Source: Candidatus Freyarchaeum deiterrae (GTDB lineage Archaea > Asgardarchaeota > Jordiarchaeia > Jordiarchaeales > Jordiarchaeaceae). Taken from it: DNA of 64,000 bases. The translations under genes were made by a program, and so were the position numbers. The notes under the pieces are model-generated. The model was not told the origin of the DNA, searched no databases, and saw nothing but the letters and a program-made list of their open reading frames with translations. Position 1 is the first letter of the stretch; every line of letters starts with the position of its first letter. Where the stretch lies: assembly GCA_037305845.1 (NCBI GenBank), contig CP147778.1:64001-128000 (forward strand). Direction: 5' to 3'. Below are positions 1 through 64,000 of this stretch, one piece after another.

Positions 1-696
1 TACTGGTAGTTGCTTCCAAGAATTTTCACGTAGAAATTCTGGTGCAAACCCTTTTTTATCTACTGTAAAAACAGAAAATGGTGATGCAAAGCCTAAAACT
101 TCTCCCTCTTTTTTACAGAGAGAGCATATACCATCTCCTTTTGAGGAAACACCATGCTTATAGTAAAATTTCTCTTTGGCTCCTTCTTTCAAAATGTCTC
201 TAAATATATTAAAATCACCAATAAATTTTTCTCTTCCTTCCTCTCTTATTTTGATGGTAAGTATTAGGTTTCTTCTCTCTTCTTTGCTTAACTCCTCATA
301 TTTTTCAGATACTTTTTTGAATATTTCCTCTTTTTTTGTTTGGATCTCCTCGCTGAGTGATTTAATAATTGGGTTTGTTTTATATTGTTTGGAATATTCT
401 CCAAACCATAGATCCCATCGTTCCTCAACTTTTTCTAGCGATGCAATCTTAGCGGTGGGTGTCACATCATATCTGCCATGACTGAAAGTTCTGTACAAAT
501 ATCTTTCTGATTCTGCTTGCTCATAATCCTCTATATGGACATGATCAAAAACAATACTACTATTCTTTTGTTCAAAAACAACGCATATGACCTTTTTTGT
601 ATTTGTTAATTTGGATTTTTGTACAAGAATCTCCACATCATTTAATTCTCGCTTTTTAATATTGTATTCTCCTAATCTTTTTACGGCATCTAACAT
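1..696 (-). CDS. cas8b: Type I-B Cascade large subunit Cas8b (TM1802/Csh1-like), N-terminal part; runs off the window start
   Basis: Not in the ORF track; translated by hand from ATG 696. Reads MLDAVKRLGEY...YLYRTFSHGRYDVTPTAKI...GICSLC...FSVFTVDKKGF...SWKQLPV, matching TM1802-family motifs (YLYR..D.TPT.K, CxxC, F.T.DK.GF). Lies downstream of cas4. Confidence 0.85.
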   Translation of the reverse strand, partial: MLDAVKRLGEYNIKKRELNDVEILVQKSKLTNTKKVICVVFEQKNSSIVFDHVHIEDYEQAESERYLYRTFSHGRYDVTPTAKIASLEKVEERWDLWFGEYSKQYKTNPIIKSLSEEIQTKKEEIFKKVSEKYEELSKEERRNLILTIKIREEGREKFIGDFNIFRDILKEGAKEKFYYKHGVSSKGDGICSLCKKEGEVLGFASPFSVFTVDKKGFAPEFLRENSWKQLPV

Positions 697-897
697 TTTT
701 CTTTTCCTTCTCTTCCATCCACCAATTACTTTAATTTTTATCTTAAACCTTCAGATTCTTTAAGATTAATTTCGGAAATCTTCTTCTTTAATTATTTTCT
801 ACTCTACTTATTTAATTTTTTCTATTTACTTTTATATAAATCTAGTTTTAATAAGAAAAGTTTGCAACTTCTAGAATCACTTCTAAATCTTCTATTT

Positions 898-1500
898 CTA
901 GCTTCGTCTACAGATTTTCCAGTATTCGCAATCCGTGCATTTTCCGGAGTTGGGTGTTGGCGGCGGCATTGTTTCTTCTTCCACCATTTTTCTCATCTGA
1001 GTTAGGATTCTGAGTACTGTAAGTTTTGCTTGCGTTGTGATTTCGACTTTTCTTTCTTCATCCGCATCAGTATATCGTATCACTGCGTATCTAACAATAA
1101 CTCCGAAACATACCTCAATTAGCAGTGACTGAGCCACTATCTGAAGATAATGTCCTAGATGTAACTTTTCTGATGCTTCCTTCCCGGTCTTCACATCTAC
1201 TGGAACTATGGTTTCCCCGTCGTACTGGAAGTAGTCCGTTAGAGCGGATAATCCTAACGACTCGGATAGTAAGTAAAAATTATAGTATCGGGTTACATTC
1301 TCTTGTCTTTCGGTCTTTTTTGCTCTGCACTCAACCTCGTGAATTTGTGTGCCTCTATTCATTTTCACCGTAGGGTATACACGTGCTTTGAGTACATATC
1401 TGAAGTAGGGTATTCTTTTGCAATACGCATATTGCCTTATGTCCTCAGCAGTGAAAACCTGTTTCTGTCTTGCTGCTTCCCACGTTTCTATTTGAGTCAT
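898..1500 (-). CDS. cas4: CRISPR-associated protein Cas4
   Basis: N-terminal YxYCxR, RecB-like D...DVK, QxxxQ and C-terminal CxxCxxxxxC Fe-S ligands; follows cas2. Confidence 0.95.
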   Translation of the reverse strand: MTQIETWEAARQKQVFTAEDIRQYAYCKRIPYFRYVLKARVYPTVKMNRGTQIHEVECRAKKTERQENVTRYYNFYLLSESLGLSALTDYFQYDGETIVPVDVKTGKEASEKLHLGHYLQIVAQSLLIEVCFGVIVRYAVIRYTDADEERKVEITTQAKLTVLRILTQMRKMVEEETMPPPTPNSGKCTDCEYWKICRRS

Positions 1501-1778
1501 TATACCAATACTACCTCCTTTTCCTCTATGTTGTAAAGTTCGGAAACTATAATTTGGTTTTCAATACACCTCTCACACACTGGAAATATTCGTATATCTG
1601 CAAGTTCTCCTCCCACCATGTCTTCCAGTTCTAATGAGAGCATTTCGGCTTTGTTTCTGCTCATTTCTCCTATGAAGACACTTTTCTGTAGGCGTCTTAG
1701 TCCGTATCCGAAGAGTCTGGCTGCTATCTTGGTTCGGAGTCTGTCGTCGGGTACGTCGTAGGTTACTATGTTAATCAT
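1500..1778 (-). CDS. cas2: CRISPR-associated endoribonuclease Cas2
   Basis: VTYDV.DD, RLQKSVF and C-terminal CxxC; 92 aa. Confidence 0.97.
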   Translation of the reverse strand: MINIVTYDVPDDRLRTKIAARLFGYGLRRLQKSVFIGEMSRNKAEMLSLELEDMVGGELADIRIFPVCERCIENQIIVSELYNIEEKEVVLV

Positions 1779-2832
1779 TCTGGTTGTCTCCTCCTCCGCC
1801 TGTGGTTCCCCACCATTCGAAGGTGTAGGGGGTGTAGCTCTGAGCTTTTCCTAGGAGGTAGCGTGCGATTTCTCTTGCCTGGTGGAATATCATGTTTTCG
1901 AGGGGTGCTTTTCCTTCGTCTGGTTTCGCCTCGCTTTCCAGTCGGCTGAGTATGGCTTCTATGTACTTTTTCTTAGCATCATCACTGAACAACAGTCTTC
2001 CTTCGGTGTGTTCAAAGTCTTTTGGGGTTAGTGTTCCCTGTGTGAACATGCTTACGGCGGTTCTGTCTACGAGTGGTTGTCTGAATTCTTCTGAGAGGTC
2101 TAGTACTAGGGATGCTTTTCCTGAGCGGTCTGCGTGTAGGAATCCGGCGAATGGTTCCAGTCCGCATGCGGTTACCGCTGCGAGTACTCTGGAGTTGAGT
2201 ATGGTGTATCCTAGGCTGAGTGCTGAGTTGAAGGGGTCTCTGGGTGGTCTTTTCTCTCTTCTCTGGAATCTTATTTCTTCGGGTAGGATTAGTCTTAGGG
2301 CTTGGTAGTATATGCGGGTGGCTTCTGCTTCTAGTCCCATTATCTCGTATCGTTTTTCGGTGATCAGTCCATTATTTATTTCGCTGAGTTTTTCTTGTAC
2401 TCTTTTTATTTCTTGGGTGGCTGCTTCTAGGTGGTCTGCTAGTGTGGGGTCGGTGCGTTTTCTGCTGTTTGCGAAGTAGTTGATTAGTCGGTGCTTGTTG
2501 GTCATTCCGGCGTCCACGAATGTTTTGGCTAGGTGGGTTCCCCTGTGGTCGCCGTAGGCGGTTATCTGTTCTCTGCGTGTGAGTACTGTGCCGTGCATGA
2601 AGAAGCCGTGGAGGAGGGCTATGGGTTTGCCGCCTCCCATGAAGAGTACTGGTACGCCGTTTTCTGCTAGGAGTTTGACGGCTTCGGAGGAGATGCTGGC
2701 GGAGGCGGATACTATGATTTCGGAGAGCTTGACCACGGGTACCTCTTGGAGTTTTTCGCCTCTGCAGGTGATTTTGATGGCTTGCCCCTTTTTTCCTATG
2801 AAGGTTCCGTGGCTGCTTATTTCGATTAGCAT
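1771..2832 (-). CDS. cas1: CRISPR-associated integrase Cas1
   Basis: Catalytic motifs GLEAEATRIYY, NSALSLGY, GFLH and DLSEEFR. Confidence 0.98.
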   Translation of the reverse strand: MLIEISSHGTFIGKKGQAIKITCRGEKLQEVPVVKLSEIIVSASASISSEAVKLLAENGVPVLFMGGGKPIALLHGFFMHGTVLTRREQITAYGDHRGTHLAKTFVDAGMTNKHRLINYFANSRKRTDPTLADHLEAATQEIKRVQEKLSEINNGLITEKRYEIMGLEAEATRIYYQALRLILPEEIRFQRREKRPPRDPFNSALSLGYTILNSRVLAAVTACGLEPFAGFLHADRSGKASLVLDLSEEFRQPLVDRTAVSMFTQGTLTPKDFEHTEGRLLFSDDAKKKYIEAILSRLESEAKPDEGKAPLENMIFHQAREIARYLLGKAQSYTPYTFEWWGTTGGGGDNQND

Positions 2833-2838
2833 TTTTTA

Positions 2839-3738
2839 TTAGTCCTCCTCGCAGATTATCCCTCTCCCCCTCGCAGAGTGAAGGTCGTGGGCAATAAGTT
2901 GGCCGTTAGATTGAAAGTATAGGATGTTTCCTCTCACGTAGACTACTCTTCCGAGCAGGTCTTCGATCTGCCAGGCGTTCACATCTACCGGGAGTTCTGG
3001 ATGTACACCGTAAACTTGGCTTAGGTCGAGTGTGCATACTTCGTGTAGGTCGAATTTTTTTGTGGTTTCTTGGCTTAGCTTTTTTAGCTCTTCGATTTTT
3101 GGGCCTTTTGGGTGGGCGAATTCTTCGGCTTTGTATTCGAATCTTACTCTGGTTTCGAGTCCTAGGGAATCTGCTATGAGTTGTTCTGTTTCTTGGGCGG
3201 TGGTGAGGTTTAGGTTTCCTCTGAGGACTGTGGCGCAGTCTGCTCCCTGTTCTATTAGTCGGTACTTATAACCGTCGGGGGTGCTCCATCTTTCCGCCCG
3301 GGTTACTCCCACTTTGAAGAGTTCTCCGAAGCCCGCTAGATATACTACGTGTTCGTCTCCGCAGTATTGGGCGGCCCAGGGTGAGTCGCATGGTGGGTTG
3401 CTGGGGTTGCAGTGTTGATTGTATGGTGTGCCTGCGCCTTTTGTTACGCATTCAAATCTCTGCACGTTGACGAGACTTGCGCACTCGTCGCAGTACTGAG
3501 CATCTCCAATTGTGGGGTTGAGGCATTCTAGGCAGTATTGTTCTCTGGTGAGCATGAGGGCGTGTTCTCCGAAGAGTGGAGCGCTTCCCAGTCCTAGGGG
3601 TGATAGGATGTCTATGTGCGGTAGGTAGAATCCTAGGAAGGGTCGCCAGCTGTATCCTCTCATTACGAATTGGATATCCTCTTGGAGGATTATTTCTTTA
3701 GTTTGGGGAAATACTATTTGTTGTGAGATTGCTACCAT
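2839..3738 (-). CDS. DUF2797-family protein (Cys-rich, GIY-YIG-like core), first gene of the cas1 operon
   Basis: CxxC...CxxC, further Cys cluster, then HVVYLA...KVGVT...RLIEQGA; ends 6 nt before the cas1 start. Confidence 0.8.
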   Translation of the reverse strand: MVAISQQIVFPQTKEIILQEDIQFVMRGYSWRPFLGFYLPHIDILSPLGLGSAPLFGEHALMLTREQYCLECLNPTIGDAQYCDECASLVNVQRFECVTKGAGTPYNQHCNPSNPPCDSPWAAQYCGDEHVVYLAGFGELFKVGVTRAERWSTPDGYKYRLIEQGADCATVLRGNLNLTTAQETEQLIADSLGLETRVRFEYKAEEFAHPKGPKIEELKKLSQETTKKFDLHEVCTLDLSQVYGVHPELPVDVNAWQIEDLLGRVVYVRGNILYFQSNGQLIAHDLHSARGRGIICEED

Positions 3739-4027
3739 CTACTTTTTTCCTCCATTTTTTCTCTCGCAAGGACCTTTCTGTCTATATAATCTCTTTGGAA
3801 ACATATAAACATTTTGGAAATATATTTCTATAATTCACTTATAATTCTAAAAATAACCAAAAAAACAGCTTAACAAAAAGAAAAATGAAACACACCACAA
3901 AACACCCACCCCAAACCTTCCCAAAAAATCCCTTCGATGATATATTTCCATTCTAAGGGTTCATTGGGATGATTACAGGGCAGGTTCTAGCTCCATAACG
4001 TTTTTAAATTTCCAATACAATTGCCAT

Positions 4028-4306
4028 TTGGTGGCTTACTTGGTGATACTGGATAAGTCTGGTAGGGTACTACTCCCTAAAGAGATTAGGGACAAGCTGG
4101 GTCTTAGTGAGGGGACACCTCTAGAGGTAACCGTCAGAGGTAGCGAGATTGTGATTAGGCCCTATGATAAGGGACTGGAGGAGCGGGTTGAAGAAGCGGT
4201 AAAATTTCTGTCTGAGAACGCTCCTAGAGCCTTTGTGACGCAGGAAGAGGGAGATAAGTGGTTCTCAAGAGAGTACTGCCTGAGAAAGATAGGGTTGAAG
4301 GAATAG
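4028..4306 (+). CDS. AbrB/MazE-type antitoxin
   Basis: LDKSGRVLLPKEIRDKLGL swapped-hairpin motif. Confidence 0.9.
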   Translation: MVAYLVILDKSGRVLLPKEIRDKLGLSEGTPLEVTVRGSEIVIRPYDKGLEERVEEAVKFLSENAPRAFVTQEEGDKWFSREYCLRKIGLKE

Positions 4307-4758
4307 TTGATGTTGGGGTGCTTGTTATTGCCCACTTCGAAAACCCTGCTAATAAACAAGCACTAAAATTCATTGGGGACGTTCTACTCTGGAAGCGGAG
4401 GTGTCTAGTTCCGACTTCAACTCTCCTAGGTGCATACCATATCCTCACAAGCTACCTAGGTGTTGAAAGAGACTTGGCTTGTAACGCTCTTTCCAAAACG
4501 TTAAAAACACTTTCTCCAGCTTTCTACGAAGATATCACCATAGAACTAGCCTCTGAAGCAATAATAAATGCCACGAGTTACAAGATAGCCTCTTGGGACG
4601 GATACATTATAAGCCTCGCAAGAAGGTATAACGCCCCAATAATATATACTATCGATAGTAAGCTAGCTAGCAAAGTAAAGGACATTCAGATTATTAATCC
4701 AATCCCGGAAGAAACTTTCAAAAAATATAACGAGTGGCTGGAAAGTAAATTAACGTAA
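4258..4758 (+). CDS. PIN-domain (VapC-like) toxin, apparently intact
   Basis: IVDVGV...SWDGYII...IYTID; overlaps the antitoxin. Confidence 0.85.
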   Translation: MVLKRVLPEKDRVEGIVDVGVLVIAHFENPANKQALKFIGDVLLWKRRCLVPTSTLLGAYHILTSYLGVERDLACNALSKTLKTLSPAFYEDITIELASEAIINATSYKIASWDGYIISLARRYNAPIIYTIDSKLASKVKDIQIINPIPEETFKKYNEWLESKLT

Positions 4759-4893
4759 AAGAACACCTGCTAACGCTGAATAGCAGACTAACCCAAAAGA
4801 AGAACCACATGGAAACCTACATCGCTTCATTCGATTGACGCGAAATCTTTATTTGTTTCGATGTGTACGGGTTTTATTCGGTGATTCTGGCAT

Positions 4894-5127
4894 ATGGTTG
4901 TAAGTCGAGTGGGTTCGAAGGGAGAACTTTTCCTCCCAAAGGATGTAAGGGAGAAACTTGGGCTTAAACCTAACATGAGGGTGCTTTATAAAGTTGAAGG
5001 GGGAAGATTGTTGGTGGAGCCGGTTCCAAGCCTTGAAGAAGTATTTGAGGAACCTCAGCCTGTTGAGTTAACCTTGGAAGAGTTTCACGAATTTAGAAGA
5101 AAGCTTTCTCGAGAGTCTGAGACTTGA
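4894..5127 (+). CDS. AbrB/MazE-type antitoxin
   Basis: VGSKGELFLPKDVREKLGL. Confidence 0.9.
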   Translation: MVVSRVGSKGELFLPKDVREKLGLKPNMRVLYKVEGGRLLVEPVPSLEEVFEEPQPVELTLEEFHEFRRKLSRESET

Positions 5128-5597
5128 GACTTCTGCTTGACACAACTTATTTCCTTCCCGCTATAGGGATCTCTATTAAGAGTTTGGTAGGGAATGCGGT
5201 AATTAAACTGATTTCAGAAGGACAACGGATTCTGATGAGTGAGGTAACCATCTTTGAACTATCCGCTAAGGGAGGCAAGCAAGTAGCCACTAGGAATCTT
5301 GAAGCTGAGAGAGTGGTGAAAGGAATAAGAGCTATTATATATGATGGGCGTATTGAGAGGATTCCTGTACATGATGCATCAATTCTGCTAACTGCGTTCA
5401 AGCTTAGAGAGGTATTAGATGATTTTATTGACTGCATAATCCTTTCATCGGGCATTAACTAAGCTGACGTGCTGATAACTGAGGATAAGGACATCCAAAA
5501 CCTGATGGAGGGAGGAGGGTTTCAAGAGCTCATAGCGGCAATAAATCCTACATTCACAATCAAACCATTAGCAAATGTACTAAAGCCTCATACATAA
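5124..5597 (+). pseudogene. PIN toxin with an internal TAA
   Basis: LLDTTYFLP...DFIDCII, then stop at 5460-5462; the frame continues ADVLITED (last PIN acidic motif) to TAA at 5597. Confidence 0.85.
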
Positions 5598-6009
5598 CGA
5601 ACCAGCTTACAGCGAAGAGCGGAATTGGAAGTTATTACTGGCTTATTTGTCGCATTTCCTTCTTATGGTTACCCAATAGGTCTACGATAATCAACATTCT
5701 CGGTAGACTGCTCTACAGCAAATGAGTACTCGTCCCAAAATTCAAACCACTGGAAAACCAGAACGAAAACCTAACCAACGAGATAGAGTTTCTAATAAAA
5801 TACCCCAGAGAAACCGCATCAGGCAGGACAGGAATCACGGGTGAAAAATGTTTCGTAGCCAGTGCTTTAATAATTCACATCAAACATGGTATCACTAAAC
5901 ACGCTAAATTACAAAACCCTTCCCCAGATCGTATGATTCTCCATTGGTCAAAAATAATATTGTAAAACTTAATAATGTTGGAAAACTATAGTGATTCTGG
6001 TAAATTGAA

Positions 6010-6255
6010 ATGTCTGAAGAAGTTTCAATTGTTGGAAAAAAATTCATTGTTGTAATACCGAAGAATATTCGGAAGACGCTAGGTATCAAGGAAGGTCAGA
6101 AGATAAGATTCAAAGTTGAGCAAGGCAAAATACACTTAGAACCAATAATTGACCCCTTCGAACTGGCCATTAAAGGATCAAAATTCGCTGAAATAACAGT
6201 TGAAGAATTTGAATCCGAATCCGAGGAAATGCAGAATGAATTCTTCAAGGATTAA
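6010..6255 (+). CDS. AbrB/MazE-type antitoxin
   Basis: VGKKFIVVIPKNIRKTLGI. Confidence 0.9.
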   Translation: MSEEVSIVGKKFIVVIPKNIRKTLGIKEGQKIRFKVEQGKIHLEPIIDPFELAIKGSKFAEITVEEFESESEEMQNEFFKD

Positions 6256-6688
6256 AGTACTTCTCGACACCACGTATCTGCTACTTTTTTTGGGCGTGAG
6301 TTAAAGGAAGTCGAAAGTGTTTTAGAAAAGCTTAATCCTTTACCAAGGCGGTAAGATTGAGCCGAACTACTCGCCGTTCAGCCTACTTGAAGCCTTAGGC
6401 AAAATGTCAAAAACACAATTTGACGAAGAAAAACTCAAAAACGGATTAATTTCAATTCTCGAATCAAAAGCATTCGCAGAAGTCTTACCAACATACGACG
6501 GCTACCTAAAAGCCCTAAAACTAAAAGCAGAAGGATTCAAAGACTTTGTCAATCTCTTACTAAACGAAATAGCTACCACAAGAGGCTTAAGGTTGCTAAC
6601 AAGAGACCGTGAAATCATAAAATTCGTACAACCGATGGGATATGGGTTGCTTTTTATCTTTCTATTTCTTCTTTCAGCTTGTTTATAA
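6236..6688 (+). pseudogene. Frameshifted PIN toxin
   Basis: ATG 6236 gives MNSSRIKVLLDTTYLL, then a stop after a poly-T run; the C-terminal part (FKDFVNLL...LLTRD) is in the ORF at 6404. Confidence 0.8.
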
Positions 6689-7043
6689 TTTCTTCTGCTG
6701 CTTCCAGCATTTCTTCCACTTCTTCTTTTGAGTGGGGGGTAATGGGTCCTGGAGGATAACGCTCGTCATAATAGAATACATTTAGTTTTCTGCCTAGATC
6801 AAGATATTTTTGAAAGGCAACATCAAAATTTGTAGCCTTGGTTATGAGTGATTCTAGGTCGTGTATCTTCTTTAATTTCCAGCCCTTATGGATAAGATAA
6901 GCCTTTAGGTATTTCTCAATGGCTTGATGGATATGAAAAACCGCTACATCAAAATACTTGCTGTCCCTTAGAATTTTTGCGGCGTCTAGGTCATGTTTTC
7001 CTCTTTCCATCCATTCCTTAACTATCTGCTCCTTCGCTTTCAT
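6654..7043 (-). CDS. HEPN-domain protein (MNT-HEPN TA toxin)
   Basis: FHIHQAIEKYLKA, KIHDL, RYP. Confidence 0.9.
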   Translation of the reverse strand: MKAKEQIVKEWMERGKHDLDAAKILRDSKYFDVAVFHIHQAIEKYLKAYLIHKGWKLKKIHDLESLITKATNFDVAFQKYLDLGRKLNVFYYDERYPPGPITPHSKEEVEEMLEAAEEIINKLKEEIER

Positions 7044-7359
7044 ATAGGACTACCCCCTTTTGGATTATCTCCTCTACGAAATCGTCTCCTATTCTGAGGC
7101 GTTCCTCCAGTTCCTCAGGAGTATACACTAAGGGGGATACAGGTATTTCGCGGTTAGGATTGTAAATTATCCTTTTAACGTGTACGACTCTGTCCACTCT
7201 TCTCTCATTAGTTTTTTTCAAAATCAAAAGGTCTATGTCGCTATCTTCTTTAGGATTGCCGTAAGCGTAGGAGCCGAATAGAATAATTTTCAGGGGCTTG
7301 TATTCGTTTTTCAGCTTTTCAACAATCTCGGATAGTATTGCTTTTATCTCTACTTCCAT
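7018..7359 (-). CDS. Minimal nucleotidyltransferase (MNT antitoxin)
   Basis: LFGSYAYG...SDIDLLI. Confidence 0.92.
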   Translation of the reverse strand: MEVEIKAILSEIVEKLKNEYKPLKIILFGSYAYGNPKEDSDIDLLILKKTNERRVDRVVHVKRIIYNPNREIPVSPLVYTPEELEERLRIGDDFVEEIIQKGVVLYESEGADS

Positions 7360-7479
7360 CTTTTACCTTCCTCTAGCTTGTATTCTCTATATATTTATAC
7401 GCTTTTAAATTATAAACACTCTCTAATAATATTAATTACAGGAGATTAACGGGTGTAGGTAAAACTCTGGAAGCAGATA

Positions 7480-7512
7480 CTTTCAACCCTCGTTACTGAG
7501 GAGCTTCTTTTG
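7480..7512 (-). repeat. Orphan CRISPR repeat, reverse orientation
   Basis: ctttcaaccctcgttactgaggagcttcttttg matches the reverse complement of the array repeat at 31 of 33 nt. Confidence 0.9.
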
Positions 7513-7548
7513 ACTCATAGATGCCAATTCCTTGATAGGTTAAGAGTA

Positions 7549-7815
7549 CTACGTCAAAATCTTTAAACCAAACTCTGAAAAACCTTTCAAAATGCTTTAA
7601 ATAAAGTGTGTAGAATTAGGTCTTTTGCGATTGCAATTGATGCGATTAGAAAATTTGCGTCTTCAATAGGTTCACCTTTTCTTTTAACGTGTTGTAAAGC
7701 TTACAATAAACCAATAGGAATATTGTGCAAAGGTAGCTATTTCCTAATAACTCAAGCTTTTTGGTTCTTGAGTATTCCACAAGAACGGAGGTGTCAACAA
7801 GTACTCTCTCTGAAC
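7549..7815 (-). pseudogene. Degraded PIN toxin
   Basis: VLVDTSVLVEY N-terminus; LIASIAIAKDLILHT and KHFERF lie in other frames; internally shortened. Confidence 0.7.
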
Positions 7816-7994
7816 TTGAAGGACTTCCTGAAGCTTTCGGCTTCCTTTTTGAGCTCATCCCAATCGACGCCCTCCACCAGCTCATAGAATTCTTTAAACT
7901 TCTTCTTTTTCTTTAGGTAATTCCGAATTAGCTCCTTAATCTCTTCTTCGGTAACAACATCCGGAACATCAATAACAATTTTTATCCGATTCAC
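7794..7994 (-). CDS. Small putative antitoxin
   Basis: 66 aa, charged, overlaps the start of the PIN remnant. Confidence 0.65.
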   Translation of the reverse strand: MNRIKIVIDVPDVVTEEEIKELIRNYLKKKKKFKEFYELVEGVDWDELKKEAESFRKSFKFRESTC

Positions 7995-8011
7995 ACTCGT
8001 CTAGGAAACTT

Positions 8012-8638
8012 TTATTTCTCCAGTTTCAGCCATATTTCCTCATCTGGGTTATAGCTCCAATTTTTGTAAATGTCCTTCTTGAAGACTTTTAACAGTAGAG
8101 CGATTCCTGCACTGTCGAAGAGAACATCATATCCTTCCAGAATTCCAAAAATTAGGGAGGATTCCAAGTTAAGCATGGCAATGAATCCTTTGAGGGTAAT
8201 GGAATTTATCTCAAAGGCTACCCCATACTTTATGGAAATTTGGTATTCGTCGTCGGCAAGACTCAACGGATTTTCAGAAATAACTAGGAGATCTACATCG
8301 CTTTCCTCATGTGTTTTTCCTTTGGCTACGCTTCCGTAAAGCAGGACGCCTAAGACTTCGGGGTGTTTTTCCACGATTTCATAAGCCGCTATCCAAGCGA
8401 TTTCCTTTAAAGAGGCTACCAGAATACTACGTAACTTATCCCGGTCAATCTGATAGCCGTTGCCACTGATCCTTACTACGCCTAGTCGAAGGAGCTGTTT
8501 TAGTTTTATCGATAGCCATCTCTCGCTTAGACCCGTTTCTCTAAATAGTTCTGAGAAGGACTTTTCTCCATTCGATAAAGCGTGTATAATTCTTCCTTCG
8601 GGTGTGAGTGTGAATAGCTTAAGCACTTGCTTTCTCAT
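8012..8638 (-). CDS. wHTH + nucleotidyltransferase (MNT) fusion
   Basis: KSFSELFRETGLSERWLSIKLKQL HTH, then LYGSVAKG...SDVDLL. Confidence 0.85.
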   Translation of the reverse strand: MRKQVLKLFTLTPEGRIIHALSNGEKSFSELFRETGLSERWLSIKLKQLLRLGVVRISGNGYQIDRDKLRSILVASLKEIAWIAAYEIVEKHPEVLGVLLYGSVAKGKTHEESDVDLLVISENPLSLADDEYQISIKYGVAFEINSITLKGFIAMLNLESSLIFGILEGYDVLFDSAGIALLLKVFKKDIYKNWSYNPDEEIWLKLEK

Positions 8639-9120
8639 AGTATATCAATTACGAGATTTTGGATTTTAAATTTACTAAGTATAGAAACTTTATCAAGTAC
8701 ATATAATCTTTCAACCAATAAAGGATAGTCAGAATACTGTCACAAGAGTGGAAGCAGTCCATCTAGGGTTGCTAAGGAAGTTGAAGACGCCACCCACCTC
8801 AGCACCTCTAACATCACTAGGCGGCCTAGAGTCCACATACACCTTTTCCAGCTCTTGGAGGTGATGTACACCAAGAGGAGGGGGAGAACAAACTTGAGGA
8901 CTCTTCTTGTGCTTTAGTTGATGGTGGTAGGGTTTCTGCTTACTGTTTCCTTAGGGGGGAGGTGTTAACTTTCCTCAAGTCGAGGATGGAAGTCCTCCAC
9001 GCATAAAGCATACCCTTCCCATAAACCAAAAAACATACATATTACATTGCGCCGTCGATTGTCGATTTACTGTTTTCTGTGCGTTAGGTTTTTTAGTTTA
9101 GGTGGAGAAGTATAGTTACG

Positions 9121-9285
9121 GTGGCTTTTATGGAGGAGCTTGAGCGTCTGCTCAAGGAGAAAATGAAGATTCTTAAACCCAACGAGTGCGCCGTAATTTA
9201 CGACGACGAGAGAGGACTTCTTATCAGTGTTTGTAATGAGGAAGGGAAGATAAAAATAGTTTCAAAAAAGGTAGATGAACTTTAA
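9121..9285 (+). CDS. Small hypothetical protein (54 aa)
   Basis: Hand-translated: (V)AFMEELERLLKEKMKILKPNECAVIYDDERGLLISVCNEEGKIKIVSKKVDEL. Confidence 0.5.
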   Translation: MAFMEELERLLKEKMKILKPNECAVIYDDERGLLISVCNEEGKIKIVSKKVDEL

Positions 9286-9698
9286 TGATCCTCATTTCCT
9301 CAACCAGACCTAACTACTTTTACTCAGCTAAAAGACACATACTGATAGTAGTCTCGAATCCAACAAGCTTAGAGAGCAGAGTCTTAGGTATTAGAGAACT
9401 CTTAAATTTTGAGGACAGGGAGCTAGCTGAGGCGGCTAGAAGGGTTCTTGAAGCCGCCCTAGAGAAAATAGTTGAACTCGGGGTTCCCTTCATTCTGAGA
9501 GAGATTGGAGTGGAGGTAGATTTTGAGGATCCTTTATGGAGCTACACAGTGTTAACACTGGAAGTGTTTGTTGGGGAGGATCTGTTTGAAACTTTGAGAG
9601 AGAGCGCTGTGAATGCTGCTTACTCTGGTTTAGAGCCTGAAAAAGCTTCGCGGGTGCTGCTGGATGTTCGGCCCTATAGAGTTTCTGAAACCGGCTGA
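9285..9698 (+). CDS. Hypothetical protein, probable partner of the downstream HEPN
   Basis: Overlaps the HEPN gene; acidic alpha/beta composition. Confidence 0.5.
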   Translation: MILISSTRPNYFYSAKRHILIVVSNPTSLESRVLGIRELLNFEDRELAEAARRVLEAALEKIVELGVPFILREIGVEVDFEDPLWSYTVLTLEVFVGEDLFETLRESAVNAAYSGLEPEKASRVLLDVRPYRVSETG

Positions 9699-9975
9699 AA
9701 AACTGTTAACGTATGACGAGGCAAAAATCAGAACCGCTATTAGTAGGTCTTATTATGCTTCCTTCCTCTACGTGAGGGAAGTTGCTGGTTTAGGAGGATT
9801 AAAGATGCCAAGAGTCCGCAGAGAAGCGGTCCGATTTCTCTATGGGAGGAGACCGTTTGCCGAAAACACCCTCCACCTACTAAGGCAGCGTAGAAACGAT
9901 GCAGACTACGATTTAAAATGTGTATTTTCCATATCCGAAGCAAAGCTATCAGTCAACTACGCGAAAAAATTATAG
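9664..9975 (+). CDS. HEPN-domain protein (UPF0332-like)
   Basis: RTAISRSYYASF...RRNDADYD. Confidence 0.8.
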   Translation: MFGPIEFLKPAEKLLTYDEAKIRTAISRSYYASFLYVREVAGLGGLKMPRVRREAVRFLYGRRPFAENTLHLLRQRRNDADYDLKCVFSISEAKLSVNYAKKL

Positions 9976-10138
9976 GCAGCATATAATTCATCGAGTTAAT
10001 TGGAACTTTTACGAGGGGAAAGGATTCGAAAGGAGTGAAATTAGTTTTGGCTCATAATTTATTGGTGGAGAGTCGAGTTTGCTACAAAAATGTGGGCCTT
10101 TTTACTCGTGGTGGTTTCAGCCGGGTTTTCACAAAGAG

Positions 10139-10564
10139 TTACGGGCAGTGGTTTTCCACGAATTCGTTTAGCTTAGCAACTTTCAATTCGTTCACGTTTT
10201 TCCACTCTTTTTCGTACTGTTTCTCTCCTCCAGTAACCAGAACATCCGACTCTGTGGCGATGGCTGTTGAAAGGATTACGGCATCGGCTAGAGAGAAGCG
10301 GTACTTGGTCTTTAGGAGACCGGCTTTGAAGGCTACTCCTAACGTTAAGGGATTCTGTATCAGAGGGACGCTGTTTATGTAGGCAAACTGAATGCGAGCT
10401 TCTTTATCTCCGTAAAGCCGGCTTATTACGTTAACTAGTTCAGCCATCGTAATAACACTTATATGGGTTTCAAAAAGAGTTTTTGCGGCTTCAAGAACCC
10501 TTTCAGCATAGTTGTTCTCTTTATACTTCTCCACCAAAACCCATGTGTCTAGAAAAACTCTCAC
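10139..10564 (-). CDS. PIN-domain (VapC) toxin, apparently intact
   Basis: VFLDTW, TMAEL, SLADAVIL, LVTG. Confidence 0.9.
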   Translation of the reverse strand: MRVFLDTWVLVEKYKENNYAERVLEAAKTLFETHISVITMAELVNVISRLYGDKEARIQFAYINSVPLIQNPLTLGVAFKAGLLKTKYRFSLADAVILSTAIATESDVLVTGGEKQYEKEWKNVNELKVAKLNEFVENHCP

Positions 10565-10827
10565 TGTGACAACTCCTTGGAAAAGCCTTCGGCACGCTTC
10601 TCTTCTTTTCTTCTCTCTTCTTCCAGTAGCCCTTCCAATCTTTCGGCTCTCGGCAGTCTCATAGCTTTAACAACATCATCGGGAAGGGGGATAACAAGGA
10701 TTGTGCCGTCTGGTAAGGCTTCAACTCTTAGGCGCTGCCCTACTTTTAATCCAAGCTTCTCCCTTACTCCCTTGGGGATTATCATCTGCCCCTTAGAGGA
10801 AAGCACTACATCAGTCATTCTTACCAT
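10561..10827 (-). CDS. AbrB/MazE-type antitoxin
   Basis: LSSKGQMIIPKGVREKLGL; start shortened relative to the ORF track. Confidence 0.88.
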   Translation of the reverse strand: MVRMTDVVLSSKGQMIIPKGVREKLGLKVGQRLRVEALPDGTILVIPLPDDVVKAMRLPRAERLEGLLEEERRKEEKRAEGFSKELSQ

Positions 10828-11114
10828 CAACAAAAATGTAAGAAAAAAAGAATATAAGTCTTTCCAACCCACTTTTTCCCAGAATTGTGAACTTTTTGAT
10901 ATTTAGGGGTTCAACTGGGTGGACAGAATCAGTCGATAACGCCTCTTTTTTAGGGCTTCAAAGCGCGAAAAAAACTATACGAACGCTTCTTTTCGATACT
11001 CGTCAAAACTATTCTTCACCACTCCGCACAGCTTACCATAATAACTCGAAAATAACCATAAAAGAAACAAACTGTCCAAAACTGAATGAGGTAGTCGAAG
11101 AAGAAGGTAAAGCG

Positions 11115-11150
11115 TTTTCAGTTTTCATTACGGGGGACTTCTTTTGCAGT
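11115..11150 (-). repeat. Highly degenerate orphan CRISPR repeat, reverse orientation
   Basis: ttttcagttttcattacgggggacttcttttgcag aligns to the reverse-complemented repeat at about 27 of 36 nt with one gap, including a 12-nt exact block. Confidence 0.6.
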
Positions 11151-11229
11151 CACCTTGACCTGTTTTTAACTATTTTTTGGAATAAAGGTGTGCTGGTGGG
11201 TTCCGTGGAGTGTATTTTTCTTCTTTACT

Positions 11230-12792
11230 TTAATAGATGAGCTTTGTTCCCGTTCCTCCGTGTTGTGTGCGTCTAATTCTTATTTCGGTCACTATGGGGT
11301 GCTGGGTAGCTACTCCTGAGGCTATGGCTATACCGTTGGGCAGAAGCGGTATACGTCCAATGTCATCCGTACTTGAATAGTCGAGGTAGGGTTTGAGGTA
11401 TTCCAGGTCGTAGTTTCCTTCTATGCGTAGTATTATTTTTGTTCCACACTGGCTTAAAATGTCTTTGTCCAATCCAGCGATTCTCTGACTGGTGATACAC
11501 AGTCCTAATCCGAACTTTCTTCCCTCGCGGGCTATTTTGCGCATCTGTCTCCTGCTGTAAGTGTTAGTTTCCTGGGGTGCGAAGCGGTGGCTCTCCTCCA
11601 CCACCACTAGTGCGGGCGGAATGGTGCCTCTTTTTCGGGCTTGGAAGACTTTTTGGAGCGCGACGCCTGCAATTATTCTTCTTACCCTCTCGTCCATGTC
11701 TTCGCTCAAATCGATTATGCTTAGAACCCCGGGTTTGACGATGTCGCTAGTGTTGAAGCCTTCTCCAAATATGCCCAGCTCTCTCAGAACCATTATCCTC
11801 CTCACTGTTGAGAGGACTGTGTTTTTCTGAAATTTCCACTCTTCAGCCGCATCCTCCACTGCCTCAGTTAGAGTTTCGGGGTCGTAGGATTGCTTATCCA
11901 CACTCAGCCTCTTCATTGCTAGGAAGAGGAGGTCGGACTGGACATCACTCATTCCGCAGATTTCGCTTATGGCGTAGGCGTCCAAATCACTCATATTTAT
12001 GGTGAGTTCGCTTCCACCGTTTTTGCCCAAGCCTTTGGGAAAATAGCTGACCGCCCTGTAGCCCTTGGGGGTAATCCCAAACTCTGGGGAGCGTTCAATC
12101 TCCTCCGGATTCTTGTTCGGCTGCCTGAATGTGTTGTACTCTCCGTGGGGGTCGATAACCAGTACTGGAAGATTCTTCTCCAAGAGTTCCTCTATGAGCA
12201 CTCCCACCGCGTAGGATTTTCCGCTTCCAGTGGCTCCCAAAACGGCTACATGGTGTCTCACCAGCTTATCGGGATCCAACAATACCTTTATAGCGTTGTT
12301 TCCCCTCATCAAACCGATGTAGAGTCCGTCGCTGGGCAATCCCAAAAAGCGGTTGAGCAGTTTGGTATCCGCTCGGTAAACGATGTTGCCAGGCTCTGGA
12401 GCGTCCTCCGGGGGAAGTATTCTCTCGTTCTTAACTAGTCCCACCACTTTGACTCGTGCCACTCTCCATCTGCTGGACCTCGTGGGGAATCTTGAGTCTA
12501 CTGTTATTCCGCGGGTAATGTGATACTTAACAAATTCGGGATCCGTGTAGTACTCGTTGTAAGCTTGAATGGTGGAAACTCGGCCTACGAGTACACTGAG
12601 CCCCAGGGGCACCTCAACGTATTCCCCTACCTTTACTTCGGATTCCTCCGCTATTTGAAAATTAAAATTCAGGTGATTAGGAGTGTTTCCCTCACAGATG
12701 ATGACTCCCAAATCCGACTTGTTTTCCCCCTTAGGGGTATGGTTTTCATTTTCACTACTCTTTCTTTGCATCCTCTTTTTTCCTCCCTGCAC
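11230..12792 (-). CDS. HerA-family ATPase/helicase (HAS barrel + FtsK/HerA motor)
   Basis: GATGSGKS, IDPHGEY, EESHRFAP, REGRKFG, SQR. Confidence 0.93.
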   Translation of the reverse strand: MQGGKKRMQRKSSENENHTPKGENKSDLGVIICEGNTPNHLNFNFQIAEESEVKVGEYVEVPLGLSVLVGRVSTIQAYNEYYTDPEFVKYHITRGITVDSRFPTRSSRWRVARVKVVGLVKNERILPPEDAPEPGNIVYRADTKLLNRFLGLPSDGLYIGLMRGNNAIKVLLDPDKLVRHHVAVLGATGSGKSYAVGVLIEELLEKNLPVLVIDPHGEYNTFRQPNKNPEEIERSPEFGITPKGYRAVSYFPKGLGKNGGSELTINMSDLDAYAISEICGMSDVQSDLLFLAMKRLSVDKQSYDPETLTEAVEDAAEEWKFQKNTVLSTVRRIMVLRELGIFGEGFNTSDIVKPGVLSIIDLSEDMDERVRRIIAGVALQKVFQARKRGTIPPALVVVEESHRFAPQETNTYSRRQMRKIAREGRKFGLGLCITSQRIAGLDKDILSQCGTKIILRIEGNYDLEYLKPYLDYSSTDDIGRIPLLPNGIAIASGVATQHPIVTEIRIRRTQHGGTGTKLIY

Positions 12793-14230
12793 GCTTTAGG
12801 CGTCTTAGGTCTCGTGTTCTTTGAAGCTCGTCCCACATGCCCATCAGTCCTGCTTTAAGCGAACCCTTAACCGCTCTCATTAGCTGCTCCAGATTAACCA
12901 CAGCCACATTTTTCGCCGAGGAAACCACGCTAGGACCCCCCTCGAATCGGGTTCTCAGTGGAATGGATGAGAGGCTGAAGGCTAGGTCTGCAATCTGTTT
13001 CTGATCCTCAAGCGGGTTCTTCGAAACGAACTCGTACTTGGTGACCAAAGGTTTCTTCATAACGTAGAACTCGTAATTGTCCTCAGTAGGGGGCTTATCC
13101 TTCTCGTGTCCCCTATCTATCAGGCAGGTGGTGTCTCCGTCCTCCAAAACCATGGAGAGGAAATTCAGGTCGTTGGTTGAACCTATCTCCTGCCCCAAGA
13201 CTCTACGGACTATTTTGAAGAAAAAGTTATCCATAGATATGGGCACCACACCCACCGGGATTACTCCACTATTTTTCGCGGTTTCAAGAAATTTGTAGTA
13301 TAGCTCGTGGCACCGGTCTCTCAAACGCACCAACTCTTTTGAGTAAACCATAAATCCGTGCGGGGCTAGTGAACCCAGTTTGAAGTAGACCCGGAACTTG
13401 TCACTGTGCTCCTCAATCATCTCCATTGCCAACCTATAGTGCTGAATCTCCCTCAGGTAACGGGCGGCGATACTCCTACCAGCTTCCAAAAGCTCCGGAA
13501 AATCAGTCGACATCTCAAAGAACGGCTCCCCCTCCACGAACGGCTCAAACCCCCCATAAGAGTGAAGATCTGGAATGTAGTGGGACAGAGACTTGCTCTG
13601 ATCCAAGATGTTTTTGTCAAAAAAACCCAGATACGCGCCACTACTCAGAGCAACCACAGAGAGCAGGGAAAAATCGAGAAGCGCCCAGTGCTCCAATCTA
13701 TGAGCGGAAGCCGAGCCGCAAACAAAAACATTGTCCAAAACTAGGTCCCGCGCATACTTTGACAAAACTAGAGTTTCACCAAGCAAACGATCCGCATACT
13801 CCGTGTCCTCCACCCTAACCCCAGACAGCCTCTCCCTAACCTCGCCCCCCAGTATCTTGGGAAAATCGAGTTTTTCCAGAAGCCGGCGAACCTTATCCGA
13901 AACCGAAATCAGCTCCGCCTGAGCAGCAATATCCTGACCCACAAAGTCCTCGACTAGCACGGCGGACTTGGGTTCAAAGAGCAGCTCGCTCGTCACATCG
14001 TCGATTCTGCTGGTATTCACCCGATACCTTCCCGCTCCCTCATAGGCTAGAACATCTAGGTTTGAGAGGTCGTCCAGATAATCTTTAACCGAGCGCTCGG
14101 TTAGATCCACTTTATCAGCCAAGGAGGCTACATTCACCACTCCCTGCTCCGTGAATACTTCCAAGCAGGCGTTTAGAATGAGCGTCAGTCTCGCACGGTA
14201 GGTTGACCCGGTCCGCCCCATCTTAATCAC
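12755..14230 (-). CDS. wHTH + NurA-like domain protein, catalytic residues apparently lost
   Basis: N-terminal HTH (VASLADKVDLTERSVKDYL). NurA-like motif order with VCGS for vDGS, KLGSL for lDGsl and GGP..VSSAKNVA for GYP..L..AH..A. Overlaps herA. Confidence 0.6.
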   Translation of the reverse strand: MIKMGRTGSTYRARLTLILNACLEVFTEQGVVNVASLADKVDLTERSVKDYLDDLSNLDVLAYEGAGRYRVNTSRIDDVTSELLFEPKSAVLVEDFVGQDIAAQAELISVSDKVRRLLEKLDFPKILGGEVRERLSGVRVEDTEYADRLLGETLVLSKYARDLVLDNVFVCGSASAHRLEHWALLDFSLLSVVALSSGAYLGFFDKNILDQSKSLSHYIPDLHSYGGFEPFVEGEPFFEMSTDFPELLEAGRSIAARYLREIQHYRLAMEMIEEHSDKFRVYFKLGSLAPHGFMVYSKELVRLRDRCHELYYKFLETAKNSGVIPVGVVPISMDNFFFKIVRRVLGQEIGSTNDLNFLSMVLEDGDTTCLIDRGHEKDKPPTEDNYEFYVMKKPLVTKYEFVSKNPLEDQKQIADLAFSLSSIPLRTRFEGGPSVVSSAKNVAVVNLEQLMRAVKGSLKAGLMGMWDELQRTRDLRRLKRAGRKKEDAKKE

Positions 14231-14639
14231 TTCACTCTATATCCAAATCCGAAGTATATTTCAAATCTGTATAATTATATCCACAAAAACAATATAAACA
14301 CACCGACAACACAAAACAAACCTTCAAAAAACAAAAAAAACAGCAAACAAAAAACCCTAAACCACTATAAAAACAGCAGCAACTAAAAAATTAAATGAAA
14401 AACTGAAAAAATAAAACCTGAACACCATATCACTTCCACCAGAAATTAAGGGGAACCTAAAACAGTGAAAAAGCCGCAAAACACCCCGAAAAACTAAAAA
14501 ACCACGCAAAACATCCAAAAAATCCGCTAAGAAAAAAAATAGAATAGAAAAACGAAAACCAAAACTATCAAAATCCAGAAAGCAGAAACCAGATTTCCCA
14601 AAGTCTAAACAACATAAAGGAGATATACTACATACTCAG

Positions 14640-14784
14640 AAAAGCCGAAGAAGGCATAACAAACCCTTTCGATTACTCGAACACATTTATAAAGAGCATG
14701 CATTTTTCCTAGTGTTCGAGTGAAACCTCCCAAAAGAAGCTTTTATAAGCCTATAAACCCAAAAATAAGTAATATAATATAACC
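14640..14784 (+). promoter_or_regulatory. CRISPR leader
   Basis: AT-rich and abuts repeat 1; TTTTATAA at 14741; 10-bp inverted repeat at 14675-14684/14712-14721. Confidence 0.8.
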
Positions 14785-17700
14785 CTTGCAAAAGAAGTTC
14801 CTCAGTAACGAGGATTGAAAGTACCACGTATTCGGAGCATAGTTAGCATTATAACCGCTTGCAAAAGAAGTTCCTCAGTAACGAGGATTGAAAGAAAAAT
14901 TGGATGAAGTGCTAGTCGAAATTGAATTAATACTTGCAAAAGAAGTTCCTCAGTAACGAGGATTGAAAGTAATATCCTTCTACAGCACCATAAGGTGTGA
15001 TATTTCCTTGCAAAAGAAGTTCCTCAGTAACGAGGATTGAAAGATGACTGAGTAGTAGAGCAACTGCATCTCGTTGTTACTTGCAAAAGAAGTTCCTCAG
15101 TAACGAGGATTGAAAGGAACCTCTCCGCTCCAAACCCAAAAAGTAGCTGAAACCACTTGCAAAAGAAGTTCCTCAGTAACGAGGATTGAAAGAAGGATAA
15201 AACTGCAATAAAAGAGGAAATGATTAACTTGCAAAAGAAGTTCCTCAGTAACGAGGATTGAAAGAACAAAAGAAAAGATACATATTCGTTAAAGGCAGCA
15301 ACTTGCAAAAGAAGTTCCTCAGTAACGAGGATTGAAAGTTCCCCGACGATGCGACTGAAAGCCGAACATTAACACATCTTGCAAAAGAAGTTCCTCAGTA
15401 ACGAGGATTGAAAGCAAGAAACAGACCTTGTAGATTCATGGATACTTATCCCTTGCAAAAGAAGTTCCTCAGTAACGAGGATTGAAAGTATTTTAAGGTT
15501 CGAACGCAGGGACCGGAGCGTGTTCCTCTTGCAAAAGAAGTTCCTCAGTAACGAGGATTGAAAGGTCAAGGTAAGTTCTAGGATTCTTACTGGTGAAAAG
15601 CTTGCAAAAGAAGTTCCTCAGTAACGAGGATTGAAAGACAGAAAAAAAAGAGATTATTTTATGAACTCCTAAAACTTGCAAAAGAAGTTCCTCAGTAACG
15701 AGGATTGAAAGGACCTAAAAGGTAGGTCTAAAATCTTGATCAAAAACGTCTTGCAAAAGAAGTTCCTCAGTAACGAGGATTGAAAGTATTATTCTACATA
15801 TATATGACCTAACGTAATACAGCTTGCAAAAGAAGTTCCTCAGTAACGAGGATTGAAAGTTTACGATATTCAAACTAAACGATTTAGGAAATCCAACTTG
15901 CAAAAGAAGTTCCTCAGTAACGAGGATTGAAAGTATCTTTTCTAAATCTTCCCTCTTAAAAAAGGGCTTAAACCTTGCAAAAGAAGTTCCTCAGTAACGA
16001 GGATTGAAAGGATCCCAGCCCGCGCTGAAAAGCACTAAATAGAATATTACTTGCAAAAGAAGTTCCTCAGTAACGAGGATTGAAAGTAATAGACTTTGAT
16101 TAGGAATTAGATTATTTAAGCTAGGACTTGCAAAAGAAGTTCCTCAGTAACGAGGATTGAAAGCCTTTCAGGAGATTAGACCCAACCGAAAGCATTGAGC
16201 GGGGCTTGCAAAAGAAGTTCCTCAGTAACGAGGATTGAAAGGAATAGAGCGGTTAGGACTCCGCCTGCAATTCCCAGCTTGCAAAAGAAGTTCCTCAGTA
16301 ACGAGGATTGAAAGTAGCCCCGATACCGCAGGTGAGACCGCAAGAGTCGAACTTGCAAAAGAAGTTCCTCAGTAACGAGGATTGAAAGTCAACGTTTTCT
16401 TACAATTCAAACCTTCTCTATCACAACTTGCAAAAGAAGTTCCTCAGTAACGAGGATTGAAAGTTCCGAGTAACACCACCAGTTATCGCAAAATGATTCT
16501 TGTCTTGCAAAAGAAGTTCCTCAGTAACGAGGATTGAAAGAACTTTAACTCGATTAGAGATCCAAGGGACCCAGTTCCTTGCAAAAGAAGTTCCTCAGTA
16601 ACGAGGATTGAAAGTGGTGGCGACAAGTCTCACCGCAGAAACTGTTCGGAAACTTGCAAAAGAAGTTCCTCAGTAACGAGGATTGAAAGTATCTAATGCG
16701 TCAAATCCACCTAAAACAAATTCTAACTTGCAAAAGAAGTTCCTCAGTAACGAGGATTGAAAGTCTCAGCCGAATGCGTGGGATTTAATAACGAAGAAGA
16801 AACTTGCAAAAGAAGTTCCTCAGTAACGAGGATTGAAAGATTTAACAGAAACGATGAAGCAAAAGCGTACATTAACTTGCAAAAGAAGTTCCTCAGTAAC
16901 GAGGATTGAAAGTCATCGGTTAGTGAGATTACTAGTTATTTAGATTTTGCTTGCAAAAGAAGTTCCTCAGTAACGAGGATTGAAAGGAGAAGTCTTTATG
17001 CTTCCTGATCCAAACTACTTTTTACTTGCAAAAGAAGTTCCTCAGTAACGAGGATTGAAAGTCTTCTCCAGCTTCAGCGCAAACGCGGTTTTATGGAGCA
17101 CTTGCAAAAGAAGTTCCTCAGTAACGAGGATTGAAAGACGAATAATAGGAGATGAGAAACGTGAGCAGAATAGCTTGCAAAAGAAGTTCCTCAGTAACGA
17201 GGATTGAAAGTCATCTCGATAAGCTCCTTTAATGAATTGATACTTCACTTGCAAAAGAAGTTCCTCAGTAACGAGGATTGAAAGTTAGAGGATGTAGCAA
17301 TCAAGAAGACCCTCAGTAAACTTGCAAAAGAAGTTCCTCAGTAACGAGGATTGAAAGCAAAAAATGCGATAATAATGAAGCTGTTTCTAAAACTCTTGCA
17401 AAAGAAGTTCCTCAGTAACGAGGATTGAAAGAATTATTAGAATTAGGAGCAAAAACAACCTGTCCCGACTTGCAAAAGAAGTTCCTCAGTAACGAGGATT
17501 GAAAGGTAATGAGACAATAAACTTGGAGATTTACGATAAAGCTTGCAAAAGAAGTTCCTCAGTAACGAGGATTGAAAGTCACATCCTCCTCACCCTCATC
17601 CGCCCCACAGTACCCGCCTTGCAAAAGAAGTTCCTCAGTAACGAGGATTGAAAGTAAAAACAGAGGAACTTTTGAAGCCTCTGCTTGTTGAAACTTGCAA

Positions 17701-20630
17701 AAGAAGTTCCTCAGTAACGAGGATTGAAAGTTTATGTTGGGAATATTCACTCGTAAACCTAAAAGAAACTTGCAAAAGAAGTTCCTCAGTAACGAGGATT
17801 GAAAGACATGTCACCGGAACAGTACGCCGGAAAAGAGAGCGCTTGCAAAAGAAGTTCCTCAGTAACGAGGATTGAAAGTCCTTCTCCTTTTCTGGGTCCT
17901 TGTACATTTTCTTGCTTGCAAAAGAAGTTCCTCAGTAACGAGGATTGAAAGGGTATGATTGTGGAGCGGGTTATGGATGAGCGGGGACTTGCAAAAGAAG
18001 TTCCTCAGTAACGAGGATTGAAAGCTGTATAGAAGTAGCTTGTATATTGCGCCACATACCTGAACTTGCAAAAGAAGTTCCTCAGTAACGAGGATTGAAA
18101 GCAAAATAGGCGCCCTAAAATCACAACTCAGTTTTTAACTTGCAAAAGAAGTTCCTCAGTAACGAGGATTGAAAGTTAATTCGCTTAGTTGACAGATATA
18201 GACGTGTTTATCTTGCAAAAGAAGTTCCTCAGTAACGAGGATTGAAAGGGTATTCCAACCGCATATACTATCTCCGTTAAGTTCACTTGCAAAAGAAGTT
18301 CCTCAGTAACGAGGATTGAAAGTAACCAAGAATGTTCCGGTGAGTGATATTCAATCATTCTTGCAAAAGAAGTTCCTCAGTAACGAGGATTGAAAGTACA
18401 CGTACCAAGTGGAACCCAGAAACAGGAGCAGAAGCTTGCAAAAGAAGTTCCTCAGTAACGAGGATTGAAAGGGATTAGCTCCGCTAAGAGTATCTGAGTA
18501 TTACACACCACTTGCAAAAGAAGTTCCTCAGTAACGAGGATTGAAAGTGTTCCATTAAAATCACCAAGAATAAAAGAACAAATAGCTTGCAAAAGAAGTT
18601 CCTCAGTAACGAGGATTGAAAGTAATTTCTTTCATATTTTTCACCATTTTCTTTTTTTAACTTGCAAAAGAAGTTCCTCAGTAACGAGGATTGAAAGAGA
18701 AACGAGTTGAACAGATCGCAACTAGAAGCCCTCACTTGCAAAAGAAGTTCCTCAGTAACGAGGATTGAAAGTTCTTTTTGAAAAATATCCCACGAATCTT
18801 TATCTGATGCTTGCAAAAGAAGTTCCTCAGTAACGAGGATTGAAAGTGTTGTTTCTCTAAGTATTCTATACGGTTTTTTAATCTTGCAAAAGAAGTTCCT
18901 CAGTAACGAGGATTGAAAGTGTTATGCTGATTTCCTTTATATGGCAACAAAAATAGCTTGCAAAAGAAGTTCCTCAGTAACGAGGATTGAAAGAATAGGT
19001 CATGGGTACACCTTAAATAAAGGTGTACTCTTCTTGCAAAAGAAGTTCCTCAGTAACGAGGATTGAAAGACTACTAGACCACGAAATAATCTACAAGGAC
19101 AAACAACTTGCAAAAGAAGTTCCTCAGTAACGAGGATTGAAAGAAAGAAATTGATGTGAAGGAAAGAATCAAGGAATGCACTTGCAAAAGAAGTTCCTCA
19201 GTAACGAGGATTGAAAGGTTTGGGGGCTGATTAATACCGCAACATTTCTAGTGGGCTTGCAAAAGAAGTTCCTCAGTAACGAGGATTGAAAGGATTCTTG
19301 GACATTCCAAGCGGGATGGAACATGACAAGCTCTTGCAAAAGAAGTTCCTCAGTAACGAGGATTGAAAGATGCCTATAATTACGAAGACTAAAATAAGAC
19401 TTAAGATACTTGCAAAAGAAGTTCCTCAGTAACGAGGATTGAAAGATTTACTTCTGGTTCTTTGTAGTAGGTTACAGAGTTGTACTTGCAAAAGCAGTTC
19501 CTCAGTAACGAGGATTGAAAGTAGTAAATTGGTTTTTTCTCAATCTCATTATATTTCAACTTGCAAAAGAAGTTCCTCAGTAACGAGGATTGAAAGACTC
19601 CGTGCCCTATTCCCCACGGTGGATCCGTTGCACAACTTGCAAAAGAAGTTCCTCAGTAACGAGGATTGAAAGACGGTGAACGGTCACAGTCCCTCGACCG
19701 CTGTTCAGGTCTTGCAAAAGAAGTTCCTCAGTAACGAGGATTGAAAGCATAAGACTACCCATAAGATTCTCGCTAACACTAGACACTTGCAAAAGAAGTT
19801 CCTCAGTAACGAGGATTGAAAGTAATGGACCAATCTGTTCTTTGAGAGAATTTAGTAACTTGCAAAAGAAGTTCCTCAGTAACGAGGATTGAAAGCTTTT
19901 CTTTCACGAAACGTACTTGATTCTACGTAATAGCTTGCAAAAGAAGTTCCTCAGTAACGAGGATTGAAAGTTGCGCTTTTAATGCAGGATAAAAGGGATT
20001 TGACTACTTGCAAAAGAAGTTCCTCAGTAACGAGGATTGAAAGGATCCTCCGTGACTATGTGTTTGAATTTTTCTTTCTGCCTTGCAAAAGAAGTTCCTC
20101 AGTAACGAGGATTGAAAGGTTAAATGCTCTTGACGATTCATCGTGGGGTGCTTGGGCTTGCAAAAGAAGTTCCTCAGTAACGAGGATTGAAAGTCAAGTC
20201 AATCTTGGAGCTTCAAGGATTTGAATTACTCTTGCAAAAGAAGTTCCTCAGTAACGAGGATTGAAAGTCAGGGTTATCGAACTGAAGGTCCTTGCAGACC
20301 TCCTTGCAAAAGAAGTTCCTCAGTAACGAGGATTGAAAGTCCAACTGCGGCAGCTTGTTCGTGGCCATAATTATTTCTTGCAAAAGAAGTTCCTCAGTAA
20401 CGAGGATTGAAAGATTTTCTTCGTTATGCAGTTGAAGAACATGGAGTGAGTCTTGCAAAAGAAGTTCCTCAGTAACGAGGATTGAAAGTGTACCTATTAC
20501 GCGTGGGAGGGATGCTTTTTGGGACTTGCAAAAGAAGTTCCTCAGTAACGAGGATTGAAAGTATATTTTCATCCTCCTATTCGGTTCTTAAATATTCGCA
20601 CTTGCAAAAGAAGTTCCTCAGAAACGAGGA
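14785..20630 (+). CRISPR. CRISPR array; repeat CTTGCAAAAGAAGTTCCTCAGTAACGAGGATTGAAAG (37 bp); about 78 full repeats plus 1 truncated; spacers about 35-41 bp
   Basis: Period about 74.5 bp; TCCTC/GAGGA hairpin and ATTGAAAG 3' end; one variant at 19485; last repeat (20601) has the GAAAC variant and stops at nt 30. Counted by hand. Confidence 0.99.
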
Positions 20631-20647
20631 AGTTGATAATATCGAAG

Positions 20648-29256: not shown

Positions 29257-31143
29257 TCACTTTCGTTTTATGCCTGTTTTTTCTTCGATTGTTCGCAAAG
29301 CTTCTTCCGCCGTCTTTTTAACGATTCCCTCTTTATCCTTTAGGGCTCGGCAGAGTGAGTTTAAGGCCCTGCTGTCTCCTATTTCTCCGAGGGCGAGCGC
29401 TGCTCTGAATCTGATTCTCCAGTGTTTGTCTCTTAGTGCCTTTATTAGTGGCTTCACCGATCTCGGGTCTCTTATTTTGCCTAGGGCTATTGCTGCGTAT
29501 TCACGGACTCCTATGTCCTCGCGTTTTAGCGCCTGTACTAGTGGTTCTACTGCTCTTCTGTCTCCTATTTTGCCTAGGGCTATTGCTGCGTATTCACGGA
29601 CTCCTATGCCTCCGCGTTTTAGCGCCTGTATTAATGGCTTCACCGCCCTGAAGTCTCCTATCTCTCCCAGAACTCTTGCTGCTGTCCTTTGAACCTCTGG
29701 GTCTTTGTGATTTAATGCCTGTATTAATGGTTCTACTGCTCTCTTGTCTCTTATCTCTCCGAGTATTCGCGCTGCTTCTGGGACTGCCCGACTTTTGCTG
29801 TTCAGTGTTTGTATTAGTGGTTCTACTGCGGGTTCTCCCTTTTTTACGAGAACTCGTGATATTTCCTTCCTAGTGGTATGTCCCTCTGCACTTAGTGTAT
29901 TTATGAGCGGTTTTATTGTTTTTTCACTCTTCATCTTTCCGAGTGCAAATGCTGCCGCCCATCGAACATTCTCATGTTGGTCCTTTAGTGCGTGTATAAG
30001 TGGCTCGACCGCTCTTTTGTCTCCTATTTCACCCAGAGCTATTGCTGCTTCCTTTCGAACCTGCTGATTTTCATTTTCTAGCTCTTTTTTCGCGATAGCC
30101 CTTATAACTTGTGGTTCTTTTTGTCCTAGTATTTTTATTAGTGGTTTCACCGCTCTTCTGTTGCCTATTCTACCTAGTCCCCGTGCTGCCCCGGCTCGAA
30201 CAGTCTGCTCCTCTAATGCTTGTATAAGTGGCTCCACCGTTCTTTTGTCTCCTATTTCGCCCAGAGCTATTGCGGCTTCCTTTCGAACCTGCTGATTTTC
30301 ATTTTCTAGCTCTCGTATTATTTTAAACAGTTCTTCGTCTCCGATCTCCCTTGCAAGTTCATCTACCGCGCTTATAACCGCCTGGTTCTCTTCTTTTAGT
30401 ACTTGTATTAGAAGTTCCACCGCTCTTTCGTCCCCTATCTGTCCTAGGGCTTTTGCTGCTTCTTCTCGAATCGCCTGCTCCCTCAGCATCTGCGTTAAGA
30501 GATCTAGTTCTTGCTGCGCCAAATCTGCATTCCATTTCTGCACCAAGGCTAATAATGTGGCTTCCTCCAGAGATTTCCTCTGCTTGCCTTTCAGTATTTG
30601 TAAAAGAGGGTTTACTGCTCTTTCATCCCTTATCTCTCCCAGAGCACGTGCCGCCCATAACCGAACTTTCGGGTCTTGGTGTTTTAGTGCTTGCACTAGC
30701 GGCCCCACAGCTCTTGTATCCCCTATTCTTCCAAGTGCATAAGCCGCACCCGCACTCGGCGAATCTTCGTCTTCTAGTGCCTGAACTAGCGGCTCCACGG
30801 CGCTCACGTCTCCTATCTCGCCTAGAGCTCTTGCTGCTTCCTCCCGAACCCCTATGTCTTGGTGTTTTAGTTCTTGCACTAGTGGTCTCACAGCTCTTTT
30901 GTAGCCTATTTTTCCGAGTGCCCATGCCGCCGCCTCTCGAACAGTCAAATCCTCGTCCCTTAGTGCTTGTATAAGGGGCTCCAAGGCCGTTTTTCCCTCT
31001 ATCTCCCCCAAAGCTAGTGCCGCTTTCCGTCGAACATCGCGATTGCCCTCATACTTTAGGGCCCTTATTAAGCCTTCGACATCTCTATCGGCTTCCAACT
31101 CCTTCAAATTCGGCTCGGATGATTCAAACATTTTCATCATCAC
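29257..31143 (-). CDS. PBS-lyase HEAT-like repeat protein
   Basis: Many repeats of the type VRxxAAxALGEIGDxRAVEPLIxAL. Confidence 0.95.
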   Translation of the reverse strand: MMMKMFESSEPNLKELEADRDVEGLIRALKYEGNRDVRRKAALALGEIEGKTALEPLIQALRDEDLTVREAAAWALGKIGYKRAVRPLVQELKHQDIGVREEAARALGEIGDVSAVEPLVQALEDEDSPSAGAAYALGRIGDTRAVGPLVQALKHQDPKVRLWAARALGEIRDERAVNPLLQILKGKQRKSLEEATLLALVQKWNADLAQQELDLLTQMLREQAIREEAAKALGQIGDERAVELLIQVLKEENQAVISAVDELAREIGDEELFKIIRELENENQQVRKEAAIALGEIGDKRTVEPLIQALEEQTVRAGAARGLGRIGNRRAVKPLIKILGQKEPQVIRAIAKKELENENQQVRKEAAIALGEIGDKRAVEPLIHALKDQHENVRWAAAFALGKMKSEKTIKPLINTLSAEGHTTRKEISRVLVKKGEPAVEPLIQTLNSKSRAVPEAARILGEIRDKRAVEPLIQALNHKDPEVQRTAARVLGEIGDFRAVKPLIQALKRGGIGVREYAAIALGKIGDRRAVEPLVQALKREDIGVREYAAIALGKIRDPRSVKPLIKALRDKHWRIRFRAALALGEIGDSRALNSLCRALKDKEGIVKKTAEEALRTIEEKTGIKRK

Positions 31144-31636
31144 TCCTCCTTCATGCGCTAGTTAACTCGTGAATAACTAGCGGTTTGTTTGGCCCCAACT
31201 GAGTCCAAGCAAGTTAACTCTTGCAGCAGGGGAGGGGAGAAACAAACAGGTTAACTTCCCCACTCTAAACGCTTTGTCTTGTAATTCCTCGCACTCCTTA
31301 ATAAAGGAAATAAATGCCTCTAAATAAGACTTTTGTTATATATTTAGTATAGTCTGCCTAGTTCTTCCTAAAGGGCAGGTATAATTGTTATTCTATTTGT
31401 AAATTAAAATAAACTATTATTTGTTGAAAGGCTTAAAATAGTATTACATGAAAGGCCCCACGCATACATTTTTTTGGGGGGTTAGGTGGGTAACGATAAC
31501 AAAGTTTTACATGCTCTAATTATTCATTCTTAGAGCCTCTTTCAAATAAGTTTAAACGAGGGGAAATTTAATGTATTTTAACATATCTTTTCGTACAGCA
31601 AAATTGGAAAATGTTGACACTCACTAGCTGAGTGTT

Positions 31637-32077
31637 TTGAAGACCAATAGGGGCTGCGAAGTTAAAATGATATTTGGTTACATTCTTGAAACGGCTAACG
31701 GCTTACTGATTCATAACAAGTTCTTCAAAATTGATCCCTCTGTGGATATGGATCTCGTAGCGTCTATCTTCAACGCTATCTGCTCTTTCACAAAGACAGT
31801 CCTGAACGAGCCGGTTGAGGAGATACTAACGAAGGGAAACCAAATCGTGGTGGCACACAGCGATAAGGTGATGCTCTTACTCATTTCCCAAACAAACACG
31901 GCTATGGCTAAGCAGCTGACAAAAAAATTCGTGAAAATTTTCTCAAACAAGCTCCAAACGGAAAACACTTTCGTGGTTTGCGATGAACTTCTTATTAAGA
32001 TAAAAAACGAACTAGCTGACCTTGAAAGGGAAATAACCGAAGTAAACGAGAAGCAAATGCACCAAAGCTACGTGTGA
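31637..32077 (+). CDS. Longin/roadblock-like small protein
   Basis: GYILETANGLLIH...DMDLVASIFNAICSFTKTV, a longin-type beta-beta-alpha signature. Confidence 0.6.
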   Translation: MKTNRGCEVKMIFGYILETANGLLIHNKFFKIDPSVDMDLVASIFNAICSFTKTVLNEPVEEILTKGNQIVVAHSDKVMLLLISQTNTAMAKQLTKKFVKIFSNKLQTENTFVVCDELLIKIKNELADLEREITEVNEKQMHQSYV

Positions 32078-32078
32078 G

Positions 32079-32798
32079 TTGAACAGAATGGTTGAAGTCC
32101 ACGAAATAAGTGACGGAGTGTACTTATTCTCTCAGTACCTTAGAGAAAACAAAATCTCGGTAGCATCCTTTCTTATACTAGGCAAGATGCCGACCATCGT
32201 AGAAACTGGAACCCCTTACGCGGCGAAAAATTTCCTGCCGGAGATAGAAAAAATAATTTCCCTTGAAAAAATCTCTTACATATTCGTAACCCATGAACAC
32301 CTAGACCACATGGGCGGCTTACCCGAATACATATCCGAAGCAAACAATGCGAATACAGTTGCACATGAGAACATCAAAGCTCAACTCGGGTTCATGGGAG
32401 TATTCGGAAAAATAATTCTGACAAAGGGAGGAGAAACAATCCCTATCGGCGAAAGAAAAATACAAATCATACATGCACCCATAGAAACCGCGGGAACAAT
32501 AATATTCAACCTCCAGCCAGACGGAATACTCTTCTCCGGAGACTACTTCGGACAACTATCAAAAGAAGAATGGGTACTGCACCCCCGGTCACAGGAAGAA
32601 CTCCTCGACAATATAACCGAACTCCACCAGGGACTCGGATATACCCAAGAAAACATAAGAACTTACCTTTCTCCACTTCTCAAAATCCCACTCAAAACAA
32701 TAGCTCCGTCCCACGGCTCAATTATACAAGAGGACGTACAACAGGTCATAGAAAAAACAATAAAAACAAAACTAAACCCCAACAAAAATGAACCCTAA
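32079..32798 (+). CDS. Stand-alone FprA/ODP-like metallo-beta-lactamase domain
   Basis: THEHLDH, LFSGDYFG, IAPSHG; no flavodoxin domain. Confidence 0.75.
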   Translation: MNRMVEVHEISDGVYLFSQYLRENKISVASFLILGKMPTIVETGTPYAAKNFLPEIEKIISLEKISYIFVTHEHLDHMGGLPEYISEANNANTVAHENIKAQLGFMGVFGKIILTKGGETIPIGERKIQIIHAPIETAGTIIFNLQPDGILFSGDYFGQLSKEEWVLHPRSQEELLDNITELHQGLGYTQENIRTYLSPLLKIPLKTIAPSHGSIIQEDVQQVIEKTIKTKLNPNKNEP

Positions 32799-33090
32799 GG
32801 GTAAAAATATTCCACACATAAAAATCCCACCCAACAACCCTCGCAAACCGTAACCAAAAAGTGTGATTATAGTAAAAGCAGGCCGCCGGCTAAAAATTAG
32901 TTATTTTAATGATGTAATCTTAAAGTACCCAGGGAATTTCCTTCTTGTTTGAGCAAACACCATCCCAACTTTTTGCAAGGGTTTACTCACCTTACGTGGG
33001 AACATTTTAATAGGAAGTAATTCTTCTTAATAGAAAGTTAGGGAGTGGATGAGAAAAGTAAAGTAGAATGCTTAAAAAATCATTTATCAG

Positions 33091-33594
33091 GTGAGATATA
33101 TAGTGTCGCAAAAAGAGGTTGAAGAGCTGAAAACGATTCAGAGCATTGTTGACGAAATCCTTGCCGGAATAGAACCAATGAGAGTTAAACCAGATTCTTC
33201 CACTATTAAGCAGTACTGCGAAATGGTTGGTGATAATAATCCGGTTTATTTTGATGATGATAGTGCCAGAAGAGAGGGTTATCCAGGGGCCATTGTTCCT
33301 CAATCCTATCTTATGACATTATTCGTCCCTATTGTGAACGAGGTTTTTATAAAAGGGGCTGAGAAGCTTTTCACCGGCTTGATTAGAGGAGTTATACATT
33401 CAGGGTCAGAGGTGGTTTACGATAAGCCTCTAATGGTGGGGGAAACCTATGTTATGCATTTGGAGAGTGTGAGTCTCAATAAAAAGAGTGGAGATACAGG
33501 AGACTATTACGTGTGGACTTTTAGAGCCGTTGTTTCCAGCGAGGATGGAGAAGAACAGGCTTACGATAAGCATACTTTCTTCCTAAAGATATGA
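33091..33594 (+). CDS. MaoC-like dehydratase, N-type subunit
   Basis: VGDNNPVYFD...PQSY...IHSGSE. Confidence 0.85.
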   Translation: MRYIVSQKEVEELKTIQSIVDEILAGIEPMRVKPDSSTIKQYCEMVGDNNPVYFDDDSARREGYPGAIVPQSYLMTLFVPIVNEVFIKGAEKLFTGLIRGVIHSGSEVVYDKPLMVGETYVMHLESVSLNKKSGDTGDYYVWTFRAVVSSEDGEEQAYDKHTFFLKI

Positions 33595-33615
33595 AAACCA
33601 GGGGAGCGACTAAGT

Positions 33616-34047
33616 TTGTTGAAAAGTGAAGAAAAGGTGAGATTTGAAAATATTCGCAAGGGGGATAAGGTTCCTCCGCTCAGAGTAAAAATGGATAAGA
33701 AAAACTACTTGAACTATTCCAAAATGATTAATGAGATAAATCCACTACACTTCGACGAGAACTACGCTAAAAGTCTAGGATTCCGAACCATAGTGGTAGC
33801 GGGGGTTTACACCTACTCTTTTCTTCCCAAGATGTTTACCAACTGGCTGCAAAACCCATGCTGTGTCAAGAGCCTGGAAATCAGATACAAATCTCCAATA
33901 TACGTAGAAGACGAAATAGTGAATAAAGGAGTGGTGAAACGAAAATATCACAAAAACGGAGAAAAAACAGTTGAATGCGAAGTCTGGGTGGAAAACCAAG
34001 AAGGAAAGAAAGTAACAGAGGGAAAGGCAAAAGTAATTATTCAATAA
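33616..34047 (+). CDS. MaoC-family dehydratase
   Basis: INPLHFDENYAKSLGF...VAG. Confidence 0.88.
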   Translation: MLKSEEKVRFENIRKGDKVPPLRVKMDKKNYLNYSKMINEINPLHFDENYAKSLGFRTIVVAGVYTYSFLPKMFTNWLQNPCCVKSLEIRYKSPIYVEDEIVNKGVVKRKYHKNGEKTVECEVWVENQEGKKVTEGKAKVIIQ

Positions 34048-34241
34048 AAAAAATGATGCACCTTATAACTAAGGTTTGTTGGCCTTTTTGAAGCTTTTTT
34101 TCTTTTACGGATATAGGGTGATTTTTCCTTCATTTTTTGGGAAAGCGTTTTGATATCCAACTGGCTGAAAATTGATTTAACAGCCATCATTAATGCGGAA
34201 ATAGTGCGCTCATATGCGGATATTTAGATAAAAACCTTTTT

Positions 34242-34871
34242 TCAACTATATGAAATTATAAACGGTAAAATTACTACCAAAAATACTCCAAAAGCACCGA
34301 CAATTGCCACCCATTTATTTGTTCCTGAAGTTTTTTCCTCTACATCCGCCAAGATATTATTCATTATATCAGTAGGTACATTCGCTCCTACTATCTCGTT
34401 AGCATCTTCTCTTGTAATAATACTACCCGAGCTTAGATTGAAACGAATACCCATAAAACGGAAGTGATATGAAGACAGAAATGTGCTTACTGAAAGTTCA
34501 AGAGCTATTACACTAGTTACGATTCCGAGTCTAGTTGCAGTTGAAAGATTGCTTAGGGATATATTAAATGATAACCCTCCAACAGCACTGAAAGTCTCAG
34601 ATGTTACCGTATTTGCAACAAACAAGTACAGGCTCAAAGTAATAAGTAATGTAATAACTACTAAATCACCTAAAACAATTGACCACTTTATTAACCGGCC
34701 TTTCCTTATTCTTTCACTCACTTCTTCACAAAGATTGTCTATTTCTTTTGTTTTTTTAGGCTCAATTTCTTTGAGAGCTTTTGCCCAACCGAATTGAGTG
34801 TAAGAAGAAGTCCTGCTCTTAGTTTTGCCTGAGTTCAAAGAATTCCTCCGATAAATTTGAATATAAAACAT
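34242..34871 (-). CDS. Hypothetical membrane protein
   Basis: Three hydrophobic segments; start uncertain. Confidence 0.55.
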   Translation of the reverse strand: MFYIQIYRRNSLNSGKTKSRTSSYTQFGWAKALKEIEPKKTKEIDNLCEEVSERIRKGRLIKWSIVLGDLVVITLLITLSLYLFVANTVTSETFSAVGGLSFNISLSNLSTATRLGIVTSVIALELSVSTFLSSYHFRFMGIRFNLSSGSIITREDANEIVGANVPTDIMNNILADVEEKTSGTNKWVAIVGAFGVFLVVILPFIISYS

Positions 34872-34925
34872 TCAATTAATAAATATAATAAGTATTTAAA
34901 ACTTTTGTAAAATATGTAAATTGAA

Positions 34926-35011
34926 ATGAAAATTATAGATTGCGAAATCTTAGTGACAACAGAGAAGGAAAGGAAGTAACCGAGGGAAAAGCAAAAGTAG
35001 TTTTACAATAA
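34926..35011 (+). pseudogene. Remnant 3' end of a MaoC paralogue
   Basis: ...EGKEVTEGKAKVVLQ* versus ...EGKKVTEGKAKVIIQ* at 33999-34047. Confidence 0.7.
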
Positions 35012-35025
35012 TCAGACTTTTTGTA

Positions 35026-36087
35026 TTAATATTTTAGTTTTGAAACAACTTTTTCAGCGAAGGTTACGAGTTTAGGTAGTGTTCCCATCAATGTGAAAAC
35101 CTTAACTCCGCTCTTGATCAGTTCCCGAATCGCTTCGATATGTGCGTCTGGTGTTGACGGGATATCTGCGATAATTTGTTTGGCTTTTTCTTCGGGTATA
35201 TTCGCTAATTGTAATGCTGCGACGCGTTGCTTGATCTCTTGTTCTGTTGGGTCAAGCCAGATTGAATATGTTGCTCCTATTCGAATTTCTTTGGGGTTTC
35301 TGCCAGTTTTTTGGCATCCTTCCTTTATTTTGAGTTTATAGTTGGCTACTTTTTCGGGGGTTGGGTCGAATATGCAGTGAATTATGTCGGCGTAACGTGT
35401 TGCTATTTGGATGCTTTTATTTTGGAAAACTCCCGCAATTATGGAAACATGTTCCTGTATGGGACGCGGGCTGTTTAGAACATTTTCAACGGAGAAGATT
35501 TTGCCCTTGTATGTAGTGTACTCGTTCTGGAACATGGATTTAACTATGGCGAGGGTGTCATCAAAACCCTGTAGGCGTTCCTTGGTGGGAGGGAATCTGC
35601 CGTAAAAGGTTTTGAACTCGGCTTCACGCCAACAGGCTCCGAGTCCCATTACGAGTCTTCCTTTGCTTATAATGTCCAGGGTTGTTGCAATCTTCCCTAA
35701 GAGGGTTGGTGCTCGGTAAGCGTAGCAGGATACGAGGGGTCCCAAGTGTATTTTCTTAGTGACGGCTGCGAGAGCCCCTAGTAAAGTCCAGCATTCAAGA
35801 GGATTATTCTCTTCAATCTTGGGATTAATCGCATTCATAAAGTGGTCGGAGACCGTGAATAGGTCGATTCCGGCCTTTTCGGCTGCTAGACAGGTGTTTT
35901 TCATCGCCTCAAAATTAGCTCCTTCAGGTGTGAAGTTATAACCAAACCATACTTCTAATTTTGACTTCTCAGCTAGTTCAAGAGTCGTGTTAGGCAACTC
36001 TTTTTCTTTTACAGTGACCCCGCCAACTTCTATTTTTTCAGTCAACTCCTCGGTGGATTCTTTGATTTCCTTCTTTTCTACTTTCAT
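35026..36087 (-). CDS. LLM-class F420-dependent oxidoreductase
   Basis: FTVSDHF, LECWTLLGALAA, YRAPTLLGKIATTLDIISKGR. Confidence 0.92.
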   Translation of the reverse strand: MKVEKKEIKESTEELTEKIEVGGVTVKEKELPNTTLELAEKSKLEVWFGYNFTPEGANFEAMKNTCLAAEKAGIDLFTVSDHFMNAINPKIEENNPLECWTLLGALAAVTKKIHLGPLVSCYAYRAPTLLGKIATTLDIISKGRLVMGLGACWREAEFKTFYGRFPPTKERLQGFDDTLAIVKSMFQNEYTTYKGKIFSVENVLNSPRPIQEHVSIIAGVFQNKSIQIATRYADIIHCIFDPTPEKVANYKLKIKEGCQKTGRNPKEIRIGATYSIWLDPTEQEIKQRVAALQLANIPEEKAKQIIADIPSTPDAHIEAIRELIKSGVKVFTLMGTLPKLVTFAEKVVSKLKY

Positions 36088-36326
36088 TTAATCTCTCCCG
36101 TGAACGATTGTTTGTATTTTTAAGCGAGTCATTAATAAATTTTTTTGTAATAATCTGTTTCAATTAAATAAAATTAAATGATTTTCATTTCTGAAAAGAG
36201 TTATATAGAGATAACGTCCAAATTAGGATTTTTTAGGGTACCATGTTAAGTAAGATTAGAGGGAGAAATCCAATGAATAAAAACAAGTAAAAATTATTGT
36301 GCGTAATATGCATTTTCGGAAAAGGG

Positions 36327-37283
36327 TTATTTTATTTTTGAGACAACTTTCTCGGCAAATGCTTTGAGTCTGGGCAAGGATCCCATTAATGTGAAGACCT
36401 GCACCCCATCATTGATTAGTTCTTGGATTGCTTCGATGTGGGCATCTGGTGTTACTGGAGCTTTTTCAACTATTTGTTTAGCTTCCTCTCGGGATATGCC
36501 CCCTGGTCGTGTTCTTATTGCGTTGAATTGTACTCTTGCTATTCTTTGGTTGATTTCTGCTTCTGTTGGATTCAGCCAGATAGTGTATGCGGCTCCTATT
36601 CGGATTTCTTCGGGGTTTCTACCTGTTTTTTGGCACCCCTCTTGTATAATGCGTTTGCGTTCATCTACTTGGCTTGGACTGGGATCAAAGAGGCCGTGAA
36701 TTATGTCAGCGTAGCGGGTAGCCACATGGATCATATTTTTCTGGAATGCTCCCACGAGTATTGGTACGTGTTCTTGAACTGGACGCGGGCTGTTTAGAGT
36801 ATTTTCAACGGAGAAGATTTTGCCCTTATACGTGGTGTACTCATTCTGGAACATCGAGTGAACAATGGCGAGGGTGTCTTTGAATCCCTGTAGGCGTTCT
36901 TTTGAGGGGGGAAATCTACCGTAAAAACCTTTGAACTCAGACTCATGCCAACCGGCACCGAGTCCAAACACCAGCCTCCCATTGCTTATTATATCCAACG
37001 TAGTAGCGATTTTCCCCAAGAGTGTAGGTGCCCTATAGGCGTAACAGGATACCAGAGTCCCTAGTCGTATCTTACGGGTCACCGCCGCGAGAGCCCCCAG
37101 CGAGGTCCAAGATTCAAGCGGGTGATTCTCTCTACCCACCGGATTGGCCATGTTCATGAAGTGATCCGTCACTGTGAATAGGTCGACCCCCGCCTTTTCT
37201 GCGGTTAAACATGCGTTCTTCAAGGTCTCAAAATTAACTCCTTCCGGGGGAAAATGATAACCAAACCATACATCTTTGCTCAT
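36327..37283 (-). CDS. LLM-class F420-dependent oxidoreductase (tandem paralogue)
   Basis: Same motifs; closely similar to 35026-36087. Confidence 0.92.
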   Translation of the reverse strand: MSKDVWFGYHFPPEGVNFETLKNACLTAEKAGVDLFTVTDHFMNMANPVGRENHPLESWTSLGALAAVTRKIRLGTLVSCYAYRAPTLLGKIATTLDIISNGRLVFGLGAGWHESEFKGFYGRFPPSKERLQGFKDTLAIVHSMFQNEYTTYKGKIFSVENTLNSPRPVQEHVPILVGAFQKNMIHVATRYADIIHGLFDPSPSQVDERKRIIQEGCQKTGRNPEEIRIGAAYTIWLNPTEAEINQRIARVQFNAIRTRPGGISREEAKQIVEKAPVTPDAHIEAIQELINDGVQVFTLMGSLPRLKAFAEKVVSKIK

Positions 37284-37451
37284 TTCTTATCCTAACTCCT
37301 CCACAAAAAGGCCGTTTATACCTACACATTCCCCGAAAGCGTAATTTAAGACTATTGGTGAACGGAAAAACAATAATCAATAAAAGATGGATTATGAAGA
37401 CATTTTGAATATTTCAATTATTAAAAAAAATAGTGAATGAAGAATTTCTTC

Positions 37452-37907
37452 CTATTCAAATTCGTATTTAACATCGCTTGCCACCAGGTATATGACTATC
37501 ACTAGACTGATTAGCGTAAAGAAGCTGAGTATTCCCAATATTATTGCGAGGTAGTATCCCCACTTCTTCATGAAGAACAAACCAAAAGCAGCAATCAACC
37601 ATACCGCTGCAACTATCAGAGCAACCGGAAGCAACCAAATCATGATATTAGCAAAAGATTGCGCGCCCATTATACTACTAATCAGAATCCAATATGCAAA
37701 GTTTAAAAGCAGACTAGCGTATTGCGGTGGAAACATGGAGATGTTGTTTAGAATATAGTAATATTCACTGACTGCAATACTGATTGAAACGCTTTGACTT
37801 GAGGAAGCGGAAGCTGCGATTACTACTCCCACTAAAATTCCAATTATCCCTACCAATAGGAAGACTACGGCTATAACGGTTACCCCAAGGGGTCTTTCAA
37901 CACTCAT
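37452..37907 (-). CDS. Hypothetical membrane protein
   Basis: RPLGVTVIAV N-terminus; multiple TM helices. Confidence 0.75.
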   Translation of the reverse strand: MSVERPLGVTVIAVVFLLVGIIGILVGVVIAASASSSQSVSISIAVSEYYYILNNISMFPPQYASLLLNFAYWILISSIMGAQSFANIMIWLLPVALIVAAVWLIAAFGLFFMKKWGYYLAIILGILSFFTLISLVIVIYLVASDVKYEFE

Positions 37908-38088
37908 TAGATTTCCTCCATTGTAGATTCTAGCGAAAACAGGCGTCTCTTAAATATTAAAATGTTATTGAATGGAGATTCAAGTCGATAGGTGAGCGAA
38001 GAGTGATAATGTAGCTTCGTTCGATTCCGACTCTTTCAATATTTGACCTACAGTTTTCTATTTAGATGAGCATTACCTTTATTTTAGA

Positions 38089-38244
38089 CTAGAAGGGTTT
38101 CCAAACAAGGTATCCAGATACTATTAACAGGAGTATTATAACGCCAATCGCAGCTAGCGCACAGATTATTAATGCCGCTAACGAATCGAGTTGTTCCCTT
38201 CTTCTAAATCTGGTCAATTTTGATTCACTTTGATCGCCTTCCAT
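38089..38244 (-). CDS. Small single-TM protein (51 aa)
   Basis: Hand-translated MEGDQSESKLTRFRRREQLDSLAALIICALAAIGVIILLLIVSGYLVWKPF; GGTGA SD. Confidence 0.55.
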   Translation of the reverse strand: MEGDQSESKLTRFRRREQLDSLAALIICALAAIGVIILLLIVSGYLVWKPF

Positions 38245-38549
38245 TTTTAATCACCGTACAATTCTAGTTTTAATCTCTTTATGGTTCATAAAACTGCTTT
38301 TATTTTATTATCTTCTATTTCTGTTTGATTTTAAAAAAGTTAAGATTCGAAACTCTGAAAAAAGTATTTTCACATTTATGATGACCTTATTCCATTAAAA
38401 ACTTTTGTTATTACATTGCAATCGCTCGGGCCGGGAGCTCTCCAGTTTTTACAATTTTTTATATTAAGGGTTACCTCTATAATAACCTTTAACGCTTAGA
38501 GAATCAGTACAATATGCAATAAGGAGTTCTACGGAATGGTGATGGTGTA

Positions 38550-39329
38550 ATGGAAGATTCCAAGTATCTTGAGGATTTGAAGATAAAATATGGGAAAGGT
38601 GCTCCTAGGCTTATGGAGCGCATGTATTTATACTTGTCTATTGCTTCAATAATTTCTATTCTTCCGATAATTGGGATAAGTTATTTTCTTCTTGAAGTTT
38701 TTCCAATTAATATTCCTTGGTTTTTGATTGTGTCTCTGGCTCCGGTTTATGTTGTTCTTGCGCGGTGGGTTTTCAACTGTGTTCTGCTTTTGTTTGCTAG
38801 ATTTTCTATTAAACCGGTTGAGGAGGGGAGGTATGAAATGGATGTGAAAAACAAGAATGTTAGAAACTGGTTGATTAACGGAGTGGTCACGAGGCTTGCT
38901 ATTAACTACTTTGGTTCTAAGCCTTTCGGTATGCCCGGTCTGGGTACATACGTTCTAAAAATGCTTAAAGCCAAAATGGGCTATGGGACACAGGCATTCA
39001 ATGTCAGTGACCCTTATCTTGTAGAGTTCGGAGACGGAGCTGTAGCGGGTGTCGGCTCCCTAGTTATTAGCCACGCTTTCGCGGAAGGCAAACTAATGAT
39101 AGGGAAGATTAAAATTGGGAGAAACGTAACCGTCGGAGTGAGCTCGGTAATATTTCCAGGAGTGGAGATAGGAGACAATAGTATAGTTGCACCCCTCTCC
39201 ACAGTTTATAGCAAAACACGGATTCCTCCAAATCAATTCTGGGCAGGAAACCCAGCCCAGCAAGTGGGAATAGTAACCAAGGATGGAAATATAAAAACAC
39301 GGAAGAAAGCAGAGAAAGAGCTAACCTAA
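38550..39329 (+). CDS. Membrane-anchored hexapeptide-repeat acyltransferase
   Basis: Two TMs, then left-handed beta-helix repeats (IKIGRNVTVG, PGVEIGDNSIV, WAGNPA). Confidence 0.85.
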   Translation: MEDSKYLEDLKIKYGKGAPRLMERMYLYLSIASIISILPIIGISYFLLEVFPINIPWFLIVSLAPVYVVLARWVFNCVLLLFARFSIKPVEEGRYEMDVKNKNVRNWLINGVVTRLAINYFGSKPFGMPGLGTYVLKMLKAKMGYGTQAFNVSDPYLVEFGDGAVAGVGSLVISHAFAEGKLMIGKIKIGRNVTVGVSSVIFPGVEIGDNSIVAPLSTVYSKTRIPPNQFWAGNPAQQVGIVTKDGNIKTRKKAEKELT

Positions 39330-39397
39330 CCATCAACTAGGATTGAAAAACCCCTTCTCCTCCAATCAACTATTGAGTATAAACAGGAATGCAAATT

Positions 39398-39724
39398 TCA
39401 TTTCTTTTTTAATTCATTACCTAGCCAGTCCAGATATTCTTTGCTACCGCTAATAATGGGAATAGTGATTATCTCTGGCGTTTCATAAGGGTGTATCTTT
39501 CTAATAGTCGTCTCAAGCTCGCCATAAAGGGATTTTTTACTCTTAATGAAACATATCCACTCTTCCGCAGTCTCTATATTGTTCTTCCACCAATAGGTAC
39601 TAACTACGGGTCCCAATATCTGGACACACCCTGCCAGCCTCTTCTCCACCAGCGCTTTTGCAATGTTATCAGCGTCCTCTTTTTTCGCAGTGGTCGTAAA
39701 AACTTGGATAAATTCTTCCAACAT
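39398..39724 (-). CDS. cutA: Divalent-cation tolerance protein CutA
   Basis: RLAGCVQI, STYWW, HPYETPEII. Confidence 0.95.
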   Translation of the reverse strand: MLEEFIQVFTTTAKKEDADNIAKALVEKRLAGCVQILGPVVSTYWWKNNIETAEEWICFIKSKKSLYGELETTIRKIHPYETPEIITIPIISGSKEYLDWLGNELKKK

Positions 39725-39938
39725 GAATCATCTCCTATTCGAAACCTACCTGTTCTAAGTTTTAAAAAGTAATAATATAATCTTTGCCCCAGCCCAGTAT
39801 GTAAACCGGTTTCCTTTCAATCCTGTATTGTCCTAAACCTAATTGAAATCAATTAATTACCGTTATATAGAAAATAAGTCCACAAAAGTGGAGAATAGTT
39901 CGGTTCTAAATGAAGCATTAGATGTACGTTTTATTCCT

Positions 39939-41390
39939 TCATTTTCTTTTTTTTGGGTTTGTTCTTTTTTTATACTCGTACATTTTGGATAATACTTGTG
40001 CCGCGGTTTCCAGTGTGGAGTAGGCGGACACTCTGTTTTCTATAACCTTCTTTAGTGTTGAGGAGTCTGTGGTAACGGTCACCGACACGATGGGTTTATG
40101 GTACTTATCCACTAGGGCTCTTACTTCATCCACAATTACTTTGTTACTAGCTTCTGACCACAATTTGCTCTCTTCCCCTTCTTCTCTGCCTAAAAGTTTG
40201 AATAGGGATGAACCGATATTGCTGGTCAAAATGAATCCTGAGGCAATAGCCATGTCTATGTTCTCCGCTTTCACTACCTCTTCCAAAATTTTTGGTTGAA
40301 CATCTCTGTTTAACAGTCCTACGAGGTCCACCGGGTTGCCTTTGCTCCAGTAGGAGGGAAGAAATTGGTCTATACTCTTAATGGTTTCCGGGGTTAGGGC
40401 GGGTACCTCCAAACCAGCTAATTCGCAGGAGTCCGAGGCGACGACTCCGTATCCCCCGCCCCAGGTTATTATTCCCACCCTGTTTCCTTCGGGCAAGGGT
40501 AGGTACAGGAAGCCTAAGGCGAGGTCCAACATTTCATTTATAGTGGATGCTCTTATTGCTCCTGACTGTTTTATAGCGGCTTCAAATATTTTCGTTGACC
40601 CTGCTAGTGCTCCGCTGTGTGATTTCGCGGCGATCGCTCCGGCCTTTGACACACCAGACTTGTAAATGATGACCGGCTTTTCCTCGGTGATTCTCTTTAC
40701 TGTATCTATGAATTTCCGGCCTTGACGTATACCCTCCGTATATAGGAGTATTACTTTTGATGCGGGGTCTTGGGCGAAGTATTCCATATAATCTAGGATC
40801 GTGATGTCCGCTTCGTTTCCGCTACTGACGAACTTGTCGAAGCCTATTCCCTGAGCGCTGCCGAATGCCAGCAGATTAGTGCCTATGTTTCCACTCTGAG
40901 AAATGAGGGACACCTCACCAGGCTTAGGAAGAATGGGGGGCATCAGAGCGGATAAGCTAGCTTTACCACTGTAAATACCCATAGTGTTGGGTCCCACAAG
41001 CAGCATTCCACCCTTACGGGCGATTGCAGCTATCTCTTTCTCATGTTTTTCTCCTTCCTCTCCGGTCTCTTTGAAGCCTCCAGAGATAACTATTGTAGAT
41101 TTTACGTTGCTCTCTACACACTCTTCAATGTGTTCTGGAACCGTCTCAGCGGGCCTTGCAATGTCAACTAGGTCCACTTCTTCCGGTACGTCTCGGATGC
41201 GGGGGTAAGTCTTTAAGTCCCAAACTTTTTCCTCGTTGGGAGTAATGGGGTAAACTCTACCCTTGTAACCATTAGCCAAAATATTGGCGACTATTAAATT
41301 TCCATATTTGAAAGGATTATTCGTGGCTCCTATTAAAGCAACAGATTTGGGCTCAAAGATTGGACTAAGATCTCTAACGGTTTTACTCAT
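39939..41390 (-). CDS. acdA: Acyl-CoA synthetase (ADP-forming) alpha subunit
   Basis: PKSVALIGA, GPNTMG, SQSG, SGNEAD, SHSGALAG, NPVDL. Confidence 0.9.
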   Translation of the reverse strand: MSKTVRDLSPIFEPKSVALIGATNNPFKYGNLIVANILANGYKGRVYPITPNEEKVWDLKTYPRIRDVPEEVDLVDIARPAETVPEHIEECVESNVKSTIVISGGFKETGEEGEKHEKEIAAIARKGGMLLVGPNTMGIYSGKASLSALMPPILPKPGEVSLISQSGNIGTNLLAFGSAQGIGFDKFVSSGNEADITILDYMEYFAQDPASKVILLYTEGIRQGRKFIDTVKRITEEKPVIIYKSGVSKAGAIAAKSHSGALAGSTKIFEAAIKQSGAIRASTINEMLDLALGFLYLPLPEGNRVGIITWGGGYGVVASDSCELAGLEVPALTPETIKSIDQFLPSYWSKGNPVDLVGLLNRDVQPKILEEVVKAENIDMAIASGFILTSNIGSSLFKLLGREEGEESKLWSEASNKVIVDEVRALVDKYHKPIVSVTVTTDSSTLKKVIENRVSAYSTLETAAQVLSKMYEYKKRTNPKKRK

Positions 41391-41615
41391 AGAAATTCAC
41401 CATTTAATACATAATTTTTGCCGTGGGAAAACAGTAATAACTCAGTTATTTCGAGTAGCGGGGAGCAGTAATTAAATCTTTAGTGTCCTTTAGCTCCTAT
41501 GCTCAGATACTTTTTAAACAGAAGAGAGGTTAAAATCAAAAAAAGGTAATTTAGGATAATGCCGTTTTTGGTTTCACGGAGGATTTTTTTGAAATCTTCT
41601 CTCTTGCATGAATGG

Positions 41616-42317
41616 TTAGATCATATATATTCTGTTTATGCAATGTGATTTATCGAGTTCTAAGAGGTCATAGTCACAATCGTAACCTGTGGATAGTTTA
41701 AAAAGCTGGCATACGAATTGAGCATTAACGCATTTCAGTCCGCCGTCTGAACGTTTTAAAAAGCCCTTATCTTTTGAAGATTGGCATGCATCAATAAAGT
41801 AACACTTCCATAGTACGTCTATAGTTCCATCTTTGTTCTGTTTATATCCTACTTCCTGGTGAGCAATTTTCATAGCAACTGTGGCCTGACGGTACTGGGA
41901 TATAACACCCTCCGCATCAACTTTCCTTTCTGCACTGCCTAGGCTTTTTGACATGCTTCTAGTAGCACCATTTGTACCAACCCGAAGCCCTGCTGCATTT
42001 TGGCCCTCCAATAAGTTTCCCACCTCCATGCCGGCATAAACTATGGCATTGGCTGGAACGGGATATTTGTTGGATATTGAGACTAGGTATTCAGTCAACT
42101 GGCTTACATCTTTAATACCTTCGGGTGGTTTTTCTCCGATTTTTTTGGATGCAAAATTTATAACAGACTTTATGAATAGGGTTGTGTATATAGGTCCGTA
42201 AAATTTTTCGGATTCTTTAATCCCTATCATGCATGCTTCTACGAGGGCTCTGGAGTCAGGAATTTTCTGTGGAACCTTTTCAAACATTTTAAAATCAGAA
42301 ATTTTAAGTTCCGTCAC
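41616..42317 (-). CDS. Uncharacterised Cys-rich protein, paralogue 1 (possibly V4R-like)
   Basis: SDFKMFEKVP N-terminus; WKC..DAC...C...C...CDYD...C. Confidence 0.7.
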   Translation of the reverse strand: MTELKISDFKMFEKVPQKIPDSRALVEACMIGIKESEKFYGPIYTTLFIKSVINFASKKIGEKPPEGIKDVSQLTEYLVSISNKYPVPANAIVYAGMEVGNLLEGQNAAGLRVGTNGATRSMSKSLGSAERKVDAEGVISQYRQATVAMKIAHQEVGYKQNKDGTIDVLWKCYFIDACQSSKDKGFLKRSDGGLKCVNAQFVCQLFKLSTGYDCDYDLLELDKSHCINRIYMI

Positions 42318-42690
42318 TCTCTAACACCTCGCTTACTACCATTATATATGTGATAATATATGAACGCCTTAGTATAAAAAAATTATCGAGATTTTATTAA
42401 TTATGAAAACGAATTAATTTTCATTAAAATATCAGTTTATAATCCCAATTTTTTAATGTTTCATTATTTTGGAAGGTTACATTTACGAGAAGCAATTTTT
42501 TTCTTAAAATTTTTAACCAAAATGGAAACCTGATGAATTAAGCATATTGCTACAAAAAATGCATTTAGTTAATACTCCCAAAGCATGTTGTTCTATAATG
42601 GGAATTTGGGCACTCAAAAAATATGGGGGGGTTCAAGGAGTTTGGATAGATGTGGGTATTTGAAACTGGACTCGTTTTAAATAAGAATTT

Positions 42691-43245
42691 TTATTTTAGC
42701 AATGGTTGTGCTTCTTTGAACTCTTTGTTCTTTGCGTCCCTTAGCAACTCGTATATTAGCATCTCTGTGGATGAAATTATGGCTCCATTGTCCCTCATTC
42801 TTTCCAAGCCTACCTGCCAGTTCTCTTTTGTGCGGGAAGAGATTGCGTCCGAGATCACGCAGGCTTTAATACTCTTATCCATGGCGTCTAGGGCGGTTTG
42901 ATTTACACACACGTGGGACTCGATTCCTGCAATAATTAGGGTAGTTATTTTATTTTTTTGTAGTAGTTCTTTGAAGCCTTCTGCTCCGAAGCAGTTGAAA
43001 GCGGTTTTCTCAATGGGAACAACTTCGGGGATTTTGTCTTTTATTTGTTTGATTGTTCGGCCTAGACCCTTTGGGTACTGTTCTGTTAGAATTATGGGTA
43101 GCTTAACTATTTTTGCGAAGTCGATAAGTTTCAAAATGTTCCCAGCAAATTTTTCCTGATCCTGCATCACAGCGAATAATTTTTCTTGAACATCAATTAT
43201 TAAAAGAGAAGCGTTTTCCGAAGTTAATAGTCTTGACTTCGACAT
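42691..43245 (-). CDS. Isochorismatase-family hydrolase
   Basis: IIDVQEK, TEQYPKGLG, GIESHVCV.QT. Confidence 0.93.
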   Translation of the reverse strand: MSKSRLLTSENASLLIIDVQEKLFAVMQDQEKFAGNILKLIDFAKIVKLPIILTEQYPKGLGRTIKQIKDKIPEVVPIEKTAFNCFGAEGFKELLQKNKITTLIIAGIESHVCVNQTALDAMDKSIKACVISDAISSRTKENWQVGLERMRDNGAIISSTEMLIYELLRDAKNKEFKEAQPLLK

Positions 43246-43289
43246 CTTCGTTAACCCTCCTAAAAATTCTCAGAGAATATTTAATTAGT

Positions 43290-44174
43290 TTACTTATAAG
43301 AATCACGCGTTCTCATGAATTTTTCCTTTAATTTAGTAGCTTCTCCTCTCTCGGAGAGTATATCAAGGTGTTTTTTTATCATCTGAGCTTCCCAGTAATC
43401 CAGAATATTCTTTGCGTAGGGCTTCTTCTTATAGAAGGGTGATATAGCTACCAGTTCCTCTAAGGTTCTTGGGGTGTCGAGTAATTTTAGCAGGATTTCG
43501 TTTCTTTTCTCAAAGATTTCTAGATAGTTCTGCAGCTCCTCAGTTATTTTTTCTCTTCCGAAAACTGGTTCCTCATGTCCTGATACAAAAATCTCGGCGT
43601 CTAAATCAATTACTTTCTCAATGGATTTCATGAATTCTTTGATGTTGCTTTCCCGGTGCCCGTACCATGGACCGAAGGAAGTTAAATCAATATCAGAGCC
43701 GAAAACTATTCTACCGTCTATGAGAAAAACATGTAGGTCGTCGGTGTGTCCGGGAATATGAATTGCCGTTACTTCGGGCTCTTTGAGTATTATGTCACCA
43801 TCGGCGTAATGGTCAGCTCTGAAATCCCGTACACCAATAGTATTTTTCACAAAACGCTTCCAATCATCCCTTAAACTTTCATCAATGAACCTGTTTGCGA
43901 GTGATTCCAGATTTGTTTCAAAACCCTCAGGCGACAGAACCGTTTTACCTTTCTCGTTAAAAATCCAGGCTCCCGCACAGTGATCGGGATGATTGTGAGT
44001 TAGTGCCGCAAATTCAACCTTGTCTACCAATTCCTTGACGATTTCAATTCCAACTCCCAAGTCTAAGATAACCTTGCTCTTTATGATAAGTGAATTGGAA
44101 AAAGGAAAAATAGCCCGGTGTTCACCCTTCACAAGGAAAATTTTGGGTTCTATCTCCACTGTTTCAAGTAGCAT
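43290..44174 (-). CDS. MBL-fold metallohydrolase
   Basis: THNHPDH, PGHT, DIDLTSFGPWYG, SGH; start set at MLLETV. Confidence 0.88.
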   Translation of the reverse strand: MLLETVEIEPKIFLVKGEHRAIFPFSNSLIIKSKVILDLGVGIEIVKELVDKVEFAALTHNHPDHCAGAWIFNEKGKTVLSPEGFETNLESLANRFIDESLRDDWKRFVKNTIGVRDFRADHYADGDIILKEPEVTAIHIPGHTDDLHVFLIDGRIVFGSDIDLTSFGPWYGHRESNIKEFMKSIEKVIDLDAEIFVSGHEEPVFGREKITEELQNYLEIFEKRNEILLKLLDTPRTLEELVAISPFYKKKPYAKNILDYWEAQMIKKHLDILSERGEATKLKEKFMRTRDSYK

Positions 44175-44338
44175 GCTCTCACAGTAGTCGGGCAAAATTT
44201 TAAAGCTTCGGATAAGTAGCTGTGAAAAATTAAAAAAAGTCAAGAAAACCAACGGTTTTTGTTTAGAAATTTGGAAAAAAATATTCTTGTAGGCTTCCAT
44301 TTTGTGATTGCTTTGTAGTCCCTTGATCCTATTTATGA

Positions 44339-45040
44339 TTAGACCATTAAGAACTTCTGTGCACAATATGGTTTGTCAAACTCTTCCAATTCGTAGTCCC
44401 ATTCGCAACCAGTGATTAGTTTAAAGAGTCTGCATGCAGTTGCGCCGCTAGAGCATCTCATCTTGCCATTTGGGCGTATCAATAATTTCTCTTTGGAGGC
44501 TTCTCGGCAAGCGTCAAGAGTTGGGCAAACTTTCCAGAGTAGGTAAAAAGCTTCGTTTCCATCTTTAAGATATCCCATTTCTTTGGGACTGACTTTCAGG
44601 GCAACCATGGTCTGGTTAAACTTTAGTGCAATGCCTGCTATGTCAACATTTTTGTCTCGAGCACATGCTCCTTCCGCTAACTTTTTACCAACACCTATGA
44701 CCTCAACCTGGGTTCCGGCTCCCGTTCTACCCTGTAAATCGCTTTCGGTTTTGACTTGGGCATATGAAATTGCACACCAAGTGTAGGGATACTTATCGGT
44801 TTTTTGAATTAGATACTCGCCTAACTGCTCCAGGGTTTTAATGTTTGGGGGTGATATTTCTCCAGTTTTTTTAGAGATGAACTGTAAAGCATAATTTATT
44901 AATTTGTTTGTGAATACGGGGCCGTATGTTTTTTCTACTTCTGTTACTCCCTTTAAAGCTAGGTCTATAATGGTTTTGGCATCTGGTTTATCGTATGGAG
45001 CCTTTTCAAACATTTTAAAATCTGATACGTTTATTCTCAC
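44339..45040 (-). CDS. Uncharacterised Cys-rich protein, paralogue 2
   Basis: SDFKMFEKAP; WKVCP..DAC...C...C...CEWDY...C. Confidence 0.7.
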   Translation of the reverse strand: MRINVSDFKMFEKAPYDKPDAKTIIDLALKGVTEVEKTYGPVFTNKLINYALQFISKKTGEISPPNIKTLEQLGEYLIQKTDKYPYTWCAISYAQVKTESDLQGRTGAGTQVEVIGVGKKLAEGACARDKNVDIAGIALKFNQTMVALKVSPKEMGYLKDGNEAFYLLWKVCPTLDACREASKEKLLIRPNGKMRCSSGATACRLFKLITGCEWDYELEEFDKPYCAQKFLMV

Positions 45041-45502
45041 CCACACACCTCACATTGGAAGTATTTTATAGAAGATAGATATTATTATATTTTTCTCAAT
45101 ATAAAAACATTTTTGTGAAAATTGTATAATATTTAACGGAAAATTTTGCGAAAAACATATTTTTTTTGCGAAAATGAAATTCACTATTCTCTATTGTGAT
45201 TGTTAAAGATTGAGTAAAATCATATCTATAAAACGGAGTATTAAAAGAGTAATTAAGACAGATTTGGCTTTATGCATTTTTTATTTGTCCAAAATGATTA
45301 GCATTTTTCTGGATTGCCTGACATTAGAGGAGAGCTATAGTTCCTTGTTAAGGGTTTGTTTTTGTTTCTTAATTTTCTCGGATGATTTGATGAGTATCAA
45401 GTTCGATCTCTTATTTTAAGAAATCATATTTCAGGATATGTTATTCAAAAGGCTTAAGTACGAGTTTAAACAAATTTCTGAAACAGTTCATAAAAACGAC
45501 TC

Positions 45503-46657
45503 TTGGAGGGAGTACAAACGAGCTTGAAAAAGAAGACCCGTGTTTTGAGAGAGAAGGAAACGACTAAGAAAAAGGGAGTTAGTAAAGTTAGTGAAAAAAA
45601 AGGCGTTTCCAAGCCTCTGGATCTGGAATTAGAAGACCTAAAGCCGAAAAATTTGGACAAACCCCACTATAATGACTGGTACTCTGTAATAAATTTCCAG
45701 CACGAAGGAAAAGAGTGTCTGGCGAAATTTGCCATCACTGAAGGGACACTTATGGGTCAGAATACCAAATTACACTTTGCGGAGGGACCGGTGTCCCTTA
45801 AAAAAGAGGGAGATGCGCAGGTATTAGAAGAAAATACTAACGAAATAAACAAAATTAAACCGATGGAAGCAAACGCTTTCAAGTACAGCGAAAGCAGCGA
45901 TGCGATAAAAGTGGAATTGGGAGATTTTACAGCCATCTGTAAAAAGAACGAGCGAAAAATAATTTCCAAAGATGAAAATCTTGGTGGTGAATTAACCTTT
46001 ACACCTAGGGGCCCTCCTCTCTGGTGGGGTGGGAATAAAAATGCGTTGTGTCAAATAACCGAAAATACTGGAGTCTCGGGAGCGGAAACTTTAAACGACG
46101 TTAAAGGAAAGTTGGTCGTTAATGGGGAAGAGGTTGAGGTTGAGGGTAGGGGTCTTTTTGAGCGTGTATGGTTTGGATCGTTGAATTTTTTGGAGCTTAG
46201 GCAGGTGGACTGGATTTATTCGAATTTTGATCAGGCGTACATGTTTTTCTGTCCTGTTGAATCGGTTACAAGTGATGGTCGACCGAGCCGCTTTGTAACT
46301 GGAGAGATTTACATAATATCGGAAGATGACTATTTAATTGCCAGAGAAGTTCAGGTCATGCCTGAGAATTGGGTTTATGTAAAAGCCGCCTACAAATTTA
46401 TACCCACGCAACACAAAGTTAAGGTGAAAACAGACAAGGGAGAACTGGAAATGAAAGCAACTCTCTCAGCGTATCCGCAATTCTCCCAGACCAGAAGAGT
46501 TGACTTCCTGACCCTTCAAAACATAACAGGCTGGTACGTACTGTTCTTTGAACCTCCAACGGTGTTCGAAGGCAAATTCACATATAATGACGGCAAAACC
46601 ATTGAATTAACCAATGGGCAGGGAATGAATGAACAAATCAGAGTATCCCCACTTTAA
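45503..46657 (+). CDS. Hypothetical protein, AttH/lipocalin-like beta-barrel hydratase fold suspected
   Basis: YNDWY, GRGLFERVW, DWIY pattern; start uncertain. Confidence 0.55.
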   Translation: MEGVQTSLKKKTRVLREKETTKKKGVSKVSEKKGVSKPLDLELEDLKPKNLDKPHYNDWYSVINFQHEGKECLAKFAITEGTLMGQNTKLHFAEGPVSLKKEGDAQVLEENTNEINKIKPMEANAFKYSESSDAIKVELGDFTAICKKNERKIISKDENLGGELTFTPRGPPLWWGGNKNALCQITENTGVSGAETLNDVKGKLVVNGEEVEVEGRGLFERVWFGSLNFLELRQVDWIYSNFDQAYMFFCPVESVTSDGRPSRFVTGEIYIISEDDYLIAREVQVMPENWVYVKAAYKFIPTQHKVKVKTDKGELEMKATLSAYPQFSQTRRVDFLTLQNITGWYVLFFEPPTVFEGKFTYNDGKTIELTNGQGMNEQIRVSPL

Positions 46658-46904
46658 ATAAGGCTAAGTATGCTCCATGCATAATTTTTTTTATTATAAC
46701 TCCTTCTTTTTTTATTTCAATTTTTGAAATAGTCTGGGCGAGTTCTTGTCATGATTATCTTTTTATAATGAGATTTCTTAATCGTACGCCTGCAGACGTT
46801 TTTCTTCATGTGTATTTCAAAGAAAGTAGGGCATAATCAATTTGTCAGCGAGTATAAAATAGGATTCTGAAGCATTTGTGAGGGTTTTGGATCGGTTATT
46901 TTTT

Positions 46905-49205
46905 TTATTCCGTCTTAGAAAGGCTGTGTATGGATTCCACATTGAAATCATCCTCTAGCTTTATATTCTCGGAGGATGCACCAATCATTACTTTGAAGAG
47001 GCCAGGTTCCACGGCGAATCTGCCTTTATCTCGATATACCGCTAGATCTTCTATGTTCAGCGTGAAGGTAAGCCTTTTGCTTTCATCTGGCTTCAGACAT
47101 AGTCGCTCAAACCCTTTCAGTTCTTTAATTGGTGTTACTCTTGAACTGCATACGTCGTTGACATAGAGTTGGACTACTTCATCCCCTGCTTTTTCTCCAG
47201 CGTTCCTAACCGTTACGGATACGTTGACTCTGCCCTCAACGCCGACCTTTTTGGGAGAAACTTCAAGGTCACTGTATTCGAAACGGGTGTAGCTTAAGCC
47301 GTGTCCGAACTCGTAGAGCGGCGCGTATGCTGGTGGGTGAATCTCTCTGAAGGGTCTAGTCTTATAGTTATATCTCGCCGGTATTTGGCCCACCGACCTT
47401 GGTATGGAGATAGGAAGCTTCCCTCCGGGGTTATAGTCTCCGAATAGCACATCTGCTATTGCCGTGCCGCCTTCTAAGCCGGGGTAGAAAGCTACTAGGA
47501 GTGCAGGTATGTTCTCAGCTATCCACCTCACAGTCAGAGGTCTACCCGCTAACAAAACCACAATGGTAGGTGTGCCCGTCTCATGTATCGCATTAACTAG
47601 TTTTAACTGAGCATCCGGCAGCTCCAAAATAGCTCTGGAGGGAAATGCATCGAGTCTAGATAAAAGCTTTTGTTTCAACTCTTTTGTCGGCTCGGCGCTC
47701 GGTAAACCTGTGTCAAGGCTTATGGTAGCCGCTAAATCCGCCAAATTCCAAAACTCGTGCATGTAAGCATATTCACCGAGTACAGCTACTGCGACATCCG
47801 CTCCTTTCGCCTTCTCTTTAACCTCATCCAAATTCTCGAGCTCGTTGTAGCCGGCACCCTTCATGTAGGAAACTTCTGTTCTAGATGAAACTTTAGTTTT
47901 TATAGCTTCCAAAACGGTCATCGCTGAGGGCCAAGGACCTAAATGGTTTGTCCAGCCACCTAGGAGCCCTTCAAGGTTATCAGCGTTAGGTCCAGTTACC
48001 AGTATGGAGTTTAGATTCTTTTTTAGGGGTAGAAGGTTTTCGTTTTTGAGTAGTACTATGCTTTTTCTTGATGCTTGTAAAGCTAGCTCTTTGTGCTTGC
48101 TGCTTCCCACAATCTTTGTTGTTTTCTCTGGATCTACGTAGACTTTGTTGAACAGGTCTAATCTGAATTTTACCCCTAGTATTCTTCTTACTGATGTGTC
48201 TATTCTCCTCTCGGATACCTCGCCTTCATTGACCAGCTCTAGGAGAGCTTGATAGAACCTGGCTCCCCCTATTGAATCTATATCTAAACCAGCTTCCACT
48301 GCCTGTTTAACTGCATCCTTGTAGCTTTCAGCGGTTCTGTGGTATCTGTAGAGCATTTCTACTCCTCCCCAATCTGATACCACTATACCCCTGAAGCCGA
48401 GTAAATTTCTGAGGAGCTCAGTGAGGTATTCATAAGAGCCGTGGGCAGGCTTGCCGTTTATCTCATTGTAGCAGGGCATTACGGAGAGGACTCCTGACCT
48501 TACAGCGGCTTCGAAGGATGGAAGATGAATGGTGTGAAACGTGTACTCTGAGACGTCTACGGGTGCAGCGTCTTCCCCACCTTCGGGAGAGCTGTAAGCG
48601 GGGAAGTGTTTAGCAGTAGCCGCTAAATGTTCATCGTCAACTCTGAAGCCTTCTCCTCCCTGGTAGCCACGCACCATAGCTGCAGCCATGACGGAGCATA
48701 GGTAGGGGCTTTCACCGAAGGTCTCGTAAGTTCTACCCCACCGGGGGTCCCTGGCGATATCGCAAACAGGGTTCAGATTCTGATGTATGCCGGTAGCTCT
48801 TGTTTCTCCAGCGGTTGCCCCTGCTACTTTAGTTGAAAAATCTGGATCCCAGGTTGAAGCCATGCCTAGATTGTGAGGAAAAACCGTGGTTCCCTTAACA
48901 AAGGCGTGGCCGTGGTCTGCATCAGTGTAGAGTAGGAGAGGTATGCCTAGCCGACTCTTCTCCACAGCGTAGCTCTGGAAAACATTGACGATGTTAACAA
49001 GGTCTGTGGCTTTCTCCCAAAAAAGAAACGGGGCTCCAGCTCCCGCATGATATTTTTCAACTGCTTCTAAGGCGATTTCGGGGCTCAGGATGAAGAAGCC
49101 GGTCATCTGCCCTATTTTTTCTTCTAGGCTCATCTTGGAGAGTAGATCTTCAACTCTCTCCTCTATAGGTATACTACTATCCCGGTACACATCGGTCAAA
49201 TCCAA
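46905..49205 (-). CDS. GH3 beta-glucosidase/xylosidase
   Basis: RDPRWGR.YETFGE, KHF, VSDW nucleophile, FGHGLSYT, Fn3 domain. Confidence 0.95.
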   Translation of the reverse strand: MDLTDVYRDSSIPIEERVEDLLSKMSLEEKIGQMTGFFILSPEIALEAVEKYHAGAGAPFLFWEKATDLVNIVNVFQSYAVEKSRLGIPLLLYTDADHGHAFVKGTTVFPHNLGMASTWDPDFSTKVAGATAGETRATGIHQNLNPVCDIARDPRWGRTYETFGESPYLCSVMAAAMVRGYQGGEGFRVDDEHLAATAKHFPAYSSPEGGEDAAPVDVSEYTFHTIHLPSFEAAVRSGVLSVMPCYNEINGKPAHGSYEYLTELLRNLLGFRGIVVSDWGGVEMLYRYHRTAESYKDAVKQAVEAGLDIDSIGGARFYQALLELVNEGEVSERRIDTSVRRILGVKFRLDLFNKVYVDPEKTTKIVGSSKHKELALQASRKSIVLLKNENLLPLKKNLNSILVTGPNADNLEGLLGGWTNHLGPWPSAMTVLEAIKTKVSSRTEVSYMKGAGYNELENLDEVKEKAKGADVAVAVLGEYAYMHEFWNLADLAATISLDTGLPSAEPTKELKQKLLSRLDAFPSRAILELPDAQLKLVNAIHETGTPTIVVLLAGRPLTVRWIAENIPALLVAFYPGLEGGTAIADVLFGDYNPGGKLPISIPRSVGQIPARYNYKTRPFREIHPPAYAPLYEFGHGLSYTRFEYSDLEVSPKKVGVEGRVNVSVTVRNAGEKAGDEVVQLYVNDVCSSRVTPIKELKGFERLCLKPDESKRLTFTLNIEDLAVYRDKGRFAVEPGLFKVMIGASSENIKLEDDFNVESIHSLSKTE

Positions 49206-49294
49206 ACACCCGACTTTGATGATAGTTAAAATTATTTAAGGTCTTAATCAGAGTAAATGATGACAGCACGCGGGAAATAGGGCACTGTTACTTT

Positions 49295-49936
49295 TTAATC
49301 AATCCACTTTTTGCAAATGTTGACACCTGCAACAGCATCAGGGGCGTAGGCGTCTGCACCTATCTTTTTGGCGTAGACTTCGTTCAAAGCCGCTCCACCG
49401 ACTATAATCTTAACCTGACTTCTCAGGCCCTCCTCTTTGAGCTCCTTCATTATGTTATCCAATTCTAGCATTGTGACTGTTAGCAAGGCTGATAATCCCA
49501 AGATTTGGGGTTTTTGTTCGCGCACCGCTTCCGCGAATTTTTCCGCGGGTACGTTAACGCCGAGGTCGATTACTTCGAATCCCGCTGCAATCAGGAGAGT
49601 GACGAAAATGTTTTTTCCTATGTCATGAAGGTCTCCTTTAACAGTGCCGACAACGATTCTTCCCAGCATTTTAACATCTGAATCTTTGAGATAAGGCTCT
49701 AATATTTTCATGCCTTCCTTCATTACTTCCCCAGCCATAATGAGTTCAGCTAGGAAGTACTCTTTCACCTCATATTTCTGCCCGACGATATCCATACCTT
49801 TGGCCATTCCCTCTGTGACAGCCTTAATTGGAGGAATCCCTTTAGTTAATGCATCTTTACAGGCTTGTTTTGCGCCTTCGATATCCAAGTCTACCACACT
49901 GTCTCTTAACCTTCTTAAAACGTCGTCCTTACTCAT
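49295..49936 (-). CDS. Methyltransferase corrinoid protein (MtaC/MtbC-like)
   Basis: Cap domain plus GTVKGDLHDIGKN, SALL, VGGA. Confidence 0.93.
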   Translation of the reverse strand: MSKDDVLRRLRDSVVDLDIEGAKQACKDALTKGIPPIKAVTEGMAKGMDIVGQKYEVKEYFLAELIMAGEVMKEGMKILEPYLKDSDVKMLGRIVVGTVKGDLHDIGKNIFVTLLIAAGFEVIDLGVNVPAEKFAEAVREQKPQILGLSALLTVTMLELDNIMKELKEEGLRSQVKIIVGGAALNEVYAKKIGADAYAPDAVAGVNICKKWID

Positions 49937-49942
49937 TCCGAA

Positions 49943-50248
49943 TCACCAATGGACTGAATCTGAGGCTTTACCCTTCATAACAGCATCGGTTTCGTCTGGT
50001 TCAAGGGTTTTTCTGACACCAATTTTGTAGTGCCAGTCGAAAAGACACCATCTGATGAGCTTAATCTTTTTGCCCTTTAAGTTGTTCGGCAGGATTACAT
50101 GGGGGGTTCTCTTTGAGAAGCCGGTTAGTTCGAGGCTGAAAATGCATTTCTCCCAAGTATTTCCTTCTTCGTCTTTTTTCGTTTCACCGGTTTTTTCGAC
50201 TTCCAAAACTGTGCCCTGCAGCATCCTTATTTCTTGCTTAGACGGCAT
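49943..50248 (-). CDS. Conserved archaeal hypothetical protein
   Basis: WEKCIF.LE...FSKR...RWC.FDWHY; SD present; 6 nt from the corrinoid gene. Confidence 0.7.
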   Translation of the reverse strand: MPSKQEIRMLQGTVLEVEKTGETKKDEEGNTWEKCIFSLELTGFSKRTPHVILPNNLKGKKIKLIRWCLFDWHYKIGVRKTLEPDETDAVMKGKASDSVHW

Positions 50249-50446
50249 TCTTTTTTCTCCTACCTTCCTTTCAATATTTTTCTATTCTCCCTTTAAATAC
50301 TTTCCACAAACTTTACGCCTTTCATAAGAGAATAAAATCTCACAATCACATCTCGACAACAAATATCAATAACAGAATCCTCAAACTTATATATCATACT
50401 TGGATAAGAAACAGAAGGAAGCCGACTTAATCATGGTGTGTTAGCA

Positions 50447-50530
50447 ATGAAGCCACGTGAAAGGGTACTAAGAGCTTTCATGCATGAAGAACCTCAGAGG
50501 AAGCCGCCCAAGAGGTGAGAAGGGTCATAG
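50447..50530 (+). pseudogene. Internally deleted UroD/MtaA remnant
   Basis: MKPRERVLRAFMHEEP (cf. 59352), fused to sequence resembling 60261-60302. Confidence 0.65.
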
Positions 50531-50739
50531 ACATGGAGGGACATAACAAACAATTACAAGAAGTGGTTAACGAAGTTGTATCTGAGAAACTGAAATTTGA
50601 GGATGAAATAGAAGCATTAGACAACAGAGTTAAATGGCTTAAGGAGTTGGCATAAGATTCACATAGCATCATGAAGTTAGCGGGTTCAATAAAAAGGATG
50701 AAAGAAAAGAAAGAATAAGAGGAAGAAGTGCATCCAACA

Positions 50740-51267
50740 TTAAAAGCTGAGAAGTTCCTTAGCGAATTTCCTGATACCGTGGTAGTATGCTGCCCCCCAG
50801 AGACGGGTTTTCTTGCAATAGTAAATTTTCTTTTCTTTAAGGGAAACAATTACTGGGAACTCCATGGCCGCAGTAAAATGTTCTTCCATTAATGTGTTTT
50901 CTATCCATTTTTTCACTTCAGGCTCAAAATCTTCAGAGACAACGACTGGAAAAGAAAATAAGCCTCCCCCAAACCATAATGGAGGAATAATTGATTTACG
51001 GTTATCAAATGCGAATTTAGTTGAAACTGATGAAAAATCACGTAAAACCTCGCTGTTTACCTTATCCATTGAGGTTACAAAAATAAATCTTGCTACCTTA
51101 CTACCACCAAATTTTGAAAGCTCAAAAGAAGCCTTTACGGCTATTAAATCTAATTGGTATGGCGGAATTGGAATCTTCCACATTATTCCGAATCCTTTAC
51201 TTCTCAACTTTTTCTCAAGATTCTCTAAATAAGTAGTATACCCTTCCATTCCCGTCACATTCCCCAT
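50740..51267 (-). CDS. Hypothetical protein
   Basis: 175-aa ORF. Confidence 0.65.
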   Translation of the reverse strand: MGNVTGMEGYTTYLENLEKKLRSKGFGIMWKIPIPPYQLDLIAVKASFELSKFGGSKVARFIFVTSMDKVNSEVLRDFSSVSTKFAFDNRKSIIPPLWFGGGLFSFPVVVSEDFEPEVKKWIENTLMEEHFTAAMEFPVIVSLKEKKIYYCKKTRLWGAAYYHGIRKFAKELLSF

Positions 51268-52215
51268 ATTTTTTATGGTAAATCGGTGTACATATATTAC
51301 TATCGCTCTTTGACACCCATTTTACTAAAAAATTTTGCAGCGTATAGCAAGGAAAAGGAGTAAATCCGTAGTCCGAAAAGGTTTCCTTTCTCATCCCTTT
51401 TCTTTTCATCAGTTTTCTCGACCTCATTAATAGTTACTTGTAACATTCTAATTTCTTGCTTAGATGTCACCGCTTTCTTACCTCTATTTTCCGCTTACTG
51501 TTTTCCATCTATTTCCCTTTTAATATTTATCTTTTATTATTACAATCTGAACTGCCCACCACAATGCTGAAGCGGTGATCTTCACTCAGCAAAAGTTTTG
51601 CGACCAACCCTTTCGACTATCCCTTCATTTAGGAGAAGTTAGTTGAAAGAAGCTGAAACCCCAAAACTCCTAATTGAAACCGAACACGTGGCTGCTCCCC
51701 TAAGTCCCTAAAAAACCAGGATCGAAGGATTCTTCCAGTTGTTATAGACTACTACTGCTTCCCTACTGTTTTCCTCAATTCTGTGAATTCTGCCAGCCAA
51801 ATCTCTCATCACCACGTCCGTTTTTCTTTTTCCCCTTAGTTCTAGTTCTCCCTAGTGTATTTTCTACATAACTTTGATGTTTATCATAACTTAATTCCTT
51901 TCCTCCAACCACCGAAATCTCCAGTTGCTACTTCAAAAAAAGTTAAGAGCTCAAAGGGAAAGGAAGGAAAAAACGGATAGACAGTTCTACTTTATTCCAT
52001 TAATCGTTTTTATACACCTCATTCAAAAAATAGTTGAACAGAACTAAATCACTCAATCTGAGGTTTTAGATTTTTTCGCAGCGTTAAAACACTATTCTCA
52101 GAACCCTAGACTGATTATGATGACTTCTAGTTGAAGTGGGAAGGAAAAAAATAAAAAAAGAGGAATTGGTTGATGGGTTTGTCTCGTCGATTCTCGGTAG
52201 TGTTTCTACGTGATT

Positions 52216-55200
52216 TCAATTAACCTTGGTTACCTGTACACTGCCCGCAGTCTCCACGTTGCCCGCGTTATCGGTGGACCTAAAGTATACGGTTGTGGTC
52301 CCCTTGGCTGAGATGATGAAAGGACCGGTGTAGGTGATCCAGTTGCTGGTGCCGTTTATGCTGTACTGCGTCAAAGCTACACCTGAAATGTTGTCCGTAG
52401 CTGTGAGTGTGACGGTTACGTTCGAGGTGTACCCGCCGCTACCCGTGGTGCCGCTCAGACTATATTTGGTCACTGGAGGGGTTCTGTCGATCTTCACCGT
52501 TACGTTGTTCATGCTCTCCACGTTGCCCGCGCTGTCGGTTGAGTTGTAGTACAGGGTTGTGGTTCCCTGAGCCGTGATGGTGAACGTACCGGTGTAGTTG
52601 GTCCAGCTGCCGGTGCTGTTTAATTTGTACTGAGTCTTAGTTGTGCCTGAGTATTTACTAGATACTGTGAGTGTGACTGTTACGTTGGAGGTATACCAGC
52701 CGTTACTCCCTAGAGTGCCGCTTAAGTTGTAAGTGGTCACAGGGGCATAGTCGATACTTATTTTTACGTTACTCGTAGTCCCGGTGTTGTTAGCGAGGTC
52801 GATTGACCGATAGTACAGGGTTGTGTTTCCCTTGGCTGTGATGGTGAACGGAGTACCGGTGTAGTTGGTCCAGCTGCCGGTGCTGTTTATGCTGTACTGC
52901 GTCAAAGCTACACCTGAAATGTTGTCGGTTGCTGTGAGTGCAACGGTTGCATTCCAGGCGTACCCGCCGTTACTCCTCTTAGTGCCGCTTACACTGCTGA
53001 TTGTGGTCACTGGAGGGGTCTTGTCAATCTTCACCGTTACGGAATTTAGGTAATAGTTGCCCGCGTTATCGAATGAGCCGTAGTATACGGTTGTGACTCC
53101 CTGGGTTGAGATGGTGAAAGAAGTAGTGTAGGAGACCGGGTTGCTGGTGCCGTTTATGCCGTAATATGTTCCAGAAATGCCTGAAACGCTGTCGGCCGAT
53201 GCTAGAGTAATGTTTACATTGGAGGTGTACCAGCCGTTAAGCCCCTTAGTGCCGCTCAGACTGGCTGTGGTCACTGGAGGGGTCTTGTCAATCTGTATAA
53301 TGCCAAGGTAAATGTGATAAGGCTCTATATTGAGAGCATTGTCGTACGACCCATAGTACAGGGTGTGCTTGCCCTCGGCTGAGATGGTGAAAGTACCATT
53401 ACAGTAGATCCAAGTGCCGTTGTTGTCTAACATATAGCAATATATCAAAACGCCTGAAGTGCTGTCGGTCGCGTTGAGTGTAAAGGTCACATCAGAGATG
53501 TACCACCCGTTGTTGAAAGGCCCTAGTGTGCCGCTTACACTGCTGATTGTGGTCACTGAAGGAGTCTTGTCAATCTTTACCGTTACATTATTTATGTTCT
53601 CTACCACGTTGCCCGCGTTGTCGGTTGAGTTGTAGGATAGGGTGTGGACTCCTTCTGCCGAGATTGTGAAAGGAGCAGTTTTGCATTTTAAACCCTGTAA
53701 ATTTATTCCCTACCTTTGTGTGGACTCCTTCTGCCGAGATTGTGAAAGGAGCAGTGTAGGTGATCCAGTTGGCGCCGTCTAGGCTATACTTTATCGTCTT
53801 AACGCCTGACGCGTTGTTATTCGGTGTGAGTGTGACTGTTACGTTAGATTTGTACCAACCGTAAAGCCCCGCAGTGCCGTTTAAGCTAATAAGGGTCATT
53901 GACATTGCGACAGCTATTGTTTTTGTATAATCCATTTGGCCCGCGTAGTCGGTTGAGTTAAAGTATACTGTTGTGGTTCCCCAGACTGTGATGTTGAAAG
54001 GACCATTGTAGGTTTTCCAGTTGGTCCCGTCAAAGCTGTACTGTGTCAGAGCTACGCCTGAACTGTTGTCAGTCGCGTTAAGTGTGACAATCACATTCGA
54101 GATGTACACTCCGTTAACCTGTATGCCGTTTAAGCTGATTGTGGTCACTGGAGGAGTCTTGTCAATCTTTATTGTTGCATTACTTATATTGTATTCACCA
54201 GCGTTGTCGATTGACGCATAGGATAGGTTGTGGACTCCTTCGGTTGAGATGGCGAACGGACCATTGTAGAGGAACCAGCCATTGCTGTCTAACATATACC
54301 CAGTCATCCAAACGCCTGAAATGTTGTCGGTCGCGTTGAGCGTGACATTCACATCCGAGGTGTACCAGCCGTTACTCCCCCGCGTGCCGTTTAAGCTGAT
54401 TGTGGTCACTGGAGGAGTCTTGTCAATCTTCAGCGTTACATTGTTCGTTTTCTCCGCGTTGCCCTTGTTATCGGTCGAGTTGTAGTAAAGGGTGTTGATT
54501 CCCTCAGCTGAGATGGTGAACGGAGCGGTGTAGTTGGTCCAATTGTTGCTGTTCAATTTGTATCCTGTTGTCCAAACTTTTGTAGCGTTGTCTGTGGCGT
54601 TGAGTGTGACGGTTACATTTGAGGTATACCAGCCGTTAAGACCCTGGGTGCCGTTTAGTTTTACGGAGGTCACCAGGGGAGCCCTCTGAATAGTTATTGT
54701 TCTGGTGCTTGTGTTCTCCACGTTGCCCGCGTAGTCGGTTGAGTTGTAGGCTATGGTGTGGACTCCGTTGGTTGAGATGTTGAACGGACCGGTGTAGTTA
54801 ACCCAGCTGCTGCTATCCAATTTGTACCCCGTTATTATGGGGAGAGCCGTACAGTTGGTGGCTGAGGCGTTTTTGGTCGTGTTGAGTATGAAGTTTAAAT
54901 TCAGGAGGTTGGATGCTGCTGCAGCGGTGTCGGTCGCTTTAAGTGTGACGATTACGTTCGAGGTGTACGTGCCGTTACTCGCCTGGACGCCGTTCAAACC
55001 GATACTGGTCACTGGAGGAGCCTTGTCAACAAGTATTGGTTCAATATGTACATCCTCAATGTTTCCTGCAAAGTTGATTGACCTGTAGTACAGAATTGTG
55101 ACCCCTTCGTTTGAGATGGTTGTTGAGGTAGAGAGTGGCTTGGCGCTGGTGTTGCCCTGGTTAGTTGTTCGGGTGAGGAACGGAAAATAGAAGGTCTGGT

Positions 55201-58200
55201 TGGTTGAGACGGTGAGTGAACCATTGTAATTGAACCAGTTGATACAGTCAAAGCTATACTCAACCATAGCAATGCCTGAAGTACCAGTGGTTCCTGTGAG
55301 ATTAACGTTCACATCCGAGGTATACCAGTGGTTTTGCCCCAGTGTGCCGCTTAAATTTATGTTGGTCGCTGTAGGGGTCTTGTCAACCATTACTGTTGCA
55401 CTACTTGCGTTCTCAACGTTGCCCACGTTATCGGTTGACTTGTAGTATATGGTTGTGGTTCCCTCATTTGAGATGGTGAACGGACCAGTGAAATTGGTCC
55501 AGTTGGTGGTGCCGTTTATGCTGTATTGAGTTATAGCTACGCCTGATTCGCTGTCGGTCGGGTGGAGTGTGACGTCAACATCGGAGGTGTACCAGCCGTT
55601 AAGCCCCGGTGTAGCGTTCAAACTAGCTGTGGTTACTGGTGGAGTCTTGTCAATATTTACAGTTATGTTACCAGAATTCACGTTGCTCGCGTCATCAATT
55701 GACCTGTAGTATATGGTTGTGGTCCCCTCGGTTGAGATGGTTATTGATATGTTAGATGGTGGAATATATATCCAAAGGGGGATTTTCAACCACCCAATGT
55801 CCCAGAAGCCTATAAAATACAACTGACCGTTGTAGGTGTACCAGTTGGTGCCGTCGAAGCTGTACTGTATAGTAGTAACGCCTGAAACGGAGTCATTTGT
55901 TGTGAGTGTGAAATTCACATCAGAATTGTACCAACCGCTAAGCGTCTGGGTGCCAGTGCTACTCAAACCTGTTGTAACTACTGGCGGGGTCTCGTCAATC
56001 TTTACCTCATATATACCTGCTGGGTACTCTACGTTGCCAGCGTTATCAGTTGAGTTGAAATATATGTCTTTGATCCCCTCGGCTGAGATGATGAAAGGTC
56101 CGGTGTAATTGATCCATTCGCTGTCGTTTAAGCTGTACTGGGTCATAGCTACACCTGATGTACTATCGGTTGCTGTGAGTGTGACAGTTATGTTTGAGGT
56201 GTACCAGTTGTCTCTTCCCAGCGTGCCGCTCAAGCTAATTAAGGTCACCGGTGGAGTCTTGTCAATCATTATTGTTACGTTTTTTGCACTCTCCACATTG
56301 CCAGCCAAGTCGATTGATTGGTAATAGAGGGTTGTGATTCCCTCGGTTGTGATAATGAGTGAACCGGTATAGGTGTTCCAGTTGACGCCGTCAAGGCTGT
56401 ACTCCGTCTTAATGGAAGCGCCTGGAGCGTTGTCGGTCGCGTTGAGTATGACGTTCACATCGGAGGTGTACCAGTTGTTAAGCCCCGGTGTGCCGCTTAG
56501 ATTAGCTGTGGTTATTGGAGTAGACTTGTCAATCATTATTGGTACATTACTTGTAGTCTCCACATTACCCCCTTTGTCGACTGAATAGTAGTACAGGGTT
56601 GTGGTTCCCTCATTTGAGATGGTGAACGGACCGGTGTATAAATACCAAGTGGTATTGTCGAAACTGTACTCTGTCGCAGCAATCTGTGGGCCGTTGCTGG
56701 TCACCGATAGAGTGACCCTCACGTTTGATATGTACCAGCCGTTAAGCCCCGGTGTGCCACTAAAACTAGCTGTGGTCCATGGAGGAACCTTGAGCACTTG
56801 TATTGTTTTTGTGTCCTCCACATTGCCCGCATTATCAATTGACCTGTAGTATAAGTTTGTGGTTCCCATTTTTGTAATGGCGAACGGACCAGTGTAATTG
56901 AACCAGTTTACGCCGTCGAAGCTGTTCTCTGTACTGCTCACGCCTGAAATGCCGTCTCTTGCTGTTAGTGTGACGTTCACATCGGTGGTGAACCCTCCAC
57001 TTATCCCCTGTGTGCTGCTTAAAAGTGTACCGTTTAGATTGATATTGGTTACTGGTGGAGTCTTGTCGATCAGCACGGATATGTTGTTTGTGTTCTCCAC
57101 ATTGCCCACCAAGTCGATTGAGCGGTAATAGAGGGTTGTGTTCCCCTCGCTTGTGATGATGAATGGATTGGTGTAGGTGTTCCAGTTGGTGGTGCTATTG
57201 ATGCCGTACTGCGTAAGAGCTACGCCTGAAGCATCGTCTGTTGCGGTGAGTGTGACTGCTACTTTTGAGGTGTTCCAGCCGTTAAGTCCCTGGATGCCGC
57301 TTAAACTAGCTGTGGTTGCTGGAGGATTCTGGTCGACATATATCGTCATGGTGTTGGTCGGTTCCGTGTTGCCGGCGACGTCGACTGACCTGTAGTACAG
57401 AGTTGTGGTGGTTGATATCGTGGGTAGATTGCTGGAGTTGTAGATAATCCAATTGGTGCCATCAGTGCTGTACTCCGTCCTGTCTATGGCTAAGCCTAAA
57501 ATGCTGGTTGCTGTGAATGTTAAGATAACATTGGAGGTGTACCATCCGTTAATTGGTCCAGTGCCACTTAAGAGAATACTGGTCGACGGAGCCTTATTGA
57601 TCGTTATTGTAATACTCTTTGTTTGTTCCATGTTCCCTGCTTCATCGGTTGAGTTGTAGTATATGGTTGTGGTTCCTGCATTTGAGATGGTGAACGGACC
57701 GGTGTATAAATTCCAGGTTTTATTATCGAAACTGTACTCCGTCGCCCAAATTTTTGGGCCGCTGCTGGTTGCCGATAGAGTTACCCTCACGTTTGAGATG
57801 TACGAGTCACCGTTTCCTTTAATGCCGCTTAAACTAGCACTGGTCGAGGGGGGTGGAACATCGTCGAACCATATGAAAGAGCCTGCTCCGATGTAGTACC
57901 AGAAGCCAATAAACCAAGCAATCATAATATTGACATTATTATCAGCAAGTATATAGCACACTCCTTGGTCGGGACATATCTGCTCAGTTGCGCCATCATA
58001 CGCTACAACAAAGTTTTGCATATATGAAAAGCCAGCTACCAGTTCCCAAGCTGGGCAAATCAGGTGAAATGTCGTGAGTTCCATGAAACCAAAAGCGGGA
58101 TCATTATCCAAATTGAAGAGATAAGTCTGGTATATAACGTTAAAATCGTTTTCCAACTGGGTTGAATAATCTAGTAATGCTGCTTCAATTATTGCGTCTA

Positions 58201-59152
58201 TTAAAGCTCCAATAGGGTTAACCTTCAGAGCAATCATAGCTACCTCTGCTATTGCACTTAGTGAAACGTCCACATATGGATTAATTTCGAGTCCTTCATG
58301 GTCATAATAGAGGACATTAAGTGCTGAGTTTACGAATAAATACGCTTGATTATCCGCAGTAGGATACTGAACTATTGCTCCGCATTCAAAGCCGTATAGG
58401 ATACATATGCAACACCACCACCAAAAGTATACAAAATAATACAGCGGCAGAATCATTTCCATTACCCATGGGTCTGAGATCAGTGTTCCATTGAGATCGT
58501 ACACCGACGTTTTGAGGACATACATTGTTGTTCCGTTTACGTCCATTGCGTAGTCTCCTGTAACCTGTATGCAGTTGGTGCCGTTTATCGTTATAGTTTG
58601 GTTCCACTCTTTTACCAGTGTACCCTCGGTGGTGACGAGGCTCATGTAATTGGAAGTGGCTACTTCTTTTGTGAACTGGATCATGTTGGCTTGTATCTCT
58701 TGGCTGAGTAGTTGGTCGTACTGTTTGAAGAGTTTCTGGTCTTTGGGGTTTTCGGACAGGAACTGGGTGAACATTTTGGTGACGGTCGCGTTATCACGCG
58801 AGCTGGCTGCAGTCATCATCCTTTCTGTGCTGCTCAGCGTCCAAGTTTTGAAGTCCTCGTTTATCCGGGCTTGAACACCCTCCTTTGTGGTGTTCTGGTT
58901 GATGTTGTTTAGCAGGTCTGGGTTCATTGTATTCTGGGGGTTGAGTGAGTTGGGGGTTGTGGTGCTCATGGAGTTGGAGGTTGGTGCTTGCTTCTGGTTA
59001 AGGAGCGCCGCTAGATTGAGATTCGGGTATCCTGAGGAGGGTATTTTGTTGGTCTGCACTGCTATGATGCCTGTTCCTATGGTTAGCGTTAACACTGCTA
59101 GAAACACTACGAGCACTGTTCTAATGCTTTTCTTCACTCTTATTTCTCCCAA
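52216..59152 (-). pseudogene. Giant secreted/surface protein with about 20 Ig-like (DKTPP, OmpL47/CHB_HEX_C-like) repeats, frameshifted by a 76-bp insertion
   Basis: N-terminal signal/TM. The two ORFs join into one 2286-aa frame when 76 bp are removed (…AEGVHT|LSYNSTDNAGNVVEN…). Confidence 0.88.
53642..53755. repeat. 38-bp perfect direct repeat flanking a 38-bp unrelated insert
   Basis: gtgtggactccttctgccgagattgtgaaaggagcagt at 53642-53679 and 53718-53755. Confidence 0.95.
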
Positions 59153-59351
59153 TTTTTTATTTTAGCAGAAAGAATTCCGTTAACAGGACTATAGCTAATC
59201 CTGTTTGATGTCCTAATTCCCTGCTATTCTTTTTCTTTCGAAGGTTCAAGTATTTAAAAGTTTTTTTTCGTGCAAACTGTGTATCCTCGTAAATATTTAA
59301 AAGAATGATAGGAAATAGATATGGGATGATATTGTGAGGGATGCCCTGACT

Positions 59352-60431
59352 ATGAAGCCGCGTGAAAGGGTTCTCAGAGCTCTTATGCACGAAGAACCGG
59401 ATAGGGTTCCGTTATTTGAACTGGCTGTCAGTCCCGTAGTTTTAGGTAAGATTTTCAATAAGAAGCCCGAGGAGGTTTTATCGGTATTCGCGGGGTGGGA
59501 GACTGAGTATGGCCTTTATGAGAAACTCGGTTTGGATAGCTCCACAATATATACTCTTATGTTCAACCCCAAAAACTCTAGAGGATTGGACAAGGACAGG
59601 TATGTTGACTCCTGGGGTAAAATCTATAGCGCTAATGTTTCAGCAGCGTACATTTCTCGGTTCTACATTGGAGGGTACCTGACGACCCCTGAAAAATATG
59701 ATGAATTTCCTAAACTGGACCCACTAGATTCCTATGGAATTGAACAATGCAAAAGTGCTCTGAAGGCTGCTGGTGACCGTATCTTTCCTGTAGCCGCTGT
59801 GGGTTCCATTTGGGAGGTTCAGGGTGAGGCTTTGGGCTGGGAGAATATGTTTCGTTACATTTTCACCAAACCGGATTTTGTTAAGAGAGTTTTGGAGGAC
59901 TCCACAAAGTTCCTCATTGAACTCGGAAAGGCGTGTATAGATTTGGGGGCTGAGGTGCTCTTGGATTGGGATGACTATGGTTACACGGAGGGTCCTATGA
60001 TTTCTCCGAAGCACTTTCGGCAGTTCGTCTTCCCCTGTCTCAAAAAGGCAGCCGATGAATTCCACCGTAGAGGCGCATTCTTCATGGTGCACTCCGACGG
60101 AGATATTCGACTGCTCATGGATACGATAATAGAGGCGGGTGTGGACGCTGTACAGCCTCTTGAACCGAAAGCGGGTATGAAAATCAACGAGGTTGCGGAA
60201 AAATGGGGGGGCAGAATTTGCTTGGTGGGAAACATTGACGCTGCTCACCTTCTGCCCTTCGGAACCACCGAGGAGGTAGCCCAAGAGGTGAAGAACGCCA
60301 TAAATGCAGCTGCTCCAGGAGGAGGCTACATTCTGGGCTCCGGACATCAGATTAATGACTGGTGCAAACCAGAAAACTTCCTAGCCCAAATCAAAGCGGC
60401 AAAAGAATATGGAAAATATACTACCCGTTAA
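59352..60431 (+). CDS. UroD/MtaA-CmuA family protein
   Basis: EEPDRVP, DDYG, HSDG, GNID, GGGYILGSGH. Confidence 0.9.
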   Translation: MKPRERVLRALMHEEPDRVPLFELAVSPVVLGKIFNKKPEEVLSVFAGWETEYGLYEKLGLDSSTIYTLMFNPKNSRGLDKDRYVDSWGKIYSANVSAAYISRFYIGGYLTTPEKYDEFPKLDPLDSYGIEQCKSALKAAGDRIFPVAAVGSIWEVQGEALGWENMFRYIFTKPDFVKRVLEDSTKFLIELGKACIDLGAEVLLDWDDYGYTEGPMISPKHFRQFVFPCLKKAADEFHRRGAFFMVHSDGDIRLLMDTIIEAGVDAVQPLEPKAGMKINEVAEKWGGRICLVGNIDAAHLLPFGTTEEVAQEVKNAINAAAPGGGYILGSGHQINDWCKPENFLAQIKAAKEYGKYTTR

Positions 60432-60715
60432 GAGACTTGTTAAAGTTATTAAATCCGTTGGATATGAAAAACTCGATAAGTGCCCTAAATTTTAAGGCGT
60501 TAAATTGACGACTGAAAATTTCGGAAATAAGATAAGGCTTCGGAATTTATTCAAGCTAACAATAAAGTTTTTAATAACATTCGCAATATTTTTAATTAGT
60601 AGGATTATTTATCATGAAAACGTATAACGGGTTTAAAAAAGATAGAAACACTCTCAAAGAGTGCTAAAGCAAACTGAGTCAAAACACTAAAGTATTATGA
60701 AAGAAGGAGACAAAC

Positions 60716-61060
60716 ATAGTAAGTGCAAAGACGAGGAAGAGAGTCATAATTATACTCTCTACAGTAGCTATTGCAATCGTACTAGTAACATGTCTCATCT
60801 TAATACTAATCCTGAACCAAAACCAAAACAATTTTCAGTTCCTCAGCTTCGCATTTGAAGGCATCATCACTTACTCACCTCCACCAATTTCTCAATTTAT
60901 TCTGTTTTTAGTCTTTTACTACGGGTATCAGAATACAAGCCAAACTCCTATTACTCTGTTTGAGTATTTGTGGATTGGGTTCTTTTCGGTAGACCTGTCT
61001 TTATTTTTGTTAGCTGTGTACTCCAAGCATAGAAGTAAGGAAGAGCACAATCACCATTGA
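60716..61060 (+). CDS. Small membrane protein (114 aa), apparent ATA start
   Basis: Hand-translated open frame with 2-3 TMs, after an AAGGAG SD. Confidence 0.45.
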   Translation: MVSAKTRKRVIIILSTVAIAIVLVTCLILILILNQNQNNFQFLSFAFEGIITYSPPPISQFILFLVFYYGYQNTSQTPITLFEYLWIGFFSVDLSLFLLAVYSKHRSKEEHNHH

Positions 61061-61600
61061 GGGTATGTCTTAACGTGCCCCTCATTCCAAAAATTTAGGG
61101 TGCTTGTTCTGTGACGCTGGGATTACAGAAGATGTCGAATTCGGCCCTGTTGTGGTGAGGTTCGGACGAGGTGCTCCGTATGCAATCAGGACACCATTTC
61201 AGAAGACCAGTTCAGTTGGTGTCCCTAATGTGATACCATGAGCCATAGAGACCATTTACTTGATTGAGTAAAGGTGAAGAGGTACTGTCCGAGTTGCAGG
61301 CATGAACTTAAAAAAGAGATGTCACGTAGAAGACCTTCTTTTTAAACAAATAGTGCCTTTCCCTTTCTTCGCTTGAGTTAAGTGAAGCAGGCTGAATATC
61401 TTGTTCCCATATTTAATTTTCACAACTTTCCTATTGAAACAAGACTCGGGTATGATATGAAATAGCGGTTAAGCCAATTCTCTTATTAATTCTCTCTTAC
61501 TTTCAATTCGGGATGATGTGCGGCTTCTAATCTTCAGAAAGAGACGCTGATGAGCGCTATTTGAGCAGAATAGAAGGTTATTTCATTGACTCTAATCATT

Positions 61601-61683
61601 AGATAAACGATTGGTGCGAGTCAAAAAATTTTCCTGCTCAAATTAAAACAGCTAAGGAATACGAGAAATATCCTTTACGCTGG
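61601..61683 (+). pseudogene. 3' remnant of a UroD/MtaA paralogue
   Basis: INDWC.SKNF.AQIKTAKEYEKY, similar to 60351-60431. Confidence 0.7.
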
Positions 61684-61796
61684 ATTTTCGTAAAGTTTTT
61701 AGGTTATAGGTTTGCGGATAGTATTTAAACACGCTAGCTTAAAAATTTGATAAGTATTTAGTAAAACTTTTAATTCACTTAACAGTGGTTGAGTAA

Positions 61797-62852
61797 ATGA
61801 CTCCTAAGGAGAGAATCTTGAAAGCTTTGTATGGAGAGGAGCCAGACACCGTTCCCTTATTTGAGATTGAGATAAATGTGCCGATAGTTAGAAAACTTTT
61901 GGGAAGAACGCCAACGAATGCTCTGGATTTCTATGAGGTTTATAGTGGTTATGGATTGGATGGAATAAATTTTTGGGATAATTGGAGACCAGTCAAGCCT
62001 CTGAATGAGAAGTACTTTATTGATGACTGGGCTAGAGTTTGGGGAGTTGAAGAGAATGAAGTAACCTTTTATGTGGGGGGTACAATCAACACCACCGAAG
62101 ATTTTGATAATTTTTCGCCGCCCGACCCCTTTGATTACGATAGATTAGACAGGCTCAGGAAAGTGATAAAAAACAATAAGAAGCAACTCGCTGTCGTTGG
62201 TGGAATTCATGATGCTTACGAGATTCCCTCACAGATGAGGGGTGTGAACAACTTTCTCGTAGATCTGTTTAAGAATCCGAGTTTTGCAAGGAGAATCATT
62301 GAGACTTCTGTAGATTATAACATTGAACTGGCAAAGGCGATGATTGACCTAGGTGTAGACGCTCTGATTTCTGGCGATGACTATGCGTATAAACATGGAC
62401 CCTTTATGTCCTTGAAACTTTTCAGAGAATTCATAACCTCCTATTTAAAAAAAATCATAGACACGGTTCATCACTGCGGAATACCATTCATTAAGCACTG
62501 CGACGGCAACATATGGCCCATATTAGACGATATGGTGAACACCGGAATAGATGCACTGCACCCCATAGAACCCCAAGCAGGAATGAGCCTGAGGGAAGTC
62601 AAAGAAAAATATGGAAACAAGATATGCGTAATGGGCAACGTAGACGTGACAAACGTACTGCCCCTCGGAACCGTTGAAGACACGGTTAAAGATGTAAAAA
62701 GATGCATAGAAGAAGCAGCAAGCGGGGGAGGGTACATCTTAAGCTCAAGCAACTCTATCCACAACGCTGTCAAAATTGAAAACTTCAAAGCCATGATCGA
62801 AGCCACAAAAAAATATGGCAAATACATGCACAAAGAAAAAAAAGTTAAGTAA
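61797..62852 (+). CDS. UroD/MtaA-CmuA family protein
   Basis: EPDTVP, GDDYA, KHCDG, GNVD, GGGYILSSSNSIH. Confidence 0.9.
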   Translation: MTPKERILKALYGEEPDTVPLFEIEINVPIVRKLLGRTPTNALDFYEVYSGYGLDGINFWDNWRPVKPLNEKYFIDDWARVWGVEENEVTFYVGGTINTTEDFDNFSPPDPFDYDRLDRLRKVIKNNKKQLAVVGGIHDAYEIPSQMRGVNNFLVDLFKNPSFARRIIETSVDYNIELAKAMIDLGVDALISGDDYAYKHGPFMSLKLFREFITSYLKKIIDTVHHCGIPFIKHCDGNIWPILDDMVNTGIDALHPIEPQAGMSLREVKEKYGNKICVMGNVDVTNVLPLGTVEDTVKDVKRCIEEAASGGGYILSSSNSIHNAVKIENFKAMIEATKKYGKYMHKEKKVK

Positions 62853-62956
62853 AATCTTCTTTTTGATCTTCTCGGGTGAAAGGCCAGTCGAAAACCTCTT
62901 GGTTAGATTAAACTACTTCAGCTAGGTTCTTTGAAGGCTTCTTTCCGAATAAAATT

Positions 62957-63673
62957 TTAGAGTATGTAAATTCGGGTTATACATTGTGGTTTATTAATTT
63001 CTAAGAGATCATAGTCACATTCATGACCCGTTGTTTGTTTAAAAAGCTGGCATAAAAATTGACAACTACCGCACTGCAGTCCGCCGCCTGGACGTTTTAA
63101 CAAACCGTCATCTAGTGCTAATTGACAAGCCTCCCTAATGTAACATTTCCATAGTATGTCTATAGTTCCATCTGTATTCCTTTTATATCCTAATTCCTCA
63201 TGTGGTACTTTCATCGCAATCGTTGCCTGACGGTACTTGGATAAAATATCCTCTGTATCAACGTTTATCTCTTTATTAATCATCCTTTTCCCAATATTTC
63301 TAGAAGCCCCTGCTGCACTAACCCGAGTTCCTACTCCAACTTGACCCTCAAATAATTTTTCCATCTTGTATCCAGCATAAGGTATGGCATTGGCAGGAAT
63401 GGGATATTTATCAGATATTGAGACCAAGTAATCTGCCAACTGGTCGAGGGTCTTAATATTTTCTGGCGGCTTTTCCCCTATTTTTCGAGCCACAAAATTT
63501 AGAGCGGACTTTATGAATCGAGGGGTGAACGCCGGCCCGTAAAATTTTTCTTCTTCTTTAATCCCTAGCATACATGCGTCTACTAGAGCTCTGGGGTCAG
63601 GTATTTTCTGTGGAACTTTCTCAAACATTTTGTAATCTGAAATTTTAATTTCCGTTATTTTCCAACACCTCAC
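62957..63673 (-). CDS. Uncharacterised Cys-rich protein, paralogue 3
   Basis: Closely similar to 41616-42317 along its whole length. Confidence 0.7.
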   Translation of the reverse strand: MRCWKITEIKISDYKMFEKVPQKIPDPRALVDACMLGIKEEEKFYGPAFTPRFIKSALNFVARKIGEKPPENIKTLDQLADYLVSISDKYPIPANAIPYAGYKMEKLFEGQVGVGTRVSAAGASRNIGKRMINKEINVDTEDILSKYRQATIAMKVPHEELGYKRNTDGTIDILWKCYIREACQLALDDGLLKRPGGGLQCGSCQFLCQLFKQTTGHECDYDLLEINKPQCITRIYIL

Positions 63674-64000
63674 TTGCTATTCTTCTCTCTATGACTAGGG
63701 TATATTTCTATTATAATAATAATATATATCCTCCAATTTATAAATTTTCTATATTGAGGGTTTCCACCACATAATTAATTTCAAGTTTTACAGCCATATT
63801 CATAATAGTATTTATTCTGATACCGTCGACCCAAGGTTTATTTTGGAGGAGTTCTCCTTTCTCTAGGTTATGATTCGTCTAATCCACCCATATCCTGCTT
63901 GATGTATTAGACTTGAAAAAGTCAAAGAATTCTCCGAGGCTACAGGTCTAAAAGTGATTAAACATGAAAAAGAGGGATTACAAGGTTTGAAATCGATTAT

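Follow-up and report, generated by a model that had tools for sequence, protein, structure and literature searches.

The open reading frame (ORF) at the head of the cas1-cas2-cas4 cassette in this Asgard genome is, judged by its sequence, a member of the cas1-linked subfamily of DUF2797 proteins, a family catalogued as UAS-13. It is very probably a genuine cas accessory gene tied to adaptation. The best overall explanation for the subfamily, which we hold with moderate confidence, is that its members are accessory nucleases of spacer acquisition. The link between DUF2797 and cas1 is already known from a published catalogue and the idea of the fold is already in a preprint, which tempers the value of the finding. 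The present work adds that the cas1-linked proteins are phylogenetically separate and show co-phylogeny with Cas1, that their gene alternates with that of Csa1, and that a set of residues is conserved.

The making and trimming of prespacers varies among CRISPR types and is only partly understood in archaea. A conserved and coupled fourth gene of the cassette, with an apparently intact nuclease-type site and alternating with Csa1, is therefore a testable candidate for prespacer processing. If the cas1-linked proteins are indeed active GIY-YIG-type endonucleases that make prespacers, they would be the first of this nuclease type to take part in CRISPR adaptation, and a function would be at hand for the whole of DUF2797, an uncharacterized family with more than 1,000 representative clusters in bacteria and archaea.

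The gene and its position in the cassette

The features of the locus are collected in Table 1, with positions given in the window (the whole stretch of DNA that was analyzed, 64,000 nucleotides in length). An initial annotation of this DNA had described a DUF2797 protein that carries multiple Cys clusters and a motif reminiscent of GIY-YIG nucleases, lies 6 nt from cas1 on the same strand, and heads a cas1-cas2-cas4 operon. This description of the ORF and its neighborhood proved right in all details that can be checked. The ORF is intact, starting with ATG and ending with TAA, and its product matches Pfam family PF10977 (DUF2797) over residues 61-278 with an E value of 6.7e-14 and a score of 52.7 bits, which exceeds the curated cut-off of 25 bits. 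No NCBIfam match was found for this protein. Eight cysteines are present in two clusters, and the motif is found as VVYLAGFGELFKVGVTR...R160. A single DUF2797 copy is present in the 3.58-Mb single-contig genome.

Table 1. Features of the DUF2797 gene, its protein product, and the surrounding CRISPR locus
Feature	Position	Strand	Basis or remark
cas8b (TM1802 family), 5' part	1..696	-	PF09484, E 6e-41; runs past the window start
cas4	898..1500	-	PF01930, E 1.1e-16; TIGR00372, E 3.2e-32
cas2	1500..1778	-	PF09827, E 3.2e-17
cas1	1771..2832	-	PF01867, E 3.8e-80; TIGR00287, E 1.6e-80
DUF2797 gene encoding 299 aa, first in the adaptation cassette	2839..3738	-	ORF list and translation; Pfam
GAGGAGG, Shine-Dalgarno-like, inside the last DUF2797 codons	2844..2850	-	read from the sequence
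C-terminal beta strands, aa 232-295, conserved G263 and G270	2854..3045	-	model; conservation
Predicted GIY-YIG-like core, aa 127-230, Y133/K142/G144/R160/E185/K203	3049..3360	-	model; structural matches; conservation
Second four-cysteine cluster (C97, C110, C117, C126)	3361..3450	-	alignments
Zn-ribbon-like CxxC...CxxC (C69, C72, C83, C86)	3481..3534	-	alignments
N-terminal beta strands, aa 22-68	3535..3675	-	model; form a small beta-barrel together with the C-terminal strands
Conserved upstream block: palindrome (A/G)GAAATATATTTCC, then TATA-like TTTATAT	3803..3829	-	candidate operator and archaeal promoter
NurA-like protein, 491 aa	12755-14230		predicted fold winged helix plus NurA
CRISPR array, 37-nt repeat CTTGCAAAAGAAGTTCCTCAGTAACGAGGATTGAAAG, unit about 74 nt	about 14851..20562		Tandem Repeats Finder

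The DUF2797 stop codon (2841-2839) is followed by the spacer TAAAAA (2838-2833) and then by the cas1 ATG at 2832, which confirms the gap of 6 nt. The genes of this tightly packed, same-strand cassette overlap further downstream, by 8 nt between cas1 and cas2 and by 1 nt between cas2 and cas4. The cas4 and cas8b genes are separated by a 201-nt gap, and beyond the window start, after cas8b, lie cas7, cas5, cas3, and a 302-aa ORF (G000:C1:50001-64000). No Pfam match was found for this ORF near cas3. Because cas8b, cas7, cas5, and cas3 accompany the cassette, the locus is assigned to type I-B. The G+C content is 0.50-0.53 for the DUF2797 ORF and 0.46-0.48 for cas1, with flanks at 0.30-0.42. The stretch between the cassette and the CRISPR array is crowded with toxin-antitoxin pairs.

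Two sequence elements bear on how the cassette might be expressed. About 65-90 nt 5' of the DUF2797 ATG is a block composed of a palindrome (3816-3829) and a TATA-like element (3803-3809), which occurs once in the 3.58-Mb genome. Six species of the genus share its sequence, GGAAATATATTTCC-N-AAATGTTTATAT, without change, and the adjoining intergenic DNA diverges. The block has the appearance of an operator joined to an archaeal TATA box, and transcription would be predicted to start some 25 nt 3' of the TATA element. The second element is the GAGGAGG sequence located 12-18 nt 5' of the cas1 ATG. Together with the 6-nt gap, it points to a single transcript and to translational coupling of DUF2797 and cas1. 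All four genes, DUF2797-cas1-cas2-cas4, are probably transcribed from the conserved TATA/palindrome promoter, with translation of the first cistron coupled to that of cas1.

Conservation of the cas1 linkage and alternation with Csa1

Homologs of the protein were found in 20 of 60 relatives in a first search. When the Cas proteins of this genome were used as queries in tblastn, cas1-cas2-cas4 was located directly 3' of the gene in five genomes of the same genus and in four of the same order, and the DUF2797-cas1-cas2-cas4 order was also found in several other Asgard families. Next, 400 Asgard genomes were searched with a profile built from 18 cas1-linked proteins (A1), and the flanks of the high-scoring matches and of 24 low-scoring ones were annotated with profiles made from the Cas proteins of this genome. 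The scores are bimodal, with 41 places in 38 genomes at 160 bits or more and all remaining matches at 94 bits or less. Thirty-nine of the 41 high-scoring places share a strand with cas1-cas2(-cas4) and lie immediately 5' of it. Of the other two, one is at a contig end and one is an unusual locus (G059) where DUF2797 is followed by a peculiar 950-aa ORF and a second cas1 is in divergent orientation. This linkage result is not circular, since more than 20 of the cas1-linked loci are absent from the A1 profile. Among the 24 sampled low-scoring paralogs, none has cas genes within about 4 kb; their conserved neighbors are radical SAM, winged-helix (wHTH), and transglutaminase-like genes.

The spacing is conserved as well. 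Measured over 38 distinct loci, the interval between the stop codon of DUF2797 and the predicted start of cas1 is 0.5 nt at the median, and it falls within -16 to +28 nt in 35 of them. Cas1 was found in 96 of the 400 Asgard genomes and the linked DUF2797 gene in 38, meaning that about 40% of the sampled cas1-bearing Asgard genomes carry the gene. A tblastn search of plasmids returned three ordinary DUF2797 genes.

A FastTree phylogeny was made for 213 family members, of which 65 have a known genomic context and 148 are representatives taken from a search of 1.84 billion proteins. One branch with a support of 100 parts all the cas1-linked proteins from all the non-cas proteins. When 105 rows were analyzed with IQ-TREE (LG+C20 PMSF), the context label was found to change once, and the separating branch has an SH-aLRT value of 99. 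The non-cas clade corresponds to a single-copy gene in many Asgard genomes. A cas1-linked clade of the kind the initial annotation had proposed to look for thus exists, and the linkage, whose confinement to this genome would have counted against that annotation, recurs across Asgard families. The conserved linkage and the separate clade rule out that a housekeeping DUF2797 gene lies next to cas1 by chance.

The Cas1 proteins show a related pattern. A tree built with FastTree only covers 84 Cas1 proteins and labels each one by the gene that lies 5' of cas1; the unlinked Cas1 proteins in it were chosen from the top of the score list. In this tree, 30 of the 38 DUF2797-linked Cas1 proteins form one clade (SH 94), Cas1 proteins of cas3-cas4-cas1-cas2 loci form another, and those preceded by Csa1 form a third (SH 89). 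Csa1 occupies position X of the X-cas1-cas2-cas4 order in seven sampled Asgard loci. Six of these Csa1 proteins match PF06023 with E values of 1e-74 to 1e-78, and the seventh (G313) is recognized solely by a profile made from those six. Among these loci is one from G006, a relative of the same order, which has it as a second adaptation module in addition to its DUF2797 module. The presence of Csa1 in the X slot of sister loci means that two unrelated nuclease-type genes alternate at the head of the cassette. Csa1 (PF06023, a Cas4-family PD-(D/E)XK protein) shares with DUF2797 its slot and orientation ahead of cas1-cas2-cas4, and both proteins are small, contain cysteines, and are of nuclease type. 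However, the two belong to unrelated folds and families and are attached to different Cas1 clades. No match to PF06023, PF01930, or PF12705 / PD-(D/E)XK was found in the DUF2797 protein, so that its likeness to Csa1 is positional only.

Three loci inside the DUF2797-linked Cas1 clade instead carry Cys-rich genes of 460-571 aa 5' of cas1. Their products match the A1 profile at positions 14-108 only, a region that includes the N-terminal strands and the Zn ribbon, and no profile match to the nuclease-like core was found in them. These enlarged Cys-rich genes that lack a match to the core are the chief indication that the part of the protein relevant to cas1 may be non-catalytic.

Entries resembling both kinds of gene can be found in the supplement of Altae-Tran et al. 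2023 Science (PMC10910872). UAS-13 is listed there as 'Acquisition (DUF2797)' with the gene uas13A and 6 loci, and UAS-44 is listed as 'Acquisition (DUF2797 large zinc finger protein)'. Compared over a 70-aa core, which is only a fragment, uas13A shows 57% identity to clade member L015 from the G013 locus (E 4e-28) and 34% to the 299-aa protein (E 6e-10). UAS-13 and the gene described here are alike in that a DUF2797 protein is tied to a cas adaptation module. The catalogue entry comes without fold assignment, phylogeny, or experiment, and the present gene differs from the UAS-13 branch in being a Jordarchaeia-like ortholog, about 22-34% identical, at a complete type I-B locus. UAS-44 resembles the present gene in being Cys-rich and directly 5' of cas1. 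The three 460-571-aa genes are taken to be UAS-44-like from the catalogue description only, whereas the protein studied here is a short, 299-aa form with its core intact. The statement in the initial annotation that DUF2797 is not a recognized Cas family holds for the formal classification, but the link had already been catalogued as UAS-13.

Predicted fold and conserved residues

An AlphaFold2 model of the DUF2797 protein was generated from a 116-sequence alignment, with a pLDDT of 92.4 and a pTM of 0.88. The protein is predicted to form a small split beta-barrel that receives an insertion composed of the Zn ribbon, the second Cys cluster, and a GIY-YIG-like domain. In the model, the core of this domain is a beta-beta-alpha-beta-alpha unit (130-192) followed by more helices. 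The cysteines of the ribbon are invariant in alignments of 116 and 33 sequences and are 95-98% conserved in both clades. Those of the second cluster are invariant in the 18 A1 sequences and are conserved in 91-92% of the rows on the cas side and in 75-84% on the other side. These conserved clusters fit the putative metal binding that had been suggested for the protein.

The residues of the core are also strongly conserved. Among the 213 sequences, Y133 and G144 are present in 100%, K142, R160, and E185 in 96-100%, and K203 in 90-95%. R160 resides in a helix formed by residues 157-163 of the model, and E185 in a helix formed by 178-192. The position of the YIG motif reads K142-V-G144; that is, the Gly is invariant and the Tyr is replaced by Lys. 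This set of residues is just as conserved in the non-cas clade, and so speaks for an activity of the whole family rather than one specific to CRISPR.

Comparisons with known structures provide a lead to the fold. A Foldseek search of the model against the PDB gave no match at an E value of 0.001 or better. A 2026 preprint was the first to propose a GIY-YIG-like fold in DUF2797, independently of this work, and Foldseek was likewise empty there. In an exhaustive VIA search, the top matches are GIY-YIG nucleases, all aligned on residues 127-243. The Z scores are 4.9 for HIGLE, 4.5 and 4.1 for two entries of Slx1, 4.1 for I-TevI, 3.8 for UvrC, and 3.5 for PD-T4-3. Six GIY-YIG enzymes are thus among the 14 best of 48,161 chains, which chance hardly explains. 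All these Z scores are below 5, a range in which a shared arrangement is not safely inferable, so the fold is a supported lead and not proof. The alignment with I-TevI begins at residue 129 of the model and residue 2 of the enzyme, and that with UvrC at residues 128 and 14. If strand 1 is ungapped, then Y133 of the model would fall on the GIY tyrosine of both I-TevI and UvrC, which we take to be Y6 and Y19, respectively.

Sequence-based searches were less informative. Pfam PF01541 (GIY-YIG) gave no match to the DUF2797 protein at an E value of 0.01 or better, and a profile search of PDB sequences returned nothing relevant. Comparison by hhalign with alignments of Asgard UvrC-N and small GIY-YIG proteins yielded a P value of 0.002 and a probability of 12-15%, with a different register of the first strand.

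Several features predicted for DUF2797 resemble those of the GIY-YIG superfamily. In the model these include a beta-beta-alpha-beta-alpha core with the Tyr on strand 1 and the Gly on strand 2, and a conserved Arg and Glu that may correspond to those in helix 1 and helix 2 of the superfamily. The Lys at the YIG position also has a precedent. Hpy188I is an active GIY-YIG enzyme that naturally carries Lys in place of the YIG tyrosine, and this lysine contacts the scissile phosphate (PMC3045582, PMC2630997). Since Hpy188I is active with Lys, loss of the YIG tyrosine alone excludes neither membership in the GIY-YIG superfamily nor activity. In contrast, DUF2797 differs from the superfamily in that sequence models do not match, the Z scores are confined to 3.5-4.9, and no counterpart of the conserved Asn of the GIY-YIG family was identified in the protein. 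Moreover, its core is embedded in the model between Zn-binding elements in a split beta-barrel, an architecture absent from the GIY-YIG structures listed above.

Possible functions in spacer acquisition

We propose that cas1-linked DUF2797 proteins work with Cas1-Cas2-Cas4 as accessory endonucleases of spacer acquisition. They would generate or trim prespacer DNA, which is the role ascribed to Csa1 in the same slot. Products of one-metal cleavage by GIY-YIG enzymes carry a 5'-phosphate (PMC3045582), which implies a free 3'-OH, the end required by Cas1 for integration. The cas1-linked protein is on balance probably a catalytically active nuclease. Generation or trimming of prespacers in particular is a more tentative assignment. 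The same reserve applies to the fuller proposal that these proteins are active one-metal GIY-YIG endonucleases that serve as a fourth subunit or dedicated helper of the Asgard Cas1-Cas2-Cas4 machinery, turn foreign DNA into prespacers ready for integration by cutting or trimming it, and have displaced Csa1 in one Cas1 lineage; it is possible, yet doubtful as a whole. A prediction of the complex between Cas1 and DUF2797, with each provided as an alignment, scored 0.00 and gives no verdict either way.

Another view, which in our judgment is rather unlikely, is that the protein has no catalytic role and serves as an adaptor or binds DNA. In that case, the Zn ribbon and barrel would bind DNA or Cas1-Cas2, for example in placing the integrase at the leader-repeat junction or in holding the prespacer, and the GIY-YIG-like core would be a mere scaffold or nucleic-acid-binding surface. 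Such a role is suggested by the enlarged relatives in the same Cas1 clade, which retain just the N-terminal and Zn-ribbon similarity, by the replaced YIG tyrosine, and by the weak resemblance of the barrel to Tudor, Sm, and OB folds in the VIA search. However, the invariance of Y133 and G144 and the near-invariance of K142, R160, and E185 in both clades are the pattern of a preserved active site. In Hpy188I, catalysis is possible with a lysine in place of the YIG tyrosine, and a true nuclease family, Csa1, fills the slot in sister loci. Far less probable is that the gene encodes a regulator of the cas operon or a toxin-like safeguard nuclease with no part in acquisition. A regulator would suit the position of the gene, first after a conserved palindrome that resembles an operator, and the toxin-antitoxin pairs between the cassette and the array would suit a toxin. 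Yet the protein has no helix-turn-helix or other known regulator domain, and the non-cas clade, being single-copy with unrelated conserved neighbors, is a misfit for a toxin. Furthermore, the tight coupling is to cas1 specifically and not to the effector genes, and several loci conserve the four-gene cassette only.

The initial annotation had raised the possibility of a further scheme, in which DUF2797 supplies the nuclease activity of an inactivated NurA during HerA-driven end processing that feeds Cas1. We consider this highly improbable. The gene in question encodes the 491-aa protein located before the CRISPR array. No Pfam NurA match was found in this protein, and the best Foldseek match of its model is Sulfolobus NurA 2ygk (E 1.8e-8). 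The gene is paired with HerA in 11 of 11 loci. In 14 NurA-like homologs, the residue before a conserved Gly-Ser is never Asp; this position is presumably that of the first catalytic Asp of canonical NurA. The scheme draws on the NurA fold, this missing Asp, and the proximity and co-occurrence of the pair with DUF2797. However, invariant acidic and His residues also occur elsewhere in the NurA-like protein, and a 'dead' NurA is therefore not established.

The distribution of the wHTH-NurA-like/HerA pair also speaks to this scheme. The pair is present in 20 of the 400 Asgard genomes, and 13 of these also carry cas-linked DUF2797. It lies less than 12 kb from the DUF2797 cassette in six genomes of five families (G000, G002, G004, G036, G047, and G125). 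Against these observations, 25 of the 38 genomes with cas-linked DUF2797 have no NurA-like match at an E value of 1e-10 or better, seven genomes contain the pair but lack cas-linked DUF2797, and in three close relatives of the same order (G006, G007, and G009) no cas genes are found within about 6 kb of the pair. One genus and one order account for much of the overlap, so the counts are not independent. With the pair found in just 13 of the 38 genomes, the idea of compensation is unsupported, and so is an obligate partnership of DUF2797 with NurA/HerA. A CRISPR-linked module of DUF87 and NurA is catalogued separately as UAS-26 (PMC10910872). DUF2797 and the NurA-like/HerA pair may cooperate in some lineages.

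Surroundings of the adaptation cassette

The palindrome GGAAATATATTTCC upstream of the DUF2797 gene is unchanged across six species, and the block occurs only once in the source genome. It is a candidate regulatory element, a putative binding site for some regulator of the adaptation cassette. About 11 kb separate the cassette from the CRISPR array, which is adjoined by the HerA gene and the NurA-like gene.

These two genes overlap on the minus strand (11230-14230) and are always found as a pair (11/11 loci). The winged-helix protein has no Pfam NurA match, and its NurA fold is recognized by Foldseek. Asp precedes the conserved Gly-Ser in none of the 14 homologues of this protein. The pair resembles UAS-26, an entry described as '(DUF87 + NurA)' in a published catalogue (Altae-Tran 2023). 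The stretch from the cas operon to HerA (4028-10872) is crowded with toxin-antitoxin-type genes.

Further genes of the type I-B operon, cas7, cas5, and cas3, are located in the 14 kb preceding the window (locus L026, G000:C1:50001-64000), together with a 302-aa ORF that may be a divergent cas6. The opposite strand of this locus carries a set of type III-like genes.

Features of the window and of locus L026
Feature	Position	Strand	Remarks
Palindrome and TATA-like box	3803-3829		palindrome perfect, window form AGAAATATATTTCC; the two lie side by side
AbrB/MazE-like + PIN	4028-4758
MazE-like + PIN	4894-5462
HEPN	6654-7043
Nucleotidyltransferase	7018-7359		paired with HEPN of 6654-7043
HTH-nucleotidyltransferase	8012-8638
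HEPN	9664-9975		weak match
MazE-like + PIN	10139-10872
HerA	11230-12792	minus	DUF87, E 5e-35
Winged-helix + NurA-fold protein	12755-14230	minus	491 aa; Foldseek, Sulfolobus NurA 2ygk, E 1.8e-8
CRISPR array, large	14851-20562		repeat 37 nt (CTTGCAAAAGAAGTTCCTCAGTAACGAGGATTGAAAG), unit ~74 nt
Tandem repeat	29433-29661		period 93 nt, 2.5 copies
Tandem repeat	52254-52995		period 264 nt, 2.8 copies
935-aa ORF	L026:2010-4817	opposite to type I-B operon	type III-like set
RAMP proteins	L026:4775-7114	opposite to type I-B operon	type III-like set
302-aa ORF	L026:7740-8648	minus	no Pfam match; part of type I-B operon

Variant cassettes in other Asgard archaea

Three loci, L155 (G298:C17), L156 (G173:C191), and L170 (G207:C22), carry Cys-rich ORFs of 460-571 aa immediately 5' of cas1-cas2-cas4. 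Likeness of these ORFs to the DUF2797 profile is confined to the N-terminal strands and the Zn ribbon, and no GIY-YIG-like core is detectable in them. The Cas1 proteins of the three loci are nested within the DUF2797-linked Cas1 clade. By their description, these ORFs probably correspond to UAS-44 of the catalogue.

The DUF2797 cassette of one Asgard family, f14 (loci L034, G059:C8; L050, G024:C129; L073, G101:C56; and L024, G043:C173), contains a second, highly divergent cas1 that points away from the DUF2797 gene, and the Cas1 downstream of DUF2797 sits on a very long branch. The DUF2797 gene of G059 is followed by a 950-aa ORF that has no Pfam match and is touched solely by our own Cas1 profile. 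In family f7 (loci L160-L164 and L169), a conserved ORF of 270-280 aa follows cas1-cas2-cas4, and the Cas1 clade of these loci is sister to the clade linked to the nuclease family Csa1.

DUF2797 genes outside cas loci

The non-cas DUF2797 paralogue of Asgard archaea (loci L084-L103) was sampled at 24 sites. On the same strand, a radical-SAM protein is a conserved neighbor in 15 of the 24, and a protein of ~300 aa with a weak winged-helix match lies nearby, also in 15. A transglutaminase-like gene is found close by on the opposite strand in 13/24. These conserved neighbors hint that the non-cas DUF2797 proteins have a housekeeping role separate from CRISPR.

Follow-up and report, generated by a model that had tools for sequence, protein, structure and literature searches.

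We analysed a window of 64,000 nucleotides from the Asgard archaeon Candidatus Freyarchaeum deiterrae (contig CP147778.1, positions 64,001 to 128,000), the assembly of which is a single contig of 3,576,204 bp. On the minus strand, a long gene for a surface protein is divided into a truncated N-terminal ORF of 1854 aa (53588..59152; NF047446 match) and an orphaned C-terminal part (52216..53607), a 463-aa open frame with five OmpL47-type domains. At the point of division a perfect 38-bp direct repeat (53642-53679 and 53718-53755) flanks 38 bp at 53680-53717, as the first-pass annotation of this DNA had described, and its claim that removal of 76 bp restores the gene also holds: excision yields a single ORF of 2286 aa with zero internal stops and no further lesion. 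The restored product has about 20 OmpL47-type beta-barrel domains, an N-terminal anchor and 90 N-glycosylation sequons, and the OmpL47-type domain is also present in three further long ORFs of the genome. No orthologue of the gene was found in five congeners with the queries used, and the intact allele was accordingly reconstructed from the open frame and the register of the repeat domains. The perfect duplication in an otherwise lesion-free frame indicates that the event is recent.

The 76-bp addition shifts the frame and costs the protein its last 474 residues (about five distal domains), leaving 1812 of 2286 residues (79%) and about 15 of 20 domains. The 1854-aa ORF consists of these 1812 native residues and a 42-aa frameshifted tail, and keeps the N-terminal hydrophobic anchor; the 463-aa frame begins within the old gene and therefore lacks the original anchor. 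The surface-protein gene is truncated, not knocked out as had been proposed, and we found no evidence for the further suggestions that the truncation was selected or that the protein serves as a virus receptor.

A repeat-length duplication around a spacer-length insert

The unit can be read in two registers, which the first-pass annotation had considered equally good. In the 37+39 register, a 37-bp copy of the target site (53642..53678, plus strand), a stretch of surface-protein coding sequence in the position of a surrogate repeat, is followed by a 39-bp spacer-like piece (53679..53717, plus strand) and a second, perfect 37-bp copy (53718..53754, plus strand). The 38+38 register may formally hold as well, one T at 53679 being common to the target copy and the donor described below, but the fit is not equal, since the donor match extends over 39 bp including this T and so favours 37+39. 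Both predicted attack positions are G/C in the 37+39 register. Microhomology at the junctions amounts to at most 1 nt (1 nt shared at one junction, 0 at the other), with no added bases. CRISPR arrays and periodic protein repeats aside, exact and relaxed scans of the 3.58-Mb genome (the latter allowing 2 mismatches in 26 bp), of the kind that the annotation had proposed, found no other repeat-insert-repeat unit.

The resident adaptation machinery and arrays

The opposite end of the window carries a set of adaptation genes on the minus strand, comprising cas4 (898..1500), the product of which we take from knowledge of the family to be a PAM-trimming nuclease, cas2 (1500..1778) and cas1 (1771..2832), the only Cas1 in the genome. 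Beside them lies the 5' part of a putative cas8b (1..696, minus strand), the first gene of the neighbouring type I-B module, which continues beyond the window with cas7b, cas5b and cas3. Relatives of this Cas1 with 85-88% identity are found in Jordarchaeia/Freyarchaeota genomes. Searches of the genome for a reverse transcriptase, Ku or a second Cas1 (casposase) found none. A CRISPR array of 79 repeats of 37 bp, with its leader on the left, occupies 14785..20637 (plus strand), and its end is 33,005 bp from the insert, in agreement with the earlier estimate of about 33 kb. Three large arrays in the genome have near-uniform 37-bp repeats and hold a total of 224 spacers, 34-42 nt in length. Spacers of 38 nt (75/224) and 39 nt (38/224) place both registers of the insert within the range, and the unit length of 76 is shared with 38 of the 224 array units. 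None of the 224 spacers matches the organism's own chromosome.

Several other features of these loci deserve mention. Directly upstream of cas1 is a 299-aa ORF (2839-3738, minus strand) that has no NCBIfam or PADLOC match and is possibly an accessory adaptation protein, and the array leader is adjoined by a HerA-family ATPase and an unassigned 491-aa ORF (11230-14230, minus strand), proteins of a kind that may provide the adaptation machinery with DNA ends. Around the arrays (7480-25840 of the window and G000:C1:37397-44568 in genome coordinates), degenerate CRISPR repeats occur singly or in pairs between small genes, several of which are of toxin-antitoxin type. A one-spacer mini-array with a different repeat of about 30 bp stands beside the second type III locus (L004:2147-2243; G000:C1:2683146), in contrast with the single genomic Cas1 and the 37-bp repeats of all large arrays.

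The donor is self DNA beside a probable replication origin

The insert had been described as foreign filler, to be searched for in the genome and in viral contigs. The genome search located an exact donor, which refutes a foreign source: the inserted piece is identical in 39/39 bases to the minus strand of G000:C1:1640727-1640765, 1.52 Mb away, while viral contigs gave no match. The piece comes from an intergenic region of the host, is single-copy and has no terminal repeats, and the 5' flank of the donor is CCT in the 39-nt register and CTT in the 38+38 register.

The donor lies within a 3.2-kb stretch of 31% GC that contains short ORFs only and is located upstream of cdc6 and the gene for the small DNA polymerase subunit (DP1). 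Of the four strongest matches to an ORB consensus in the genome, two, together with an inverted partial box, are situated about 0.7-1.7 kb from the donor, and the skew inflects at 1.60-1.68 Mb. These features suggest that the donor region is probably oriC, although the skew sign is the reverse of the bacterial one and another pair of cdc6 genes is found at 1.68 Mb; the gene-strand bias is compatible with an origin or a terminus alike. This further pair, two divergent cdc6 homologues at G000:C1:1681371-1683911, is 45 kb from the ORB-bearing cdc6, and the cumulative GC skew peaks near it with the bacterial origin sign reversed.

A matching PAM

Comparison of this genome's spacers with phages and with genomes of the genus revealed no true protospacers, and we therefore read the PAM from overlapping spacers, where a spacer that starts inside another exposes the bases upstream of its own start. 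Each spacer overlap used exceeds a score that shuffled spacers attain at a rate of about 0.07 per run. The flanks obtained in this way are CCT, CCT and CTT from the organism's own arrays and TCC from a congener array; a congener spacer that links an IS end with the subterminal region of that element adds CCG. Three of the five visible flanks are CCN [P(>=3 of 5 CCN) ~0.0008 at background, where CCT makes up ~1% and CCN 3-5% of positions], in a sample of five flanks of which two come from a congener and one is CTT, the flank that the 38+38 register would give. The PAM of the system is thus probably 5'-CCN, a first estimate for this Freyarchaeia system. The first-pass annotation had proposed checking the insert's source for the PAM of the array protospacers, and the CCT flank of the donor agrees with this estimate; on these sequence data, the inserted piece probably starts directly after the system's PAM.

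We preferred the overlapping-spacer data to an inference of the PAM by repeat likeness from the catalogue of Vink et al., which we rejected: the repeat is absent there, and its nearest 37-nt look-alikes are associated with TTA/TTN, which fit neither end of the donor. Anchored partial matches of spacers in the genome proved to be noise. Two of the overlaps pair spacers across arrays of this genome (28041-32866 and 2674869-2680714), in one case on opposite strands, and one spacer occurs twice in the same array with 1 mismatch. In the congener G004, a spacer (L037:2662-2700; L103-L110) fuses the terminal 9-10 bases of a multi-copy element with a position some 100 bp within that element, and so records a nested insertion or a small circle of a host IS-like element.

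The target site does not resemble the CRISPR repeat

The first-pass annotation had noted an internal inverted repeat in the target and a likeness to the 3' half of the CRISPR repeat. We confirm the inverted repeat (CTCCTT/AAGGAG); its length is, however, unremarkable, as 7% of random 37-mers contain one equally long. The likeness did not hold: aligned in register, target and repeat are identical at 9-12 of 37 positions (24-32%), which is the chance level, the repeat-like motif is displaced from the register by about 6 nt, and the local score is equalled by 23% of random 37-mers. Neither identity nor alignment scores place the target above random DNA in its likeness to the repeat or the leader. 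Both sequences do share TCCT/AGGA arms, found in 0.9% of windows, a feature chosen post hoc and differing in spacing. The target also folds unlike the repeat and is without its 5-bp/6-nt hairpin and its ATTGAAAG end. To the left of the unit is coding sequence and no leader, and a mini-array with leader, Cas6-processable hairpin and 8-nt handle is not what we find here. Because the surrogate repeat has neither the hairpin nor the ATTGAAAG end, the unit is probably silent and yields no guide RNA.

Support from sequencing reads

The genome was curated by hand from metagenomic reads, and the authors state that their curated genomes have uninterrupted read support and an overall topology validated by long reads (PMC11291895). 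An independent view is offered by Logan contigs, which stop 30 nt inside any repeat of at least 31 bp, so that contigs have to break at 1640756 and 1640736 if the 39-mer exists twice. In five runs (SRR28200042, SRR29366189, SRR29366191, SRR29366193 and SRR29366204) contigs terminate at 1640756 or begin at 1640736, and in two of these runs both sides break. The exact 30-nt overlaps in five runs show that a second copy of this 39-mer is present in the reads, presumably the one in the surface-protein gene. Three runs cross the donor unbroken, though contigs of two of them are interrupted at fixed repeats of 33 and 42 bp. Most simply, these three runs lack the inserted allele or contain it as a minority, which suggests that it is polymorphic; low coverage or graph cleaning could also be the cause. 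The surface-protein gene is internally repetitive and fragments short-read assemblies, and for this reason no junction-spanning contig was obtained, the Logan contigs beside the gene halting at other 33-42-bp repeats. The target and junction gave no match in JGI metagenomes, and no short protein fragments across the insertion site are on record.

Origin of the structure

We propose that the structure arose by natural off-target spacer integration by Cas1-Cas2-Cas4, a reading to which we assign a probability of roughly 0.9 and which supports the ectopic Cas1-Cas2 integration put forward in the first-pass annotation. A self donor, its CCT flank, a duplication equal in length to the CRISPR repeat and indirect support from reads all point in this direction. 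In the proposed sequence of steps, a host fragment from beside the probable replication origin would have been captured as a prespacer and trimmed directly after its 5'-CCT PAM, in the way that Cas4-Cas1-Cas2 handles ordinary spacers. It would then have been joined into the surface-protein gene, instead of at the leader-repeat junction, through a pair of staggered attacks separated by 37 bp, the first presumably by chance and the second measured by the ruler, and gap filling would have duplicated the 37 bp between them. As the unit probably yields no guide RNA, a spacer against the organism's own origin region with the correct PAM would be tolerated; a silent unit may thus let a self-matching spacer persist, whereas 0/224 array spacers match the chromosome. 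From the geometry, the donor, the PAM match, the enzyme inventory and the second copy in the reads, we infer for this single event that Cas1-Cas2 was the agent.

The most serious alternative, which we nevertheless judge quite unlikely, is Cas-independent repair, with a short piece of free DNA, such as a by-product of the replication origin, ligated or copied into a staggered break, the duplication produced by fill-in and the CRISPR-like sizes coincidental. Repair of this kind would suit an insert of self DNA from a replication-active region and a target unlike the repeat, but it needs chance to supply the 37-bp duplication, the 39-nt insert and the CCT flank, the flank alone having a frequency of 1-5%. 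The absence of junction microhomology, the failure to find Ku or a reverse transcriptase and the occurrence of a single such scar in the genome, which argues against any frequent process, also weigh against it.

Far less probable still is an artefact of assembly, curation or library preparation. A repetitive gene that breaks short-read assemblies, a genome curated by hand from metagenomic reads and three runs without a break at the donor are the circumstances under which one would be suspected; the assemblies of five runs, made without the curators, nonetheless break precisely where the 39-mer starts or stops, uninterrupted read support and a validation of overall topology by long reads are stated (PMC11291895), and an artefact is not expected to respect a PAM. 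Just as improbable is that an excised mobile element or a casposon, one making a long target duplication, left the structure behind as its remnant. The integrases of mobile elements do typically duplicate their targets, but the duplications of casposons and IS elements are much shorter, the insert has no terminal repeats and consists of single-copy intergenic DNA of the host, and the genome has no second Cas1 that could act as a casposase.

Relation to known systems and significance

Off-target integration by Cas1-Cas2-Cas4, as we propose it here, has precedents in E. coli and in vitro, against which the present wild case is unusually well supported. As described in 10.1101/148544 and PMC7054753, non-canonical integration by the E. 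coli type I-E system (Nivala, Shipman and Church 2018) gave rise to neo-CRISPR loci in work with overproduced Cas1-Cas2 and supplied oligonucleotides; wild cases in two other species are presented as circumstantial, and natural off-target integration at native expression levels is called unclear (10.1101/148544). Spacer-sized DNA outside an array in vivo is common to both cases, and a target duplication of repeat length is expected from the chemistry of integration. Unlike in E. coli, we observe a wild Asgard archaeon, a Cas4-containing module, a self donor with a PAM, a coding gene as target and several field samples. In vitro, the off-target integrations of P. furiosus Cas1-Cas2 fall at G/C pairs separated by the length of one repeat (PMC6698737), with the same pairing of G/C attack sites and the same repeat-length spacing. 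Those experiments used plasmids, the ruler was 30 bp and the preferred sites were repeat-like (best 43%), whereas the 24-32% of the Freyarchaeum target is chance level. In P. furiosus arrays, oriC is a hotspot of self-spacers with a 5'-CCN PAM, for which copy number may be the explanation (PMC5737086). The inserted piece is likewise self-derived, with a probable 5'-CCN PAM, and comes from near a probable oriC, but it entered a gene, whereas the P. furiosus self-spacers entered arrays. Casposons (Cas1-solo transposons) share integration by a Cas1-family enzyme and target duplication; here there is no element, no terminal inverted repeats and no second Cas1, and the duplication has the length of the CRISPR repeat. 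In the open literature, we found no wild off-target integration for which donor and PAM are both identified.

It is doubtful, though conceivable, that Cas1-Cas2-Cas4 acts repeatedly as a natural mutagen in the lineage, that the truncated allele is segregating and rising under selection, for example by a virus, and that silent scars preserve origin-derived self prespacers which autoimmunity purges from arrays. The locus itself brings together nearly the whole signature, namely a repeat-length duplication, a spacer-length insert, an exact donor, a PAM that fits and traces of the insert in several field samples, and it offers a defined substrate for testing off-target integration. The PAM test separates Cas-made scars from look-alikes of other origin. 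If the proposed reading is correct, the adaptation machinery that provides an archaeon with its spacers would also be able to break the genes of its host.
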